This document shows, in pieces, positions 1 through 64,000 of a DNA stretch of 64,000 bases. The translations under genes and the position numbers were made by a program. The notes below the pieces were generated by a model. It saw only the letters and a list, made by a program, of their open reading frames with translations, was not told the DNA's origin and did not search any database. Source of the DNA: an uncultured bacterium. Its GTDB lineage: Bacteria; Zixibacteria; MSB-5A5; UBA10806. Location of the stretch: NCBI GenBank assembly GCA_965541585.1, contig CBEUCH010000002.1:96001-160000 (forward strand). Reading direction: 5' to 3'. Positions within the stretch are counted from its first letter, which is position 1. Each line of letters begins with the position of its first letter.

Positions 1-114
1 AAGGAGATTCCGACGTCGAAGGCGTTTCCTTCTACTTTATGGGAGGGGACGAAAACAAATGCGGGGAGCAGAGGGTTTTATGCGATGGTTGATGTATGGG
101 GGGTACGCTAACCA

Positions 115-873
115 CTATATTAGTCTCACTATTTCAGAAATTAATACATCGAGGTCATTTGAAAAATCTACTTGAGTTTCATTCGGGAGGGATTCCTTCT
201 TACGTATTTGTGTATGTAAGTAAGTATCAGCGATCTTTCTAGAGGATTCATTCAGTCTCTTCATGGAATCCTTAAAGCTCCTTGTACCGGCATAATTATT
301 GGATACCTCAGCAAAAGACCTGTATCCAAATATTGGAGGGACATGATCCAAGACAGCACGAAGAAGGCTAATAACAGCAATGTAGCTCTTTGAAGCATGA
401 CAGCTATTTAATTCGTCGAGTAACTCCACAAGCCGCGCAAAATCGTATTTCGTGCTATGCAGCGTCTTGATAGACTCAAGACGTTGCAGATTAACATAAG
501 AATGTACGCCGTGCTTCAAAGGTTCATCTGAACTTACCGTAGACGTACTGACATAATCTGTCAATTCGAAATCGTGCTCAACGATTGGGAGTTTGTCGGT
601 AGGAATTAGCCAACAATCCTTGCCATTTTTAGCTGTCCTTCTATTTCGTGACAATTGGTATCGAAGCTTGGTGACGTTTGGCCTTCGCAAACCGGCCGTC
701 TCAAAGTCTTTTTTAATATCTTGAAAGGTTATGTTCTTTTTACCTTGCTGCACGTGATGGTACCACATGAAGCAGACTGCCCTGTCGATGGTTTTCTCGA
801 CGTAGATGGCAACCGATTTCGCGAATCCTTCAAACTGTTTTTCACTTTCATATGGCATTGATGATTGCCTCAA
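115..873 (-). CDS. Hypothetical protein: N-terminal winged-helix-like region and C-terminal helical HEPN/Abi-like domain
   Basis: 252-aa ORF in an AT-rich block. The C-terminal half has 'AVISLLRAVLDH...SRKIADTYLH...LDVLISEI', an Arg...His arrangement reminiscent of HEPN folds. The domain call is tentative. Confidence 0.6.
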   Translation of the reverse strand: MRQSSMPYESEKQFEGFAKSVAIYVEKTIDRAVCFMWYHHVQQGKKNITFQDIKKDFETAGLRRPNVTKLRYQLSRNRRTAKNGKDCWLIPTDKLPIVEHDFELTDYVSTSTVSSDEPLKHGVHSYVNLQRLESIKTLHSTKYDFARLVELLDELNSCHASKSYIAVISLLRAVLDHVPPIFGYRSFAEVSNNYAGTRSFKDSMKRLNESSRKIADTYLHTQIRKKESLPNETQVDFSNDLDVLISEIVRLI

Positions 874-1061
874 AACGAATGACTCTTTTGCGGATCAATT
901 TGTACAAGTTTGGCCTTCCCTTCCGGCGCATGGAATGTGAATCATCATATTTGAGCAGGAATTTTGCTTCGGTCGCCGCTGTGTCAGAAATAGTAGCATT
1001 GCCATCAATCGGAAAAGTAACTATTGATAGGTCCCGCCTGGACAGACAATAGCATTTTGTA

Positions 1062-1472
1062 TCATTTGTTTTCACCAAGTACGTTCCGCCATTCGTCCGT
1101 TAAGTAATAGAGACCTGTGCCTCTTGAATTAACCCATCCATTATTCTTAGCTTTACTCGAATATTTGCGATTGAATGCACCGAGAAAATCCTTTGCCTTC
1201 ATCTTATTCCATAAAGCTTCAATATCCCTTAATGCTACATCGCAGCCAATCTTCCCTTTTGATAAGAATGCAATCAATATTGTAAATTTCTTCGGGCCGC
1301 TCTTACCTTTAGCGTATCTTAATGCAAAAGCCCTTTCATTTAATGAGTAATTGATGCCATTATTTTTGGTTTTTTGACGTGCCTTCGTTTTAACATCATC
1401 TCTTTCGCGGAAAACCTCTTTTTCTAATCGTTCTAGCCGTTTGATGATGGATTTAATTTGACTGTCAGACAT
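1062..1472 (-). CDS. Small basic hypothetical protein, coiled-coil N-terminus and probable winged-helix C-terminus
   Basis: GAGGAGG SD upstream, and a wing-like ending 'AKNNGWV...GLYYLT'. Confidence 0.65.
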   Translation of the reverse strand: MSDSQIKSIIKRLERLEKEVFRERDDVKTKARQKTKNNGINYSLNERAFALRYAKGKSGPKKFTILIAFLSKGKIGCDVALRDIEALWNKMKAKDFLGAFNRKYSSKAKNNGWVNSRGTGLYYLTDEWRNVLGENK

Positions 1473-1488
1473 AGATCCTCCTCGGACT

Positions 1489-1833
1489 CTATTTTCTTAA
1501 AACATACTCCCATTTTTTGCTTTTGGGATTTTTTATTCTGGTCATTACCCTGCGCCTCGTTAAGTTTAGCAAGTTCATTGAAATGAGTGATCTTGTATAA
1601 AACCGGCCCATTTCTCCCATTTTTTGCATGATTAACACTATATCTTTGGGAGCATCAAAGTACCCTTCCTCAATTAGAATATCTATTGCGCCTGTTGCCC
1701 CCTTTGCATTTTTCTTGACAGCTTTTTTTTGACGTGCCGTATCGGGCAAGCTCAGACCCTTGGAAATAACGACCATTTCATCCAGCAGTCTCCTCATTTC
1801 TACGGCCAATTCTTCAATGCGATTCTTCTTCAT
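1489..1833 (-). CDS. Small basic hypothetical protein, probable winged-helix domain
   Basis: AAGGAGG SD. The 'ILIEEGYFDAPKD...LLNLTRRRVMTR...WEYV' pattern is typical of small wHTH proteins. Confidence 0.65.
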   Translation of the reverse strand: MKKNRIEELAVEMRRLLDEMVVISKGLSLPDTARQKKAVKKNAKGATGAIDILIEEGYFDAPKDIVLIMQKMGEMGRFYTRSLISMNLLNLTRRRVMTRIKNPKSKKWEYVLRK

Positions 1834-1862
1834 TTACTCGCCTCCTTAATTTAAAGGATGAA

Positions 1863-1891
1863 ATAATAGTGATATCGAAAATAAAAGTCAA
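1863..1891 (-). promoter_or_regulatory. Sigma70-type promoter for the 1833-115 gene cluster
   Basis: TTGACT-N17-TATTAT on the minus strand. Confidence 0.5.
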
Positions 1892-2303
1892 GCATTATTT
1901 TCGATTTCTGGGGCATTTTTTCCCCTCCCTCATTTAACGCACACAGAAAACTCAGTAAGAAATTAAATTACATTATTGGAATAAATATATAAATAACTTT
2001 AACCCTTTTATATTCAATCGCTTATACCATCACTAAAAGTGCTTTTTACTTATATTATTCTATGAATACGAGAATTAGCCCTTCAGATTCGTTAAATCCT
2101 CTGTCACAGGAAGGTTTCTACAAAGACGATTCGCTCACCGTACAGCGAGTCACCCTAAGCGGCAGTGCCCGTCAAGGATTTCAATCGCTGGGTGCCGCCC
2201 TCAAACTTGTTTGGGGATGTCTTATCAGTTCGTTCAATCCCAAACGAGTTCGCCGGTGAGTCACGCCTTGGCGTGCCGGCCGACCCCCCCCCCCCCAAAA
2301 CTA

Positions 2304-2332
2304 TTGACAGGGGCATGCGGCATCCATATCTT
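2304..2332 (+). promoter_or_regulatory. Sigma70-type promoter of the pdxS operon
   Basis: TTGACA-N17-TATCTT. Confidence 0.6.
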
Positions 2333-2406
2333 GCTTCATGGACGTGGGGGCTCTATTAAGTTAGTGGGGCTCTTGCAGATTTCATAGTTACCAAGAGGGG
2401 TTGATT

Positions 2407-3285
2407 ATGAATAAAGATAAAGACTTCAAGGTAAAGGTCGGGCTGGCGGAGATGCTCAAAGGCGGCGTCATCATGGATGTCACCAACGCCGAGCAGGCCG
2501 AGATCGCGGAGGAAGCGGGCGCCTGTGCCGTCATGGCCCTGGAGAAGGTCCCGGCCGATATCCGTGCCGAGGGCGGCGTGGCCCGGATGGCCGATCCGCT
2601 CAAGATCGAGGAGATCAAAAAGAAGGTCTCCTTACCCGTCATGGCCAAATGCCGTATCGGGCATTTCGCCGAGGCCCAGGTGCTGGAGGCGCTGGAGGTC
2701 GATTTTATCGACGAGTCCGAGGTCCTCACCCCCGCCGATGAGGCACACCATATAGACAAGCAAAAGTTCAAAATCCCCTTCGTCTGCGGCTGTCGCAATC
2801 TGGGAGAGGCGCTGCGCAGGATCGGCGAGGGCGCGGCTCTCATTCGCACCAAGGGCGAGGCCGGATCGGGCAATATTGTGGAGGCGGTGCGTCATATGAG
2901 GATGGTCACCGGCTCCATCAGGCGGATCACCACCCTCGATGACGAGCAGTTGATGACCGAGGCCAAGAACCTCGGCGTGCCTTACGATCTGGTCTGCTAT
3001 CTGAAAGAACATGGCAAATTGCCGGTGCCGAATTTTGCCGCCGGTGGTATCGCCACCCCTGCCGACGCGGCACTGATGATGCTTCTGGGGGCGGAGGCGG
3101 TATTCGTCGGCTCCGGGATCTTCAAATCGTCCGACCCGATAGTCCGCGGCAAAGCCATCGTCCTGGCCACCACTCATTATAAGGATCCTAAGATTGTGGC
3201 CGAGGCATCGAAATCTCTCGGGGAGGCCATGAAAGGCCTCGATATCAGCCAGATCCCCGAGGATCAACTCCTTCAAACCAGGTAA
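2407..3285 (+). CDS. pdxS: Pyridoxal 5'-phosphate synthase lyase subunit
   Basis: Motifs [31 protein letters not shown] and [17 protein letters not shown] at 2407 follows AGAGGGG; alternative TTG start at 2401. Confidence 0.97.
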
Positions 3286-3291
3286 CCTGCA

Positions 3292-3852
3292 GTGATAGAT
3301 AAAGTTGTTGGTGTCCTGGCGATCCAGGGCGATTTTCAAGCACATATAGCCGCGCTCGAAAGAATCGGCATCGATTATAAAGAGATTCGAACAGGCAATG
3401 ATCTTGTCGGTATAACGCATCTGATCGTTCCCGGCGGGGAATCGACCACTATACGAAAGATATCTAAGTCGAACGGACTCTGGGAGAAGCTGGCCCGGTT
3501 TGATGGCCCCGTCATGGGAACCTGCATGGGTTCTGTCATCATGGCGCAGGAGATCGAGGCACCAAAGGATGATGCCCTGGGTTTATTAGATATGACTGTC
3601 AGGCGCAATGCTTACGGCCGCCAGATAAATTCGTTCGCCGCCGATGGCAGGATAAAATTTTTGGAGGAACCGTTCGAGATGGTATTCATCAGGGCTCCGA
3701 AAATAACAAGAATGGGAAAAGATGTTGAACCGATAGCCTGGCTGGGTGATGATATTACCGGCGTTATGGCCGGCAACAAGATAGCCTTTACATTTCACCC
3801 CGAGTTATCGGACAGCGTCAGAATACATGAGTTTTTCACAGGTTTAGAGTAG
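3292..3852 (+). CDS. pdxT: PLP synthase glutaminase subunit
   Basis: GVLAIQG, PGGESTT, GTCMG, RNAYGRQ, FIRAP and FHPE; directly follows pdxS. Confidence 0.96.
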   Translation: MIDKVVGVLAIQGDFQAHIAALERIGIDYKEIRTGNDLVGITHLIVPGGESTTIRKISKSNGLWEKLARFDGPVMGTCMGSVIMAQEIEAPKDDALGLLDMTVRRNAYGRQINSFAADGRIKFLEEPFEMVFIRAPKITRMGKDVEPIAWLGDDITGVMAGNKIAFTFHPELSDSVRIHEFFTGLE

Positions 3853-3868
3853 CTTTTGCCGGCGCTTT

Positions 3869-4798
3869 ATGACATCAGAAAAGACAACTATGAACATCTA
3901 TCTTGCCAAAGCCCGCGGATTCTGTATGGGAGTGGAGAGATCGATCAGCATGGCTAAGGATGCCCGCGAGAAGTTAAATGGTGAAATTACAATTTTAAAT
4001 GAGATCGTGCATAACAATTCGGTCGTCGCGGATCTCGATAATATGGGGATCAGCCGCACCAGGGACCTTGAAAAGGTGAGGTCGGGAACCCTGATAATTT
4101 CCGCCCACGGAGTTGCACCGTCGGTGGTACAGAGCGCAAAAGATAGAGAATTAGATGTTATAGATTCCACCTGCCCGCTGGTGACCGTGCTGCACAAGGC
4201 GGCTGGTTATTTCATCAAAAGAGATTACACTGTAATCGTTTTCGGCGATCCGGATCACGATGAGATGAAAGGAGTCAAAGGGCATAATCCGGAGAAGATC
4301 ATCGTATTGGAGAAGATTGCATCGCTTAAAGACCTGCCGGATATCGACGGTAAGGTGGCTTTGATTTCCCAAAGCACTCAATCGATGGGGCTATTCGAAA
4401 AGGCGGCTGAACTGGTAAGGCAAAAATATAAAGAGGTCAGGATAAAAAATACTATTTGTGATGCCACACGTAAGCATCAGACGGCGGTTGTGGATTTAGC
4501 CTCGAGAACGGATCTAGTGATAGTGGTCGGATCCCAGACCTCGGCTAATTCCCGGAGGCTGGCACAGATTTCCAAACGATTAGGCACTCTTGCCTATTTG
4601 ATCGATGATTACTCGGAGATTGATCCCGTATGGCTGAAAGGAGTAAAAGACATCGGTGTAACCGCCGGGGCCTCTACTCCCGACTGGGCCATTAAAAGGG
4701 TGTTGGATCGCGTCAGGGAACTGGCTTTATTGAATGGCAATGCTGAAGTGAACATCTTCGATGAGAGATCTAACGAGTCTATAAGAAATGAAAAATAG
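3869..4798 (+). CDS. ispH: 4-hydroxy-3-methylbut-2-enyl diphosphate reductase
   Basis: GFCMGV, IVHN, SAHG, DSTCP, NTICDAT, SANS and TAGASTP; alternative start at 3890. Confidence 0.96.
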   Translation: MTSEKTTMNIYLAKARGFCMGVERSISMAKDAREKLNGEITILNEIVHNNSVVADLDNMGISRTRDLEKVRSGTLIISAHGVAPSVVQSAKDRELDVIDSTCPLVTVLHKAAGYFIKRDYTVIVFGDPDHDEMKGVKGHNPEKIIVLEKIASLKDLPDIDGKVALISQSTQSMGLFEKAAELVRQKYKEVRIKNTICDATRKHQTAVVDLASRTDLVIVVGSQTSANSRRLAQISKRLGTLAYLIDDYSEIDPVWLKGVKDIGVTAGASTPDWAIKRVLDRVRELALLNGNAEVNIFDERSNESIRNEK

Positions 4799-5852
4799 AC
4801 GGAAAACACGGACGGTCGGGATCGGCAAGATCGTTATCGGCGGCGACAACCCGATAGCGGTGCAGACGATGGTCAACACGCCACCCGATCAGGTGGAGAA
4901 GACCGTAGCGGAAATCAACCGGGCTGCCTCATGCGGGGCGGAGATTGTCAGAGTTGCGGTGCCGGATCGCCGGGCGTCTGAGTCACTCGCCGATATAAAG
5001 AAAGGTACCGATGTTCCCCTGGTAGCCGACATTCACTTCAATTACCGTTTCGCACTCGTAGCGGCCGATGCCGGATTCAACAAACTGCGCATTAATCCGG
5101 GCAATATCGGCGGGGACGATAAAGTGCGGGCGGTCGTGGATAAAGCCGGCGAGAAAGGGATACCGATCAGGATTGGGGTCAATCACGGCTCGGTGGAGAG
5201 GGAGCTCATTGACAAGCATGGCGGCCCGAAGCCGGAGGCCATGGTCGAATCGGCCATGCGACACGTGGAGCTATTGGAAAAGCACAATTTCCAAGATATT
5301 GTAATCTCGATAAAAGCCTCATCGCCGGTGGAGACTATCAAATGCTATAAGATGGTGGCGGACCGCTGCGATTATCCTCTGCACCTGGGAGTAACGGAAG
5401 CAGGAACGGAGTTCGTCGGATCTATCAGGACGGCAGTGGCTCTTGGCCATCTGCTTCACCAGGGGATCGGCGACACCCTCAGAGTCTCCCTCTCAGCCGA
5501 TATTGAAAAAGAAATAAAGGCCGGCTGGGCCATATTGCAGGCGCTCGGCCTGCGTCGCAGAGGATTGGAACTGGTTAGCTGTCCATCCTGCGGCCGTACC
5601 GAGACAGATGTTTACGAGTTGGCGGCCAGGGTAGAGAAAGCTCTCGAAACAACAGCCAAAGATATCAAGGTCGCGGTTATGGGATGTGTGGTCAACGGTC
5701 CGGGGGAGGCTGCAGACGCTGATATCGGGGTCATCGGCGGTAAGGGCCGGCTGATGCTGACACGCCGTGGGGAGGTTATCGGTAGATATGATGAATCAGA
5801 GATATTTGATGCTTTGATGAAGGAAATTGAGGCAATAGATTCTATTTCATGA
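4788..5852 (+). CDS. ispG: (E)-4-hydroxy-3-methylbut-2-enyl diphosphate synthase
   Basis: LVADIHF, RINPGN, IRIGVNHGS, PLHLGVTEAG, SCPSCGR and MGCVVNGPGE. Confidence 0.97.
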   Translation: MKNRRKTRTVGIGKIVIGGDNPIAVQTMVNTPPDQVEKTVAEINRAASCGAEIVRVAVPDRRASESLADIKKGTDVPLVADIHFNYRFALVAADAGFNKLRINPGNIGGDDKVRAVVDKAGEKGIPIRIGVNHGSVERELIDKHGGPKPEAMVESAMRHVELLEKHNFQDIVISIKASSPVETIKCYKMVADRCDYPLHLGVTEAGTEFVGSIRTAVALGHLLHQGIGDTLRVSLSADIEKEIKAGWAILQALGLRRRGLELVSCPSCGRTETDVYELAARVEKALETTAKDIKVAVMGCVVNGPGEAADADIGVIGGKGRLMLTRRGEVIGRYDESEIFDALMKEIEAIDSIS

Positions 5853-6016
5853 TAGATTTTGACCGGGACGATATCAATATGCATCTGATGAAATGTTTCA
5901 GGCGGGAACCCGCCGGGGTATGCGCAGGTTTGTTGATTTAGGTTATTTAGAATCTTTAAACTATTTAACAAGGAAGGTTTAGAATGCATTTCAGGAATCC
6001 GATTCATCCGGGGATT

Positions 6017-6487
6017 ATGCGCAAAACGTTTCTATCATTATTGGTTATGGTTTTCGCTGGAGTTTCGGCGATATCTGCGCAGGAGCATCCAACCGAGCAT
6101 CCGTCTGAGCATGAAGCCGAGCATCCAACATCGGAGAGAGAGGCCCTTACGAAAGAATCTTTAGCTGATGCCATCATCGATTATGTTAACAAGGAATCTA
6201 ATCTAAAGGGCGGATATTTCCTCTTTTTCGATGGGAAACAGGGCAAGCCGCTGGCCTTGACACTGGATAAAGTGCACAAGGAGAGGCTGGCCACGTTGGG
6301 CGACGGCGTTTATTTCGCATGCGCCGACTTTAAGGCCACTGACGACGATATGTACGATCTGGATATTTTTATGAAAGAGGATGAGCACGGCCTTGATGTC
6401 ACCGAAATCAACCTTCATAAGAAAAACGGCAAAGCGCGCTATACATGGGTTGAGAAAGACGGGATCTGGTCTAAGAAAAAGAAGTGA
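6017..6487 (+). CDS. Secreted protein with N-terminal EHP (His/Glu/Pro) repeats
   Basis: Signal peptide MRKTFL...AISA, followed by QEHPTEHPSEHEAEHPT. Confidence 0.75.
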   Translation: MRKTFLSLLVMVFAGVSAISAQEHPTEHPSEHEAEHPTSEREALTKESLADAIIDYVNKESNLKGGYFLFFDGKQGKPLALTLDKVHKERLATLGDGVYFACADFKATDDDMYDLDIFMKEDEHGLDVTEINLHKKNGKARYTWVEKDGIWSKKKK

Positions 6488-6647
6488 TCGCCTGAAATAA
6501 ACCAGATAATTTAGCATTAAACGGGAACGGGACGGGTTATGGGGTGTCTGCCTTATATGCAGCATTGAGAATAATCGACATCGCAGGATATCGCAGTCTG
6601 CAATTTCCAGGCCCAACTTCATCCGTTGTCAGTGACAGGAGATTGAA

Positions 6648-7136
6648 ATGATAAGTGAGAAAATGCAGCAGGCTATCAGCGATCAGGTCACCGCCGAATT
6701 CTACTCATCGTATTTGTATCTTGCCATGTCGGCCTGGTGCGAGACTCAGAACTTTAAAGGTTTCGCGCGCTGGATGAGAATGCAATCGGAAGAGGAAAAA
6801 GAGCATGCCTTTAAGCTATTCGATTACCTGGTGAATCGTGGCGGCAGCGTAACGCTGGGTGTGCTGGATGCTCCGCCCGGGGATTTCGATTCGGTCCAGG
6901 ATGTTTTTGAAAAGACGCTGGCGCACGAGAAAGGGGTGACGGCCGGAATTCATAAGCTCAACGAGCTGGCAATAAAGGAAAAAGATTACGCCACGATCGC
7001 GCATCTGCAGTGGTTCATCACCGAGCAGGTGGAAGAGGAAGCCAGCGCCGATGAAATTCTAAACCAGATAAAAATGGTCGAAGGCAGGCCCGGATCACTA
7101 TTCTATATCGACAGACATGTGGGCAAAAGGCAATAG
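6648..7136 (+). CDS. ftnA: Non-heme ferritin
   Basis: EFYSSYLY, EEKEHA, HEKGVT and LQWFITEQVEEE ferroxidase motifs; AGGAG SD. Confidence 0.93.
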   Translation: MISEKMQQAISDQVTAEFYSSYLYLAMSAWCETQNFKGFARWMRMQSEEEKEHAFKLFDYLVNRGGSVTLGVLDAPPGDFDSVQDVFEKTLAHEKGVTAGIHKLNELAIKEKDYATIAHLQWFITEQVEEEASADEILNQIKMVEGRPGSLFYIDRHVGKRQ

Positions 7137-7153
7137 CGTTGTTCATAATTATC

Positions 7154-7183
7154 GTGCGGGCAGTACCCGAATGTTGCCCGCAC
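7154..7183 (+). terminator. Stem-loop after ferritin
   Basis: gtgcgggca...tgcccgcac inverted repeat with a weak U-tail. Confidence 0.5.
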
Positions 7184-7413
7184 CCTTATCAATTGCGTAA
7201 AAATGATAACGGCGATTTTTTAAGAAAGGAGGAATACGGAAAACGTTTTCCAATATAGACCGCGGCTGTCCGGGCTGAGAAGTAGACCATCGCTCATATT
7301 GAGGCTCTCGGCATCCCTAAAGATCATTTGAAAAGAATATCTATTAGCCGCGAAGATAATTTTCTAGAATGGAATATCGATCTATTAACGAAATCTGAAG
7401 GAAGGTATCTATC

Positions 7414-8067
7414 ATGAGTTTATTATCAAGAGACGGTCATAGAGAGAGGGTTATGGTATTTATCGACGGCAACAATCTTTATCATAGCCTGAAGCACGTC
7501 AGGGGAAGAACCAATTTGGATTTCCATGAATTTTCGAAACGGTTGGTTCAGGGCAGGCAGCTGATCCGCGTTTACTACTACAATGCGCCTCTCAACAGGG
7601 AGGACGACGAGGAAAAATATCGTCAACAGCAAGCCTTCTTCGATTCGCTCGATACAGTTCCCTATTTGAGCAAGAAATTCGGCCGTCTGGAGAAAAGACT
7701 GGTCAAGCAAACCCTGCCCGACGGAACCTTTGTTTCGGTCCCGACATACGTGGAAAAGGGCGTCGACACCTTTATAGTTATCGATATGCTCTCCCACGCT
7801 TATAAGGATAACTATGACACTGCTATTCTGGTATCGGGCGATGAGGATTTTGCGATACTGGTTGATAATATCAAAGACTTCGGCAAGCATGTGGAGGTGG
7901 CCAACCTCGGAGGATCCTACATATTGAGGCAGGCGGCGGATAAGTACGTGTTGATCGATAAGGAACTGCTGGATGGTATCCAGCAACCGGATAGAAGCGA
8001 AAGGTCGGAGTACGGCTCGACGGACGGCTCTCAAACGGGCGACAGGTCGGAGAGGTATCAGGAATAA
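7414..8067 (+). CDS. NYN-domain (LabA/DUF88, PIN-like) protein
   Basis: VFIDGNN, EKGVD and LVSGDEDF acidic motifs. Confidence 0.9.
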   Translation: MSLLSRDGHRERVMVFIDGNNLYHSLKHVRGRTNLDFHEFSKRLVQGRQLIRVYYYNAPLNREDDEEKYRQQQAFFDSLDTVPYLSKKFGRLEKRLVKQTLPDGTFVSVPTYVEKGVDTFIVIDMLSHAYKDNYDTAILVSGDEDFAILVDNIKDFGKHVEVANLGGSYILRQAADKYVLIDKELLDGIQQPDRSERSEYGSTDGSQTGDRSERYQE

Positions 8068-8284
8068 TCAGTTATCCGGCCGTTCGAATCGGCCTAAGAG
8101 CGTACAAACGATAAGGTGGTCAACCGCAAATTGCTGTCGATGCGATCAGCGTTGAAACCGATGAGGAAATGAAGACCAACGCCCTGCGGATTGCAAAGCC
8201 GGCGGCCGCAGCAAAGAATGCAGATATCATGTTCGGGTGACTCACCGGGCTTTCATGTTTCGCCGGATTTCTTTTCGTGGGTAT

Positions 8285-8312
8285 AAAAAGGGGACCGGCC
8301 GGAACCGGTCCC
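8285..8312 (-). terminator. Intrinsic terminator of the S8 peptidase gene
   Basis: gggaccgg-loop-ccggtccc followed by a T-run on the minus strand. Confidence 0.65.
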
Positions 8313-8353
8313 GATGTCAAGTCTATCTTAAACTTATCCTGTGGCTCGAATAT

Positions 8354-11239
8354 CTATTTGATCAGGGTCATCTTCCTGACTGACTCTTTATCGCCAACGG
8401 TTAGACGGTAGAAATATATTCCGGTGGATAGATCGGAGCAATCCCAGTTCACCGAATGAAATCCGCTTTCAAGCTCTTTATCGACAAGTACGGCTACCCT
8501 CCTGCCCAGTAGATCGAAGGCTTCCAGACGAACGTCCCCGGCGGCAGGAATTGAGAATTCTATGGCCGTTCGGGCATTGAACGGGTTGGGGTAGTTTTGA
8601 GATAAGAAGAAATCGGCGGGACGAACAGGATCTTCGTCAACCGCCGTCGGCCCACCGTAGCGAGCCATGGCAGCCGCGGCATTGTCCTGAATATCCGAAA
8701 GCGACGAACCGCCGAGGACTGCGAATGCCGCAATCACGGATTCGCCCGGACCTATATCGTAGGGGCCGGTGGTGATAATGACGGAGCAGTCTCTAATGGA
8801 GGTAATGGCCGTATCGGTAATGCCGGCGTTCATGTAGCTCCATTTGTCGGCCATTGTAAAATAGGGAGGGTAGACATGGATCTCGTTCTCGAGCGCCATG
8901 AAAGAGAAAACGCCGGGATCGGAGAGAACAGCCTGGCCTCTATAGTTATTATTGTCATACTGATACCCCAGGTTTCTTTCTCGATCAAAATTGACCCTGT
9001 CGTTGGCCGTGTTCCAGGGCATATCCCAATCCTCAAAATGAGCGACAAGCACACCCTCGAGATTCTGATTCTCAACGTTTGTGATGGTGTATTCAAAAAT
9101 CACGTAGTCGTCGTCAGGGGCATCCGCGAAAGCGTATGTCTCCTGGTTTACAAGGACGCCGAGAGGTTCCGGAGCGTTCTGGTCGTTAAAAGAGGTATAA
9201 TATTCCTGATCTGCAAAAGGACCCGGTTCCGCGAGAGTAATGCCGCCCATAGGAACGAAATGGTCGCTGATGTTCTGTTCCTCATCCCTGGCGCCGTTAG
9301 AGACTCTTGTCGGACCGTCGCCGATAAAAAGCGCCCCCTCAAAGAGATAATTAATGCCTGCCTGAGGCATCTTGAATCCGGCTCCGTCCCAGGCGCCGTT
9401 CATTCCGCCGGGATCGAGCCCGTACTGCCCGAAATTCGAGATAGTGTGTAGTATATTGCCGATATCGTGATCGGCGATAGCGGTCGGGAGGTGCCCCACC
9501 ATCAAGGAGACTGATCGGTTTACGCTGTAATCGTCATCACCTACGATCCTTAAATCGAATGCGATGATTGTTCCCTGCGGCGTGTCCTCGGAGAATGACA
9601 TGGTAAAAGGATCCGACGATAAGGCCGTATCATTCTGCGCGATGAAGCCATAGAATGCTGAGTCGGAGGTGATGGTTGCATATCGATCCTCTGTTGAGAT
9701 TATCGCGGAAACGTTGTCGATGTCCAATCCGGTATTCCCAAGCCTTACAAAAAGATCTATAGTCTCTCCGGGATCGGGGTAATCGTCGTTAGGCTCTTCC
9801 ACGTAGACCGCATTGGGGAACACATACGGCATATCCACAGGCGGGATCAACTCCATAGCATGCAGGATATTGATAATTCCATAGCCGTAAGCGTTGTCTT
9901 CGCCCTCGCTGCCGAGATCCTGGGCCGATTCCATGAGCGCCCATTTGATAGTATCCACTGTGGCATTGGGGTTGACCTGCCTTAAAAGGGCAACAGCGCC
10001 GGCCACGTGAGGACATGCCATGGAAGTGCCCGACCATCCTCCCTGGTAGCCGCCGTTGGGAACCGATGATCTGACGTTTACGCCGGGAGCGGAAATCTCC
10101 GGTTTGATCGTTCGACCATCGCAATCCGACGGTCCCCTGGACGAGAAGCTGGCGATAGGGTAACTATCATAGTTGCCGTTTAATGCACCCACCGAAAAGC
10201 AGTTATAAGGAGTCGTGATTCGGTTGGGAGGGTATCCTATCGTCTGCGGGCCCGGGCCCTCGTTACCGGCGGCGAATACTACTACGGCACCGGCCGCCTC
10301 GCAATTGTCTATAAGAGTATAATAGCTTGAAGGGCACCCCCCGATTCCGCGCCAGGAGTTGGAGATAACATCGGGGACATCTTCGATGGTGTTGGGATCC
10401 CCGTCCGGATCGGCGGCCCATTGAAATGCCATGGCGGCGTTTCCGCCATTCACAATCGCCCTGGCAGCTATCCACTGAGCGTCAATTGCCACGCCGATAG
10501 TATCGGGCGTGGTGGTGCTTCTGCCGCAGATGGTCCCCATGGTATGGGTGCCGTGACCACCGTCGTCGTAGGGAAATTCGCTGTTAAGATCGGCGGTGTC
10601 GAGCCAGCTCTCCTCGGCCGAGTAGCCATTGGCGCCGCGCCAGCTATGGTTCAACGCAGGATGGGAACCGGCCACACCGGTGTCGATATTGCATACCAGC
10701 CGCCCCTGGCCCGTGATTCCGAGCATCCACATGCTGTCGGCGCGAACAGCACGCAAACCGTTTTCAACGCTGGTTATTGTGGGAGGTTCGTAATTTTCAT
10801 CGATTATCGGCTTGATTAATTCCACATCAAAATCGAGGAAAACAACATCGACGTCGGTCCTGGAGGCCACGATTTGAATTTCCGCCGAAGTCATCTCCGC
10901 AGAAAGCATGTTAGCGATCCAGAAACCGCGGAACGATCCGACCGCTCCTCTGGCCCGGGCCTCGGCCAGATATGCGAGCAGGTCCGGCTGAGTTTCCGTG
11001 GCTATTGCCTGAAGTGCAGTTATGACATCATAATGCCGCTGGGCTCGGGTGGCGGAGACCAGGTTGTGCTGACACTTCATCTCGAAGACATCAAGCTGGT
11101 CCGACATGTAAATCAGTGTCCGAATCCTGGCATCCGGGCCGGACTCCTCGATTCTTGCGGCAAGGTCTGGATCGACAATTCCACCGAGTGCGGTAGAAAC
11201 AATGAGAAGTGATGTTAGAAATCCTGCAGCAAACCTCAT
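8354..11239 (-). CDS. Secreted S8 subtilase (bacillopeptidase F-like) with T9SS/FlgD-like C-terminal tail
   Basis: Catalytic triad NIDTG / GHGTHT / GTSMACPH, FAAGNEG, and tail LSQNYPNPFN...GIYFYRL...KMTLIK. The GGAGG SD favours start 11239 (ORF opens at 11251). Confidence 0.92.
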   Translation of the reverse strand: MRFAAGFLTSLLIVSTALGGIVDPDLAARIEESGPDARIRTLIYMSDQLDVFEMKCQHNLVSATRAQRHYDVITALQAIATETQPDLLAYLAEARARGAVGSFRGFWIANMLSAEMTSAEIQIVASRTDVDVVFLDFDVELIKPIIDENYEPPTITSVENGLRAVRADSMWMLGITGQGRLVCNIDTGVAGSHPALNHSWRGANGYSAEESWLDTADLNSEFPYDDGGHGTHTMGTICGRSTTTPDTIGVAIDAQWIAARAIVNGGNAAMAFQWAADPDGDPNTIEDVPDVISNSWRGIGGCPSSYYTLIDNCEAAGAVVVFAAGNEGPGPQTIGYPPNRITTPYNCFSVGALNGNYDSYPIASFSSRGPSDCDGRTIKPEISAPGVNVRSSVPNGGYQGGWSGTSMACPHVAGAVALLRQVNPNATVDTIKWALMESAQDLGSEGEDNAYGYGIINILHAMELIPPVDMPYVFPNAVYVEEPNDDYPDPGETIDLFVRLGNTGLDIDNVSAIISTEDRYATITSDSAFYGFIAQNDTALSSDPFTMSFSEDTPQGTIIAFDLRIVGDDDYSVNRSVSLMVGHLPTAIADHDIGNILHTISNFGQYGLDPGGMNGAWDGAGFKMPQAGINYLFEGALFIGDGPTRVSNGARDEEQNISDHFVPMGGITLAEPGPFADQEYYTSFNDQNAPEPLGVLVNQETYAFADAPDDDYVIFEYTITNVENQNLEGVLVAHFEDWDMPWNTANDRVNFDRERNLGYQYDNNNYRGQAVLSDPGVFSFMALENEIHVYPPYFTMADKWSYMNAGITDTAITSIRDCSVIITTGPYDIGPGESVIAAFAVLGGSSLSDIQDNAAAAMARYGGPTAVDEDPVRPADFFLSQNYPNPFNARTAIEFSIPAAGDVRLEAFDLLGRRVAVLVDKELESGFHSVNWDCSDLSTGIYFYRLTVGDKESVRKMTLIK

Positions 11240-11565
11240 GCGTTCCTCCATTCAAGAGAGTTTTGGTAAATCGGTTTCAAAAGAACGTTTTTTATAAGAT
11301 AATGATAAAATTCCTATCGGCAACCACTTTTATCAAACTCTCAGATATGGATCATGTCAACTTAATTGTGATAGATCTCAATATCGGTTTTGGATGCGAT
11401 TGATCCGGCCTGGTTGAGCGTTCGCACTCCTCATGATTACACATTTATCTCGCAGGGAGCGTTCGCTCTCGATATGGTCTGCAGATATATGTTCGAACAC
11501 ACCGGCCGCACACGATCCGGTCAGGAGAAAGAAATATATAACGATGTCCGGATTCGACTGCCCTC

Positions 11566-11979
11566 TTAAGCAGTCGCTGCTTGCGGCTTATAAACCATGG
11601 CCGCCGCCATACCGCAAAGGACCATCTGGATGATGCCGAGGATAATCCAGTACCAGACCAGAGAATATGGGATAGAATACATCACGAACTGGGTATAGGC
11701 TCCTGTGAAACTGACCAAAAAACCTATATAGAAACCGTAGCGGATTCCTTCCATAAGGCCCCGGCCTTCGTATCCCTTTGCGAAAATGAGCGTGAAGAAA
11801 AATGAAAATACAATGCCTATGACCCAGAATACCCATAGGAAGCCGCTCATCTGGGCTTCAGCGCGGAATCCCGGAAGCGTATAATGTCCTCCCAGTATAA
11901 CACTATGGGTGATGAGTTCGGTGATCCCCAGAACGATGTAAACCACCAGTGCAGTGAGCCAGAACTTTTTCCAATTCAT
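11566..11979 (-). CDS. Four-helix membrane protein of unknown function
   Basis: Four hydrophobic segments, 'EGIRYGFYIG', and an AGGAGG SD. Confidence 0.75.
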   Translation of the reverse strand: MNWKKFWLTALVVYIVLGITELITHSVILGGHYTLPGFRAEAQMSGFLWVFWVIGIVFSFFFTLIFAKGYEGRGLMEGIRYGFYIGFLVSFTGAYTQFVMYSIPYSLVWYWIILGIIQMVLCGMAAAMVYKPQAATA

Positions 11980-12169
11980 CGATCCTCCTTTGCCAGGGTT
12001 AAAAAAGGATGAATGGATATCGGTTTTTATACTTTAAGGCACATATTTGTCAAATAAAAAAATAAAACAGGCTATAGAATCTATAAATCTATCTTTGTGA
12101 GATTCAACGGATTGCGATTGGCAATCAGGAGAGATGATCTAAGAACTCTTATCGATGCGGTTTCTCATC

Positions 12170-12850
12170 CTACTGGCAGGGAATTTCATTGTGACCATTG
12201 CCGTTTCCATTGCCGCCAGACAGGTTTTCCCTCAGGACCTTACGTCCTCGATAAAGCCTTGATTTCACGGTTCCGATCGGCAGTTTCAGAATCTCGGAGA
12301 TTTCCTTATATTGAAGTCCCAACATATCGTAGAGAATTATAGCTAACCTGTATCCATCCGGCAACAACAGCAGGGAACTCCTGATCTCGTCGCAGACGAA
12401 ATTGCGCAGGATCCTGTCTTCGTTCAGCTCCTCATGCTGGGGCAATTCCCGGCCCGGAATATCGGGAAATTGAGCCATTTCCTCATTATCCCGCTGATGG
12501 AAAATCAGTTTCCTGCGACGGTGATACATATTGATATAGGTATTTATCATGATTCTCTTCAGCCAGGCTTTGCATCGAGAGGCGCCCTCGAAAGTATCGA
12601 AGGCCTTATAAGCTTTCAGGTATGTATCCTGGAAGAGATCCTCGGCACTGGTCGTATCTCCGGTGAGCCTTTTTGCCAGACGCATCAGGAAATCTCTATG
12701 CGTCAGCGCCAGCAGAGCAAACTGATCGTCATGGCGCCGGCGGGCTCGCCCGGGCGTCTTTTTGACCTGTCCCTTCATATCATTGTTACAGTTCAACTGC
12801 AGATACATTCCTTCTGAATGCGAAATTTCCCATGTTTTTTTGCGCCGCAA
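12170..12850 (-). CDS. ECF-type RNA polymerase sigma factor
   Basis: AEDLFQDTYLKA, AWLKRIMIN and YKEISEILKLPIGTVKSRLYRGR; start uncertain. Confidence 0.9.
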   Translation of the reverse strand: MRRKKTWEISHSEGMYLQLNCNNDMKGQVKKTPGRARRRHDDQFALLALTHRDFLMRLAKRLTGDTTSAEDLFQDTYLKAYKAFDTFEGASRCKAWLKRIMINTYINMYHRRRKLIFHQRDNEEMAQFPDIPGRELPQHEELNEDRILRNFVCDEIRSSLLLLPDGYRLAIILYDMLGLQYKEISEILKLPIGTVKSRLYRGRKVLRENLSGGNGNGNGHNEIPCQ

Positions 12851-13108
12851 AATGATACCGAGGAATCCATGAAAGCCAGCTTATAGATTTTCTAATTATA
12901 TGGATCGTTTGAAGTTAAGCATCACTAAAGAACAGCCGGATCGTCATAAACGATCCGGCCGGAATTCTTTCCTGTTTCCTTGTGAGAGAGAGAAAAAAAC
13001 CGTCTGATTTCTACCAAGATTAACTAAATCTGTTCCGAGTCTGTTCCCCATAAATCAGATTTTCGTTTGTGATAGACGTCAAAACTATCTATAATCTAAA
13101 GTCAAGTA

Positions 13109-14167
13109 ATGAAGTTGAAGATCTCAAAAATCAGTAAAGTGTATCCGAATGGCTCAGTGGGTGTCGATGGTGTTGACCTGAATGTCGATGATGGTCAACT
13201 GGCCGTCCTGCTGGGGCCATCGGGCTGCGGCAAGACCACCTTGTTGCGGTTGATCTCCGGCCTTGAAGTTCCCGATGGCGGCCGGATCATTCTCGACGAC
13301 GACGATATCACCGGCTGGGAGCCAAAGCGCCGTGATGTCGCAATGGTATTTCAGAATTACGCTCTTTACCCGCATATGACTGTAAAGCAGAACCTCGAAT
13401 TCGGGCTTAGGGCAAGAGGAACAGACCAGGTGGAAAGGGAAAAAGCCCTTAAATGGGCCGCAGGTCTTCTCGGAATGGAGCGGTATCTCGACCGCAGGCC
13501 GAGAGAACTCTCCGGCGGTCAACGGCAGCGAGTAGCATTGGGTCGAGCCATCGTTCGCCGGCCCAGGCTATATCTATTCGATGAACCGTTATCCAACCTC
13601 GATGCCGAGCTGCGGATGCGGATGCGGGGCGAGATACTGGCCCTTCACCGTCGTATCCGGGGGACATCGATCTACGTCACGCATGATCAGGTGGAGGCTA
13701 TGAGCTTGGCAGATATTATCTTCATTATGAACGAGGGGAGAATAATCGCATCCGGGTCGCCGAAAGAGCTTTACCAGAACCCGCCCGACCTCTTCACCGC
13801 CGGTTTTCTGGGTTTTCCGGCGATGAATCTAATTGAGGGAACTGCCGGCGATGGTAGTTTCTTATCAGCGAGAGGCCTGAAGATCCGGCTGCGGTCTGAC
13901 GAGGTGGAAATGTCAGATTCCCGAGATGTCGTTCTCGGCATCCGCCCCGAGGATCTAATTCTGACCGACGACGGTGAAGTATCCTGCGAGGTTTCATCGA
14001 TCGAGAATCTCGGCCATAATATTCTTCTTCTGGCGAATACGGCAGACGGGGAATTAATTAAGATCGTCGCAAGGGGAGACATCAGGGTTGGAGACGTTGT
14101 TAAAGTCAGGATTGACTCGGAAAAGATTGTAATTTTCAATAGAGCGACCGGCCGTCGGATACGTTAG
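13109..14167 (+). CDS. Carbohydrate ABC transporter ATP-binding subunit (MalK/UgpC/MsmX family)
   Basis: GPSGCGKTT, VFQNYALYPH, LSGGQRQR, DEPLSNLD, YVTHDQ and a C-terminal GIRPE TOBE region. Confidence 0.93.
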   Translation: MKLKISKISKVYPNGSVGVDGVDLNVDDGQLAVLLGPSGCGKTTLLRLISGLEVPDGGRIILDDDDITGWEPKRRDVAMVFQNYALYPHMTVKQNLEFGLRARGTDQVEREKALKWAAGLLGMERYLDRRPRELSGGQRQRVALGRAIVRRPRLYLFDEPLSNLDAELRMRMRGEILALHRRIRGTSIYVTHDQVEAMSLADIIFIMNEGRIIASGSPKELYQNPPDLFTAGFLGFPAMNLIEGTAGDGSFLSARGLKIRLRSDEVEMSDSRDVVLGIRPEDLILTDDGEVSCEVSSIENLGHNILLLANTADGELIKIVARGDIRVGDVVKVRIDSEKIVIFNRATGRRIR

Positions 14168-14286
14168 CTATCGATAAATGGCATACAGTGGTGGTTGGCA
14201 GAGCCTCCGGCATGAAGCAGCCTGTCAACAGTATAGTCAAACGGGAATAGTCGATCTGTTGCGGAAAAGAGAAATACTGAAAGGGA

Positions 14287-14314
14287 TTGACATTTTGCCG
14301 ATTATGATTATATT
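14287..14314 (+). promoter_or_regulatory. Promoter of secDF
   Basis: TTGACA-N16-TATATT. Confidence 0.55.
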
Positions 14315-14364
14315 CGTCGGCTGTATTTCGATATTGTGCGGTTAATGCCGTTCGGGAGAAAAAG

Positions 14365-16035
14365 ATGAGACGAGGACAAATAACCTGGATTTTCGCAGTC
14401 TTAATCGCGATACTTGTTTCCTTCGTGCTTCTCTACCCCACAGTGGAATTCTATTCCCAGGATCGCGACGCGTTGAAGATAGAAAAGCCCAGGGATTTTT
14501 ATTCATTAAAGAAAAAGGCATTGCGTCTGGGACTGGATCTGCAGGGCGGAGTTCACATTGTCCTGCAAGTCAGCGATCCCCGTGGCGGAAGCGTCTCCGC
14601 GGACATTCAGGACCAGGTCCTGGAAAAAATCAGGATCAGGGTAGATAAATACGGCATCGCCGAACCCGAGATCGTAAAATCGGGAACCGATCAAATTGTA
14701 GTCGATCTGCCGGGCTTCACAGATATCGATACGGCCAAGACTTTAATCGGCAGCACGGCCCAGCTTCAGTTTCACCTTTTGAGATCGCCGGAGGAGTGCC
14801 AGAATCTCCTGGAGGCCATCGATTCTGTGCTGGCCATAAAACTCTCGGGACCAGCCGATGAATCCGAGCTTGTCGAGGCGGAGGCTGTCACCGAATCTGA
14901 CACGGCAGATGACGCCATTACGAGCCTGTTCGGCGAGGAAGTGGCAGATACGAGCCAGGAACCGGAGCTACTCGATGAAGAAGAGTTTGCTAAGGCCAAC
15001 CCGTTCTCCGCTACTCTGGACAGATGGCTCGGCAACTGGTGGCAGATCACAATGGAGAATTTCTATCAGGCGCGGCAGTACCTGGAGATGCCGGAGGTGC
15101 AGGAAGTTATTCCCTCCAATTATAAGCTGGCCTGGGGAACCCGGCCTGTAAAGGGAGGCGATCGGCAATTTCAGACGTTATATGTTCTCAATAGCAATAT
15201 AGAGCTAACCGGTGAATCGCTGGTTTCTGCGAGGGAAACCTACGATCAGCTACGTCAACCGGTGGTCAATTTCGAGTTGGACTCGGACGGCGCCAGGCGT
15301 TTTTCGAGATTGACCGGCCAGCATATAGAGGAGCGTCTGGCCATCGTTATCGATGATCGGGTCGAATCGGCCCCGGAAATCCAGTCACGAATTTCCAAAA
15401 ATGGCCAGATCACTCTGGGGGCAGATGCCACCATCAATGACGCCTATCTTCTGGCCATATTGCTGAAGGCGGGCGCCCTGCCTGCGGATGTGGAAATACT
15501 CCAGAGCACCGTCGTGGGCCCTGCATTGGGGCAGGATTCCATAAACAGGGGAAAACAGGCCTCCGTGATTGGTCTTATGCTGGTGATTGTTTTTATGGCC
15601 ATTTACTACAAGCTCTCCGGCATAATAGCGGATATTGCGGTTTCCTTGAACATACTTTTCGTTCTGGCGTTCATGGTCATTCCCGGGGTCAATGCTACAC
15701 TTACCATGCCCGGAATCGCCGGTCTTATATTAACAGTGGGCATAATGGTCGATTCCAACGTTTTGATATTTGAAAGAATCAGGGAGGAGCTGAGAACAGG
15801 GAAGACCATCCGGGCGGCTATCGATGCCGGATACGACCGGGCGCTTTTGACAATTATCGATTCGCATGTGACGACGTTAATTACAGCTTTATTCCTCTTC
15901 ATATTCGGCTCCGGCCCGATCCGGGGATTTGCTGTGACCCTGTCCGTGGGTGTATTCCTCTCTCTGTTTACGGCACTGTTTATCACAAAGGTGATTTTTG
16001 ATATGAGGAAGAAATATAAAAGGCTTTCCATTTGA
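14365..16035 (+). CDS. secD: Protein translocase subunit SecD
   Basis: LGLDLQGG, LKAGALP, VGPALG, LTMPGIAG and VDSNVLIFERIREE. Confidence 0.96.
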   Translation: MRRGQITWIFAVLIAILVSFVLLYPTVEFYSQDRDALKIEKPRDFYSLKKKALRLGLDLQGGVHIVLQVSDPRGGSVSADIQDQVLEKIRIRVDKYGIAEPEIVKSGTDQIVVDLPGFTDIDTAKTLIGSTAQLQFHLLRSPEECQNLLEAIDSVLAIKLSGPADESELVEAEAVTESDTADDAITSLFGEEVADTSQEPELLDEEEFAKANPFSATLDRWLGNWWQITMENFYQARQYLEMPEVQEVIPSNYKLAWGTRPVKGGDRQFQTLYVLNSNIELTGESLVSARETYDQLRQPVVNFELDSDGARRFSRLTGQHIEERLAIVIDDRVESAPEIQSRISKNGQITLGADATINDAYLLAILLKAGALPADVEILQSTVVGPALGQDSINRGKQASVIGLMLVIVFMAIYYKLSGIIADIAVSLNILFVLAFMVIPGVNATLTMPGIAGLILTVGIMVDSNVLIFERIREELRTGKTIRAAIDAGYDRALLTIIDSHVTTLITALFLFIFGSGPIRGFAVTLSVGVFLSLFTALFITKVIFDMRKKYKRLSI

Positions 16036-16049
16036 CGGGGTAGATTGTC

Positions 16050-17036
16050 ATGATGCGGATAATAAAAGAGACCAATATAAACTTCATCGGGCGGCGAAAA
16101 TTCTCGTTTATGTTTTCCGGACTGCTGGTGGCGCTCGGGTTGATATCTTTTATCATGATAGTCGTTGGACAGGCCAACCTCGGGATTGATTTCACGGGCG
16201 GCGCTGAGATAATCGGCAGCTTTGAAAATACTGTTACGGTTGACGATGTTAGAGACGCTCTCGGTGTGATAGGCCACGGCAAAGCTAAAATACAGTCTAT
16301 CACCGGCGAGGGTTTCGAGAATTCATTTATAATAAGGTTGCAGGGGAGCATCGAAAGCGCGATCCCCGATACGACTTACACCGAGGAAGGGAAAATGATC
16401 GTCAACATGATCGCCGTGGAGGGAGACGCGCTCGGCGATCTGCTGAAGCAGGCAATCAATGATCATTTCACCGATAACAAATTTACACTCGATTCGACGA
16501 ACAATATCAGTTCCCGCGTGGGCGAGAGGCTGACTCGCGACGCCATCAAGGCCATCGTCTTCGCCCTCATCGGTATCCTGATATATATCTGGATCCGTTT
16601 CGATTTCAGGTTCGGGCTGGCCGCCACGATTGCCACCTTCCACGATGTCCTGACGGTTCTGGGCATCTATTTCCTCCTTAATCGTGAAATTTCGCTTCTG
16701 GTGGTTACCGCTCTGTTGACCCTGGCTGGCTATTCGTTGACGGATACGGTGGTCGTATTTGACCGGATACGAGAAAACTTAAAGCAGTTCCGCAAACGTT
16801 CCGATTATGCCAGCACTATCAACAACTCCATAAACGAGGTGTTGTCCAGGACCGTCATAACCTCGATTACCACAATCATGGTAGTCTTAAGCATCCTCTT
16901 TTTCGGAGGCGAGGTCCTTTTCGATTTCGCCCTGGCCCTGGGTATAGGGATACTGGTTGGAACCTACAGTTCGGTATTCGTGGCCAGCCCGATCATTGTG
17001 GAGTGGGAAAAGCGCGCGCCGCGGCGAGTGAAATAG
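16050..17036 (+). CDS. secF: Protein translocase subunit SecF
   Basis: LGIDFTGG, FHDV, GYSLTDTVVVFDRIREN and GTYSSVFVA. Confidence 0.96.
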   Translation: MMRIIKETNINFIGRRKFSFMFSGLLVALGLISFIMIVVGQANLGIDFTGGAEIIGSFENTVTVDDVRDALGVIGHGKAKIQSITGEGFENSFIIRLQGSIESAIPDTTYTEEGKMIVNMIAVEGDALGDLLKQAINDHFTDNKFTLDSTNNISSRVGERLTRDAIKAIVFALIGILIYIWIRFDFRFGLAATIATFHDVLTVLGIYFLLNREISLLVVTALLTLAGYSLTDTVVVFDRIRENLKQFRKRSDYASTINNSINEVLSRTVITSITTIMVVLSILFFGGEVLFDFALALGIGILVGTYSSVFVASPIIVEWEKRAPRRVK

Positions 17037-17063
17037 ATTTCATTGACAGGCGAATATTTATAA

Positions 17064-17090
17064 GGCGGGAGGTTTGCTCCCGTTTTTCTT
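17064..17090 (+). terminator. Intrinsic terminator after secF
   Basis: gcgggag...ctcccgt followed by ttttctt. Confidence 0.6.
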
Positions 17091-17144
17091 TGTAATTTGC
17101 TATATGGTTATTGCCAGTCCGGCAGACGCCGGACGATGCAATTT

Positions 17145-18476
17145 CTATTTCAACAGCACCAGTTTGACATTTTCCGGTGAGTATTCAGTCTCCAATCGAG
17201 CGAAATAGACTCCAGACGACACATCCATTGCATCCCAGATGATCGAATGAGATCCGGCGTTGAAGTTGTCCCGGACCACAGTCTCGATCTTCTGGCCGAG
17301 GGCGTTATAAATTGACAGCTGGACATGAGAGCTTTTCTCGATGGCAAAGACGAACTCCGTCTGCCGGTTGAACGGATTAGGATAACATTTCAAAGTTGAT
17401 GCTTTTATTGGAATTTGAGTATCATCCTCCAGTCCGACTATGACATCCCAATCGAGGAAGTAAGTGTCATTGTGAAACTGTGAAAAGTTATGTGTCCCCG
17501 CGAAAACAGTAGCCCTGTGTCCCGCGAATCCGCCGAAAATGGTAGTATGTCTTCCACGGTTAGACGGGATATTCCCTGCAGGAGTAATCGGGGAAAACGT
17601 CATAGTGGAAAGATCAAGTTCCCAGAGATCGTTAAGTCCGCTTCCGCCGTATGAATTGATACCTCCGAAGATCAATGCTCTGTCATTCTCTTCATCATAG
17701 ATCAGCGAGTTGTATGCTCTCGCGGCGGCATACGGCGCAGGTAATGAATAGGGCGTCCATATACTCGTATTGAAATCAAAAGTCCAGATGTCATCATAGA
17801 AATCGGTACAGGTGTTCCAGCCACCGTTAATCAAAAGCCTATCACCATTATCGATAATTGTGATTTGCGCGCCCTCTCTTAGCACCGGGGCGGTACTGGC
17901 GTAATCAACCTGCTGCCAGGTGCGGGAATCCAGATCGAAAATCCACATATCATTGAAGCGGATTTCGAAATCCCGGCCACCGAAGATTAACATCTGATGA
18001 TATCCCGGTCCATAGGCAGCGTAAAGACACATTCTCGGGGCCGGAGCCGGATAATCTGGAGGCACCTCTTCCCAGAGCAAGGTATTGAGATCAAGAATCC
18101 ATACTCTATTTGTAATATCCCAATCAAGCTCTGTGGCACCACAGAATAAAACCATGGCTGTATCGACCGGGTCATAAACTGCGGTATGGACTGAAAGAGC
18201 AATAGGGCCCTGATTGTTCGTATTTAGCTGGCTCCATGTCAAAGTACTGCCGTCAAGCGCCCACATGTCTCCTACCCTCTGACCACCGCTTATCGTACCA
18301 CCGAAAATAATCATTCTATTGTGTGCTTCATCGAAAACCGCTGTATGAGCATATCTTCCCGGTGGTAAGTTCCCGGATGCATCACAATACGTCCATGTCT
18401 CGTTCTCGGCGAGAATGACGTTAGCGAAAATCCCGACAATCAGCAGAACCATCATCAGTTGCCTTAGTCCTTTCAT
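17145..18476 (-). CDS. Secreted Kelch-repeat beta-propeller protein with T9SS/FlgD-like tail
   Basis: Repeated 'R..HTA...IFGG...D.W..D....W' units, and tail CYPNPFN...KLVLLK. Confidence 0.88.
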   Translation of the reverse strand: MKGLRQLMMVLLIVGIFANVILAENETWTYCDASGNLPPGRYAHTAVFDEAHNRMIIFGGTISGGQRVGDMWALDGSTLTWSQLNTNNQGPIALSVHTAVYDPVDTAMVLFCGATELDWDITNRVWILDLNTLLWEEVPPDYPAPAPRMCLYAAYGPGYHQMLIFGGRDFEIRFNDMWIFDLDSRTWQQVDYASTAPVLREGAQITIIDNGDRLLINGGWNTCTDFYDDIWTFDFNTSIWTPYSLPAPYAAARAYNSLIYDEENDRALIFGGINSYGGSGLNDLWELDLSTMTFSPITPAGNIPSNRGRHTTIFGGFAGHRATVFAGTHNFSQFHNDTYFLDWDVIVGLEDDTQIPIKASTLKCYPNPFNRQTEFVFAIEKSSHVQLSIYNALGQKIETVVRDNFNAGSHSIIWDAMDVSSGVYFARLETEYSPENVKLVLLK

Positions 18477-18509
18477 TTTGTACCGCCTTTTAGGTTAGGG
18501 TTTAAATAA

Positions 18510-19958
18510 TCATTTTAATAATATTAATTTTATACTTTTTTCATCCAGGTCGTTAGTGATCCGCGCAAAATAGATCCCTGACGAGAAATTTCCGGCATTC
18601 CAGGTTATAGAATGGTGTCCTGAGGATTTGACTCCCTCAAACAGCATTGCGACTTTCCGCCCGAGCAGGTCGTAAACAGCCAACTCAAGCTCCGTTTCTT
18701 CGGGAAGAGTGAATTCGATTGAGGTTGAAGCATTAAATGGATTGGGATAATTCTGCAATAGCGCGAATCGATCCGGAGCCCGGGGCGGTTGATCTGAAAT
18801 ACCCACAGTGGTCGAATCTCCCCCGCCGTACGCCCCCATATCGCTTCTCTCACCACCCAATCCCCGGTTACAATCGATAATGCTGTCAAAGATTATGGGA
18901 TCTCCAGCGTCGATGCAGGGGGAATCTTGCGGGTCGCCGCATTGGGTAGACATGAGATGGAAATCGCCGTTTTCGGGACCACGGAACAGGGGATCGGTAT
19001 CTATATTCCCCTCGCCAGCCCGTCCTCCCTGAACGTCGCAGTAAGTAAAATAGGGTGATGATGAATCATCGAAATCAATCTCAGATTCATATGATGCGCT
19101 GTCTGCCCAAAATATGGTATTGGTTATTACAGGGTTGGAAACCAGCTCGCAATAAATACCCCCGCCGGAAACCCCCGCCGAATTCCCACTGAGAGCATTA
19201 TTGACTATAATCGGGCTTGATTCATAGCAATGGATCCCTCCACCCCAATGAAGGGCTGAATTCGCAATGATGACGTTATTAATCATCGTTGGCGACGAGG
19301 CGAAAAGAGAAAGCCCGCCGCCGAATCCCCATTCGCTAAGAGCATCATTCTCGGATATAAAGTTATTGCTGATCTTAGCATTGGAATTGTAACAATAGAT
19401 CCCGCCTCCAGTTCCCCATGTCCAGATCGGGTAGCCAACGGCAACGTTTCCGCTGATAGTGTTGTAGATGATAGTAGCGTCGGAGTGAAAGCAATAGATC
19501 CCCCCACCGGTGCCGTTCGTCATCTGGCTCCCGATCGCCGAATTTGCTCTGATATGATTGTTGGTAATTGTGGGATCGGAATATACGCAGGAAATTCCAC
19601 CACCAAGAGACGCTGAGAGGCCATTCTGTACCACGAAACCGGCAATGATAGCGGTGCTGCTCTCCCCGCTTTCAAAAGTGACAACCGAACCCGATGAGTC
19701 ACCATCGATGATCGTTTGCTCAATGTAAGTGGTATCCCCAGTAGTCAAAAACAGCGATCCCAGCACGATATTATGGCCGTTAAAATTGATATTCTCTACG
19801 TACGTCCCCGGCTGCACCAGCACGGTATCGCCGTCGGAGCTGGCGTCTATGCCTTCCTGGATGGTCGGATAATCATCCGGGATGTTGATGATAGTGGCAG
19901 CAGAACTCCCGTATACCGCGATCATCGCGATTATTATCAGGAATAATTTCCTTCCCAT
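18510..19958 (-). CDS. Secreted right-handed parallel beta-helix protein with T9SS/FlgD-like tail
   Basis: TIQEGID...DTVLVQPGTYVEN cap, GGGI-x-C / N-N-I repeats, SPCIDAG...SDMGAYG and NYPNPFN. Confidence 0.9.
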   Translation of the reverse strand: MGRKLFLIIIAMIAVYGSSAATIINIPDDYPTIQEGIDASSDGDTVLVQPGTYVENINFNGHNIVLGSLFLTTGDTTYIEQTIIDGDSSGSVVTFESGESSTAIIAGFVVQNGLSASLGGGISCVYSDPTITNNHIRANSAIGSQMTNGTGGGIYCFHSDATIIYNTISGNVAVGYPIWTWGTGGGIYCYNSNAKISNNFISENDALSEWGFGGGLSLFASSPTMINNVIIANSALHWGGGIHCYESSPIIVNNALSGNSAGVSGGGIYCELVSNPVITNTIFWADSASYESEIDFDDSSSPYFTYCDVQGGRAGEGNIDTDPLFRGPENGDFHLMSTQCGDPQDSPCIDAGDPIIFDSIIDCNRGLGGERSDMGAYGGGDSTTVGISDQPPRAPDRFALLQNYPNPFNASTSIEFTLPEETELELAVYDLLGRKVAMLFEGVKSSGHHSITWNAGNFSSGIYFARITNDLDEKSIKLILLK

Positions 19959-19998
19959 AATTTGCCCTTAACTTTGACGGGTATTAAATTAACGCGTA

Positions 19999-21963
19999 TC
20001 ACCATGATCCCGGGCAATCCACACAGCCTTGCGGTGTGGCCGTTCCCCGATAAGCCCCTATCTCCGTCACCACATCGCCAAGCTCGAAGGCCACGCAGTT
20101 GCCATCTGTGTCACCTTCGGGGGCGAAATCGCTGCCGTGAGGCGGACAATCGCATGTATAATAAGGTATCACCATTCCTCTATACATGCCAATCATTGCA
20201 ATGAGATCATTCAGCTCCAGGGCGGTACCATTGTGATCGCAGTCACCCGGGATGTATTCACAGGGGGCTGGTTCAAAATAAAGCCCGCCGTAGCCCTGTT
20301 CCGGTATTATATACTCATCGTACGGAGGCCATCCCGCTAACCACTTGGTTTCCTCCCCGCTATGGGGATACCAACCCATCTGGAATGGATAATATATGTT
20401 ATCAATCGGGACATCAGTGTTACAGGTCATCAAAAAGGCACCATAATAATCCCATTCTCCCTGTGTATCGAGAGGATCGCCTGGCGGGGGACTAAAGACC
20501 TCCCATATGGCTCCTTGCATTTCACAGGTATGTCCTTCGGGGATTGGATAATCCCAGTTCGGGTCGTGATGAAATGGCCCGTCAAGCCAGACATCCTCCC
20601 AGTTCGGTTCGTCAAACCTGGGATCAAGCGCGACGCCGTTGCGCTCGGAAATGATGGCATCCTCGGACAGCAGGCCATGCTGTAAGGCGATGACGGGGGC
20701 GGAATTGGAAGGGTCTGTTCGGACCCACATCTCAATTTCGATATCCTCGCCGTTATGAACCGTCAAAACCCCGGCATCTTCACCCTCCAGCGGGCCGAAG
20801 ACGATCCTGTTGGATATGGGGGCGAAATGAAGCCCGCCGTAAGACTGCTCCGGATCAACGCTGCCGCCTCCATCGAATGACCATCGGAAACCGAATCCGT
20901 TATGGGGATACCAACCCGCTGAAAACGGATAATAAGTATTATCGATGGGGACATCAGTGTTACAAGTCATCAGAAAGGCGCCATAATAATCCCATTCCCC
21001 CTGGGTATCGAGAGGATCGCCAACGGGAGGATCTAAAACCACCCACAAAGCTCCCTGTATTTCGCAGGTATTTCCTACAGGGATCGGGTAATTGGAACCC
21101 GGGTTATGGACGTACGGCCCATCAACGAAGACGTGCTCCCAGTTCGGCATGTCATATTGCGGATCAATCTGCGCGCCGTTACGCTCAGCTATGATCTCAT
21201 CTTCTGACATTAAAGCGTGACCTACAGCAACAACGGGTGCAGGATTATCCGGGTCAGTCCGTATCCACATCTCAATTTCGATATCCTCGCCGTTATGAAC
21301 CGTCAAAACCCCGGCATCTTCACCCTCCAGCGGGCCGAAGACGATCCTGTTGGATATGGGGGCGAAATGAAGCCCGCCATAATCCTGTTCCGGCACGACG
21401 GCGCCGCCCGGCGGTGCCTCGAATGCCCAGCGAAAACCCTCCCCGCTATGAGGATACCAACCCGCCGAAAACGGATAATATGTATTATCGGTCGGGACAT
21501 TAGTATTACAGGTCATCAGAAAGGCACCATAATAATCCCATTCCCCCTGGGTATCGAGAGGATCGCCTACAGGAGGCTCAAACACTGCCAAAATAGCATA
21601 CTGTATTTCGCAGGTATTTCCTACAGGGATCGGGTAAGTTGAACCCGGGTCGTGGACGAACGGCCCATCAACTTCGACAAGCTCCCAGCTCGGCATGTCA
21701 TAATCCGGATCAAGCTGCGCGCCGTTACGCTCAGCTATGATCTCATCTTCCGACATTAAAGCGTGACTTACACCCATAATGGGGGCAGGATTGTCCGGAT
21801 CGCTTCGGACCCACATCTCAATTTCGATATCCTCGCCGTTCAGAACCGTCAAAATCCCGGCATCATCGCCCTCCAAAGGACCGAAGACAATCCTGTTCGA
21901 TTGAGCAGAGGCTATTGCGGCCGTAAAGGACACAATCATCGCTAAAAACAATACTCTTTTCAT
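19999..21963 (-). CDS. Secreted protein with three ~180-aa cohesin-like repeats and a C-terminal dockerin-like domain
   Basis: Signal peptide, three SNRIVFGPLEG... repeats, and a duplicated GDCDHNG..LELND / GDTDGNC..ELGD tail; AAGGAGG SD. Confidence 0.8.
   Translation of the reverse strand: MKRVLFLAMIVSFTAAIASAQSNRIVFGPLEGDDAGILTVLNGEDIEIEMWVRSDPDNPAPIMGVSHALMSEDEIIAERNGAQLDPDYDMPSWELVEVDGPFVHDPGSTYPIPVGNTCEIQYAILAVFEPPVGDPLDTQGEWDYYGAFLMTCNTNVPTDNTYYPFSAGWYPHSGEGFRWAFEAPPGGAVVPEQDYGGLHFAPISNRIVFGPLEGEDAGVLTVHNGEDIEIEMWIRTDPDNPAPVVAVGHALMSEDEIIAERNGAQIDPQYDMPNWEHVFVDGPYVHNPGSNYPIPVGNTCEIQGALWVVLDPPVGDPLDTQGEWDYYGAFLMTCNTDVPIDNTYYPFSAGWYPHNGFGFRWSFDGGGSVDPEQSYGGLHFAPISNRIVFGPLEGEDAGVLTVHNGEDIEIEMWVRTDPSNSAPVIALQHGLLSEDAIISERNGVALDPRFDEPNWEDVWLDGPFHHDPNWDYPIPEGHTCEMQGAIWEVFSPPPGDPLDTQGEWDYYGAFLMTCNTDVPIDNIYYPFQMGWYPHSGEETKWLAGWPPYDEYIIPEQGYGGLYFEPAPCEYIPGDCDHNGTALELNDLIAMIGMYRGMVIPYYTCDCPPHGSDFAPEGDTDGNCVAFELGDVVTEIGAYRGTATPQGCVDCPGSW
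20272..21900 (-). repeat. Three tandem ~540-bp intragenic repeats
   Basis: Units at about 21355-21900, 20815-21354 and 20272-20814; 20725-20838 is identical to 21265-21378. Confidence 0.92.
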
Positions 21964-21981
21964 CGCTTCCTCCTTACCGAT

Positions 21982-23451
21982 CTATTTCAACAACACCATT
22001 TTCCTCGTCTCTGCATACTCCCCCGCCTGAATCCTGTAGAAGTAAATGCCGGAGGATCTACTGTCGGCGTTCCATACCGCCTGATGATGGCCGGCTGGCT
22101 GTTTATGATGCAAAATCGTCTCAATCTTCCTGCCGAGGATATCATAGATTTCGATTGTAACGTCGGATTCCGAAGGCAGATCATATCGTATTATTGTTCT
22201 CGCGTTAAATGGGTTGGGATAATTCTGCAATAGGGCGAACCGATCCGGAACCCAGGGCTGTTGATCGATAATGCCTACGGTGGCCGAATCACCAGCGCCG
22301 TAAGCGCCCATGTCACTCAGTATCGTTCCCAGGCCCCAGGAACAATCTAGCAGGCTATCTATTATGGCAGGACTGCCGGCGTCGATGCAGGGAGAATCAT
22401 TGGGGTCGCCACAGGCGGTAGACATAAGATGGAAATCGCCGTTCTCGGGATCTCTGAATAACGGATCAATATCGATGTTGCCTTGGCCTTCCCAGCCGCC
22501 CGGAATGTTGGAGTAGGTAATGCGTGTCGAGCTGTTGGGTATATGAATTTCATTACTTAGACTTGACGCACTATCTGCCCAAAATATGGTGTTTATAATA
22601 ATAAGATCGCAGCTAGTATAGGAAAAAATCCCGCCACCGCGATCGGCAGAATTTCCGGTTATCGTATTATTGCTAATTAGAGAAATGGAGTTATGAAAAG
22701 TAATCCCGCCACCATAATAACTAACAGAATTTCCTTCTATAATATTATTTCTAATCGCCGGGTCGGAATTATTCCAGCAAAATATACCACCGCCACAACA
22801 AGCAGAATTTTCAACTATTGTATTATTACTAATGATAGGATTTGAATTATCGCACCAAATGCCGCCGCCCTCAGCCGAAGTAGAATTTCCGCTTATTCTG
22901 TTGTTGTCAATAGTAAGATTAGAATTACCACAATGAATTCCACCCCCTTGAAAGGCCCGATTCCCGCTTATCATGTTATTGTAGACCAGGGGATTAGATT
23001 GAATACAATAGATTCCGCCTCCACTAGTAGCAGAATTTCCGTATATCACGTTATAGTTAATAGAAGGATTAGAATAATCTCCACAATAAATCCCTCCGCC
23101 GTTAAAACTATACCCATTTTGAATCGTGAATCCCGTAATAACAGCAAGACTATCTTCTCCATTCTCAAAGATCACTACAGTCTCTGATGAATCCCCATCA
23201 ATGATCGTATGCCCTATATACGTGGTATCTCCCGTCGTCAAAAAAAGCGACCCCAGCACAATATTATGGCCGTTGAAATTGACATTCTCAACATATGTGC
23301 CCGGCTGCACCAGCACGGTGTCGTCGTCGGTGGAGGCGTCAATGCCTTCCTGGATGGTGTCATAATCATCGGGGATGTTGATGATGGTGGCGGAAGCGTA
23401 TAGATAGATTAGAAAAATCCAAAAAATAGTCAATCTGGAATATCGTCTCAT
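21982..23451 (-). CDS. Secreted right-handed parallel beta-helix protein with T9SS/FlgD-like tail (paralogue of 18510-19958)
   Basis: Same N- and C-caps, GGGI-x-C repeats and NYPNPFN tail. Confidence 0.9.
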   Translation of the reverse strand: MRRYSRLTIFWIFLIYLYASATIINIPDDYDTIQEGIDASTDDDTVLVQPGTYVENVNFNGHNIVLGSLFLTTGDTTYIGHTIIDGDSSETVVIFENGEDSLAVITGFTIQNGYSFNGGGIYCGDYSNPSINYNVIYGNSATSGGGIYCIQSNPLVYNNMISGNRAFQGGGIHCGNSNLTIDNNRISGNSTSAEGGGIWCDNSNPIISNNTIVENSACCGGGIFCWNNSDPAIRNNIIEGNSVSYYGGGITFHNSISLISNNTITGNSADRGGGIFSYTSCDLIIINTIFWADSASSLSNEIHIPNSSTRITYSNIPGGWEGQGNIDIDPLFRDPENGDFHLMSTACGDPNDSPCIDAGSPAIIDSLLDCSWGLGTILSDMGAYGAGDSATVGIIDQQPWVPDRFALLQNYPNPFNARTIIRYDLPSESDVTIEIYDILGRKIETILHHKQPAGHHQAVWNADSRSSGIYFYRIQAGEYAETRKMVLLK

Positions 23452-23663
23452 TTTGCTCCCCTCGGCTATATCCGTTGAAACGACCCGTCCTTAAATCCGC
23501 CCAAGTACGCTCATATAAATATAGCAGCCTATCCACAATAGTAAAGAGAAAAATGGAGGGATTGGGTAAGGCCATCGGGTCCTGCAGATCCGTTGGGCTC
23601 GTAGAGCCGCACTACGTCTCAGAATGCCCCGTAAGACAAATATGCCCGCATCCTAATTTTTGC

Positions 23664-23691
23664 TTGACCAGATATTAATAGAGTCTATATT
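23664..23691 (+). promoter_or_regulatory. Promoter of the Rieske/cytochrome b operon
   Basis: TTGACC-N16-TATATT. Confidence 0.5.
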
Positions 23692-23759
23692 AGGCAACTA
23701 ATTATGAGCGTATGTGCCGGTTTGTGAAATAAGGCACATGTAGATAAAAGGAGAAGAGA

Positions 23760-24221
23760 TTGGAAAATGAAAAAATGCCCCGTCGCGATGCTCTGAACTA
23801 CCTTCTGGGAGCGGGTATCGGCGCCTTGGGGGTTGCCACTCTATATCCGATGGTGCGGTATATGATTCCGCCACCGGCGTCGGGGGCCGGTGCCTCATCG
23901 GTCTCGGCGGCCAAGGTCGGTGAGCTAAAACCGAATGAGGGCAAGATATTCAAATTCGGTAATTCGCCAGGAATCATCATATTGAAGCCGGGCGGTGATC
24001 CGGCAAGCGCCTTGAGTTATGTCGCTTTCACGGCGGTCTGCACTCATCTCAATTGCACCGTTCAATACCGCGATGATCTCAAGGAAATATGGTGCGCCTG
24101 CCATAACGCGCACTTCGACCTCAACGGCCAGGTCATCTCCGGGCCGCCACCGAGTCCGCTAAAAGAATACCGCGTGGCAATCAAAGGCAACGAGATATTC
24201 GTTTCCAGCGAGGAAGTTTAG
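23760..24221 (+). CDS. Rieske iron-sulfur subunit of a Rieske/cytochrome b complex
   Basis: Tat-type PRRDAL anchor, CTHLNC and CACH boxes, and GPPPSPL. Confidence 0.93.
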   Translation: MENEKMPRRDALNYLLGAGIGALGVATLYPMVRYMIPPPASGAGASSVSAAKVGELKPNEGKIFKFGNSPGIIILKPGGDPASALSYVAFTAVCTHLNCTVQYRDDLKEIWCACHNAHFDLNGQVISGPPPSPLKEYRVAIKGNEIFVSSEEV

Positions 24222-24223
24222 CA

Positions 24224-25294
24224 ATGGCAGTCATGAGAAGGCTATATCGATGGTGGAACGAGCGGGTCGATCTCGAGAATATCAAGGACTTTCTAAGTCA
24301 CAAAACTGTTCCCCATCATCGTTATTCGATCTGGTACTACGTCGGCGGCATGTGCCTGTATCTGTTTATCGTACAGGTGATCACCGGCATTCTGCTTCTT
24401 CTCTATTACAAGCCTACCGCCGAGGCCGCCTACGAATCGGTTCAGTACATAATGACCGACGTACCCTTCGGATGGCTGGTCAGATCGATTCACTCTTACG
24501 CCGGCAATATTTTCATAGGGCTCATATTCGTGCATATGTTTTCGGTTTTCCTTCTGAAAGCCTATCGCAGACCCAGGGAATTGACATGGATCACCGGGGT
24601 ATTGCTCTTGTTTCTGGCCATGGGATTTGGGTTTTCCGGCTACCTGTTACCCTGGAATCAGCTCGCCTATATTGCCACCAATGTGGGAACGAATTTCGCG
24701 GTTATGGTTCCGGTCATAGGCGATTGGCTTCTGGAGTTTCTTAGAGGTGGAACGGAGGTTACCGGCGCCACGCTGACTCGCTTCTTCGGGTTCCACGTGG
24801 CGGTGTTTCCGGGGCTCTTCACGGCCATCCTCGGCCTGCATCTGCTCTTCGTGCAGAGACTGGGTATGAGCGTGCCGCTCTCTATAGAGAAAGAAATCGC
24901 GTCCGGAAAGGCAAAAAGGCTGGAGATGCCCTTCTTGCCGAATTTCATATATCGCGATATCCTCGGGTGGACCCTGGCGCTGGGGCTGATTGTTCTTTTA
25001 TCGTCGCTTTTCCCCTGGGAACTGGGTGAGAAAGCCGATATTCTAAAACCCGCACCGCCCCATATACGTCCGGAATGGTTTTTCGTTTTTATGTATCAAT
25101 CACTTAAATATGTCCCGAAGACCTTGGGCGTTTTCGGTTTTGCCATAGGGGGACTCGTCTGGGTACTGCTGCCGTTTTTCGACCGCAAATCGAATCGAGG
25201 CGAACCAAACATGCTTTACACCATCATCGGGGTATTTGTGGTAATCTATATGGTGGCTCTTACGATGGTTGGCTATTTGGCTCCGGGGGAATAG
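24224..25294 (+). CDS. Cytochrome b (unsplit, b6 plus subunit-IV-like)
   Basis: GWLVRSIH, FVHM, GYLLPW, FFGFH/LGLH heme ligands and a PEWF Qo motif. Confidence 0.94.
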   Translation: MAVMRRLYRWWNERVDLENIKDFLSHKTVPHHRYSIWYYVGGMCLYLFIVQVITGILLLLYYKPTAEAAYESVQYIMTDVPFGWLVRSIHSYAGNIFIGLIFVHMFSVFLLKAYRRPRELTWITGVLLLFLAMGFGFSGYLLPWNQLAYIATNVGTNFAVMVPVIGDWLLEFLRGGTEVTGATLTRFFGFHVAVFPGLFTAILGLHLLFVQRLGMSVPLSIEKEIASGKAKRLEMPFLPNFIYRDILGWTLALGLIVLLSSLFPWELGEKADILKPAPPHIRPEWFFVFMYQSLKYVPKTLGVFGFAIGGLVWVLLPFFDRKSNRGEPNMLYTIIGVFVVIYMVALTMVGYLAPGE

Positions 25295-25295
25295 G

Positions 25296-26588
25296 ATGAG
25301 ATACTGGATAGAAGCTTTTCTGATTGTAACATTATTCACCATCGGGGCAGCCGGCGGGAGAGCCTCGAGCTGTATCGACTGCCATATATCGAGCGACTGG
25401 GTATCCGATACCACCGTCACCGCCGACTTTCTTTCAGGCGATATCCATCGCAATATGGGACTTGGCTGTGAGGATTGTCACGGCGGAGACCCGAGACGCG
25501 GTTTCGATGAAGGCGATCCTGATCTGGCCATGGATCCCGCCAGGGGATACAAGGCGTTGCCGGGTCGGCTGGAAATCCCCGATTTCTGCGCCCGGTGCCA
25601 TTCGGATATCGAGTATATGAAGATGTACAATCCCAGATTGCCGACAGATCAGTTGAAGCTCTACAAGACATCGGTACACGGAAAACAGCTTTACAGCACG
25701 AAGGATACCAACGTAGCGGTCTGCACGGATTGTCACGGGATCCATAGAATTCTGCCGTCCACCGACTCGCGGAGTATGGCCTATCACAATAATGTCCCTG
25801 AAACCTGTCGAAAGTGTCATGGCAGTCCTCTGCTCATGAAGAAATACAAATATCGAGGCAAGCCTATCCCCACCGATCAATATGAGGAATACGCCAGGTC
25901 GGTGCATGGCATTCTGGTGCTCGAGCAAGGGGATAATTCCGCCCCGTCCTGCAATAATTGCCATGGCAATCACGGCGCAACGCCGCCGAACCTGGCATCG
26001 GTCTCTGCCGCCTGCGGGGAATGCCACGCCTACAACCGTGATTTTTTCAATAATTCTCCGCATAAAGAGCCATGGGATGATCTCGACTATCCCGAATGCG
26101 AACAATGCCACGGTAACCATTATATCGAGTCGGCCGCCGACGAGATGATAGGGGTAACGGGGAATGCCCTCTGTCTGGATTGCCATGACGAGGGTAGCGA
26201 GGGCTATGTGGCCGCGGGTCGAATGAGAGCATCAATCGATTCTTTGAAGACCGCCCTTACAAAGGCAGAGGAAAAGGTTAAGGAGGCTGAGGAGAAAGGT
26301 GTCGAGGGAGGAAAGGCGCGGTTCGATCTGGGTTCAGCGAAGGATAACCTGACCCGGGTCCGCTCCATAGTGCATACTCTCGATAGTGAGCAGGTTGAAG
26401 AGATAGCATCATCCGGCATCAGGGCCGCGCATGATGTTAGCCAGACCGCGGAGGCGGCACTGGGCGATATTAAGTCCCGGCAGATAGGGCTGGCCGTTTC
26501 CCTCCTGGTGGTGATATATGTAGCCTTCGTCCTCTGGGGCAAGATCAAGCAAGTAGATAGCGAAACCGATTTTGAAGTAAAAAATTGA
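25296..26588 (+). CDS. Membrane-anchored nonaheme c-type cytochrome
   Basis: Nine CxxCH motifs (CIDCH, CEDCH, CARCH, CTDCH, CRKCH, CNNCH, CGECH, CEQCH, CLDCH), a signal peptide, a coiled coil and a C-terminal TM helix. Confidence 0.92.
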   Translation: MRYWIEAFLIVTLFTIGAAGGRASSCIDCHISSDWVSDTTVTADFLSGDIHRNMGLGCEDCHGGDPRRGFDEGDPDLAMDPARGYKALPGRLEIPDFCARCHSDIEYMKMYNPRLPTDQLKLYKTSVHGKQLYSTKDTNVAVCTDCHGIHRILPSTDSRSMAYHNNVPETCRKCHGSPLLMKKYKYRGKPIPTDQYEEYARSVHGILVLEQGDNSAPSCNNCHGNHGATPPNLASVSAACGECHAYNRDFFNNSPHKEPWDDLDYPECEQCHGNHYIESAADEMIGVTGNALCLDCHDEGSEGYVAAGRMRASIDSLKTALTKAEEKVKEAEEKGVEGGKARFDLGSAKDNLTRVRSIVHTLDSEQVEEIASSGIRAAHDVSQTAEAALGDIKSRQIGLAVSLLVVIYVAFVLWGKIKQVDSETDFEVKN

Positions 26589-26635
26589 ACGTCCGGTTCG
26601 GAAGCAGCTTCCTACGCCAGCGAAGATAAGAAATG

Positions 26636-26670
26636 AAAAAGCCGGGATTTAACTTCCCGGCTTCTTTTTT
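26636..26670. terminator. Bidirectional intrinsic terminator
   Basis: aaaaagccggga...tcccggcttctttttt between convergent genes. Confidence 0.8.
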
Positions 26671-26692
26671 GATGGAATGTTCGGGTATTGGC

Positions 26693-27247
26693 TTAAGTGA
26701 ATACTGATTTTAATCCTTCGAGTATAATTTTTGTGGTCGAATTTTTTTCATCTGGTTTTCTGAAGGTCGTGCTTGATACATTGCCTTTTTTTATAATGGG
26801 TAAATGTGCAATATATGTAACCTGTCCGATATGATGAGTCTCGTGCATATAGCTGTACGCAAGATTCTGGCCTACGGTCTTGAATTGTCCTCTGCTGGCC
26901 ATATCGAGGAGGCCCGGATCGCATTTTGACAGCAGATCGTCCGTGAGAGATGACATCTTAATGAGTCGTGCTATCAAATTCGATGGCTCCGGGTAGAATG
27001 AGGGGTCATTCGCCGGAATGGTGCCGCGAGCGAATCGATCGCCCAGATTGCCCAACCGCGGATCACCTCCGAGAATTTCGATGATCTCACCGCGGTTCAA
27101 TACTATGTGCCCCAAAAGCCAGATCAACGGGTTGCCCCGGTCTTCGGGTCGCACGTAAAAACTCTCCTTCGCCACCCCCTTGAGGATACTGGTCAGGTAA
27201 GCCACATTATATTTCATTAGCTCCACGAATATTGTAGTTGTTTTCAT
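26693..27247 (-). CDS. DinB-superfamily protein
   Basis: NPLIWLLGHI and HETHHIGQV. Confidence 0.85.
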   Translation of the reverse strand: MKTTTIFVELMKYNVAYLTSILKGVAKESFYVRPEDRGNPLIWLLGHIVLNRGEIIEILGGDPRLGNLGDRFARGTIPANDPSFYPEPSNLIARLIKMSSLTDDLLSKCDPGLLDMASRGQFKTVGQNLAYSYMHETHHIGQVTYIAHLPIIKKGNVSSTTFRKPDEKNSTTKIILEGLKSVFT

Positions 27248-27623
27248 GCTCTTCTCCTGTAATACTTTCCTGTACTGTTGGCTTTATGTAAAGAAAATCA
27301 TGCCATCCTACGCAAAAAATCCGAATTTATATTACCCATTACGTTCCAATGGGTTAGCTCCATGACTGTTTCGGGCCAGGCGGCTCTTTCGGCTCAAAAA
27401 CTGATCAATGAATAAAACTTAGAGCAATTTTTGCTGAATCCCTATCAGGAGAAGATAGATATATTTTGTGATGAATTTCAAAAAAACGCTTGCTTGGTCG
27501 CCAGGATGAGCATGGATTTCTTTATTATGGCGTTGGAGTCGATTCGTGATGTCGGTCCTACGGATCCGTAGGAAAGTTACTTCCGACACTATTTGTGTCG
27601 ATATACATATGGGAGGACCGCAA

Positions 27624-27809
27624 ATGAACAGACAAAAAGAGTATGTATCGCTGGAGATCTCCGGGGAAAAACTGGAGAGAATCGTAAGCATCTTGAGAGA
27701 TAAGCTTCTGGACGAATTCTGGCCGAATATCTCCGAAGGGCCGGAACGGGAGAGGATCAAATCGCGGCTCGAGGAGAGCATCCTCTCGGCATTCGACGAG
27801 TCCGCTTGA
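27624..27809 (+). CDS. Small hypothetical protein (61 aa)
   Basis: GGAGG SD at 27612-27616 before ATG 27624; helical charged sequence. Confidence 0.55.
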   Translation: MNRQKEYVSLEISGEKLERIVSILRDKLLDEFWPNISEGPERERIKSRLEESILSAFDESA

Positions 27810-28072
27810 GATGCGGATGTAAGAAAGAACTACATTAACATCCCCTGCCATCGTTGTCTGAACTCGGGATAACCTTTTAAATAGCATAGAATTATAAGGT
27901 TTTGCGTATAAAACGATACGCATTTCATAGGCAATAATGTAGTATTGACATAATAGCCTATAAATCTCTATCTTTTTACCTCGGCGGCTTTTTGCATTTG
28001 CGTCGCCGGGAAACCTGCAATTTATGCGCATTATGTTAAAAAGATAGTTCCAAACTTAGAAAGGAAAGCAAG

Positions 28073-29140
28073 ATGGAAAAATATGCATTTCGCTTAGCTC
28101 TGCCAGTTCTCATTCTGACTTTTGCATTATCAATTAATGTTTTGGGGTCAGAGTTTCTGATACAAAACAATGAGATAGAGAGGGCCAAAAAACAGGTAAA
28201 GGGGGATTTTTTACCAAGAGAGCTTGGGCAATCATTTAATGCCCCCAAGGGCTACCCTAAAAAAGATGATCACAGCAATCCCCTGATAACTGATTATGTC
28301 TATATTGATCCTGATGATAGCCCATGGTGGACTGGCACGGTCGCTAGGACAGTTGCCGGTGATTATGTTGACAATGATGGAGATATAGTATGTGGCGATT
28401 TTGCCTATGGGCTTTGGCGGTATCGAGGTTATGCCGTTTTTAACATCTCAAACATTCCTGATAATGCTAGTATCGAAAGTATAGTTCTTAACAACTTTAC
28501 CTTTTCAGAGGGAAGTGATGATCATTGCCTCGCGATTACTGGTAACTTTGAATGCGATCCACGTGTTGTTGGAGGTCAAATTCTATGGAATTGTCTTGTG
28601 AGCGGAACAACATTTCACAATAACACTTGCCTTGATTGGGGACGCTATGAGGGAGCTCATTGGGACGATCTAAACAATTTTGCAATTAACAACCTTCAGC
28701 AAACCCTTCAGACGGGTCAAGATTGGTGGGCTCTTGGCTTCATTGAGCCGGGCGACGATGCTGGAGCTGCATGGTTTTCAGGTCACGAGTATGAATGGCC
28801 TTGGGCCAGAGTAAATTACGATATACCTAATGCTATCCCGCCGGGCGATGAACATAATCAGGATACAAACATTCCTCGTGCATTCGAGCTGTCTCAATCT
28901 TACCCCAACCCTTTCAACGCACAGACCACAATAGAATATGCCCTGCCTGAAGCCGCTCACGTCACCATCGAAATCTACAACCTGCTCGGCCGAAAGGCTG
29001 AAACCCTGGTTAATCAACACCAGCAGGCAGGCTATCACCAAATTACCTGGGATGCTTCCGAGGTTTGCTCAGGAGTTTACTTTTACAAGGTTCAAGCTGG
29101 GGATTTCATTGAAGCAAAGAAAATGCTGTTGCTGAAGTAA
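28073..29140 (+). CDS. Secreted protein, unknown AT-rich passenger domain with T9SS/FlgD-like tail
   Basis: Signal peptide and tail LSQSYPNPFN...GVYFYKV...KMLLLK. Confidence 0.82.
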   Translation: MEKYAFRLALPVLILTFALSINVLGSEFLIQNNEIERAKKQVKGDFLPRELGQSFNAPKGYPKKDDHSNPLITDYVYIDPDDSPWWTGTVARTVAGDYVDNDGDIVCGDFAYGLWRYRGYAVFNISNIPDNASIESIVLNNFTFSEGSDDHCLAITGNFECDPRVVGGQILWNCLVSGTTFHNNTCLDWGRYEGAHWDDLNNFAINNLQQTLQTGQDWWALGFIEPGDDAGAAWFSGHEYEWPWARVNYDIPNAIPPGDEHNQDTNIPRAFELSQSYPNPFNAQTTIEYALPEAAHVTIEIYNLLGRKAETLVNQHQQAGYHQITWDASEVCSGVYFYKVQAGDFIEAKKMLLLK

Positions 29141-29401
29141 GAAATTCGTGTGCCGCAATGATTCGGGCGGAATGCGGCCTACCAACATATGATATAGAAA
29201 TAAAAAATACGAACGCGGCTCTGTGTCGCGAACGTGAAAGTTCTTGACAGACGCTAATATATATTCCGATATTTCGTGGCAGAATTCTTCTGAGATTGTA
29301 CTGGACCGCGGGTCAGGCATTCCAATACGCCCGGCGGGAATCGCTTCCAGCTACAGGAGCCACATCGGTAGAGGATCGCTAACTTGCCTGAGGTAAGGCA
29401 C

Positions 29402-30067
29402 ATGATTATGGAAAGAACTTTTATTGCAGCTACAATCTGCCTGCTTTCAGGAGGTAATATCTTTGCACAGGATCCCGGTAGCCAGGATAGTATCATAATC
29501 GAAAGCGTTATAGTCGATTATCCGGTTGAGTCGATTCAAGTTCGCGTCTACGTAGTGACCGATGATCCCGTGGCCTGTTATAATCTCCCGATGAGATTTA
29601 CATCCACAGGGCAGGGTATAAACTTTGCTGATGTAAGATATTTAGCATCCGACTATGATTGGGATGAGAATTATGATGAATTCATGGTTGGGGATGATTA
29701 TTTGAGGATGATTGGATTCCATGATCTCGGCGACGATGATAATCCTCCGTTGCATACAAATTCGATTCGATTACACTACTTAAGTATCGATTTCAATGTC
29801 GAGCCGAGCGCACCCAGCCAGGTTATCTTTATCGATCCGGCAAACGACGATATAAACGGCCCGGTGCTCTTCGGGCTTACCGACGGGATAACCGGCTTTA
29901 CCCCCGCATTCGTCCCCGGCACAATAACCTACATAAGCCCCGCAGACGTTCCCACCCTCTCCGAATGGGGTATGATTATATTAGCGCTATTAATTCTGGC
30001 CACCGGCACAATAGCCGTAATTCGCAGGCGGGAAGAACTTCCCAAAAGAAACAATTATAATGATTGA
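29402..30067 (+). CDS. Single cohesin-like domain protein with IPTL-CTERM sorting signal
   Basis: Signal peptide, a beta-rich domain QDPGSQDS...FTPAFVPGTITY, then VPTLSEWG, a TM helix and RRR. Confidence 0.82.
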   Translation: MIMERTFIAATICLLSGGNIFAQDPGSQDSIIIESVIVDYPVESIQVRVYVVTDDPVACYNLPMRFTSTGQGINFADVRYLASDYDWDENYDEFMVGDDYLRMIGFHDLGDDDNPPLHTNSIRLHYLSIDFNVEPSAPSQVIFIDPANDDINGPVLFGLTDGITGFTPAFVPGTITYISPADVPTLSEWGMIILALLILATGTIAVIRRREELPKRNNYND

Positions 30068-30107
30068 GGCGCCTCGGGTTACAGCACCTAAACGCTCTTA
30101 TCAGAAT

Positions 30108-30755
30108 TCATTTCTGTGCAAGCTCGACGGGTGGCAGGCCGGTAGCGGCAAAAATATCTATATCGATCCTCTGTTTGTCATCGAGCTTCAATATCACAAA
30201 TTGCGGTCGCTTGATACTATACTCCGATAGCAAGATATCGAATGTGCCGACTATATGCAAAAGATCGCCGGGATGGCGCGCCCCGGTGGCCTCGGATTCC
30301 CTTATGTAGGTAACGGTCATAGGCACAACAATCCGTCTGGTTACGCCGTGAACAGAAAAATTACCCTCCAGTTTCAGTTCAACAGGCCTTTGATCCTGCA
30401 GTGTATTCTGAGTAGTTTCGATTACGCGCGTCATCTCGAATACTGTCTTGGGAAACATATCAGTTTCAAGATACTGCTCGCGCATATGCGAATCCCGTAG
30501 TCCGATACCTGTTTTTAAGCTGGTCAGATCTACCTCGATTCTTCCCTCCGTTGAACCCATGACGTCCCCGGGATCGACAGTGACGAATCCCATTACCTCG
30601 CCGGTCTTCCCGACAATTGTCTCCAGGGGTGCCTTGGAAGTGAAAGTCACTATGTCGCGTTTCGTTTCATCGTTGATATGAAATGTTAGGCTATTCTGAG
30701 CGCCGGCTCCGGAGCTGATCAACATTATAATCGGTGCGATTAGAATTTTGCTCAT
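30108..30755 (-). CDS. YceI-family periplasmic protein
   Basis: VDLTSLKTGIGLRDSHM...YLETDMFP and GNFSVHGVTR; signal peptide; GGGAGA SD. Confidence 0.88.
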   Translation of the reverse strand: MSKILIAPIIMLISSGAGAQNSLTFHINDETKRDIVTFTSKAPLETIVGKTGEVMGFVTVDPGDVMGSTEGRIEVDLTSLKTGIGLRDSHMREQYLETDMFPKTVFEMTRVIETTQNTLQDQRPVELKLEGNFSVHGVTRRIVVPMTVTYIRESEATGARHPGDLLHIVGTFDILLSEYSIKRPQFVILKLDDKQRIDIDIFAATGLPPVELAQK

Positions 30756-30892
30756 GGCAGTTCTCCCATTTTTGAGTCTGCGAATCATTCTCAATAACAT
30801 CGATTAATAGAACCCAGCCTTCGACTCTAATGTTCCTTCAGGCTTCATAATTGCCGCTTGACGAAGTTTGTATAATCTCCTAATCTACCGGC

Positions 30893-31570
30893 ATGGCGAG
30901 AATAAGCGTCGACCTGGAGCCGCTATGCCGTCTCTTTCCCGGTGGATCCGACCTTCAGAAGGCATTGGTCAAGAATAGCTTAGCAATCGAATCGGCGGGC
31001 GCTGACGGGGTGGTTGTAAGCACCGGCGAGGGTTACGATGCAGACCGCAAGAAGGCTCTTTCGATTCTGGCGGAAAGCCTCGAAATAAATCTCTCGGTCA
31101 AAACTACTTTAGATGAGCAGTGGATCGAGGCTCTGAGGGAGTTGAAACCGGCCATGGTTATCTTCTCGTTCGACGGGGATGACGATCGGCTCACCGGCGA
31201 TCTGGTTACCAGATTCCAGATCGAGAATATTCTGGTCGGGTGCGAGATCAGGCCTCAAATCGAGCTTGTTAAAACCGTCGGAAGGCTAAAGGGGGATTTT
31301 CTTATATTAGACTGCCAATCCTATTGCCAGGCGGAGACATTAAACGCCCGGGTAGAGGAGTTGAACAAAATCGCCAAAATGGCTGCCCTCGGTTCCAGGC
31401 TCTCTATGGGAGTGGTGGCGTCCGGCGATTTCGACAACCAGCGTCTGCTGAAGCTGGCATCGACGAAAACAATAGAGGAATTCTTTATCGGCCTGCCGAT
31501 TTTCGGCAATTCCCTTATTGGCGGATATAACCAGGCAATTAGATCCATTATCCCCATCATCTCAGATTAA
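30893..31570 (+). CDS. Divergent PdxJ-like (PNP synthase fold) protein, catalytic motifs lost
   Basis: Colinear similarity to PdxJ (ESAGADGVVV, LKP, EELNKIAKMAA, IEEFFIG) without HLREDRRH, TTEGG or AGHG. Confidence 0.75.
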   Translation: MARISVDLEPLCRLFPGGSDLQKALVKNSLAIESAGADGVVVSTGEGYDADRKKALSILAESLEINLSVKTTLDEQWIEALRELKPAMVIFSFDGDDDRLTGDLVTRFQIENILVGCEIRPQIELVKTVGRLKGDFLILDCQSYCQAETLNARVEELNKIAKMAALGSRLSMGVVASGDFDNQRLLKLASTKTIEEFFIGLPIFGNSLIGGYNQAIRSIIPIISD

Positions 31571-31833
31571 ATATAATTGTCAATATTCCCTTCTGATTTT
31601 TAAGTAAAATCAGTGGTTTTTTGATTTACATCGTGCCACATTCCGCTGTCCTGGATTAAAAAGGATCGAATCTTCCGGGAGGCTTTGAGGAACCTTCACA
31701 AATGAAATTAGAGGGAAGTGATTGAAGTGCTTCCCGGAGTTGCCGAATGTTACATTTACCTTGCCTGCCGGAGGGGACTTCTGCATAATGGCATAAGGAT
31801 GGAAATTACAATTATTTTAATAAGGAGTATCTG

Positions 31834-32337
31834 ATGTTCACCACGATTGACCATTTCAAGGCGGCTTGGACGAAGGAGTCCGGGAATACGAGAAAATTCA
31901 TGGAAGCTTTGACAGATGATTCACTGCGCCAGGCGGTAGTAGATGATCATCGCACCCTGGGTCGAATGGCCTGGCACATTGCGCAGTGTATTCCCGAGAT
32001 GGGAAATCAAACCGGCCTGAATGTCAAAGGCCCCGCCGAGAAAGCTCCGGTTCCCGATACCGCTCTAAAGATCAGGGAAGCTTACGATGAAGCGGCATCA
32101 TCCCTGTTAGATGAGGTTACGATCAAATGGCGCGATGAAACTCTGCAAAAAACCGACGAGTTGTACGGCGAAACATGGAAACGCGGCCTGACGCTGCGGA
32201 TCTTAATCGACCACGAGATTCATCATCGCGGGCAGATGACCGTTCTCATGCGCCAGGCGGGGCTGAAGGTGCCCGGAATTTATGGGCCGGCGAAGGAAGA
32301 GTGGGAAAAGTACGGCATGAAGGAGCCGGCGATATAG
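31834..32337 (+). CDS. DinB-family protein
   Basis: RTLGRMAWHI and HEIHHRGQMTVLMRQAGLKVPGIYGP. Confidence 0.92.
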   Translation: MFTTIDHFKAAWTKESGNTRKFMEALTDDSLRQAVVDDHRTLGRMAWHIAQCIPEMGNQTGLNVKGPAEKAPVPDTALKIREAYDEAASSLLDEVTIKWRDETLQKTDELYGETWKRGLTLRILIDHEIHHRGQMTVLMRQAGLKVPGIYGPAKEEWEKYGMKEPAI

Positions 32338-32347
32338 GGGTGAACCT

Positions 32348-33217
32348 ATGAACGATCGGTCTGATTCAAATTTCCCCGGGTTCGGGATGCGTCCTCTGGG
32401 AAGGAAAGGGACGCTGGTAAGCCCGGTCGGCCTGGCGGGGATGGCCGTCGGTAATATCAAGGGGCCGCCCCTGGAAGTTTATCGCTGGGGGTTGAAGAAC
32501 GGCATTAACCTGGCCTTGTGGAGCCCGCTTCACAAAAATCTTACCAGAGCGCTTTTGGAATTATCGGTTCAGGACAGATCGAATCTTTTTATCGTCGCCG
32601 GAATGGGTGGGGGTGGACCCCGCCATATACGCCAATGGATGACAGCAAAATTGAAGTTACTGGGATTGGAAAAATTTTCAAGCTTTTTACTGGGCTGGGT
32701 GCACTCGAGATACAAGGTCCGCGATTCGGTTCTGGATGAGCTGATCTCTTTGAGGGAGGACGGACTTTGTGATAATATCGGGCTTTCCATTCACAAAAGG
32801 CGACTTGCATATGAGATCTACGACAAGGGCGTATTTGATATATTCATGCTCCGATATAACGCCGCACACCGAGGGCTGGAAGAGGATTTTTTCGATAAGC
32901 TTTATCCAGATAGATTACCCGGGGTGATAACCTATACGGCGACCCGCTGGACAAAGCTATTAAAGCGTCCTCCGAAGTGGAATGAAGACCTGCCGCGCCC
33001 GGGCGACATATATCGTTTTCCATTAAGCCATCCGAGGGTTAACGCGGTCTGGATGTCGCCAAAGAGTCTGGCCGAATTGAAATCGAATCTTGAGGTTATT
33101 TCCAAAGGCCCACTAAGACCAGACGAGGACGCCTTCATTCGCCGTTTTGGCGATGCCGTTTACGCCTCCAAGCCCCGCATAATCGGTGATCATTTTGAGC
33201 GGAGCGCAAGGATATGA
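32348..33217 (+). CDS. Aldo/keto reductase-family protein (divergent)
   Basis: RPLGRKGTLVSPVGL, LREDG..DNIGLS.H, MLRYN and LSHP.V. Confidence 0.75.
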   Translation: MNDRSDSNFPGFGMRPLGRKGTLVSPVGLAGMAVGNIKGPPLEVYRWGLKNGINLALWSPLHKNLTRALLELSVQDRSNLFIVAGMGGGGPRHIRQWMTAKLKLLGLEKFSSFLLGWVHSRYKVRDSVLDELISLREDGLCDNIGLSIHKRRLAYEIYDKGVFDIFMLRYNAAHRGLEEDFFDKLYPDRLPGVITYTATRWTKLLKRPPKWNEDLPRPGDIYRFPLSHPRVNAVWMSPKSLAELKSNLEVISKGPLRPDEDAFIRRFGDAVYASKPRIIGDHFERSARI

Positions 33218-33288
33218 AGTGAATTCATCCTTGTTACCAGGCGCCGCTGGGTAACAAGAAGTCAAGTATAGTAATGACCGCGGAGGGC

Positions 33289-33339
33289 CGACACCACGAC
33301 AATACTTATTTGGCCTTGTCGCAAAGCTTCACAAAGGAG
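33289..33339 (+). repeat. Direct repeat, left copy (displaced pepF 3' end)
   Basis: 51 bp matching 35689-35739 with 2 mismatches. Confidence 0.92.
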
Positions 33340-33346
33340 CTTTATT

Positions 33347-33373
33347 GGCAGGTCTCGGAAAGACCTGCCCTAC
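33347..33373 (-). repeat. GTAG-type REP-like palindrome
   Basis: Minus strand reads GTAG-GGCAGGTCT-TTCCG-AGACCTGCC. Confidence 0.55.
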
Positions 33374-33495
33374 TACGTCTCGCAAACACCGAAAACCCTT
33401 GACATTCTCGTAGAATTAGTTATCCATATTAATAGATAAGTGTAATTTTCATCTACGATTGGCAACAAGGATAAATACTTCTTAGAGAGGACGTT

Positions 33496-35601
33496 ATGAA
33501 AAGGGCTAAAATTTTATTACTGGCGATATTTTGCCTGTCATTCGCCGGTTCTGCATTTGCCCAGAACGTCGAGTATGTCTCATCAACCCTCTGGTCGAAT
33601 GTTAGGGATGCAGAAATCGTTGGAGGCTACGCCTATTGCGTATTCCTTAATGGCCTGGTTGTTCTTGATGTATCAGACCCGGCTTCCCCTGCTTTCGTCA
33701 GCCAGCTTTATCTTCAAGGCATGGGAGAAGGCATTGACATTGATGGTAACTATGCCTATGTGGCTGATTGGACTGGTCTGGAGATAATCGACATCAGCGA
33801 CCCCACCCGGCCGAGTTGGGTTGCAGGTTATGACACGCCGCATCATGCTTGGGATGTTTTCATATCAGGCGATTACGCCTTTGTGGCTGATGAATCTTCC
33901 GGCCTGCAGATAATCGACATCAGCGACCCTGCCGAGCCGGGTTGGGTTGGAGATTATGACACGCCGGGTTATGCTTTAGGCGTTTTCGTCTCCGGCGAAT
34001 ACGCCTTTGTGGCTGATAGTTATTCCGGACTGCAGATAATCGACATCAGCAACCCCACTCACCCGAGTTGGGTTGGAGATTACGACGCGCTGGATCGGGC
34101 TCGGGACGTTTTCGTATCGGGCGGATACGCCTATGTGGCTGAGGGCAGTTATGGTCTGCAGATAATCGATGTTAGGGACCCCGCCCAGCCAGCTTGGGTT
34201 GGAGATTATGATACGCCGGGTTATGCTGAGGACGTTTTCGTATCGGGCGATCACGCCTATGTGGCTGATGGCCTTTCCGGTCTGCAGATAATTGACATCA
34301 GCGATCCCGCCCAGCCGGGCTGGGTTGGAGATTATGACACGCCGGGTTCTGCTAGCGGCGTTTTCGTCTCCGGGGAATACGCCTGTGTGGCTGATCATTC
34401 CGGTCTGCAGATAATCGAGATCAGCGACCCCGCCCAGCCGGGTTGGGTCGGAGAGTATGATGCGCCGCGTGGTGTTTATGGTGTTTTCGTCTCCGGCGAT
34501 TACGCCTATGTAGCTAATTACAATTCGGGTCTGCAGATAATCGACATCAGCGACCCTGCCCAGCCGGGTTGGGTTGGAGATTATGACACGCCGGGTTCGG
34601 CTTGGGGCGTTTTCGTAGATGGTGATTACGCCTATGTGGCTGATGCGTTTTCCGGCCTGCATATAATCGACATCAGCGACCCTGCCCAGCCGAGTTGGGT
34701 TGGAGATTACGACACGCCGGATCGGGCTTGGGACGTTTTCGTATCGGGCGATCACGCCTATGTGGCTGATGAAGATTCGGGCCTGCAGATAATCGACGTC
34801 AGCGACCCCGCCCAGCCAGCTTGGATTGGAGATTATGACACGCCGGGTCGAACTCTTGGCGTTTTCGTCTCAGGCGATTACGCCTATATGGCTGATGGCG
34901 ATTCCGGTCTGCTGATAATAGATATCAGCGATCCCGCTCAGCCGGGCTGGGTTGGAGAGTATGACACGCCGGGTTATGCTTTAGGCGTTTTCATATTGGG
35001 CGACTACGCCTATGTGGCTGATGGCGGTTCCGGTCTGCTGATATTCGACATCAGCAACCCCGACCAGCCAGGTTTGGTCAGTGGTTATAATACGCCGGGT
35101 GGCGCTTATGGTGTTTTCGTCTCCGGCGATTACGCCTATGTAGCTGATTACAATTCCGGTCTGCGGATAATCGATATCAGCGACCCTGCCCGGCCGAGTT
35201 GGGTTGGAGATTATGACACGCCGGGTTCGGCTTGGGCCGTTTTCGTAGATGGTGATTACGCTTACGTGGCTGATTGGGCTTCATTAATTATTCTCAGGTT
35301 CGCTCAGACTCATGTTGACCAACCACATAACAAACCCCATAGATTTTCCCTCTCGCAGAACTACCCCAACCCCTTCAACCTCTCCACCACTATTGGCTAT
35401 AGTCTGCCTGAGGCCGGCGATGTCACCATTGACATATACGATTTACTCGGCCGCAAGGTTGAGACGCTTATTTCAGGAAAGCAACCAGCCGGACTTCATT
35501 CAATCCTCTGGGAGGCCGGGGACATGCCCTCGGGGATATATTTCTACAGGATTCAGGCGGGTGATTATGCGCAAGCAAGAAAATGTATTCTTTTGAAATA
35601 A
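33496..35601 (+). CDS. Secreted LVIVD-repeat protein (14 blades) with T9SS/FlgD-like tail
   Basis: Fourteen ~42-aa 'VFVSGDYAYVAD..SGLQIIDISDP..P.WVGDYDTP' units and an NYPNPFN tail. Confidence 0.92.
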   Translation: MKRAKILLLAIFCLSFAGSAFAQNVEYVSSTLWSNVRDAEIVGGYAYCVFLNGLVVLDVSDPASPAFVSQLYLQGMGEGIDIDGNYAYVADWTGLEIIDISDPTRPSWVAGYDTPHHAWDVFISGDYAFVADESSGLQIIDISDPAEPGWVGDYDTPGYALGVFVSGEYAFVADSYSGLQIIDISNPTHPSWVGDYDALDRARDVFVSGGYAYVAEGSYGLQIIDVRDPAQPAWVGDYDTPGYAEDVFVSGDHAYVADGLSGLQIIDISDPAQPGWVGDYDTPGSASGVFVSGEYACVADHSGLQIIEISDPAQPGWVGEYDAPRGVYGVFVSGDYAYVANYNSGLQIIDISDPAQPGWVGDYDTPGSAWGVFVDGDYAYVADAFSGLHIIDISDPAQPSWVGDYDTPDRAWDVFVSGDHAYVADEDSGLQIIDVSDPAQPAWIGDYDTPGRTLGVFVSGDYAYMADGDSGLLIIDISDPAQPGWVGEYDTPGYALGVFILGDYAYVADGGSGLLIFDISNPDQPGLVSGYNTPGGAYGVFVSGDYAYVADYNSGLRIIDISDPARPSWVGDYDTPGSAWAVFVDGDYAYVADWASLIILRFAQTHVDQPHNKPHRFSLSQNYPNPFNLSTTIGYSLPEAGDVTIDIYDLLGRKVETLISGKQPAGLHSILWEAGDMPSGIYFYRIQAGDYAQARKCILLK

Positions 35602-35688
35602 GATAGAGCTCAGTTGTTGGGGGATAAATCCATACGGATCCGCAGGACATGCTCAGGTCTTCGACCAGAGCATGCCACCCGCCCGCGT

Positions 35689-35739
35689 CGACACCACGAC
35701 AATACTTATTTGGCCTTGTCACAAAGCTTCACAAATGAG
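35689..35739 (+). repeat. Direct repeat, right copy (current pepF 3' end)
   Basis: Exactly 2400 bp from the left copy; contains the pepF stop codon. Confidence 0.92.
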
Positions 35740-37526
35740 TCGACATCCGCCAATGAGCGCGCCACTGCATCTCGCCAGAAATCCTCTTTTGTCAGATCGA
35801 CATCCATATGTTTTCCGGCTATATCTTCGGTGGTCATTCTTCCGGTGTCGGCGAGTAAAGCACGGTAATTTTTTGCAAAAGCCGATCCCTCTTTCATGGC
35901 GCGGTCGTAAACGCCGCTGGCGAACAGGAATCCGAAAGTATATGGAAAATTGTAGAATGGAGTTCCCGTTATAAAGAAGTGCAGCTTCGACGTCCAGAAT
36001 AACGGGTGATACCCCTCGTCCTGGTCAAGCAGGCCCATGAAAGCTTCGTTCTGCGCCTCAATCATCATCTCCGAAAGACGTTCTCTTCCGACAATCCCGC
36101 TCTTACGCTCTTCGTAAAACCTGGTGTCGAACAGGTACCGGGTATAGATATTAGCGAAATAGGTGAGGGGCCATTGAAGTTTTTGATCCAGAAGCATCAG
36201 TTTTTCATCGGGGTCGTCCGATATCTCGAAAGCAGCATCGGTGACGCGAAGCTCGTTAAAGATGGAGGCAGTCTCCGCCAGATTCATGGGATATTTCTGA
36301 GCGAACGGTGGCTCGTCCCTCAGAACAAATCCGTGATAGGCGTGTCCCAATTCATGGGCCAGCGTTCCCAGACCGTCGAAGTTACCGGTAAAGGTCATGA
36401 ATATCCTCGATTCCTTCCGGATGGGTATCCTCGAGCACCATCCGCCCGCGCCTTTCCCGGAGCGGTCCTCGGCTTCTATCCAGCGCTTTTCAAGTGCATT
36501 GCGGGAAAATTGGCCCATCTCCGCAGAGAAAGTGTTCAGATGCTCGACGATGAAATCGCCGGCGTCGGTGAAAGAGAATTTCTTCGAGGATTTTCCGAGC
36601 GGCGCAGTTTGATCATACCAGCAAAACTTATCGATGCTTAATAGTTTCATCTTGGCTTTTACATAATCCGCAATCTTTGCCCTGCCTTTTACAATGGCCT
36701 GCCACATGGCATCGAGCGTCTCCCGTTTTAACCGGCTGCCTAATAAAGGTTCGAGAAGCGGGGAATCCCAGTTGCGATTCTTATAGATGGAGAGTCGAAA
36801 ACCTGCCTGTGAATTGAGCGCCATTGCCGCCAGGTTAGCCTGTGGCTCCCAGGCTTTCTCCATTTTTACAAATGCGTCGCGGCGCACTTCTCTTTCCGGC
36901 TCTGACATCCTGGCAGCATTCTGACCGAGAGAGATCTCCTTTTTCTCGCCATTCTCTTCGATTTCAACACGCAGATCCCCGGCCATCTTGTCGTAAAGCC
37001 TGTTCCAGGCGTGATAACCGTTGACGGCCAGCTCCAGCGTCAGCTTTTCCTGGGCCTCCGGCATCTTCAACCTCGCATGATCGCGCATTTCATTCAAAGA
37101 GAAACTGATGGCAGCAATATCTTCTCTCTTAACCAGCCTGGCCCAGGATTCGTCGCTCTGATTTTTGGAAAATGATTCCAGGGTGGCATTGAGCATACTC
37201 CACCTGGAATAATGATCATCGATCTCGGCTTCGATCCTATGGGCCTCATCGTCATTGACATCCTGGCTGGTCAGGCATCCCGCAAAAGCACCGGCTAAGT
37301 GCAATCTCTCATACAGGCTTTGCTGTTCCAGAATCCAGGCGGCCCAATCCCCGATACTTTTATCGCTGTCGAGCTTATCAGGTAACCCTTCAAGAGTCTT
37401 TTTAGCGATATCAAGATCTTCGACGATTTTCATCCTGAAATCGGCGTATTCTTTTGATTTCGATCCTCCCGGGAATATCGATTCTATCTCCCACGTGGGG
37501 GCCTTCTCTTTATCTTGAGGCTTCAT
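35706..37526 (-). CDS. pepF: M3B oligoendopeptidase F
   Basis: TLAHELGHAYH, LAETAS, KLHF and FYNFPYTFG; GGAGGAG SD. Confidence 0.9.
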   Translation of the reverse strand: MKPQDKEKAPTWEIESIFPGGSKSKEYADFRMKIVEDLDIAKKTLEGLPDKLDSDKSIGDWAAWILEQQSLYERLHLAGAFAGCLTSQDVNDDEAHRIEAEIDDHYSRWSMLNATLESFSKNQSDESWARLVKREDIAAISFSLNEMRDHARLKMPEAQEKLTLELAVNGYHAWNRLYDKMAGDLRVEIEENGEKKEISLGQNAARMSEPEREVRRDAFVKMEKAWEPQANLAAMALNSQAGFRLSIYKNRNWDSPLLEPLLGSRLKRETLDAMWQAIVKGRAKIADYVKAKMKLLSIDKFCWYDQTAPLGKSSKKFSFTDAGDFIVEHLNTFSAEMGQFSRNALEKRWIEAEDRSGKGAGGWCSRIPIRKESRIFMTFTGNFDGLGTLAHELGHAYHGFVLRDEPPFAQKYPMNLAETASIFNELRVTDAAFEISDDPDEKLMLLDQKLQWPLTYFANIYTRYLFDTRFYEERKSGIVGRERLSEMMIEAQNEAFMGLLDQDEGYHPLFWTSKLHFFITGTPFYNFPYTFGFLFASGVYDRAMKEGSAFAKNYRALLADTGRMTTEDIAGKHMDVDLTKEDFWRDAVARSLADVDSFVKLCDKAK

Positions 37527-37642
37527 TTCGCAAACTCCTCCGGTTCAAAAAAACGTTTATCAATTGTTATTCAGGTAGATAATAGTGTGCATCCTGAATA
37601 TCAAGGGGAATATTCGTTTCCTGCGGCCAGAGCAACTTCCCA

Positions 37643-37671
37643 CAAAAAAAAGCCCCGACCGGGGCCGGGGC
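37643..37671 (-). terminator. Intrinsic terminator of the lipoprotein/C25 operon
   Basis: gccccg stem followed by a long T-run on the minus strand. Confidence 0.7.
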
Positions 37672-37694
37672 AAAGTCTTCGATCGCGCAAATTG

Positions 37695-40600
37695 CTACTT
37701 AATCAATAGCATCTTCTTGGAGGCGTGATAATCATCGGCTTTGATCCTGTAGAAATAGACGCCGGTCGATACCTGATTGCCGGAATCATCATTGCCATCC
37801 CATATGACCGATCGGTAACCGGCAGCCTGACGCTCGTCCACCAGCGTGTGAACGTTCTGCCCGAGGATATTATAGATTTCGATTCTGACATCGGCATCAT
37901 CCGGCAGGCCATAGGAGATCGTGGTAACGGGATTGAACGGATTAGGATAGTTCTGGGAGATGAAGAAATGTTCCGGAACTGCGGGCAAATCGTCGTCCGT
38001 TCCCGTCAGAACCTCCATGGTACCGGAATCGTAGTTGGACGGGAACGACTCGGCATCGCCGTAGTCTCCCGAATAAACAGCGGTCACGTGATACCAGTAA
38101 ACGTCATTATCGGGTACGTTAAAGTCTGTGAAACTTGCCTCGGTAACCGGTTCGTCGTTAAGCATCTCGGTATCGCCGCTCTCCCATTTGGCACGGAGAA
38201 CATTATACCCGTCGATATCCGGATGGACAACAGCGTCCCAGGTCAGCTCTATCCTGTCTCCCAATCCCTCGGAGGCCTCGAGGTTCTCCGGTGCGGGGCA
38301 TCTGGTCATGCTGAAGTCGATTTCACCGGTCGTCATGTCGGCCTCGACATTTATACCTTCCAATGTCATGGGGAAATAGCCTTTAATTTCAGCGGTCACA
38401 TCGGGTGTGCCGGGTGGAACCTCCCTGATCCAGTAGTCGCCCGATTGAGGAGTGATCCTGTACTGGCCGCTGGATGTCGAAATTTTGACATCCTGATTGA
38501 ACCCGAAGTTGGCCAGGTCGACATTACCCATGATGGCTCCCCGGCCGGTATTGGTTGTGATCTTGATAGCCCTGTTACTTGTCAGGGTTGCCGCCCCGGA
38601 GGAGTAAGAGTTGTCGAAAGTATATTCAATTCCCATTAATTGATCAAAACTCTCAAAACCGACCGACGAATAGAGTTCCTGGGAGTCGTTATTGGCTATC
38701 GACTGGTATTGGTAATAGAATTCGGCATCGCCGGTTATGGTCGGATAGTAAGCGGGATCGGTGATAATCATCTCAAATGTCTCGGTGGAGCCGGTATTCC
38801 TGTGTCTCATATGATACCATTCGATAACAAACCTGTGGTTGGCTTCGTCGTGCCAGGTGTAAACTCCGTAGGTACTGCCGGTGTATTCAAGATCGTCCCA
38901 GAACGGGGATATCTGCCCCCGTGCGTTGCCGGGATCGGGGATCGGCCAGTTGGAAAAGTTATACCAGTAGGTACGGCCCTGGTCATAGGGGTCGATGTCG
39001 ACTGCCGCAAACCCGTTGGTGCAAACGATAATATCGTCATATGCCCGTCCGTAGTAAACAAAATCAAAGGGCAGGTTAACCAGGACGGAGTAATCATCCT
39101 GATTGCTGAAATACAGGCGCGTGCCATCGCCTCCGAGGTTCGGTACGATCTCCACCCAGTCGTAAGCCGGTTGTTGAGCATAGCCGGCATCGCTATTATC
39201 GTACATGTAATAACCGTATGCGTCCGGACCAACAGGATCGCTCGGCAGTACGTTGCCCACGGTTACCGTAAACGGTACCGAAGATTGCGCGCCGGCGGAT
39301 GTAACGGTATGCAGAATCAGATTCAGGGTTCTGCCGTCGAAAGTGCCGGCATCGCAGGATATTACCATAGGATCAGCCGAGTTGTTGCCCGAACCGCCCC
39401 CGGGTATTCTGCCGAAACTGCCGCTTTCCGAGATGATGGTGGCATAGTCGTCAGCTGTCGCAACGATAGCGGTAACTCCCTCCGCATCCATGGACCCCAT
39501 GTTCTCAAGGGTGAGGACCATGTCTAACGTTTCACCGGGATCGAGTCTCCCGTTTCCTCCGGGGAACGCCACCATGATAACCCTGAACTTAGGGGCTTCG
39601 ACGGGGATCTCTACAACGGATTGCCATGAATCGCTATTGTTGTCAGTGGCTGTTATCTTCAGCCGGGCCACGTCTCCATACCGGGCATAGGGGTCAATCC
39701 TGATAACAAAGGGGGTTTCCGACGAAGCGGTCTCGCCGGCTGCGATATCGCCAAAGTCGCGAACGGCATCGTATACGTTTGCTAATTCCACATCAATAGG
39801 CTCGAGAACGACATTGACCTCGTATGCGGTCTGGTCGTCGCTGAAGTTCTTCAAATCTACAGAAAGCTCTATTATTTCACCCGGGTTGGCATTTCCGTCT
39901 CCATCACCGGAGGAATAACCGGAATCATCATCGTCGACTGCATGAGAATCGTAGCCCACTGCCAGCTCGCCTCTTGTTAACGTCACGGTGCCCTGGTAAG
40001 GATAGAGATCGCGGCCAGAGACCGTAAGATACATGGTACCGGCCGTGCTTGCATCGAATGAGAATGATATATTGCCGTAGGAATCGGTCTTGCCTACTTC
40101 GAAAACCTCTTCGTCATCCCATGAACCTTTTACCAGCGTAACGTATGCGCCTTCCACGGCTTGTTCGGTGTTGTCGGTGACTATGGCCTGGATATGGTTG
40201 ATGCCCTGACCGAGAGATGGGGGATGAGATACGTTTATGATCCTGGGAACGGCTGTTCTAACCTCCAGTTCAGGATCTCCAAGCATATTGTAGGTGTGAA
40301 AATACTTTCGGATCTCACTATCGACGTAGCGTGGGAATGTATTGTACTGCTGTATCTTTCCCCTGACAGCAGCGGCTGCGAAATGGTAGATGCCTTCGCC
40401 GAAGATGCCCCAGTAGTAACCGGTCATTATGGGGTTGTTCCAACGAGTATGCGTGTCGGGGTCAGATGCTCCGAAAAATGCCGGCCCGCCTTTATAGCTG
40501 GTAGGCGAGGAACCCATCTGGATCCACATCTCTCCGAAACACTGGTTGGAGCCAAAATTGCCTGTTCCGCATACTATGGAGGCCATTACGCCGAGCTTGT

Positions 40601-42029
40601 TATTGTTCTGGATCTGCCCCAGGTTGCCGGTATTGAAACTGGGAGAATACCATCCCGAAGATCCTGCCCAGCCCCTATAACTGACAAAACAGGGCCCACT
40701 ATTGAAATACCCAAGCAAGTAGGGATCGGATTGGCCGGAACTCCAACGGAATGAAGTATCAACGTGCGTGAAACCGTTTTGCAGAAGGAGCTGGCGCACC
40801 CAGAGCACGGTAATCCTCGGAGTGGTGGCGATAACATTTCCGGCCACCGAGAGCCCTCTTAGCCAGTGAGCAGGGTCATCCATATTGGGGGTGGCTTCGT
40901 AGTTAAAGATCTTTGCCAGGCCCACCCTCAGCTGGCTCATATTATCAACCGAGTAACGGCTGACAAAGATATCCGGCAAATAATCGTTGCCGTCCACCAT
41001 CGAATAGTGATGATCAGACGGGTAACCGCTGTATGGATAATCCTCGATACCGGTGTTATAGGTGTTGTCCTCATCTCCGACTATCATGACGTATTCGGGC
41101 GGCACTTCCCACGTCTCATATGCGTCCTGGATGTAATCGAATACCTCGTATTTGGTGGGATTGTCCCCGTTGGGATCGATCTCCGACGTCGGAGCTATGT
41201 AAACCGAGTATCCCTTTTTATGTTTCCAATCCGCCAGGGCCCGCAGTGTATCTACGAACATGTCTTTGGCCAGTATGAGATATCCTCCGCGGCGGACCTC
41301 GGTGGTGGAGAATAATTCATCGAAGTTAGCCACCATGGATCTATATATCGGATAGAAACCGTCGGACAGATACTCATGCCGGGTTGTTTTCGGGTTCACG
41401 ACGTTATCTCCGGTGAATGAAACCGAAACCGATAGATCGTGATAGACTTTTAGCTGGCGCCTGACGGGATTATATTGCACCGGATACATTGATACCTGAA
41501 CCATTCTCAGATCCCTCATTATCACCGGATCATGTACTTCCGCCAGGTTTCCGGGGTAGAACTCGTCACGGCTGTATGCGTCCTGATCCATCGTAAAAGG
41601 AACAAGTTCCTGTCCGGATTCCAGCTGAGACGGTTGCGTCGGTGCTATATCTACGTCTTCAATGATGTCATAGTCGGAATACTCGATACTGAAATCGATC
41701 CCGGCCTGATCGGGAATGGCGAGATAGGTGGACAAGACCGGCAGGTCCGGCCTGCCTTCCTCAGCTATCTCCCCCGCGAACAGATGATCGGCCTCGGGCA
41801 GTTGAACCTGCTGGTAATCAAGGCCGTTTAAGCTTACGGGCGTCATCCCGACGGCAGGTATTTCAAGATCGAGCTTTGCCTCGATATTATTGCTCTGATC
41901 TACACGTAGCCCGGCAGTCTCGTTTGCGATATCTGATACGATCCTGACCGCCTCAGCAGCGTTCACGGGCGCCATTGACACCGCAGATATCAAAATTGTC
42001 AGGGTTGCGAATCTTAGCATGTCCTTCAT
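37695..42029 (-). CDS. Gingipain-like C25 peptidase with propeptide, Ig-like/FN3-like domains and FlgD-like tail
   Basis: Propeptide (G.PDLP, MRDLR, YNPV), WKHKKG, YVMIVGD, SIVCGTG, YNMLGDPEL and NYPNPFN...WDG. Confidence 0.88.
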   Translation of the reverse strand: MKDMLRFATLTILISAVSMAPVNAAEAVRIVSDIANETAGLRVDQSNNIEAKLDLEIPAVGMTPVSLNGLDYQQVQLPEADHLFAGEIAEEGRPDLPVLSTYLAIPDQAGIDFSIEYSDYDIIEDVDIAPTQPSQLESGQELVPFTMDQDAYSRDEFYPGNLAEVHDPVIMRDLRMVQVSMYPVQYNPVRRQLKVYHDLSVSVSFTGDNVVNPKTTRHEYLSDGFYPIYRSMVANFDELFSTTEVRRGGYLILAKDMFVDTLRALADWKHKKGYSVYIAPTSEIDPNGDNPTKYEVFDYIQDAYETWEVPPEYVMIVGDEDNTYNTGIEDYPYSGYPSDHHYSMVDGNDYLPDIFVSRYSVDNMSQLRVGLAKIFNYEATPNMDDPAHWLRGLSVAGNVIATTPRITVLWVRQLLLQNGFTHVDTSFRWSSGQSDPYLLGYFNSGPCFVSYRGWAGSSGWYSPSFNTGNLGQIQNNNKLGVMASIVCGTGNFGSNQCFGEMWIQMGSSPTSYKGGPAFFGASDPDTHTRWNNPIMTGYYWGIFGEGIYHFAAAAVRGKIQQYNTFPRYVDSEIRKYFHTYNMLGDPELEVRTAVPRIINVSHPPSLGQGINHIQAIVTDNTEQAVEGAYVTLVKGSWDDEEVFEVGKTDSYGNISFSFDASTAGTMYLTVSGRDLYPYQGTVTLTRGELAVGYDSHAVDDDDSGYSSGDGDGNANPGEIIELSVDLKNFSDDQTAYEVNVVLEPIDVELANVYDAVRDFGDIAAGETASSETPFVIRIDPYARYGDVARLKITATDNNSDSWQSVVEIPVEAPKFRVIMVAFPGGNGRLDPGETLDMVLTLENMGSMDAEGVTAIVATADDYATIISESGSFGRIPGGGSGNNSADPMVISCDAGTFDGRTLNLILHTVTSAGAQSSVPFTVTVGNVLPSDPVGPDAYGYYMYDNSDAGYAQQPAYDWVEIVPNLGGDGTRLYFSNQDDYSVLVNLPFDFVYYGRAYDDIIVCTNGFAAVDIDPYDQGRTYWYNFSNWPIPDPGNARGQISPFWDDLEYTGSTYGVYTWHDEANHRFVIEWYHMRHRNTGSTETFEMIITDPAYYPTITGDAEFYYQYQSIANNDSQELYSSVGFESFDQLMGIEYTFDNSYSSGAATLTSNRAIKITTNTGRGAIMGNVDLANFGFNQDVKISTSSGQYRITPQSGDYWIREVPPGTPDVTAEIKGYFPMTLEGINVEADMTTGEIDFSMTRCPAPENLEASEGLGDRIELTWDAVVHPDIDGYNVLRAKWESGDTEMLNDEPVTEASFTDFNVPDNDVYWYHVTAVYSGDYGDAESFPSNYDSGTMEVLTGTDDDLPAVPEHFFISQNYPNPFNPVTTISYGLPDDADVRIEIYNILGQNVHTLVDERQAAGYRSVIWDGNDDSGNQVSTGVYFYRIKADDYHASKKMLLIK

Positions 42030-42062
42030 GAATCCTCCCGAGATTGACTCAACGTAATTCTC

Positions 42063-43424
42063 TTATTGCGAAACCAAATTTTCAAAAATCATCAAGCCCT
42101 CATCCCGATCACAAAGGAAAACGAAATCGGAATCGGCCCAGACACCCTGAGCGTAAGGAGTATCGTATCTCGCTATGACGTGGGCCGAATCGGGCACCGA
42201 GGCGTCGATCACCTTCAGCCCGCTGGCGCCGTCCGCTATGTAGGCGTAATCACCGACAATATGGACATCCCGGGCTCGACCGGAGGTGTTTATCTGAGTT
42301 GCCAGGAGGGGATTATGTCTATCGGTAACGTCCACTACGAAAATCCCCGCCCGGTCGGCGGCGACATAAGCGTAATCCCCCTCGACCCAGATAGAAAGAG
42401 CGCTTCCGGTCAGATCCAGCGAGGAGATCTGCACCGGATTAAGGATATCAGTGTGATCCACGATAATCAATCCCGCCACGCCGTCGGCGATATAGGCATA
42501 TTGGGCGTCCGAAAAGATGCCATTGGCATCGGCAGGCAAATCCATGGAGTGGACTTGAGTAATGTTGGTGGGGAACGGGTCATATATGATTCGATAATAG
42601 CTGTAGTTTGCCGGAGAAACCCCTCTGGAGCGGGCCGCAAATACATACAGGGTGTCCGATATATATGTGGCGTGGATATCTTCGATATTCTGCTGGGCGA
42701 AAGAGGCGTATTCCGGGAAAATGGTATCTCCGATATTGAATACCTGAACATGGGCATCCATGTCCGCCACGAAAACGAATGGGAACGTATCGGCGGGAGC
42801 AACGTAGACTCCTTTGGCGAAATCATCTGCGATGGTGTCAATATTCCTGATCATAAAAGGGCTATTCTTATCCGCTACATCAATAATTGTAAGATCTGCC
42901 TGACCGTCGGCGATGTATGCCGTATCTCCCCGGACGAAAACATCCTGGGCTGTGCCGACGGTATTGATGCTCGATATAAGTTCTATATAGTTTACATAGT
43001 CGCTCTTGAAGAATGTCCGGATTTCGGCGTCCGACCAATCGCCCCAAATATCATCTCCGTTTTCCCCTCTGACCCGCCAGAAATAGCTGTCGTTGGCCAG
43101 TTCCGATAGGGTGGTATACGTGGTGTCGGTCGTCTGAATATCTATGGTCTTGCTGATAAAATTATCGGAGGGTGAAACCTGAAGCTGGTAGCGGACAGCC
43201 ACATCGCCGGGACTCCAGAAGAAAGTTACATTTCCCTCGGTGACAAAAGCGTCAACAGCCGGCGATACCAAGTCAACGGGGGGCGGAATCTCAAGATAAC
43301 GAATGATCACCTTCTCCTCGCCGCACCCGACAGTCATGATAAAAAAGACCATCAGGAACAGGACGGATCGATTGCGAAAGACCCTTGTCAAATCCATGCT
43401 TATCAGTTCATTACAGGGTCTCAT
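42063..43424 (-). CDS. Lipoprotein with FN3-like domain and LVIVD repeats
   Basis: Lipobox TVG-C, 'YQLQVS...YFWRVRG...WS' and AYIADG..GL.IID repeats. Confidence 0.82.
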   Translation of the reverse strand: MRPCNELISMDLTRVFRNRSVLFLMVFFIMTVGCGEEKVIIRYLEIPPPVDLVSPAVDAFVTEGNVTFFWSPGDVAVRYQLQVSPSDNFISKTIDIQTTDTTYTTLSELANDSYFWRVRGENGDDIWGDWSDAEIRTFFKSDYVNYIELISSINTVGTAQDVFVRGDTAYIADGQADLTIIDVADKNSPFMIRNIDTIADDFAKGVYVAPADTFPFVFVADMDAHVQVFNIGDTIFPEYASFAQQNIEDIHATYISDTLYVFAARSRGVSPANYSYYRIIYDPFPTNITQVHSMDLPADANGIFSDAQYAYIADGVAGLIIVDHTDILNPVQISSLDLTGSALSIWVEGDYAYVAADRAGIFVVDVTDRHNPLLATQINTSGRARDVHIVGDYAYIADGASGLKVIDASVPDSAHVIARYDTPYAQGVWADSDFVFLCDRDEGLMIFENLVSQ

Positions 43425-43530
43425 ACTCCCTTCCGGAAAACCGGGCAGATTCCCTCATATACACTAAAGCAACATTCCTCGGGAATAACCACACTGCGAA
43501 TATCCCGAGGAAATATTGCAGCTTCACCTA

Positions 43531-43558
43531 AATATAGATGTTGCCCTGTTATTGTCAA
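43531..43558 (-). promoter_or_regulatory. Promoter of the lipoprotein/C25 operon
   Basis: TTGACA-N16-TATATT on the minus strand. Confidence 0.6.
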
Positions 43559-43797
43559 GTGCGAAGCATCGCGTTCAATGAATAATATCGCAGCATCATG
43601 GTTACAACATGATATGGAGGGTAGAATGTTCCAGAAATAGGATCGGAAGGATTTTTATTTGAGCACAGGTATCCTGTTAACCGGCCGGGGGAGATTTCCC
43701 CGGTCGCAGCAGGGGCATCGTCAATTCTCGAAATCAAGAGATCGCAAAAGCATTCGGATTGAAGCCGGCGACCTCTTTTGCCCTGACCCGGGCAGGT

Positions 43798-44208
43798 TTA
43801 ACTCACCGATGATTTTTGAAGCGATTCTACAGTTTGCTTTATGAGGTTCAATCTCTTTTCCCATTCGAGGGAGACACGGGGCACCTCTTTGCGGGCCTCT
43901 TCCTGATCCACTATTTCCCATCCACTGATGGTTACCTTTAGAATCGTGCGTTTTCCCCTTGGTACGAGATCGCAATTCGTTGTTATGGATACCGCCCTGG
44001 ATTCTCCGCTGAGGGAGAGATGCCTGGGCGGCTTGATGTTTTTGACTCTCAGCGTCTCCTTTGATCCGGAAAACTTCACAAGGCCCCCCTTCTTAAAGCC
44101 GGCCCTGATTTTTGAATCCCAGATGCACCCCGATTTCCCCACGTCAGTAAGGCAAGACCAGACATCTTCCAGGCTTGCCTTGATGGCTACTTCTTTATTG
44201 ATTTCCAT
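43798..44208 (-). CDS. SRPBCC/AHSA1-like domain protein
   Basis: IKASLEDVWSCLTD, IKPPRHLS, T.LKVTISGW and W..RLN.IK. Confidence 0.8.
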   Translation of the reverse strand: MEINKEVAIKASLEDVWSCLTDVGKSGCIWDSKIRAGFKKGGLVKFSGSKETLRVKNIKPPRHLSLSGESRAVSITTNCDLVPRGKRTILKVTISGWEIVDQEEARKEVPRVSLEWEKRLNLIKQTVESLQKSSVS

Positions 44209-44694
44209 TATACGCTCCTCTTTGCTCCGCCGGTTTTCCCATAGTCTTCTGATATTACTGGCAATGTTCCGACGTCATGATGTAATTCGGCAGATTTATG
44301 CCGCCCTGTATATGGTTCAGATCGCATCTTTTGAGTTTCATTTAGTGTGTTCTCACTGTAATCTATGACCTGCAGGCAAGTTCGATTCTGCTATGAAAAA
44401 TACGGTTTCAGATAGCTACCTTTTGGCGGTTATTTTGATCAAAAGATAATCATACCGTTTTAGGTCGAGAATTTTTCAGAAGGAAACCCTGGTGAAAAAA
44501 CGATGCAATTGAGAACAGGTTTCAACCGGCTTTTCCAGTTCTATTTTCCAGCCTCGTGACTGCCGGCCGGATTATTCCTTGACGGCGTTGCAGCGCGGTG
44601 ATATGAACAAAATGCGAATGCGGCGAGAGAGATCTCTGGATCCCTGGCGGCGCCGGCCGCTCTCCGCAAGCATTCTGAGCCGTAAGGAGACCCC

Positions 44695-46029
44695 GTGAAA
44701 GGCGATTTTTCGAGCTTCAATTTCAAGCCCGGCAGCAATTATCTATCGGTATTAAAGCAACAGGGGCGTGTTGATCTCGATTCGGACTGGAATGAACAAG
44801 CCGAGATCTTAAATGAGAAACATAGACAGTTTATTTGCGATATTCTGGGATATCTGGCCGTGCCGCTTTGTCCCAACAAGATTACCCGGGATAACTCAGG
44901 TGCGCTCAGAATAGATAAGTTCAGCAGAGGCCCCGGCGGGATTATCGATTTTTTCATTGGGCGCGGTATCGCTTATATCGGGGGCTATCCATGCTTATTT
45001 GAAAATGATATGATGTTCAGAGCCCAGCCCGATTATCCCGAACCTGAGATTCCGGACGGAGCCGGTGATATACTGGTCTACGTGGAAGCCTGGAACAAGA
45101 CAATCAGCTATATAGACGATGAGACCATCCGGGAATCGGCTCTCGGGGGGCCGGATACCTGCCTCAGAAAGAAACTTTTGGCGCAGGTGAAATTCAAGTA
45201 TGTGTCAGATGATATCGATACGCCCGGGCGGGCCTATAAGTATATTAATGACTCTTTTTCCGGGAACGATTTACTTCTTACGCTGAAAATTGAAGAGACT
45301 GCCCATCAGATTCCAATAGGCTTCGGAGAGGTCGACCCGGGAGGAGGGCTTATACCGGGTAATCTGCATTTTCGGGTTGAGCTTCACCGGGGAGCCGAAT
45401 CCAACGGCGGCTACAGCGAGGGATTTAAATGGTCCGATGAGAACGCCGCCACGGTGGTGAGAGTGTTGAAGGTGGCAGGTAACGACTCGTTGATCGTTGA
45501 GGAGGTGGAGGCCGTAACGGGTGAATCCCTGAAAAACGGGGATTGGGTTGAGATCTCGAATCTTATTACCGAGTATCACCGGGAGGGTGGCCAGATGGCC
45601 AGAATAGAGGCTATAACGCACGATGAAACAGGTCTTCAGGTAACCCTCGATTCCGAGATTCACCCGTTATTGAGGAGATCTCAGGTTGGCGGTAAATCGA
45701 AGTCTGAGTATTTCCTTGCCCCGAGACTGCGCCGGTGGTCAGGATATATTTCACCTGTATCTGCGAAAACGATTCACGACCTGGGACGAGGAATCAAGGC
45801 AAAGTTCCACGACGAAAGCAAAAAAGAGATTTTTCGTCCGGGAGACTACTGGACATTCGCAATACGAGACAGGGCCTATAACAAGCGGTTCGCTCCCAAG
45901 AAGGCGCCTGCGGACGGCATCGAGGTTTATCGTCACCCGCTGGCCATAATCAAATTCAAAGGCAAAAAGCAAATATCGAGGATCATAGACTGCCGGCGGT
46001 TCTTCAAACCGATAGCAGATTTTGATTAG
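44695..46029 (+). CDS. DUF6519-domain protein
   Basis: MKGDFS, KQQGRVDLDSDWNEQ, ALGGPDT, FKWSDENA, RRW and FRPGDYW; AAGGAG SD with GTG start. Confidence 0.8.
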   Translation: MKGDFSSFNFKPGSNYLSVLKQQGRVDLDSDWNEQAEILNEKHRQFICDILGYLAVPLCPNKITRDNSGALRIDKFSRGPGGIIDFFIGRGIAYIGGYPCLFENDMMFRAQPDYPEPEIPDGAGDILVYVEAWNKTISYIDDETIRESALGGPDTCLRKKLLAQVKFKYVSDDIDTPGRAYKYINDSFSGNDLLLTLKIEETAHQIPIGFGEVDPGGGLIPGNLHFRVELHRGAESNGGYSEGFKWSDENAATVVRVLKVAGNDSLIVEEVEAVTGESLKNGDWVEISNLITEYHREGGQMARIEAITHDETGLQVTLDSEIHPLLRRSQVGGKSKSEYFLAPRLRRWSGYISPVSAKTIHDLGRGIKAKFHDESKKEIFRPGDYWTFAIRDRAYNKRFAPKKAPADGIEVYRHPLAIIKFKGKKQISRIIDCRRFFKPIADFD

Positions 46030-46114
46030 ATAAGTTTTCTAATATCAGCGCTTTCCGGATCTTGATCCTATGTTCAGTTTCGATTAGAGACTTACTTTAG
46101 ATATCAACGCACTA

Positions 46115-49102
46115 TTAATCCGCTGTGGACTCCCGGCTAATCCCGGTTCTGGGATTTAATGAAGGGATTACAAGCAGCCCGTCCTCTCCCGGTGCTATCA
46201 AGCCGCCCTGCCCGGGGCAATCGGGACATCCGCTACCCGGCACAATTAAACCTCTGTATAAACCGATCTCGGTAACCACGTCGCCGAGCTCATTGGGTAC
46301 GCAGCTGCCGTTCGGGTCGGCATCAGGAGTGAAATCCTCGCCGTGGGACGGACAGTGGCACTCGTAAGTCGCTGTGATCGTGCCTCTGTACATACCGATC
46401 ATGGCGATAGCGTCGCCCAGCTCCAGCGGGACGCCGTTGTGGTCGCAATCGCCCACGAGATATTGGCAACTCGAAAATTCGCCGCACGGCGGTGCCAGAT
46501 TATCGCAGAGGGTGCTGGCGGCGAACCTGGTGCCGTCGCAGTCCAGAATGTGGACGTCATCCTCGCAATCACCGCTGGCGTCGTCGCAGCAGGCGCCGGC
46601 AGGGCCGACGACCTGGCAATCTACGATATCGATCTGGCCGATATAGGCTGCGCGGGCGATCATGTCCTCCTCGTTTGCGGCGCCGATGATTGCGATTTCA
46701 ATGCTTACCGACTCCCCGTCATTGAGCGTATAGGGGCCGGTGCTCAAAAGCGATGACATATCATCATACCAATCATCTGCCACACGGTCGCCATCGTAGC
46801 TCATGAGGGTGTAAAGATCCTCCATGAGCCAACCACCGACCGGTGGGTAGATGTAATCCTCCTGGCTGACGGCAGTCATGGAACGCAGGTTGACCTCATC
46901 GTCGTTAATCAGGCAAAGCCCCATAATATAAGAGAAGTCCGTAGCTCCCTGATACATGAGCTTATTTCCTCGGTCAAATACAACTGTGTCGAAAGAAGGA
47001 TAGACAACGTCCCAATCGAAGTAGACACCGGCGTAGTAGTCGCTGATTGTCGCGCCGGAATTATTGGTGATGGTGAAAATATGGATGAAGATATCGCCGG
47101 CCTGCACTACATCGGGGGGCTGGAATCCGATACCACAGTAATTGATATCAACACCACCCATAACGCCTTCATCGTCATAGGCGCACGTCGGGTGGAAGGG
47201 ATCCAATAGATTCAGGCTCTCAGTTCCCCTGTAGCGATAGCAATCGGTGGGAGTAGCGCCTGTCTGATTGTAATGAGAAAACATCCTCGCAGGACCATCT
47301 CCCATTACGAAGGTAGCGCCATGATTTGCCGGATCGATGCCGTAGCTATAATTATCATCCTGGTAATCGGGGTCGCCGAGCGGTCCGTAATTGCTGACCG
47401 CACAGTCCGGTATGTTGCCGGTCTCGGCCAGCCCCCGAGGTGTCATGGCTTCCTCGATCCTCAGATCGAAACTGGAAATACAATCAGGAGAGGGATAGCT
47501 ATCGATCATTATCCAGTAAGTGCCGGGCTGCAGGGTCAAATCTTCTAAACCGTGGGGAGCAGCTACGTTTGATGTCGATGAGGCAATACATTCGTTCGAA
47601 TCGGGCGGGCAAAAATCGTCTACCAGGATTCCTGTAAACGCATCGTCATGTGGGTCGAGAGTGATATCGAGCGTTATGACCTCAGAAACCGTAAACTCAT
47701 AGACGATATCCTCGCCGCCGTCATAGTCGTCAAGACAGGTATCGTCTTGGTCGTTTCCCGCGCCGCACGTCGTCCGACCTATATCGGAAAATGGCAATTG
47801 CGAGTTTATGTCGCCGATAACCACGTCCGGGTTGCATGGGGGCGTCGGCGTACATTCGACCCACATAGTATAATCGTTACCCAGAACACCGTTTCCATCA
47901 CATGCCAGATCCTCGGACCAGTCACTCGGCGCGATCCTTATCCAGTATATTCCGGGAAGCGCTTGCTCCAGTATCCGCGCCGTTTGGCAGCGGCCGACGA
48001 TCCGGGAGGTATACTGATAATCCTCGCAATCTTCGTTGCCCACGTCGTCGATGAATAGAAGCTGGAGCGGGAATTCGGCAATACCTCCAATTTCCAGATC
48101 AGATGGTGCAGTCACCTCGAACCTGTACCAGTCGATGTCGCGGTAAAGCCGATCCTCGCCCGGATTATCCGGATCTTCGCCCAGGAAAACGCCGCTCTTG
48201 CCGCATATTGTGTCGCCACATGCAATTTCCGTCCAGATCGGTTCCAGCGGCGGAACGGCATTACATCCGATGTTGAACTGATCGATATAATTATAGTGGC
48301 AATCCGGTTCGGCCTCGGGAATGCCGTTATCGGGGCAGGTAAGTTCGCATAACTGATCGGTGATCACAACGTCATCGAAAGAACAGGCATAACCCCATTC
48401 GGCGTAATAATGCATCGTCAGGGTATGTATATTGCCATCGGCGTAGTCGTCCAGTATCACCGAACGAATTCCCATAAATGGAATATTATCAGGCGCCTGG
48501 ACGAGATCGGCCTGTTCGCCATCGATAAGGACCTCGAAGTAATCCACGGAAGGGACATAAGCCCTGAAATACAACCAGTAGCTCAGAGTTAGCTGGCTGC
48601 CAACAGGAGTTGAAAAGTCGACGGAAATTTCCTCATCTGTGGTCGATCCGAAGCCACCGCCGTAGGAATCTGAACCGACCATATAGCCGCCGCCCTGGTT
48701 CTCGATGTGACCCCAGGCGTAGTCCCAGGGATCCGGGCGAATTACCCAGTCCTCGGCGCCGCTGCCATCGCCATTGCTGACAGCGGTCCAGGCCGGGTCG
48801 TTTGTGAAATCGCCGTCCTCGAAATCATCGTAAAGCCAGTCAGTCAGGAAAAGGGGACGTTGCCCCGGTAAGAGGATAGAGGAATCGAAGAACCGTTCGG
48901 TCTTTATAGGGCTTTGCCGCACAGTGCCCCGGTTACTTGCTTGAGGCTTAACTGCGGTGGTCGGCAAACGAAGAATGCCCGTTCTCGCTGGTTCGGCCAG
49001 GGCCGAAACCGTCTTGCCTTCAGCAGCAAGAACGGCCTGCCAGGCGAACAAAGCGAGGGCGAGAGACGAAGTAAATCTTATCTTCATATCAATCTCGGCC
49101 AC
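46115..49102 (-). CDS. Large acidic Cys-rich secreted multidomain protein with C-terminal dockerin-like domain
   Basis: Signal peptide, PPC-like domains (DIDWYRF, EDIVYEF, PGTYWI), a GACC module, and tail GDCDHNG..LELGD / ADPNGSC..ELGD. Confidence 0.8.
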   Translation of the reverse strand: MAEIDMKIRFTSSLALALFAWQAVLAAEGKTVSALAEPARTGILRLPTTAVKPQASNRGTVRQSPIKTERFFDSSILLPGQRPLFLTDWLYDDFEDGDFTNDPAWTAVSNGDGSGAEDWVIRPDPWDYAWGHIENQGGGYMVGSDSYGGGFGSTTDEEISVDFSTPVGSQLTLSYWLYFRAYVPSVDYFEVLIDGEQADLVQAPDNIPFMGIRSVILDDYADGNIHTLTMHYYAEWGYACSFDDVVITDQLCELTCPDNGIPEAEPDCHYNYIDQFNIGCNAVPPLEPIWTEIACGDTICGKSGVFLGEDPDNPGEDRLYRDIDWYRFEVTAPSDLEIGGIAEFPLQLLFIDDVGNEDCEDYQYTSRIVGRCQTARILEQALPGIYWIRIAPSDWSEDLACDGNGVLGNDYTMWVECTPTPPCNPDVVIGDINSQLPFSDIGRTTCGAGNDQDDTCLDDYDGGEDIVYEFTVSEVITLDITLDPHDDAFTGILVDDFCPPDSNECIASSTSNVAAPHGLEDLTLQPGTYWIMIDSYPSPDCISSFDLRIEEAMTPRGLAETGNIPDCAVSNYGPLGDPDYQDDNYSYGIDPANHGATFVMGDGPARMFSHYNQTGATPTDCYRYRGTESLNLLDPFHPTCAYDDEGVMGGVDINYCGIGFQPPDVVQAGDIFIHIFTITNNSGATISDYYAGVYFDWDVVYPSFDTVVFDRGNKLMYQGATDFSYIMGLCLINDDEVNLRSMTAVSQEDYIYPPVGGWLMEDLYTLMSYDGDRVADDWYDDMSSLLSTGPYTLNDGESVSIEIAIIGAANEEDMIARAAYIGQIDIVDCQVVGPAGACCDDASGDCEDDVHILDCDGTRFAASTLCDNLAPPCGEFSSCQYLVGDCDHNGVPLELGDAIAMIGMYRGTITATYECHCPSHGEDFTPDADPNGSCVPNELGDVVTEIGLYRGLIVPGSGCPDCPGQGGLIAPGEDGLLVIPSLNPRTGISRESTAD

Positions 49103-49338
49103 GATAGTTAAGGGAGTGACAAGACGCTTCTCACTGTCAAGCTTTTTTTAAGCCCGGGAGTTCAGGAATAGTCACCATTGATACTTGAGCTCTCTTAGTC
49201 TTCAAACTTCATTTTGCTTTATCAAAGGGGCGAGATATTTATAATTCTTGTTGTGAAATCTGCATGACTTATATAAATTGTCGAAAATAAAGGCGTGGTT
49301 TTCAGCCCCTGGCGGGTCAATCGTCAGCAATTCGGAGG

Positions 49339-49863
49339 ATGCTATTGAAGCTTAAGATCAAATCACCGGTACTGAAGTCTCTTGCAAAACTTTACATAGC
49401 CTTCGGCGCGATTCTGGTTTTTTTTATTGTCATCTTTAACACCCAGATCTTTTACTTGAATGTCAACGTCCCTTTTACATCATTCATCGTTCTTTCATCC
49501 AGCTTTTTGATAAATCTGTTCGGAGGAACCTCGTTCGTTGACGGCACTCATCTGTCCACCGCGCAGTTCGGCATCAATGTCGTCGACGGCTGCAACGGGA
49601 TCTATGCCACGGCCATACTACTGTCGGGCGTTATCGCGTATCCCGCCAGGCTGACCCATAAGATGCTGGGTGTGCTTGTTGGAATTGTCGCCATTTTCGT
49701 TCTCAACCTGGTGCGGGTGATAAGCCTTCTATATCTCGGGCAGTATTTCCCCGATATATTTAAAGAAATTCACGTTTTTATCTGGCAGCCTATCATAATC
49801 CTGTGGGCGATCTATATCTGGTATTTGTGGTGGCACAAGATTGAAGGCAAAGAAGCCAAATAA
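49339..49863 (+). CDS. xrtH: Exosortase H
   Basis: Hydrophobic protein with GCNG (Cys), NLVR (Arg) and H.FIWQ (His); IPTL-CTERM substrates occur in the window. Confidence 0.85.
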   Translation: MLLKLKIKSPVLKSLAKLYIAFGAILVFFIVIFNTQIFYLNVNVPFTSFIVLSSSFLINLFGGTSFVDGTHLSTAQFGINVVDGCNGIYATAILLSGVIAYPARLTHKMLGVLVGIVAIFVLNLVRVISLLYLGQYFPDIFKEIHVFIWQPIIILWAIYIWYLWWHKIEGKEAK

Positions 49864-50431
49864 ATGGTTTTTTCTTCTCAGGTTTTTGATCGCCTTTGCG
49901 ATCATTTACCTGCTGTGGAATTTCTCGGCTCCCCTCGCGAATAGAGTGTTTACATTTTTCGGCGGAAATATCCTGATGCTGTTTGACGGCGCAAACTATA
50001 CCAGGGCAGTTGAGCCCGACGGTGAATTCATTGTTGTTGTCTTCGGGGCCGGCAAAAATGTTGAAACGCTCAATCTTGAGTACAAGGGATTCACATTCAA
50101 CACCGTATTATTGCTGGCGCTGATTCTGGCGGTGCCGGATGTGAATTATAAACTCCGCCTGAAGATATTGATTCTTGGTATGGTAGTGCTATACCCGATA
50201 CAGATTATCAGGCTGGTCATTTTCATTTTCAACTACTATTGCCAGAATATGGGGCGACGAGGCGGGGGTACCTTATACCCTCAGTTTACGCATAATGCGA
50301 TCGGCTATGTCGATAAAACGCTGATAAGGATTGATGGCCAGATAATACCGGTATTCATATGGGCTGGATTATTTTATTATTACAAGTGGCATAACGTATT
50401 TACCAAAATGATGAAAAAGAGATCCGCCTGA
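49841..50431 (+). CDS. Exosortase H-associated membrane protein (exosortase-like, no catalytic Cys)
   Basis: Overlaps xrtH. 'LALILAVP...QIIR' parallels the XrtH topology, but there is no GCNG. Confidence 0.7.
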   Translation: MKAKKPNKWFFLLRFLIAFAIIYLLWNFSAPLANRVFTFFGGNILMLFDGANYTRAVEPDGEFIVVVFGAGKNVETLNLEYKGFTFNTVLLLALILAVPDVNYKLRLKILILGMVVLYPIQIIRLVIFIFNYYCQNMGRRGGGTLYPQFTHNAIGYVDKTLIRIDGQIIPVFIWAGLFYYYKWHNVFTKMMKKRSA

Positions 50432-50582
50432 ATTCCGGAGCGGAATAAAATTTACACTAATAAAAAAGCTGTTATAAAAGCAAAGGGGCGCACTGCGCAT
50501 CCATATTAGATTTCGCAATACGCCCCCGCTCCTTTTTAAAATGCCGGAGGCGTCAGGCTTTAGAACCTGACGCCCCTCCAGA

Positions 50583-50792
50583 TTACTCTTCCTCCTTTGA
50601 CCGTCTACCGTAGTAGATCCAGAGATGAACGATGTAGGCGATGATAATCATACTGATCAAAGTGCCCGCAAGATCCATAGTGGTAATTGAACCGGCTATC
50701 AGAACAACGCCGGTTATACCGGCGATAGCAACTACAAAAGCCACAGCCAGGACCCTGAAGAACACCGAGGGTATGAAAATCGGTTCGCCCAT
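50583..50792 (-). CDS. Small two-helix membrane protein (69 aa)
   Basis: TGATG stop/start overlap with the upstream IPTL-CTERM gene. Confidence 0.7.
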   Translation of the reverse strand: MGEPIFIPSVFFRVLAVAFVVAIAGITGVVLIAGSITTMDLAGTLISMIIIAYIVHLWIYYGRRSKEEE

Positions 50793-53626
50793 CAGTTGGC
50801 TCTTGTCAAAGCAGTTTTACGCCTGCGAACAATAGCGATAGTTCCGGCGGTCAGCAACATCAACCCAAGTATGATCATACCCCATTCGGAGAGGGTGGGG
50901 ATGGCTTCGACGACATCATGCGGCGGCCAGATATCATGCTGCGCGCAACCGGCAGGTTCTACAAGCGATGTTATGGGTATAGAGTGATTCACCGCCGGTT
51001 CGGCGCATTGGACACACGGTATTGCCTGAAGTCCGGGTATTAGATCAACAGCGCTGGGACCGATCGGTATGTCAGGTATATCGTCGCAATTACTCACTAA
51101 ATCGCCGACGCTTGATGTATACACGCCGAAGCCCGGATCTGAAAACATCCAGTGACCGTCTTCGATATTCATTAAATCAATGGCCGGGATTCCGTAATCA
51201 CCGTAATCAACATAGTATTCTAAAGCGTCGGATACCCGGGTAAAGACGATTTTCGGGACTACGGGTACATAGGCAAAAAACGTGCCTCCTTCTTCACAGA
51301 CCCGGTCAAAGTTCATTCCGCCTGTTGGCTGCCCGCGGGATTCTGACAGGCACACCTTGACATCCCACGCTTCAGGATTTTGGCCGCCGTTGTAAGTTAC
51401 CGTTATAGGTTGACTACTCACTAAACTCAGCGCCACTATCTCGATATCTATATTATGATCCTGAGAGGGACACTGAGGTAGATTTGCGACTCTACTTCGT
51501 TTGATTATTGTGTCGGTGGGCCCTAAATTCCCGTTAGTCGCCAGTGGCTCACCCTCTAAAGCAATAGTACCGGCGAAAGGATCCGAGCCGGGCCCGAAGA
51601 AGTCAGCCGGTATCGGGAGTGTGCTTTCCCCGCAGCCGAGATTCACAAATGTATTGTAGCCTTCCGGCGTTTCCCACAAGTCGTAAACCGGATCTTCTTG
51701 CACTGGACAATCTACATCAACACAGTTCAGGCCGGGGTAGAAGACGCCGCCGTTATCCTCGCAGATAGACTGGGTTTCCATTGTGCATAAACCATCGGGC
51801 CAGCAGCAGGCGCCTGTTTCCTGAACCGGTTCACTGGTGATGCAGAACGACAGGTCGAGCGATTGCTGACCCGACGGCAGGCATTCGTGCTCGATAATCC
51901 CGGGCTCGTTATCCCAGATTACGAAGTTAAATCCCCTGACATCTACGGAGACCCACTCCGGGTTATACTCCTCAATTAAAAACCCGAAGAACTCAAATAT
52001 TTCATAACCGTTTGGAAGGTCGCTCATAACAACCGGGAAGCGCTCAATATGTATTTCATCAGTCGGTTCAGTCGGTGGGGGCTCACCTGGCGGCCACTCA
52101 GGACCTGACCAGTTGATGGCGATCTCAACCCAGGCGGGAGCCCCGGGATCTAATTTCCATACCGAGCCCATTATGGAGATTTCCTTGTAGCGCGTGAGAT
52201 CGAGCGGGTCATTGTAGAACCAGATATTCCACCAACCGCTGGGGTACCAGAACCATCCATTGATACCACCAGGGCCATTGTAATAATCGGTACCTCCGCT
52301 CATCCCGGGAACGAGCTGCCCGCTTTGATCCATCCCCACCCAGAAGGAGTTGACGACCGGCCCGCCGCCTCCACCGGGCTCGTAAATCTCCGTCCAGAGG
52401 TCAGGAGGAAGCGGGGCATCGGGATCCGGGCCCCAAACCGCATCGTCCATCCAGTGATCCTGGGTTGATTTCCATCCCCAGTGTGTGTTAACCGGATCGA
52501 CGACATCGGCCGAAATCCTCAACCAGTAAATTTGGCCGACTGTCTGCACGCATGGTTCAGGCAGGAAGTAATCGTAACGGAAATATTGCTGGTGGTCACC
52601 GGGGATAATCTCGCCCTGGACAGGATCATACCATCCCTGTGGAGACGGATCCATAAGGGTGGTGGTGTATTCCCCTTCCAGTATATACATCGGGGGGCAG
52701 ACAATTTGGCCCGGTACGCTCCAGCCGTTTGGTCCCACGGGGATATTGTCGTGGATAGTGATCCAAAAGCCCCGGAGTTGGCCGATATCATCATGCCTCC
52801 ACGAACCCCACCAATGGATATCCTCGAGCTGGCCCGTCTCCGTGCACTGCCAGTCATCCGCCAGAGAGATGGGAGCGGTGGCATTAACGTCCCAACCGTT
52901 GGGATCCGGCAGCTGCGGGAAATGCATCTTGTGGTTTGCGCAATCACCGTCTTGGCAATTGGGAGAGTTTGTCTCGGTATCTACCCAGAAAAGCGGAGCG
53001 CCGCCAGAATAATAACTGCTCCACATATACCAAGTGCCCCCAGAATACGCCCAGTGCTCACATGGGACCGGGGGACAGATGAGTGGTTCATCCATTAAAA
53101 ATGAAGGAAGGCTTCCCCCAGGATCGCTATATTCAATACCGATATAGACCGGTCCGTTAACACAGCAGGGAGTCGAATAAGTTAATGGACCCACAGTGGG
53201 ATACTCATAAGTGGCGGCATCACAGATAAAAGTCTCACGGCAGAGTTCCGCGCCGGGTCCCGCGCATGGATCTCCGGGAATCAGCATATCGTATACCACG
53301 AAATCAACCTGAACCGGAAACGGCAAAGCGCCATCGTCATAAAGAGTAATCCACAGTGTAGTTATTTCAAGAGGGTATGTTGGAGCCGGGCAAACCGCCC
53401 ATGGATCATAATATGTGATTGCGCGGTCGCCAGTAACCAAGCCTGGATTATAGTAGCCCGGAATATTGCATGTCTTCGTAAGCAGGCAATAATCAAGAGT
53501 GGTCTGCGGCTGTTCGATAGGCAGTACCTCGCCTATTCTCGAGCCTTTTAGTTCACCCTTCGCCATGGCTGCAGTGCCGAGGATCAGGACAAGGCCGAGG
53601 GTTAAAATCAATGACTTTTTAAGCAT
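50792..53626 (-). CDS. Large multidomain surface protein with IPTL-CTERM sorting signal
   Basis: Signal peptide MLKKSL...AAMA (GGAGA SD), HKMHFPQLPD...LADDW domain, GACC module, then IPTLSEWG, a TM helix and RRRK. Confidence 0.88.
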   Translation of the reverse strand: MLKKSLILTLGLVLILGTAAMAKGELKGSRIGEVLPIEQPQTTLDYCLLTKTCNIPGYYNPGLVTGDRAITYYDPWAVCPAPTYPLEITTLWITLYDDGALPFPVQVDFVVYDMLIPGDPCAGPGAELCRETFICDAATYEYPTVGPLTYSTPCCVNGPVYIGIEYSDPGGSLPSFLMDEPLICPPVPCEHWAYSGGTWYMWSSYYSGGAPLFWVDTETNSPNCQDGDCANHKMHFPQLPDPNGWDVNATAPISLADDWQCTETGQLEDIHWWGSWRHDDIGQLRGFWITIHDNIPVGPNGWSVPGQIVCPPMYILEGEYTTTLMDPSPQGWYDPVQGEIIPGDHQQYFRYDYFLPEPCVQTVGQIYWLRISADVVDPVNTHWGWKSTQDHWMDDAVWGPDPDAPLPPDLWTEIYEPGGGGGPVVNSFWVGMDQSGQLVPGMSGGTDYYNGPGGINGWFWYPSGWWNIWFYNDPLDLTRYKEISIMGSVWKLDPGAPAWVEIAINWSGPEWPPGEPPPTEPTDEIHIERFPVVMSDLPNGYEIFEFFGFLIEEYNPEWVSVDVRGFNFVIWDNEPGIIEHECLPSGQQSLDLSFCITSEPVQETGACCWPDGLCTMETQSICEDNGGVFYPGLNCVDVDCPVQEDPVYDLWETPEGYNTFVNLGCGESTLPIPADFFGPGSDPFAGTIALEGEPLATNGNLGPTDTIIKRSRVANLPQCPSQDHNIDIEIVALSLVSSQPITVTYNGGQNPEAWDVKVCLSESRGQPTGGMNFDRVCEEGGTFFAYVPVVPKIVFTRVSDALEYYVDYGDYGIPAIDLMNIEDGHWMFSDPGFGVYTSSVGDLVSNCDDIPDIPIGPSAVDLIPGLQAIPCVQCAEPAVNHSIPITSLVEPAGCAQHDIWPPHDVVEAIPTLSEWGMIILGLMLLTAGTIAIVRRRKTALTRAN

Positions 53627-53728
53627 TAAATTCTCCAATTCTAATTGCTTGAATTTATTGTGCTGTCGAGTCTCAATATTCGGCAACTTTAATATCAGGT
53701 GCAGAGACTCAACACCGCATCTGGATGT

Positions 53729-54415
53729 TTAGCTCATCCCGGGAGGTTTAATCGGCGGCGCACGGAGATTAGGTAAATAGTCCCATCTCTTTGTTGAACT
53801 GATACCTTCAAAAAGCGGAAATAATTTTCTTGCCAAGGGAAATCTCAAGCCCGCAATTGAGAATCGGATTCGGCTTACATACTCGATAAGCATGAGAATT
53901 ATGGAGTTAACAAGCACGATGAAAAACGAGATCATCAATAAGCCGAAAAGAGATGCAAACCGGATAAGCTCGCTCGAATCGGCCGTCGGGAAACTTAAGA
54001 CGCCTCCCATGCCCGGGTACCTGATCAAGAAATATTCAAGAGGAACCCATATGGCGGCGACAAAAACAGGGTTAAATCCGATATATTTTTTTGCTCCATT
54101 GACGGCCATTCCGAAGATTGAAAAGACCAGGCTCAATAATAATAGATTAAGGAGAAAGTCCGCGGGAGCGGCCAGAGCCTCGCCAATGAAAGCGACGAAG
54201 GCATAGCAGCCGGCAAGAATCACACCCAGCAGAATAGAACCGGCCAAGGTTGTTCTGTTCAATTGCCACAGGAGTGGAACCAGGGCAAATAGCGATATGA
54301 ACCAGTATTCAGGATATATATGGGCAATCGATAGGATTAAAGCCGACGTTCCGGCGCAGATAAAATGAGCCAATAGTCTCACCGTGATATCGTTATGCCT
54401 TGAATCCGCATCCAT
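53729..54415 (-). CDS. Lnt N-terminal membrane-domain-only protein with C-terminal RAPP motif
   Basis: WFISLFALVPLL, AIWVPLEY and ASLFG...SFFIVLVN match the Lnt membrane part. There is no nitrilase domain, and the protein ends NLRAPPIKPPGMS. Confidence 0.78.
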   Translation of the reverse strand: MDADSRHNDITVRLLAHFICAGTSALILSIAHIYPEYWFISLFALVPLLWQLNRTTLAGSILLGVILAGCYAFVAFIGEALAAPADFLLNLLLLSLVFSIFGMAVNGAKKYIGFNPVFVAAIWVPLEYFLIRYPGMGGVLSFPTADSSELIRFASLFGLLMISFFIVLVNSIILMLIEYVSRIRFSIAGLRFPLARKLFPLFEGISSTKRWDYLPNLRAPPIKPPGMS

Positions 54416-54726
54416 TATTTTTGTCTGTCTCCGGCGATGAGGCTCCTCCCTCTATACCGTACCAGTGAGCGGGACCATTGACGCATAAATCTGCGGACGG
54501 ATGCGCGGCTTTACCAATGAGCAGAAGGCGACTCCAGATAGGCTACTAATATTAATTTTGTGCCTCCTGTGAGGCTAATCTGTTTCTCTGACAGCCTTGA
54601 TCACGTGATGCGAAGTCTGTGAACCCGCCGTCAGATAATCAATTACAAGCCCTGGCTTCAGCCTGAAGAGATTTAGTTGTGAAAGTGTGTTGAGTCAGAA
54701 ATGCTCAATCATCAATTTCTAATATT

Positions 54727-54755
54727 AAGATAGGCGACCCACATTTACTTGTCAA
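54727..54755 (-). promoter_or_regulatory. Promoter about 300 nt upstream of the Lnt-like gene
   Basis: TTGACA-N17-TATCTT, the same hexamers as the pdxS promoter. Confidence 0.55.
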
Positions 54756-55009
54756 GAAAAAAATAGAGGGGATTATCAACATAGGAGACCGGCGAGGTCG
54801 AAGGCCCTCACGGGGGCGGTGCGCCGGCCAAAAAGCGCCTGAAATTCTGGCGAAAGCCCGGAAAATATATTACATTGGTATAATGAGCATCGGGCTTTTG
54901 GACGACAGCAAAGGCTGGAACGATGATCAGTTGTATTCTGTTGGATAAGAGAGTGCGAATCGGATTGGTGTGAGCATTTGAGTAGACCTTTTTCCGGGAG
55001 GTTGACAGC

Positions 55010-58000
55010 ATGGGGTTGCGTATAATTGTCCTTTCCTTATTTATCCGGGCCACAGCTCTCGGGGTCGAGAGTGGCGATTTTACTTTTTATGACGGCGAAT
55101 CGACTGTAGCCGCCACCGTTCAGCAAGTGGATCGTACCGTTTTAAACCTTCAGATCTCGAACCTCGAATATGAAGTTGATAGCGATAACGGAATAGACCA
55201 ATACCGGATTCATTTGCCGGAGGTGTTTGGCGTATCGAGGGGAGCATTTCTGAGTTCGAATAATGTGTTGATCCCTACCATAACCAGATCCATTGCCGTA
55301 CCGTTTGATTCGGAGCCGGTGTTCCGTGTGACCTGGTCGAATTTTGTGGAATTGACGGATATAGTACTTGCGCCTGCAGGCGAGGAGGAATTGGATTCGT
55401 ATTCCAACGGCAATGAGAATATCTCATCGAGCCTCGAGAGGGACCTGGTGATCGCGGAAACGGCGGGGATGATGCGGGATGTAAGAATATATTCTCTGAC
55501 GATCTCGCCGGTGCAATATGATTTGGAAAGCAAAGTCGTTAAAGTCTATAACGAAATTGAAATCGAGATCGACCATGGCGGTTCACGGATGGTACGTTAC
55601 GAGGACCATATATCGGAGGCTTTCTTGCCGATCTATCGCTCGTTTCTGGATAATCTCCTGGTGTTCGACCCGATTGAGGTAACCCGTGGCGCCGACTGGA
55701 TCATATACCCCGATCCTTTCCTCGAACATATACGGCCCATAGCGGAATGGAAAAGGGCCAAGGGTTATGATGTTGAATATATTGCCAAAAGCGATATTGG
55801 CTCCAACCCATCGTATGTGGCTATAAGAGACTATATCTCGGCGCGTTTCGACTCGTGTCAGATTAAGCCGGATTATATTACCATCCTGGGAGACGTCAGC
55901 ATGCCGTCCGGTTATGGAATCCCTACGCGACACTATGATAATCCTCTGGGTTTTGGCGATATAGAATCGGATAATTACTATACGTTTCTCCTGGGTGGCG
56001 ATTATTTCCCGGATGTGTTAATAGGGAGAATAGCCATAGACTACGTTGCCGAGCTTGAGGATTACACGGATAAGCTTTTCACATACGAGAGAACCCCGTA
56101 TATGGATGATACACGCTGGTATTTGAGGGGGACCATGGTCGCGTATTGGGAAGTCGAAGGCGACGGCGGCTGGTATGGAAATTTCACAAGCCCCAGAATC
56201 ACGAAGCTCTGGTGTCGCGATCGCATGTTTGAAAGCGGATATATCCAGGTAGATACTCTTTTCGAACATCCCCGGTATTATGTTCCTTCCAGCCAGATCA
56301 ACGCCTCTATAAACAATGGCGTATCCTATGTGAATTACCGCGGCTTTGGCGATCCATCCGGATGGAGTTACCCTTATTACACATTTAATGATATTAGCGA
56401 TCTTACCAACGGTCCCATGTATCCTATAATGACATCCATCGTTTGCGGGACAGGAGACTATAATGACTACCGCGACATCTGTTTCGGCGAGGCCTGGATA
56501 CGCTATCCGGACAAGGGCGGGGCAGGATTCATTGGCACCAGTAACCACGATGCTCACACGCGATGGACTAACGCTCTGGATGTAGGTATTTACTGGGGCC
56601 TGTTCGTAGAACATGCAACGACTATTGCCCAGGCCCAACTAATGGGAAAGATGACGATGTACGACGCTTTCCCAACCGACCGTTATCCCAACGGCCAGGT
56701 CGAGCTTTATTTCAATAGCTACAATATCCTTGGTGATCCGGAGTTGAATTGCTGGACCGGAGTGCCGAGAAGCATGTCGGTGGCTCATGCCGATTCGGTG
56801 GAATTCGGTCAGAATTATATAAGCGTATCCGTCACCGATAATATGGGGGGCACGCCTCTCGAGGGAGCTTATGTCTGTATATGGAAAGATGGGGAACTGT
56901 TCCTTGGGGAATTTACTCCCGCGGACGGTGTCGCTGAATTCGCGGCCGGACCGGATACCAGGGGCGAGATGGCCTTAACGGTTACTGCCCGCGACTTTGC
57001 CCCTTATGAGGGAACCGTTACCTATTTCACCAGCGAGATAACAGTGGGATACAATTCTCATACGGTTGACGACAACAACGAAGGCGAGTCCTCAGGCAAC
57101 GGCGACGGAATCTGCAGCCCGTCGGAGGTTGTAGAGCTCGACCTTACCCTTGAAAATTATGGCCAATCGGAAACCGCTATCGGGGTGACCGCGGAGATAT
57201 CGTCGGATAACTCTCATGTGGAGATTGTGCGCGCTACAGCCGGTTTCGCCGATATTTCTCCGGGCGAGAGCAGCCCCGCCGATAATCCTTTTTTAATAGA
57301 GGTTAGCCCCGACGCACCAAACGGGACAGGTATCGATCTTATCATTTCCATAAGCGATGAAGATGATAACGCCTGGGAATCCATTATACAGTTGCCCGTT
57401 GAAGCGGCCGAATTCGCAATGGAAGAATTGATCATTCAGGATGACGGCAACGGTATGATAGATCCGGGAGAAACGGTCGAGCTTGTAATAACTCTCGAGA
57501 ATGTCGGTGCACAGCCCATGGCGGGAGCGACCGCGGTATTGAGAACGTCCGACGATCAGGTGACGGTTATGGATTCGACAGCCTTGTTCGGCGACTGCGT
57601 TCCCGGAGGGACTTTCGACAACGATGGCGACACGTTTATGTTAACGGTGGAATCCGATATTTATGTAGGACATTTGATAAACTTTACTCTGGAGTTCGAG
57701 GGCGAGGGGCCGCAAATAGTAACATCCGCTTTTGCCGAACAGGTAGGTGCTGTATCGTCGAGTGATCCCATCGGCCCGGACGATTATGGGTATTACTGCT
57801 TCGATAACACCGATTCTGCCTATTCCGATCGCCCGGTATATGACTGGATTGATATCGATACTCAGAACTGGAATCACGTAACATTGGGCGACGACAACAC
57901 GGAGACGATATCGCTGCCGTTTGAGGTTTGGTACTATGGGCAGATTTTCAGTGAGATCACCATCTGTGACAACGGCTTTGTGGCCCTGGGCGAATCCTGG

Positions 58001-58705
58001 TGGAACGCCTGGTACAATACGTCGATTCCCGCACCTCAGAACGCCGCCGCTATGATCGCGCCTTTCTGGGATGACTTCAATCAGAGCAATCTTAGAGTAT
58101 ATTACCATCACGATACCGACAACTCCCGCTTCATAATCGGGTGGAATAATGCCTGGGACCAGGACGTTTACCGGTACCAGACATTCGAGATAATCTTTCT
58201 GGATCGAACCGCCTGGCCGTCCGCCACCGGCGATAACGAAATAATCTTCCAGTATGAGCTTGTTAATAGCGCTTATTCGTCGTCGGTGGGGATCTGTTCC
58301 CCCGATAGAAGAGATGGTATCGGTTATATTTTTAATGGCGATTACGCTGATGGTGCGGCAACCCTAAATAACACCCGGGCCGTGAAATTCACGACCGGAT
58401 CTCTATACCAGACCGGTATTGAGGAAGAGCAGGAGTTGCCGGAGAGCATGGCGCTATCTCAAAACTATCCTAATCCCTTTAATGCCTCTACCTCCATCGA
58501 TTTTTCGATTCCCGGGGAAGGACACGTAAAGCTCGAGGTATTCAATATCCTCGGGCAGAGGATCGCCATCCTGATCAATGGTCATCTGGATGCGGGCTTC
58601 CATCGGATTGCATGGGGCGCTGACGATTTGCGTTCGGGGATTTACTTTTACAGGCTGGAGACCGGTGATCTGACCGAAACAAAGAGAATGATGCTTTTGA
58701 AATGA
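55010..58705 (+). CDS. Second gingipain-like C25 peptidase with T9SS/FlgD-like tail
   Basis: WKRAKG, YITILGD, SIVCGTG, YNILGDPEL, DPIGPD.YGY and NYPNPFN; GGAGG SD. Confidence 0.88.
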   Translation: MGLRIIVLSLFIRATALGVESGDFTFYDGESTVAATVQQVDRTVLNLQISNLEYEVDSDNGIDQYRIHLPEVFGVSRGAFLSSNNVLIPTITRSIAVPFDSEPVFRVTWSNFVELTDIVLAPAGEEELDSYSNGNENISSSLERDLVIAETAGMMRDVRIYSLTISPVQYDLESKVVKVYNEIEIEIDHGGSRMVRYEDHISEAFLPIYRSFLDNLLVFDPIEVTRGADWIIYPDPFLEHIRPIAEWKRAKGYDVEYIAKSDIGSNPSYVAIRDYISARFDSCQIKPDYITILGDVSMPSGYGIPTRHYDNPLGFGDIESDNYYTFLLGGDYFPDVLIGRIAIDYVAELEDYTDKLFTYERTPYMDDTRWYLRGTMVAYWEVEGDGGWYGNFTSPRITKLWCRDRMFESGYIQVDTLFEHPRYYVPSSQINASINNGVSYVNYRGFGDPSGWSYPYYTFNDISDLTNGPMYPIMTSIVCGTGDYNDYRDICFGEAWIRYPDKGGAGFIGTSNHDAHTRWTNALDVGIYWGLFVEHATTIAQAQLMGKMTMYDAFPTDRYPNGQVELYFNSYNILGDPELNCWTGVPRSMSVAHADSVEFGQNYISVSVTDNMGGTPLEGAYVCIWKDGELFLGEFTPADGVAEFAAGPDTRGEMALTVTARDFAPYEGTVTYFTSEITVGYNSHTVDDNNEGESSGNGDGICSPSEVVELDLTLENYGQSETAIGVTAEISSDNSHVEIVRATAGFADISPGESSPADNPFLIEVSPDAPNGTGIDLIISISDEDDNAWESIIQLPVEAAEFAMEELIIQDDGNGMIDPGETVELVITLENVGAQPMAGATAVLRTSDDQVTVMDSTALFGDCVPGGTFDNDGDTFMLTVESDIYVGHLINFTLEFEGEGPQIVTSAFAEQVGAVSSSDPIGPDDYGYYCFDNTDSAYSDRPVYDWIDIDTQNWNHVTLGDDNTETISLPFEVWYYGQIFSEITICDNGFVALGESWWNAWYNTSIPAPQNAAAMIAPFWDDFNQSNLRVYYHHDTDNSRFIIGWNNAWDQDVYRYQTFEIIFLDRTAWPSATGDNEIIFQYELVNSAYSSSVGICSPDRRDGIGYIFNGDYADGAATLNNTRAVKFTTGSLYQTGIEEEQELPESMALSQNYPNPFNASTSIDFSIPGEGHVKLEVFNILGQRIAILINGHLDAGFHRIAWGADDLRSGIYFYRLETGDLTETKRMMLLK

Positions 58706-58802
58706 TATCCGGCAAGATAGTGGTTGGTCTTTCAGGAAGATGCGCAGCATTTAACATGTTGAAAGACAAAATGATAAGGGCGCAGATGACGCCCTTTTCA
58801 TA

Positions 58803-58830
58803 TTGACGAAAAAACGTTTTTGATTATATT
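58803..58830 (+). promoter_or_regulatory. Promoter of the M14 gene
   Basis: TTGACG-N16-TATATT. Confidence 0.55.
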
Positions 58831-58875
58831 GAATTGATGAAAGAAATTATCGATAAGTTGTTCAAGGAGTTTTCG

Positions 58876-60729
58876 ATGCGATCTGGCATGCTGATTTTCG
58901 CAGTATTGATCCTGCTCTCATATGCTCCCGAGTCTGGCGCTCAACTTCCTGAAATATATACCAGGTACAGCGATGCTCTGCAAACCCTGGCGGATCTGCA
59001 GGGAGATTATCCGGAGATCTGCAAGCTGGATACCATGGGTTATTCCACCCGTGACTCCATCCCCATGCTGAGAGTCAAGATTTCGGACAACGTTAACATT
59101 GACGAAGATGAACCTGCGATCTTCTATTGCGGGGGAGTCCACGCCGACGAGGTGTTGAGCGTGGAGGTCGTTATGTCATTTGTACAGGATATTCTGATTC
59201 GTTACGGGCGTGGAGATCCCGATGTCACCCGCTATATAGCCAGCCTCGAAATATTCTGTATCCCGTTCATCAATCCCGAGGGGCATATAGTGGTGGAGGA
59301 GGGGGATACCGAATGGCGCAAGAACAAATGTGACAACGACGACAACGGGATATTCGATTTTCACGACGGCGTCGACAACAACCGCAACTATGATTTCGGC
59401 TTTTGGATAGACGACGGCCCCAACGCCACCACTCCGGAATCTCTCACGTACAAGGGCGAGGCTCCGTTCACCCAGACCGAGAATATCGCTATGGCGGAGT
59501 TCGGATGGAAGTATCGGCCGCTTATAGCGCTGGATTACCATTCGCCGACCTACGGCAGACCCAACGTGGCGTATTATCCGTGGTACTGGTATGCCAATGA
59601 AGGCGGTAATGGTTTCGGCCCCGATGAAACCCTGATGCAATCTGTCTGCGCATTATTTGCATCATTAATAGAAGCCATACCGGATGATTCGGGCAACGGC
59701 ACTTATACGGCCAGGAGGGCTCTGGTCAACAAAGGTGATTTCAAGACATATTTCTACGGTAACTTCGGAACTGCGGCCTTTTCGGTGGAGGTTTCCGACA
59801 CTACGATCCAGAACCCTGCTCTGGTTGACACAATAGTCGCCGCTCATCTTCCGGGGCAATATTATCTTCTCGAGCGGGCTCTGGGTGCAGGTATTACAGG
59901 GGTCATCCGGGATTCTGTCACGCTGGAGCCGATCGAGGCGGAGGTGCAGGTTCTCCAGCATATTAACGCTGATATCAATCCCCGTCTGTCCAGGCCTGAT
60001 TACGGACGCTATCGCCGGCTGCTGTCTTCGGGAAGCTATACATTGAAGTTTCTCAAAGACGACTATAGAACCATAACGGTCTACAATGTCGGGGTGACGA
60101 ACAGCGGGCCGACCGAGGTCAACATGCTTCTATCCCCGCTGTATCCGCGGCCGCCGGCGCCGGTTTTGAGCTACCCGCCCGAGGATACGACCTTAAATGA
60201 CAACCTGGTGGTTTTCGACTGGAATCCATCGGATCTGGCGGATTTCTATCTCTTCGAGCTTTATCAGCATCCGGACCTGGAGACTCCGGTATATGTCGAT
60301 TCCTCCTTAATTGATACATCGTTCACTCTCGACACCCCTCTTTCGGATACGGTTTACTACTGGATGGTTAAAGGGGGCAACTCCAACGGCTGGGGCCCGT
60401 ATTCGGATCTGTGGATGTTCGTTGTGAATACCGAGACGGGAACAGATGATCCCGTCCACCAGCCTCGCGCCTTTGAGTTGTATCAGAATCATCCCAACCC
60501 GTTTAATACCTCCACCCTGATCGAGTACAATCTGCCTTCAGCTTCGGATGTAACGCTTGAAATTTACAACATACTCGGTCAGAGGGTAGCGATACTTTTG
60601 GATAGAACCCTGCAGGCCGGGGAGCATAGTATCAAATGGGATGCATCCGGTTTTCATTCCGGCGTCTATTTTGTGAGGCTGGAGGCTGAGGGGTATACCG
60701 AAAATATCAAGATCGTATTGCTAAAATAG
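58876..60729 (+). CDS. Secreted M14 zinc carboxypeptidase with regulatory-like and FN3-like domains and T9SS/FlgD-like tail
   Basis: HADE, NPEG, WRKN, NRNY, DYHS and VEV; AAGGAG SD before ATG 58876. Confidence 0.9.
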   Translation: MRSGMLIFAVLILLSYAPESGAQLPEIYTRYSDALQTLADLQGDYPEICKLDTMGYSTRDSIPMLRVKISDNVNIDEDEPAIFYCGGVHADEVLSVEVVMSFVQDILIRYGRGDPDVTRYIASLEIFCIPFINPEGHIVVEEGDTEWRKNKCDNDDNGIFDFHDGVDNNRNYDFGFWIDDGPNATTPESLTYKGEAPFTQTENIAMAEFGWKYRPLIALDYHSPTYGRPNVAYYPWYWYANEGGNGFGPDETLMQSVCALFASLIEAIPDDSGNGTYTARRALVNKGDFKTYFYGNFGTAAFSVEVSDTTIQNPALVDTIVAAHLPGQYYLLERALGAGITGVIRDSVTLEPIEAEVQVLQHINADINPRLSRPDYGRYRRLLSSGSYTLKFLKDDYRTITVYNVGVTNSGPTEVNMLLSPLYPRPPAPVLSYPPEDTTLNDNLVVFDWNPSDLADFYLFELYQHPDLETPVYVDSSLIDTSFTLDTPLSDTVYYWMVKGGNSNGWGPYSDLWMFVVNTETGTDDPVHQPRAFELYQNHPNPFNTSTLIEYNLPSASDVTLEIYNILGQRVAILLDRTLQAGEHSIKWDASGFHSGVYFVRLEAEGYTENIKIVLLK

Positions 60730-60890
60730 CGGCGGCACCAGTCTTGGTTTTACCGCCAGACCAAACTTGTTGATTTCCGGCAAGCACAAAAGGCTTGACT
60801 TCTAAATATCTTTTATTACAATATTTATAGGCATAATCATGAAATAGCAGCGCGATTTGACCGCGAGAATAAGTACCTCAATTGGAGGTT

Positions 60891-63056
60891 ATGATGAGAA
60901 GGACTAAAGTTTTATTGTTGGCGATGTTATGCTTTTCAATCGCCGGTTTAGCATCCGCCCAGAATGTTGAGTATGTCAACTCAACGCTCTGGAATGGCTT
61001 GGGGGAGGTCAAAATCGTCGGCGATTATGCATACTGTGCCTTTTACAATGGCTTGATGATTCTTGATGTCACGAATCCGACCTCTCCATCTGTGGTGGGC
61101 CAGGTAGTTGGTCAAGGTCATGGAAATGGATTAGACGTTTCAGGTGATTACGCGTACCTGGTTAATACGTACGAGGATCTGCAGATAATAGACATCGCAA
61201 ACCCTGCCCTCCCGATATTATTAGGAAGTTACAGCACGCCGAGTGACGCTTCCGGTGTTTTTGTGGTCGATAACTACGCATACATAGCGGATGGCTATTC
61301 TGGCCTGCAGATCATAGACGTTGCCGATCCTATGAATCCGACATTTGTGGGGAGCTACGACACGCCGCACTTTGCCAAGGACATCTTCGTGGTTGGTAAT
61401 TACGCCTACGTGGCTAATTCATCTACTGGCCTGCTAATAATCGATATCGCGGATCCTGAAGATCCAACATTGGCGGGAAGCTACAATACTCCAGGATACG
61501 CTCAAGCAGTCTTTGTGGTCGGCGATTATGCATATGTTGCGGATGGTAGCTCCGGCGTACGGATAATCGACATCTCTAACCCGGCCTACCCCACACTGGA
61601 AGCAAGTTATGACACGCCAGGTTATCCTTCTGACATATATGTAATGGGTAGCTACGCTTTTGTAGCTGATGGTGATTCTGGCCTGTATATAATCGATGTC
61701 TCGAATCCTTCGAACCCCACTCATGTGGGGAATCACGATACGCCTAGGGATGCCACAGGGGTTTTCGTTACCGGCGAGCATTGTTATATTATTGACTATG
61801 ATCTTGTCCTGCAGATAATTGAGATCACCGATCCTTTCAATCCGATACTGGCAGGGAGTTTCGATACGCCTGGTTATGTACAGAGTGTTTTCCTTGCCGG
61901 GAATTACGCCTATGTTGCAAATCACATTTCAGGCTTGTGGATAATCGATATCAGCGACCCCGCCAGCCCAACACCGGTGGGATTTCACGATACACCGGAT
62001 AATGCTCGTGACGTTTTCGTGTCAGATAGTTACGCCTACGTGGCTGCTCATATTTCCGGCCTGCAGATAATAAACGTCGCCGATCCGGCCAACCCGACAT
62101 GGGTAGGAGGTTACGATACACCTGGTTCTGCGACGAGCGTTTTCGTCGACGACAATTACGCTTATGTGGTTAATAGTATTAGTGAGGGTGGCCTGCAAAT
62201 TATCGACGTCTCCAATCCTGCCAGCCCGACACTGGCGGGAAGTTATGATACGCCCAATAATGCTTATGGGATTTTCGTTGACGGCGGTTACGCTTACGTA
62301 GTTGAGGGATATGCCAGCGTGGAGAGTTGGGGTCGACTGCACATAGTTAGCATTGCCGACCCTGCGAATCCGGCTCTGATCGGAATTTATGAAACAGGTT
62401 TGCCCGGAGGTGTCTTTGTTGCCGGTAGTTATGCCTATGTAGTTTGCACTGATTATCGTCATTTCGAACCCGATATTTATAGTCTGGTGATAATTGATAT
62501 CGATGACCCTGCGAATCCCACAACAGTTGGAAGTTATGAAACACCAGAATTTGCCAGCCGCGTAGTTGTGGCTGGCAATTACGCCTATTTGGCTGTCAAT
62601 TATTATGGCGGCCTGCAGATAGTCGATATTGCCGATCCTGCGAATCCAACTCTGGCGGGAAGCTACGACACACCGGGCTGGGCTCGCGGCATTTCAGTGG
62701 ACGGCGATTTTGTATATGTAGCTGATCGCCATTCGCTAATGGTCCTTAGTTTTGGACCTGAAAATGATATTGAGGAGTGGAATGATCTCCCCCGAGAGTT
62801 CTCACTTGGGCAAAACTACCCCAACCCGTTCAATGCTTCCACCCTGATCGAGTACAATTTGCCTTCAGCTTCCAATGTAAGAATCGAAATCTACGACATC
62901 CTTGGCCGCAAAGTTGAAACGCTTGTGGACCAAAAAAAGCAAGCCGGTTATCATCAGATTACGTGGAATGCCTTTGACAAATCCTCGGGAATGTATTTTT
63001 ATAAGGTTCGGGCGGGGGAGTATACCGGGACGAAGAAGATGGTGTTGTTGAAGTAG
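60891..63056 (+). CDS. Secreted LVIVD-repeat protein (14 blades) with T9SS/FlgD-like tail
   Basis: Paralogue of 33496-35601 with the same QNVEYV.STLW start, 14 units and an NYPNPFN tail. Confidence 0.92.
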   Translation: MMRRTKVLLLAMLCFSIAGLASAQNVEYVNSTLWNGLGEVKIVGDYAYCAFYNGLMILDVTNPTSPSVVGQVVGQGHGNGLDVSGDYAYLVNTYEDLQIIDIANPALPILLGSYSTPSDASGVFVVDNYAYIADGYSGLQIIDVADPMNPTFVGSYDTPHFAKDIFVVGNYAYVANSSTGLLIIDIADPEDPTLAGSYNTPGYAQAVFVVGDYAYVADGSSGVRIIDISNPAYPTLEASYDTPGYPSDIYVMGSYAFVADGDSGLYIIDVSNPSNPTHVGNHDTPRDATGVFVTGEHCYIIDYDLVLQIIEITDPFNPILAGSFDTPGYVQSVFLAGNYAYVANHISGLWIIDISDPASPTPVGFHDTPDNARDVFVSDSYAYVAAHISGLQIINVADPANPTWVGGYDTPGSATSVFVDDNYAYVVNSISEGGLQIIDVSNPASPTLAGSYDTPNNAYGIFVDGGYAYVVEGYASVESWGRLHIVSIADPANPALIGIYETGLPGGVFVAGSYAYVVCTDYRHFEPDIYSLVIIDIDDPANPTTVGSYETPEFASRVVVAGNYAYLAVNYYGGLQIVDIADPANPTLAGSYDTPGWARGISVDGDFVYVADRHSLMVLSFGPENDIEEWNDLPREFSLGQNYPNPFNASTLIEYNLPSASNVRIEIYDILGRKVETLVDQKKQAGYHQITWNAFDKSSGMYFYKVRAGEYTGTKKMVLLK

Positions 63057-63088
63057 GCCTTTAGTTATGTTTAAAGAGGGAGACAAGT

Positions 63089-63196
63089 ATGGGCGATAAG
63101 GGAAAAAAGGATAAGGGTAAAAGAGAGCAGCAGAAAAAGAGCAAGCATAGCTTATTGGAAAAGCGAAAACTTAAAAAAGAAAAAAAGAATAAATAG
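63089..63196 (+). CDS. 35-aa Lys-rich small protein (not in the ORF track)
   Basis: GAGGGAG SD, sequence MGDKGKKDKGKREQQKKSKHSLLEKRKLKKEKKNK, and a downstream terminator. Confidence 0.65.
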   Translation: MGDKGKKDKGKREQQKKSKHSLLEKRKLKKEKKNK

Positions 63197-63227
63197 AACC
63201 TAGAATAACTGAGAATGACAAAACCAT

Positions 63228-63257
63228 GGGGAGTTACATCGACTCCCCTCTCTTTTT
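63228..63257 (+). terminator. Intrinsic terminator
   Basis: ggggagt...actcccc followed by tctcttttt. Confidence 0.7.
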
Positions 63258-63324
63258 GCCCTGTCACTCGCCGGCTGGGCATTTGCCCGGCATGTTAAGT
63301 ATGCGGGTGGCTACGATACGCCGG
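63253..63324 (+). pseudogene. Remnant of an LVIVD-family gene 5' region
   Basis: Aligns by eye to 33529-33577, followed by codons for GGYDTP. Confidence 0.6.
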
Positions 63325-63435
63325 TCAACATTAAAGGCTTGACTTCTAAGTAGTTTCTATTATCTATAGTTGTAGACACAATCAGGATATTGCAGTTGCG
63401 GTTGGCAACAAGGATAAATACCTCGCCCGGGGGAC

Positions 63436-64000
63436 ATGATGAGAAGAGTCATAATTATTTCGCTGGCATCTCTTTTGTTGTTGGCCGGAAATGCCTTTAC
63501 CTTTGAGCCGTTATTTCATGCCAGGATTGATTACGGGGCCGGGGATGGTCCTAATTCAGTTTTCGCGGTTGACCTCGATAACGACGGCGACAATGACCTG
63601 GCCGTGGCTAATGAGAACTCCAACAATGTCTCAGTCATCCTGAATAACGGTGACGGGACATTTCAGGCGGCGGTTAATTACGGGGCCGGGGAAGCTCCTG
63701 TTTCGGTTTTCGCGGTTGACCTCGATGGCGATGGCGACAATGACCTGGCGGTGGCTAATAGGTTTTCCGACAATGTCTCAATCCTTCTGAATAACGGTGA
63801 CGGGACATTTCATGCGGCGGTTAATTACGGGACCGGGGATGAACCTAGTTCAGTTTTCGCGGTTGATCTCGATGGCGATGGCGATATTGACCTGGCAGTG
63901 GCTAATGCTGGCTCCAGCAATGTCTCAGTCCTTCTGAATAATGGTGACGGTATATTTCAGGCGGCGGTTAATTACGGGGCCGGGATTGGACCTCGTTCAG
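63436..64000 (+). CDS. Secreted FG-GAP/VCBS-repeat protein (runs off the window end)
   Basis: Signal peptide and 147-bp repeats encoding YGAG..P.SVFAVDLDGDGDNDLAVAN..S.NVS.LLNNGDG.F. Confidence 0.88.
   Translation, partial: MMRRVIIISLASLLLLAGNAFTFEPLFHARIDYGAGDGPNSVFAVDLDNDGDNDLAVANENSNNVSVILNNGDGTFQAAVNYGAGEAPVSVFAVDLDGDGDNDLAVANRFSDNVSILLNNGDGTFHAAVNYGTGDEPSSVFAVDLDGDGDIDLAVANAGSSNVSVLLNNGDGIFQAAVNYGAGIGPRS

Follow-up and report, generated by a model that had tools for sequence, protein, structure and literature searches.

Sec, YidC, and a small number of metal operons have established arrest-peptide monitors. MifM, which we take to be a Sec/YidC-monitoring substrate, presumably has the same arrest-core layout as the leader described here. 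ApdA, ApdP, and SecM have in common with this leader an arrest core and, at a set distance upstream, a localization signal (available text of PMC10951233 and PMC10987492), and stalling is described as occurring when RAP occupies the P site and Pro the A site (available text of PMC10951233). RAPP leaders upstream of diverse, non-Sec genes form a described class (Fujiwara et al.; available text of PMC12992588), in which the RAPP/RGPP arrest peptides are shorter than 300 aa, are targeted to the membrane, carry a C-terminal R[AG]PP, and are followed by a codirectional gene. All seven of the S. lividans C-terminal RAPP/RGPP proteins that were tested arrested, mostly not on E. coli ribosomes, and four of the seven carry four transmembrane segments; RAPP by itself is insufficient for arrest, which can be species-specific. 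In Bordetella, the RAPP uORF CruR (Bp2923, DUF2946) heads a non-Sec operon, as our leader does, and its arrest keeps downstream expression on via Rho (available text of PMC9426467). The genome of our leader encodes Rho, as in the CruR system. CruR has a CxxC metal site, whereas our leader has no CxxC, no sequence homology to CruR, and no family-wide C>G bubble. The leader family shares the small size, membrane targeting, C-terminal motif, and codirectional downstream gene of the RAPP/RGPP class but, unlike the described groups, it has a domain of six helices that derives from an enzyme, and its downstream genes form a class recognized by their sorting tag. We propose, with a probability of roughly 0.6, that an intact, Lnt-derived six-helix protein stalls its own ribosome at RAPP and thereby sets the expression of exosortase H cargo.

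The window analyzed is a stretch of 64,000 nt from an uncultured Zixibacteria bacterium. The leader open reading frame (P0001; positions 53729 to 54415, minus strand) encodes a stand-alone LNT_N protein of 228 aa, present as one copy in the source genome. Its translation ends in ...WDYLPNLRAPPIKPPGMS at the stop codon, with LPNLRAPPIKPPGMS as the C-terminal residues of the minus-strand product. A Pfam search of the 228-aa protein returned LNT_N as the sole match (residues 24 to 171, E 1.8e-10) and no nitrilase domain. A six-helix membrane domain homologous to Lnt H1 to H6 (residues about 13 to 178; 53882 to 54379) ends with the last transmembrane helix, H6 (residues about 153 to 178; 53882 to 53959), as placed by structure model and hydrophobicity. 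It is followed by a spacer of fixed length and about 10% identity at the place of Lnt H7 (residues 179 to 217; 53765 to 53881) and by the arrest-type RAPP motif (residues 218 to 221; 53764 to 53753; codons CGT GCG CCG CCG), after which come seven codons and TAA. An intergenic spacer of 102 nt (53627 to 53728), with a local hairpin (53713 to 53665) that is not conserved among family loci and a GGAG (53636 to 53633), leads to the ATG (53626) of the cargo gene (50792 to 53626) on the same strand. The 944-aa cargo protein has a signal peptide, DUF7901, and a C-terminal IPTL-CTERM sorting signal (50819 to 50905; PF18203 E 1e-6, TIGR04174 E 3e-6), and a terminator-like hairpin, a consensus match only, follows the gene (50708 to 50724). 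Thus, the first-pass annotation, which had described an Lnt-like membrane segment stopping where the nitrilase domain should begin, RAPP seven codons ahead of the stop, and an IPTL-CTERM gene about 100 nt downstream on the same strand, agrees with the domain search, with the coordinates and TAA, and with the measured 102 nt.

We take exosortase H (XrtH) here as its family models characterize it. Convergent with the leader-cargo unit, on the plus strand, lie xrtH (49339 to 49863; TIGR04177, 97.6 bits, over the cutoff) and the gene for an exosortase H-associated membrane protein (49841 to 50431; NF041730, over the cutoff). A DUF6519 gene and the gene for a 995-aa secreted protein without a Pfam match adjoin xrtH in the region of 44695 to 46029 and 46115 to 49102. 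Divergent from the leader promoter, positions 55010 to 64000 hold a run of secreted-protein genes (a C25 gingipain-like peptidase, an M14 carboxypeptidase, and an LVIVD-repeat protein) with Por_Secre_tail-like C termini.

The structure model of the leader has six helices (pLDDT 84.5). Its best structural match was Lnt (Z 12.4, rmsd 5.2, 168 residues aligned), followed by ECF S-components (Z 7.4 to 11.1, rmsd about 4, 141 to 166 residues aligned); for helical bundles, Z values below about 13 may mean a common arrangement only. Foldseek ranked Lnt first, but at E > 0.05. Profile comparison (hhalign) with 12 Lnts gave 98.5%, with H1 to H6 retained, the E-x-x-R...FPW lid motif lost, and a polar spacer sitting at the place of H7. 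Measured against the Lnt architecture in the available text of PMC5500888, both proteins have the H1-H6 cylinder with its N terminus inside, whereas Lnt also has H7, a nitrilase domain with its catalytic triad, H8, and the lid motif; since the leader is without all of these, it cannot be an acyltransferase. The cylinder of the P0001 model that aligns with S-components spans residues 5 to 186, and no paper linking the Lnt and S-component folds was found in the literature covered, which takes in a minority of subscription papers.

The S-component matches could be taken to mean that the cylinder binds a small molecule or lipid as an ECF S-component does, in the manner of the CruR precedent, and releases the arrest independently of XrtH activity. 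Their Z values, however, lie in the range of a possible common arrangement, the conserved leader residues are mostly small or structural, and the 36 unrelated passenger groups described below speak against one nutrient, so that we regard such a sensor as very improbable. Domain searches gave no sequence-family match to ECF S-components, the family alignment has no invariant polar ligand-binding residue, and alignment and Pfam revealed no conserved Cys, DUF2946 domain, or CxxC in the family.

Judged by sequence, the leader belongs to a stand-alone family with two subfamilies. The first protein search, restricted to proteins of 125 to 399 aa, gave 58 relatives of 130 to 280 aa. The short form is not an artifact of this length window, because an unbiased profile search (133 representatives at E ≤ 1e-30) had only proteins of fewer than 300 aa among its best 150 matches. 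Leader-family matches occur in 74 of 285 Zixibacteria genomes, with up to seven per genome, and the second subfamily comprises 109 proteins, six of them source-labeled Phycisphaerae or Planctomycetes. In the ESM Atlas, LNT_N clusters of 216 to 235 aa are labeled Chloroflexota, Aminicenantota, and Pseudomonadota, and these may be Lnt fragments. Of 127 pattern matches in viral contigs, none was a relative, and plasmids gave no match.

The first-pass annotation had allowed that a frameshift or nitrilase remnant might reveal simple pseudogenization. Some family members are source-labeled "apolipoprotein N-acyltransferase" (others hypothetical), and the homology to Lnt H1 to H6 is clear; both would fit a decaying lnt, or else a finished membrane protein in which R-x-P-P serves as a nontranslational binding motif. 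The evidence goes against decay. In 16 close pairs, dN/dS was 0.03 in the motif (25 synonymous and 2 nonsynonymous changes), 0.09 to 0.24 in the membrane domain, and 0.44 in the spacer. An intact Lnt is encoded on another contig of the source genome, and in a quick-search tree a long branch (SH-aLRT 99) stood between 12 host Lnt N-domains and 40 leaders. Purifying selection, the second, intact Lnt, and the long branch together rule out a pseudogene or frameshifted lnt. Loss of the catalytic lid motif, a substitution spectrum in the motif that equals the arrest-permissive set, and the invariant place directly ahead of the cargo likewise count against this alternative in either form, and we give it almost no credence.

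Conservation in the C-terminal region is concentrated in the motif. R, P, and P were invariant in 57 of 57 relatives from the first search, one fragment being left out. Among 135 near-full-length aligned proteins (fragments excluded), the motif read RAPP in 80, RGPP in 39, RSPP in 9, RDPP in 3, and another x-x-P-P in 4; identity was 85% in the motif, 15% just upstream, and 7% right behind it, and the tail after it ran from 0 to 50 residues. The 88 genomic copies had RAPP (55), RGPP (26), RDPP (2), RSPP (2), and RTPP, RVPP, and PDPP (1 each). R-x-P-P was thus present in 87 of 88 genomic copies, as it was in 28 of 28 further copies and in all 109 subfamily 2 proteins (RAPP 57, RGPP 50, RPPP 1, RHPP 1). 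The question raised at the outset, whether RAPP/RGPP persists in homologues lacking the CN-hydrolase domain, is therefore answered in the affirmative. Position 2 is nearly always A, G, S, or D. Mutagenesis of ApdA/ApdP found Arg irreplaceable, full arrest with Gly, and partial arrest with Ser, Asp, or Pro (available text of PMC12992588), and the match of the family's position 2 spectrum to these arrest-permissive residues supports reading the motif as an arrest core. In the source genome, R[AG]PP occurs 3 times in 2,001 long ORFs (913,679 residues) versus about 14 expected, and the leader's RAPP is the only one near a C terminus among those ORFs. The gene's identity as a putative arrest-type leader is well supported.

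The motif might be conserved only as a DNA or RNA site, but this was rejected as the main cause: none of the third codon positions is fixed, and the residue at position 2 can be A, G, S, or D. Codon usage is nonetheless skewed. The motif Arg (53764 to 53762 in the window) is CGN in 85 of 87 and in 28 of 28 copies, the comparison values being 25 of 46 for an invariant XrtH Arg and 43 of 65 for another leader Arg, and the motif Pro codons are biased to CCG/CCT in family loci. The bias suggests an extra constraint at the codon or RNA level.

The distance between H6 and the motif is kept in both subfamilies despite the low identity of the spacer (9.6% in its core among the 135 proteins). From an Asn in H6 to the motif Arg it is 48 in 120 of 135 proteins and 47 to 51 in 134 of 135; in subfamily 2 it is 49 in 99 of 109 and 48 to 51 in all 109, while other loops there differ in length by as many as about 90 residues. 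The argument from spacing is weaker in subfamily 1, because other segments there are also nearly free of indels. Five subfamily 2 leaders (P0304, P0307, P0313, P0315, and P0318; one labeled Phycisphaerae) have low-complexity loop inserts of 30 to 90 residues with the H6-to-motif distance kept. The first-pass annotation had counted about 37 residues from the last helix to RAPP; the placement stood, and the figure is refined to 38 to 41 residues between the hydrophobic end of H6 and the Arg, or about 43 to the P-site Pro, a distance that holds family-wide. Helices cease pulling at about 45 residues (available text of PMC7886326), which would set the stall at the final phase of H6 integration.

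This geometry could also belong to a generic insertion monitor like MifM, the version put forward in the first-pass annotation, in which integration of H6 by SecYEG/YidC frees the stall and tunes cargo to insertion capacity. An H6 end inside the force window and a spacer of fixed length but free sequence are what such a monitor would have. One helix would do for it, however, yet a six-helix bundle is under selection; the next gene in every copy read is sorting cargo, never sec or yidC; and extra cargo upon insertion failure is hard to rationalize. We therefore consider it rather unlikely that the leader only monitors insertion.

Among the 88 genomic copies, 83 had a complete next gene. Of the encoded proteins, 80 had a signal-peptide-like start and 79 an IPTL-CTERM-type tail, called by our own motif-helix-basic rule and with the consensus P-x-L-T-x-W-G. 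Pfam IPTL-CTERM matched 42 of 87 downstream genes at E ≤ 0.01, and many of the others had weak matches to XrtH-substrate models. The four tail-less genes encode large or dockerin-like secreted proteins and come from two multicopy genomes. A later set of 20 copies had the tail in 17 of 18 complete genes, the 18th having the signal in mid-protein, and metagenome loci, partly redundant with the genomic sets, had it in 28 of 31 complete genes. Overall, more than 100 relatives directly precede a surface-protein gene with an exosortase H-type tag. The proposal that exported-protein genes lie downstream of such leaders is borne out by these counts, as is the proposal that an Lnt-domain leader stands ahead of a surface-protein gene instead of secDF or yidC, since no copy read had secA, secDF, or yidC as its next gene. 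The surface-protein link is in fact more specific than had been claimed, being to exosortase H cargo and often to xrtH itself. By BLAST, the passengers of the cargo genes form 36 mutually unrelated groups, which are intermingled in the leader tree, indicating that the sorting tag is conserved and the passenger is not.

A side branch of leaders precedes tail-less secreted proteins of 390 to 1,630 aa, DUF6073 or dockerin-like (loci L081, with three tandem units, L079, L086, and L063:8825-9988); each L081 and L063 unit has its own promoter box. At L245:1775-2977, the gene behind a leader encodes a midcut-by-XrtH-type protein whose IPTL signal sits close to the N terminus. The leader itself has no look-alike of the sorting signal (profile probability <1%; best score 4 bits versus a median of 59 for real tails). 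The cargo tail had no detectable homology to Lnt H8 (probability 0.3%), leaving the H7/H8 analogy topological only.

The gene for the sorting enzyme tracks the leader across genomes, and it often shares an operon with it. Of the 285 genomes, 114 have xrtH: 72 of the 74 with a leader versus 42 of the 211 without one, counts that are not independent because the genomes are related. The two leader genomes without xrtH are 69% and 86% complete. The 42 xrtH genomes were negative with the first profile, and some later yielded divergent leader copies. At 39 of 118 leader matches, xrtH lay within 8 kb, in 20 cases downstream on the same strand, in 13 convergent, and in 6 upstream. Twenty extra loci, taken around weak matches or around xrtH of leader-negative genomes, comprised 6 codirectional runs of leader, gene, xrtH, and associated protein, 1 leader without evident cargo, and 13 leaderless loci. 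The relation between leader and cargo is one-way, in that few IPTL-CTERM genes of the source genome have a leader (1 of 33). That genome has a single xrtH for 33 or more IPTL-CTERM genes, many of which lie in tandem clusters with unrelated passengers. Sec/YidC monitors precede the gene for a machine, often a localization enzyme; at our loci the first downstream gene is cargo, and a C-terminal sorting enzyme plays the part of the machine, its gene following codirectionally at those 20 of 118 matches.

About 310 nt ahead of the leader start lies a promoter-like site of the sigma70 type, (C)TTGACA-17-TATCTT (54727 to 54755, minus strand). CTTGACA occurred within 600 nt upstream of 74 of 84 leader copies, versus 199 of 1,976 ORFs and 7 of 31 IPTL genes of the source genome, and in 13 of 25 copies of a more divergent leader set. 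A promoter box followed by a leader is what one would expect where a strong promoter is combined with posttranscriptional control. In the 5' untranslated region, a hairpin GCCTC-loop-GAGGC with AGGAGG (54562 to 54575, minus strand) is conserved in three same-genus genomes, as are further stretches of the untranslated leader, which is roughly 310 nt long. A GGA near the loop of this hairpin resembles what we take to be a CsrA-type site.

Motif and cargo start are 68 to 229 nt apart in 79 loci, and with 68 nt as the minimum the cargo start would stay outside the footprint of a stalled ribosome. In Sec/YidC monitors, an mRNA hairpin hides the Shine-Dalgarno (SD) sequence until the stalled ribosome opens it. 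The leader loci revealed no hairpin, terminator, or Rho signature common to the family. An intrinsic attenuator common to the family was rejected, since terminator-like sites are scattered and occur in only 13 of 88 loci; family loci had no folding excess and, outside the Pro codons, no Rho C>G bubble; and Rfam, run on 20 leader loci, returned a single tRNA and no riboswitch or known RNA. Pairing between the stall footprint and the cargo SD sequence exceeded 0.3 in 19 of 78 loci. It was higher than after synonymous recoding (0.17 versus 0.076, p 0.03) but did not exceed a head-swap control (0.16 versus 0.12, p 0.62). CTCC occurred in the footprint in 36 of 79 loci versus 32 expected. In the window, CCTCC lies at 53746 to 53742, and its predicted SD pairing is weak (0.17).

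These RNA-level results bear on whether anything is sensed at all. A stalled, inserted chain could act as a constitutive tether, keeping the mRNA at the translocon for synthesis of an abundant surface protein at the membrane. Most copies indeed have the near-consensus promoter box, cargo signal peptides are nearly general (80 of 83), no conserved RNA switch was seen, and the cargo start is never covered. Tethering alone, however, leaves unexplained why, out of many secreted proteins, XrtH cargo is picked almost exclusively, and it does not account for the folded six-helix domain with its fixed spacer; we think it improbable.

Our preferred reading is that an Lnt-derived leader stalls its own ribosome and sets exosortase H cargo expression, and its steps differ in how firmly we hold them. 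Stalling would very probably set in once RAP occupies the P site and Pro the A site. At the stall, docking of H6 into the H1-H5 bundle would more likely than not supply the releasing pull. Release may then report on the XrtH route, through the condition of its enzyme, its cargo tails, or its lipid cosubstrate, and not on general Sec/YidC load, which we hold to be a real possibility that falls short of an even chance; sensing of this route is favored because the folded cylinder is retained and because one sorting system recurs whatever the passenger. A long stall would raise cargo expression, with the dwell time setting its level. As one output option, the stalled ribosome might shield the transcript from Rho, as in CruR; as another, at some loci, it might cover C-rich codons that pair with the cargo ribosome-binding site. 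More tentatively still, we hypothesize that the Lnt cylinder has been repurposed as a cotranslational monitor of the exosortase H pathway, whose engagement would release the RAPP stall, and that the promoter-plus-leader cassette has spread across at least two phyla. Candidate partners of the nascent bundle are the anchoring lipid, XrtH, and unprocessed cargo tails, the last of these at the surface on which H7/H8 pack in Lnt. Exosortase-family enzymes have been tied to lipid anchoring in archaea (available text of PMC7157517 and bioRxiv 2023.06.07.544157), so that a lipid cue is plausible for a domain derived from Lnt. XrtH itself may act likewise.

No description of the leader family was found in the literature covered, a minority of subscription papers included. 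The available text of PMC10987492 does not mention it, and the available main text of PMC12992588 names neither Lnt nor exosortase nor Zixibacteria. In the same paper, IPTL-CTERM falls outside the top 30 RAPP groups given in the available text, and at least six rows of the source list for its Fig. 4B (2025; available part) have an IPTL-CTERM downstream gene and, judged by eye, resemble leader-family members. On the sequence evidence, the family is a putative RAPP-class arrest leader, with the Lnt-derived domain and the exosortase H cargo as its new features.

The leader is likely a translation-arrest switch for surface proteins. The family couples a putative arrest peptide to a C-terminal sorting enzyme and recycles the membrane domain of an enzyme as a leader, and the proposed role would give a function to a large family labeled hypothetical or Lnt. 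With more than 200 natural variants of fixed geometry, it is suited to stalling and spacer tests in vitro and is a natural test of what pulls RAPP arrest peptides beyond Sec/YidC. As a sensor of the XrtH pathway, the leader would point to the exosortase H cosubstrate. If the proposal is true, a sortase-like surface-anchoring system would be under feedback control by ribosome arrest.
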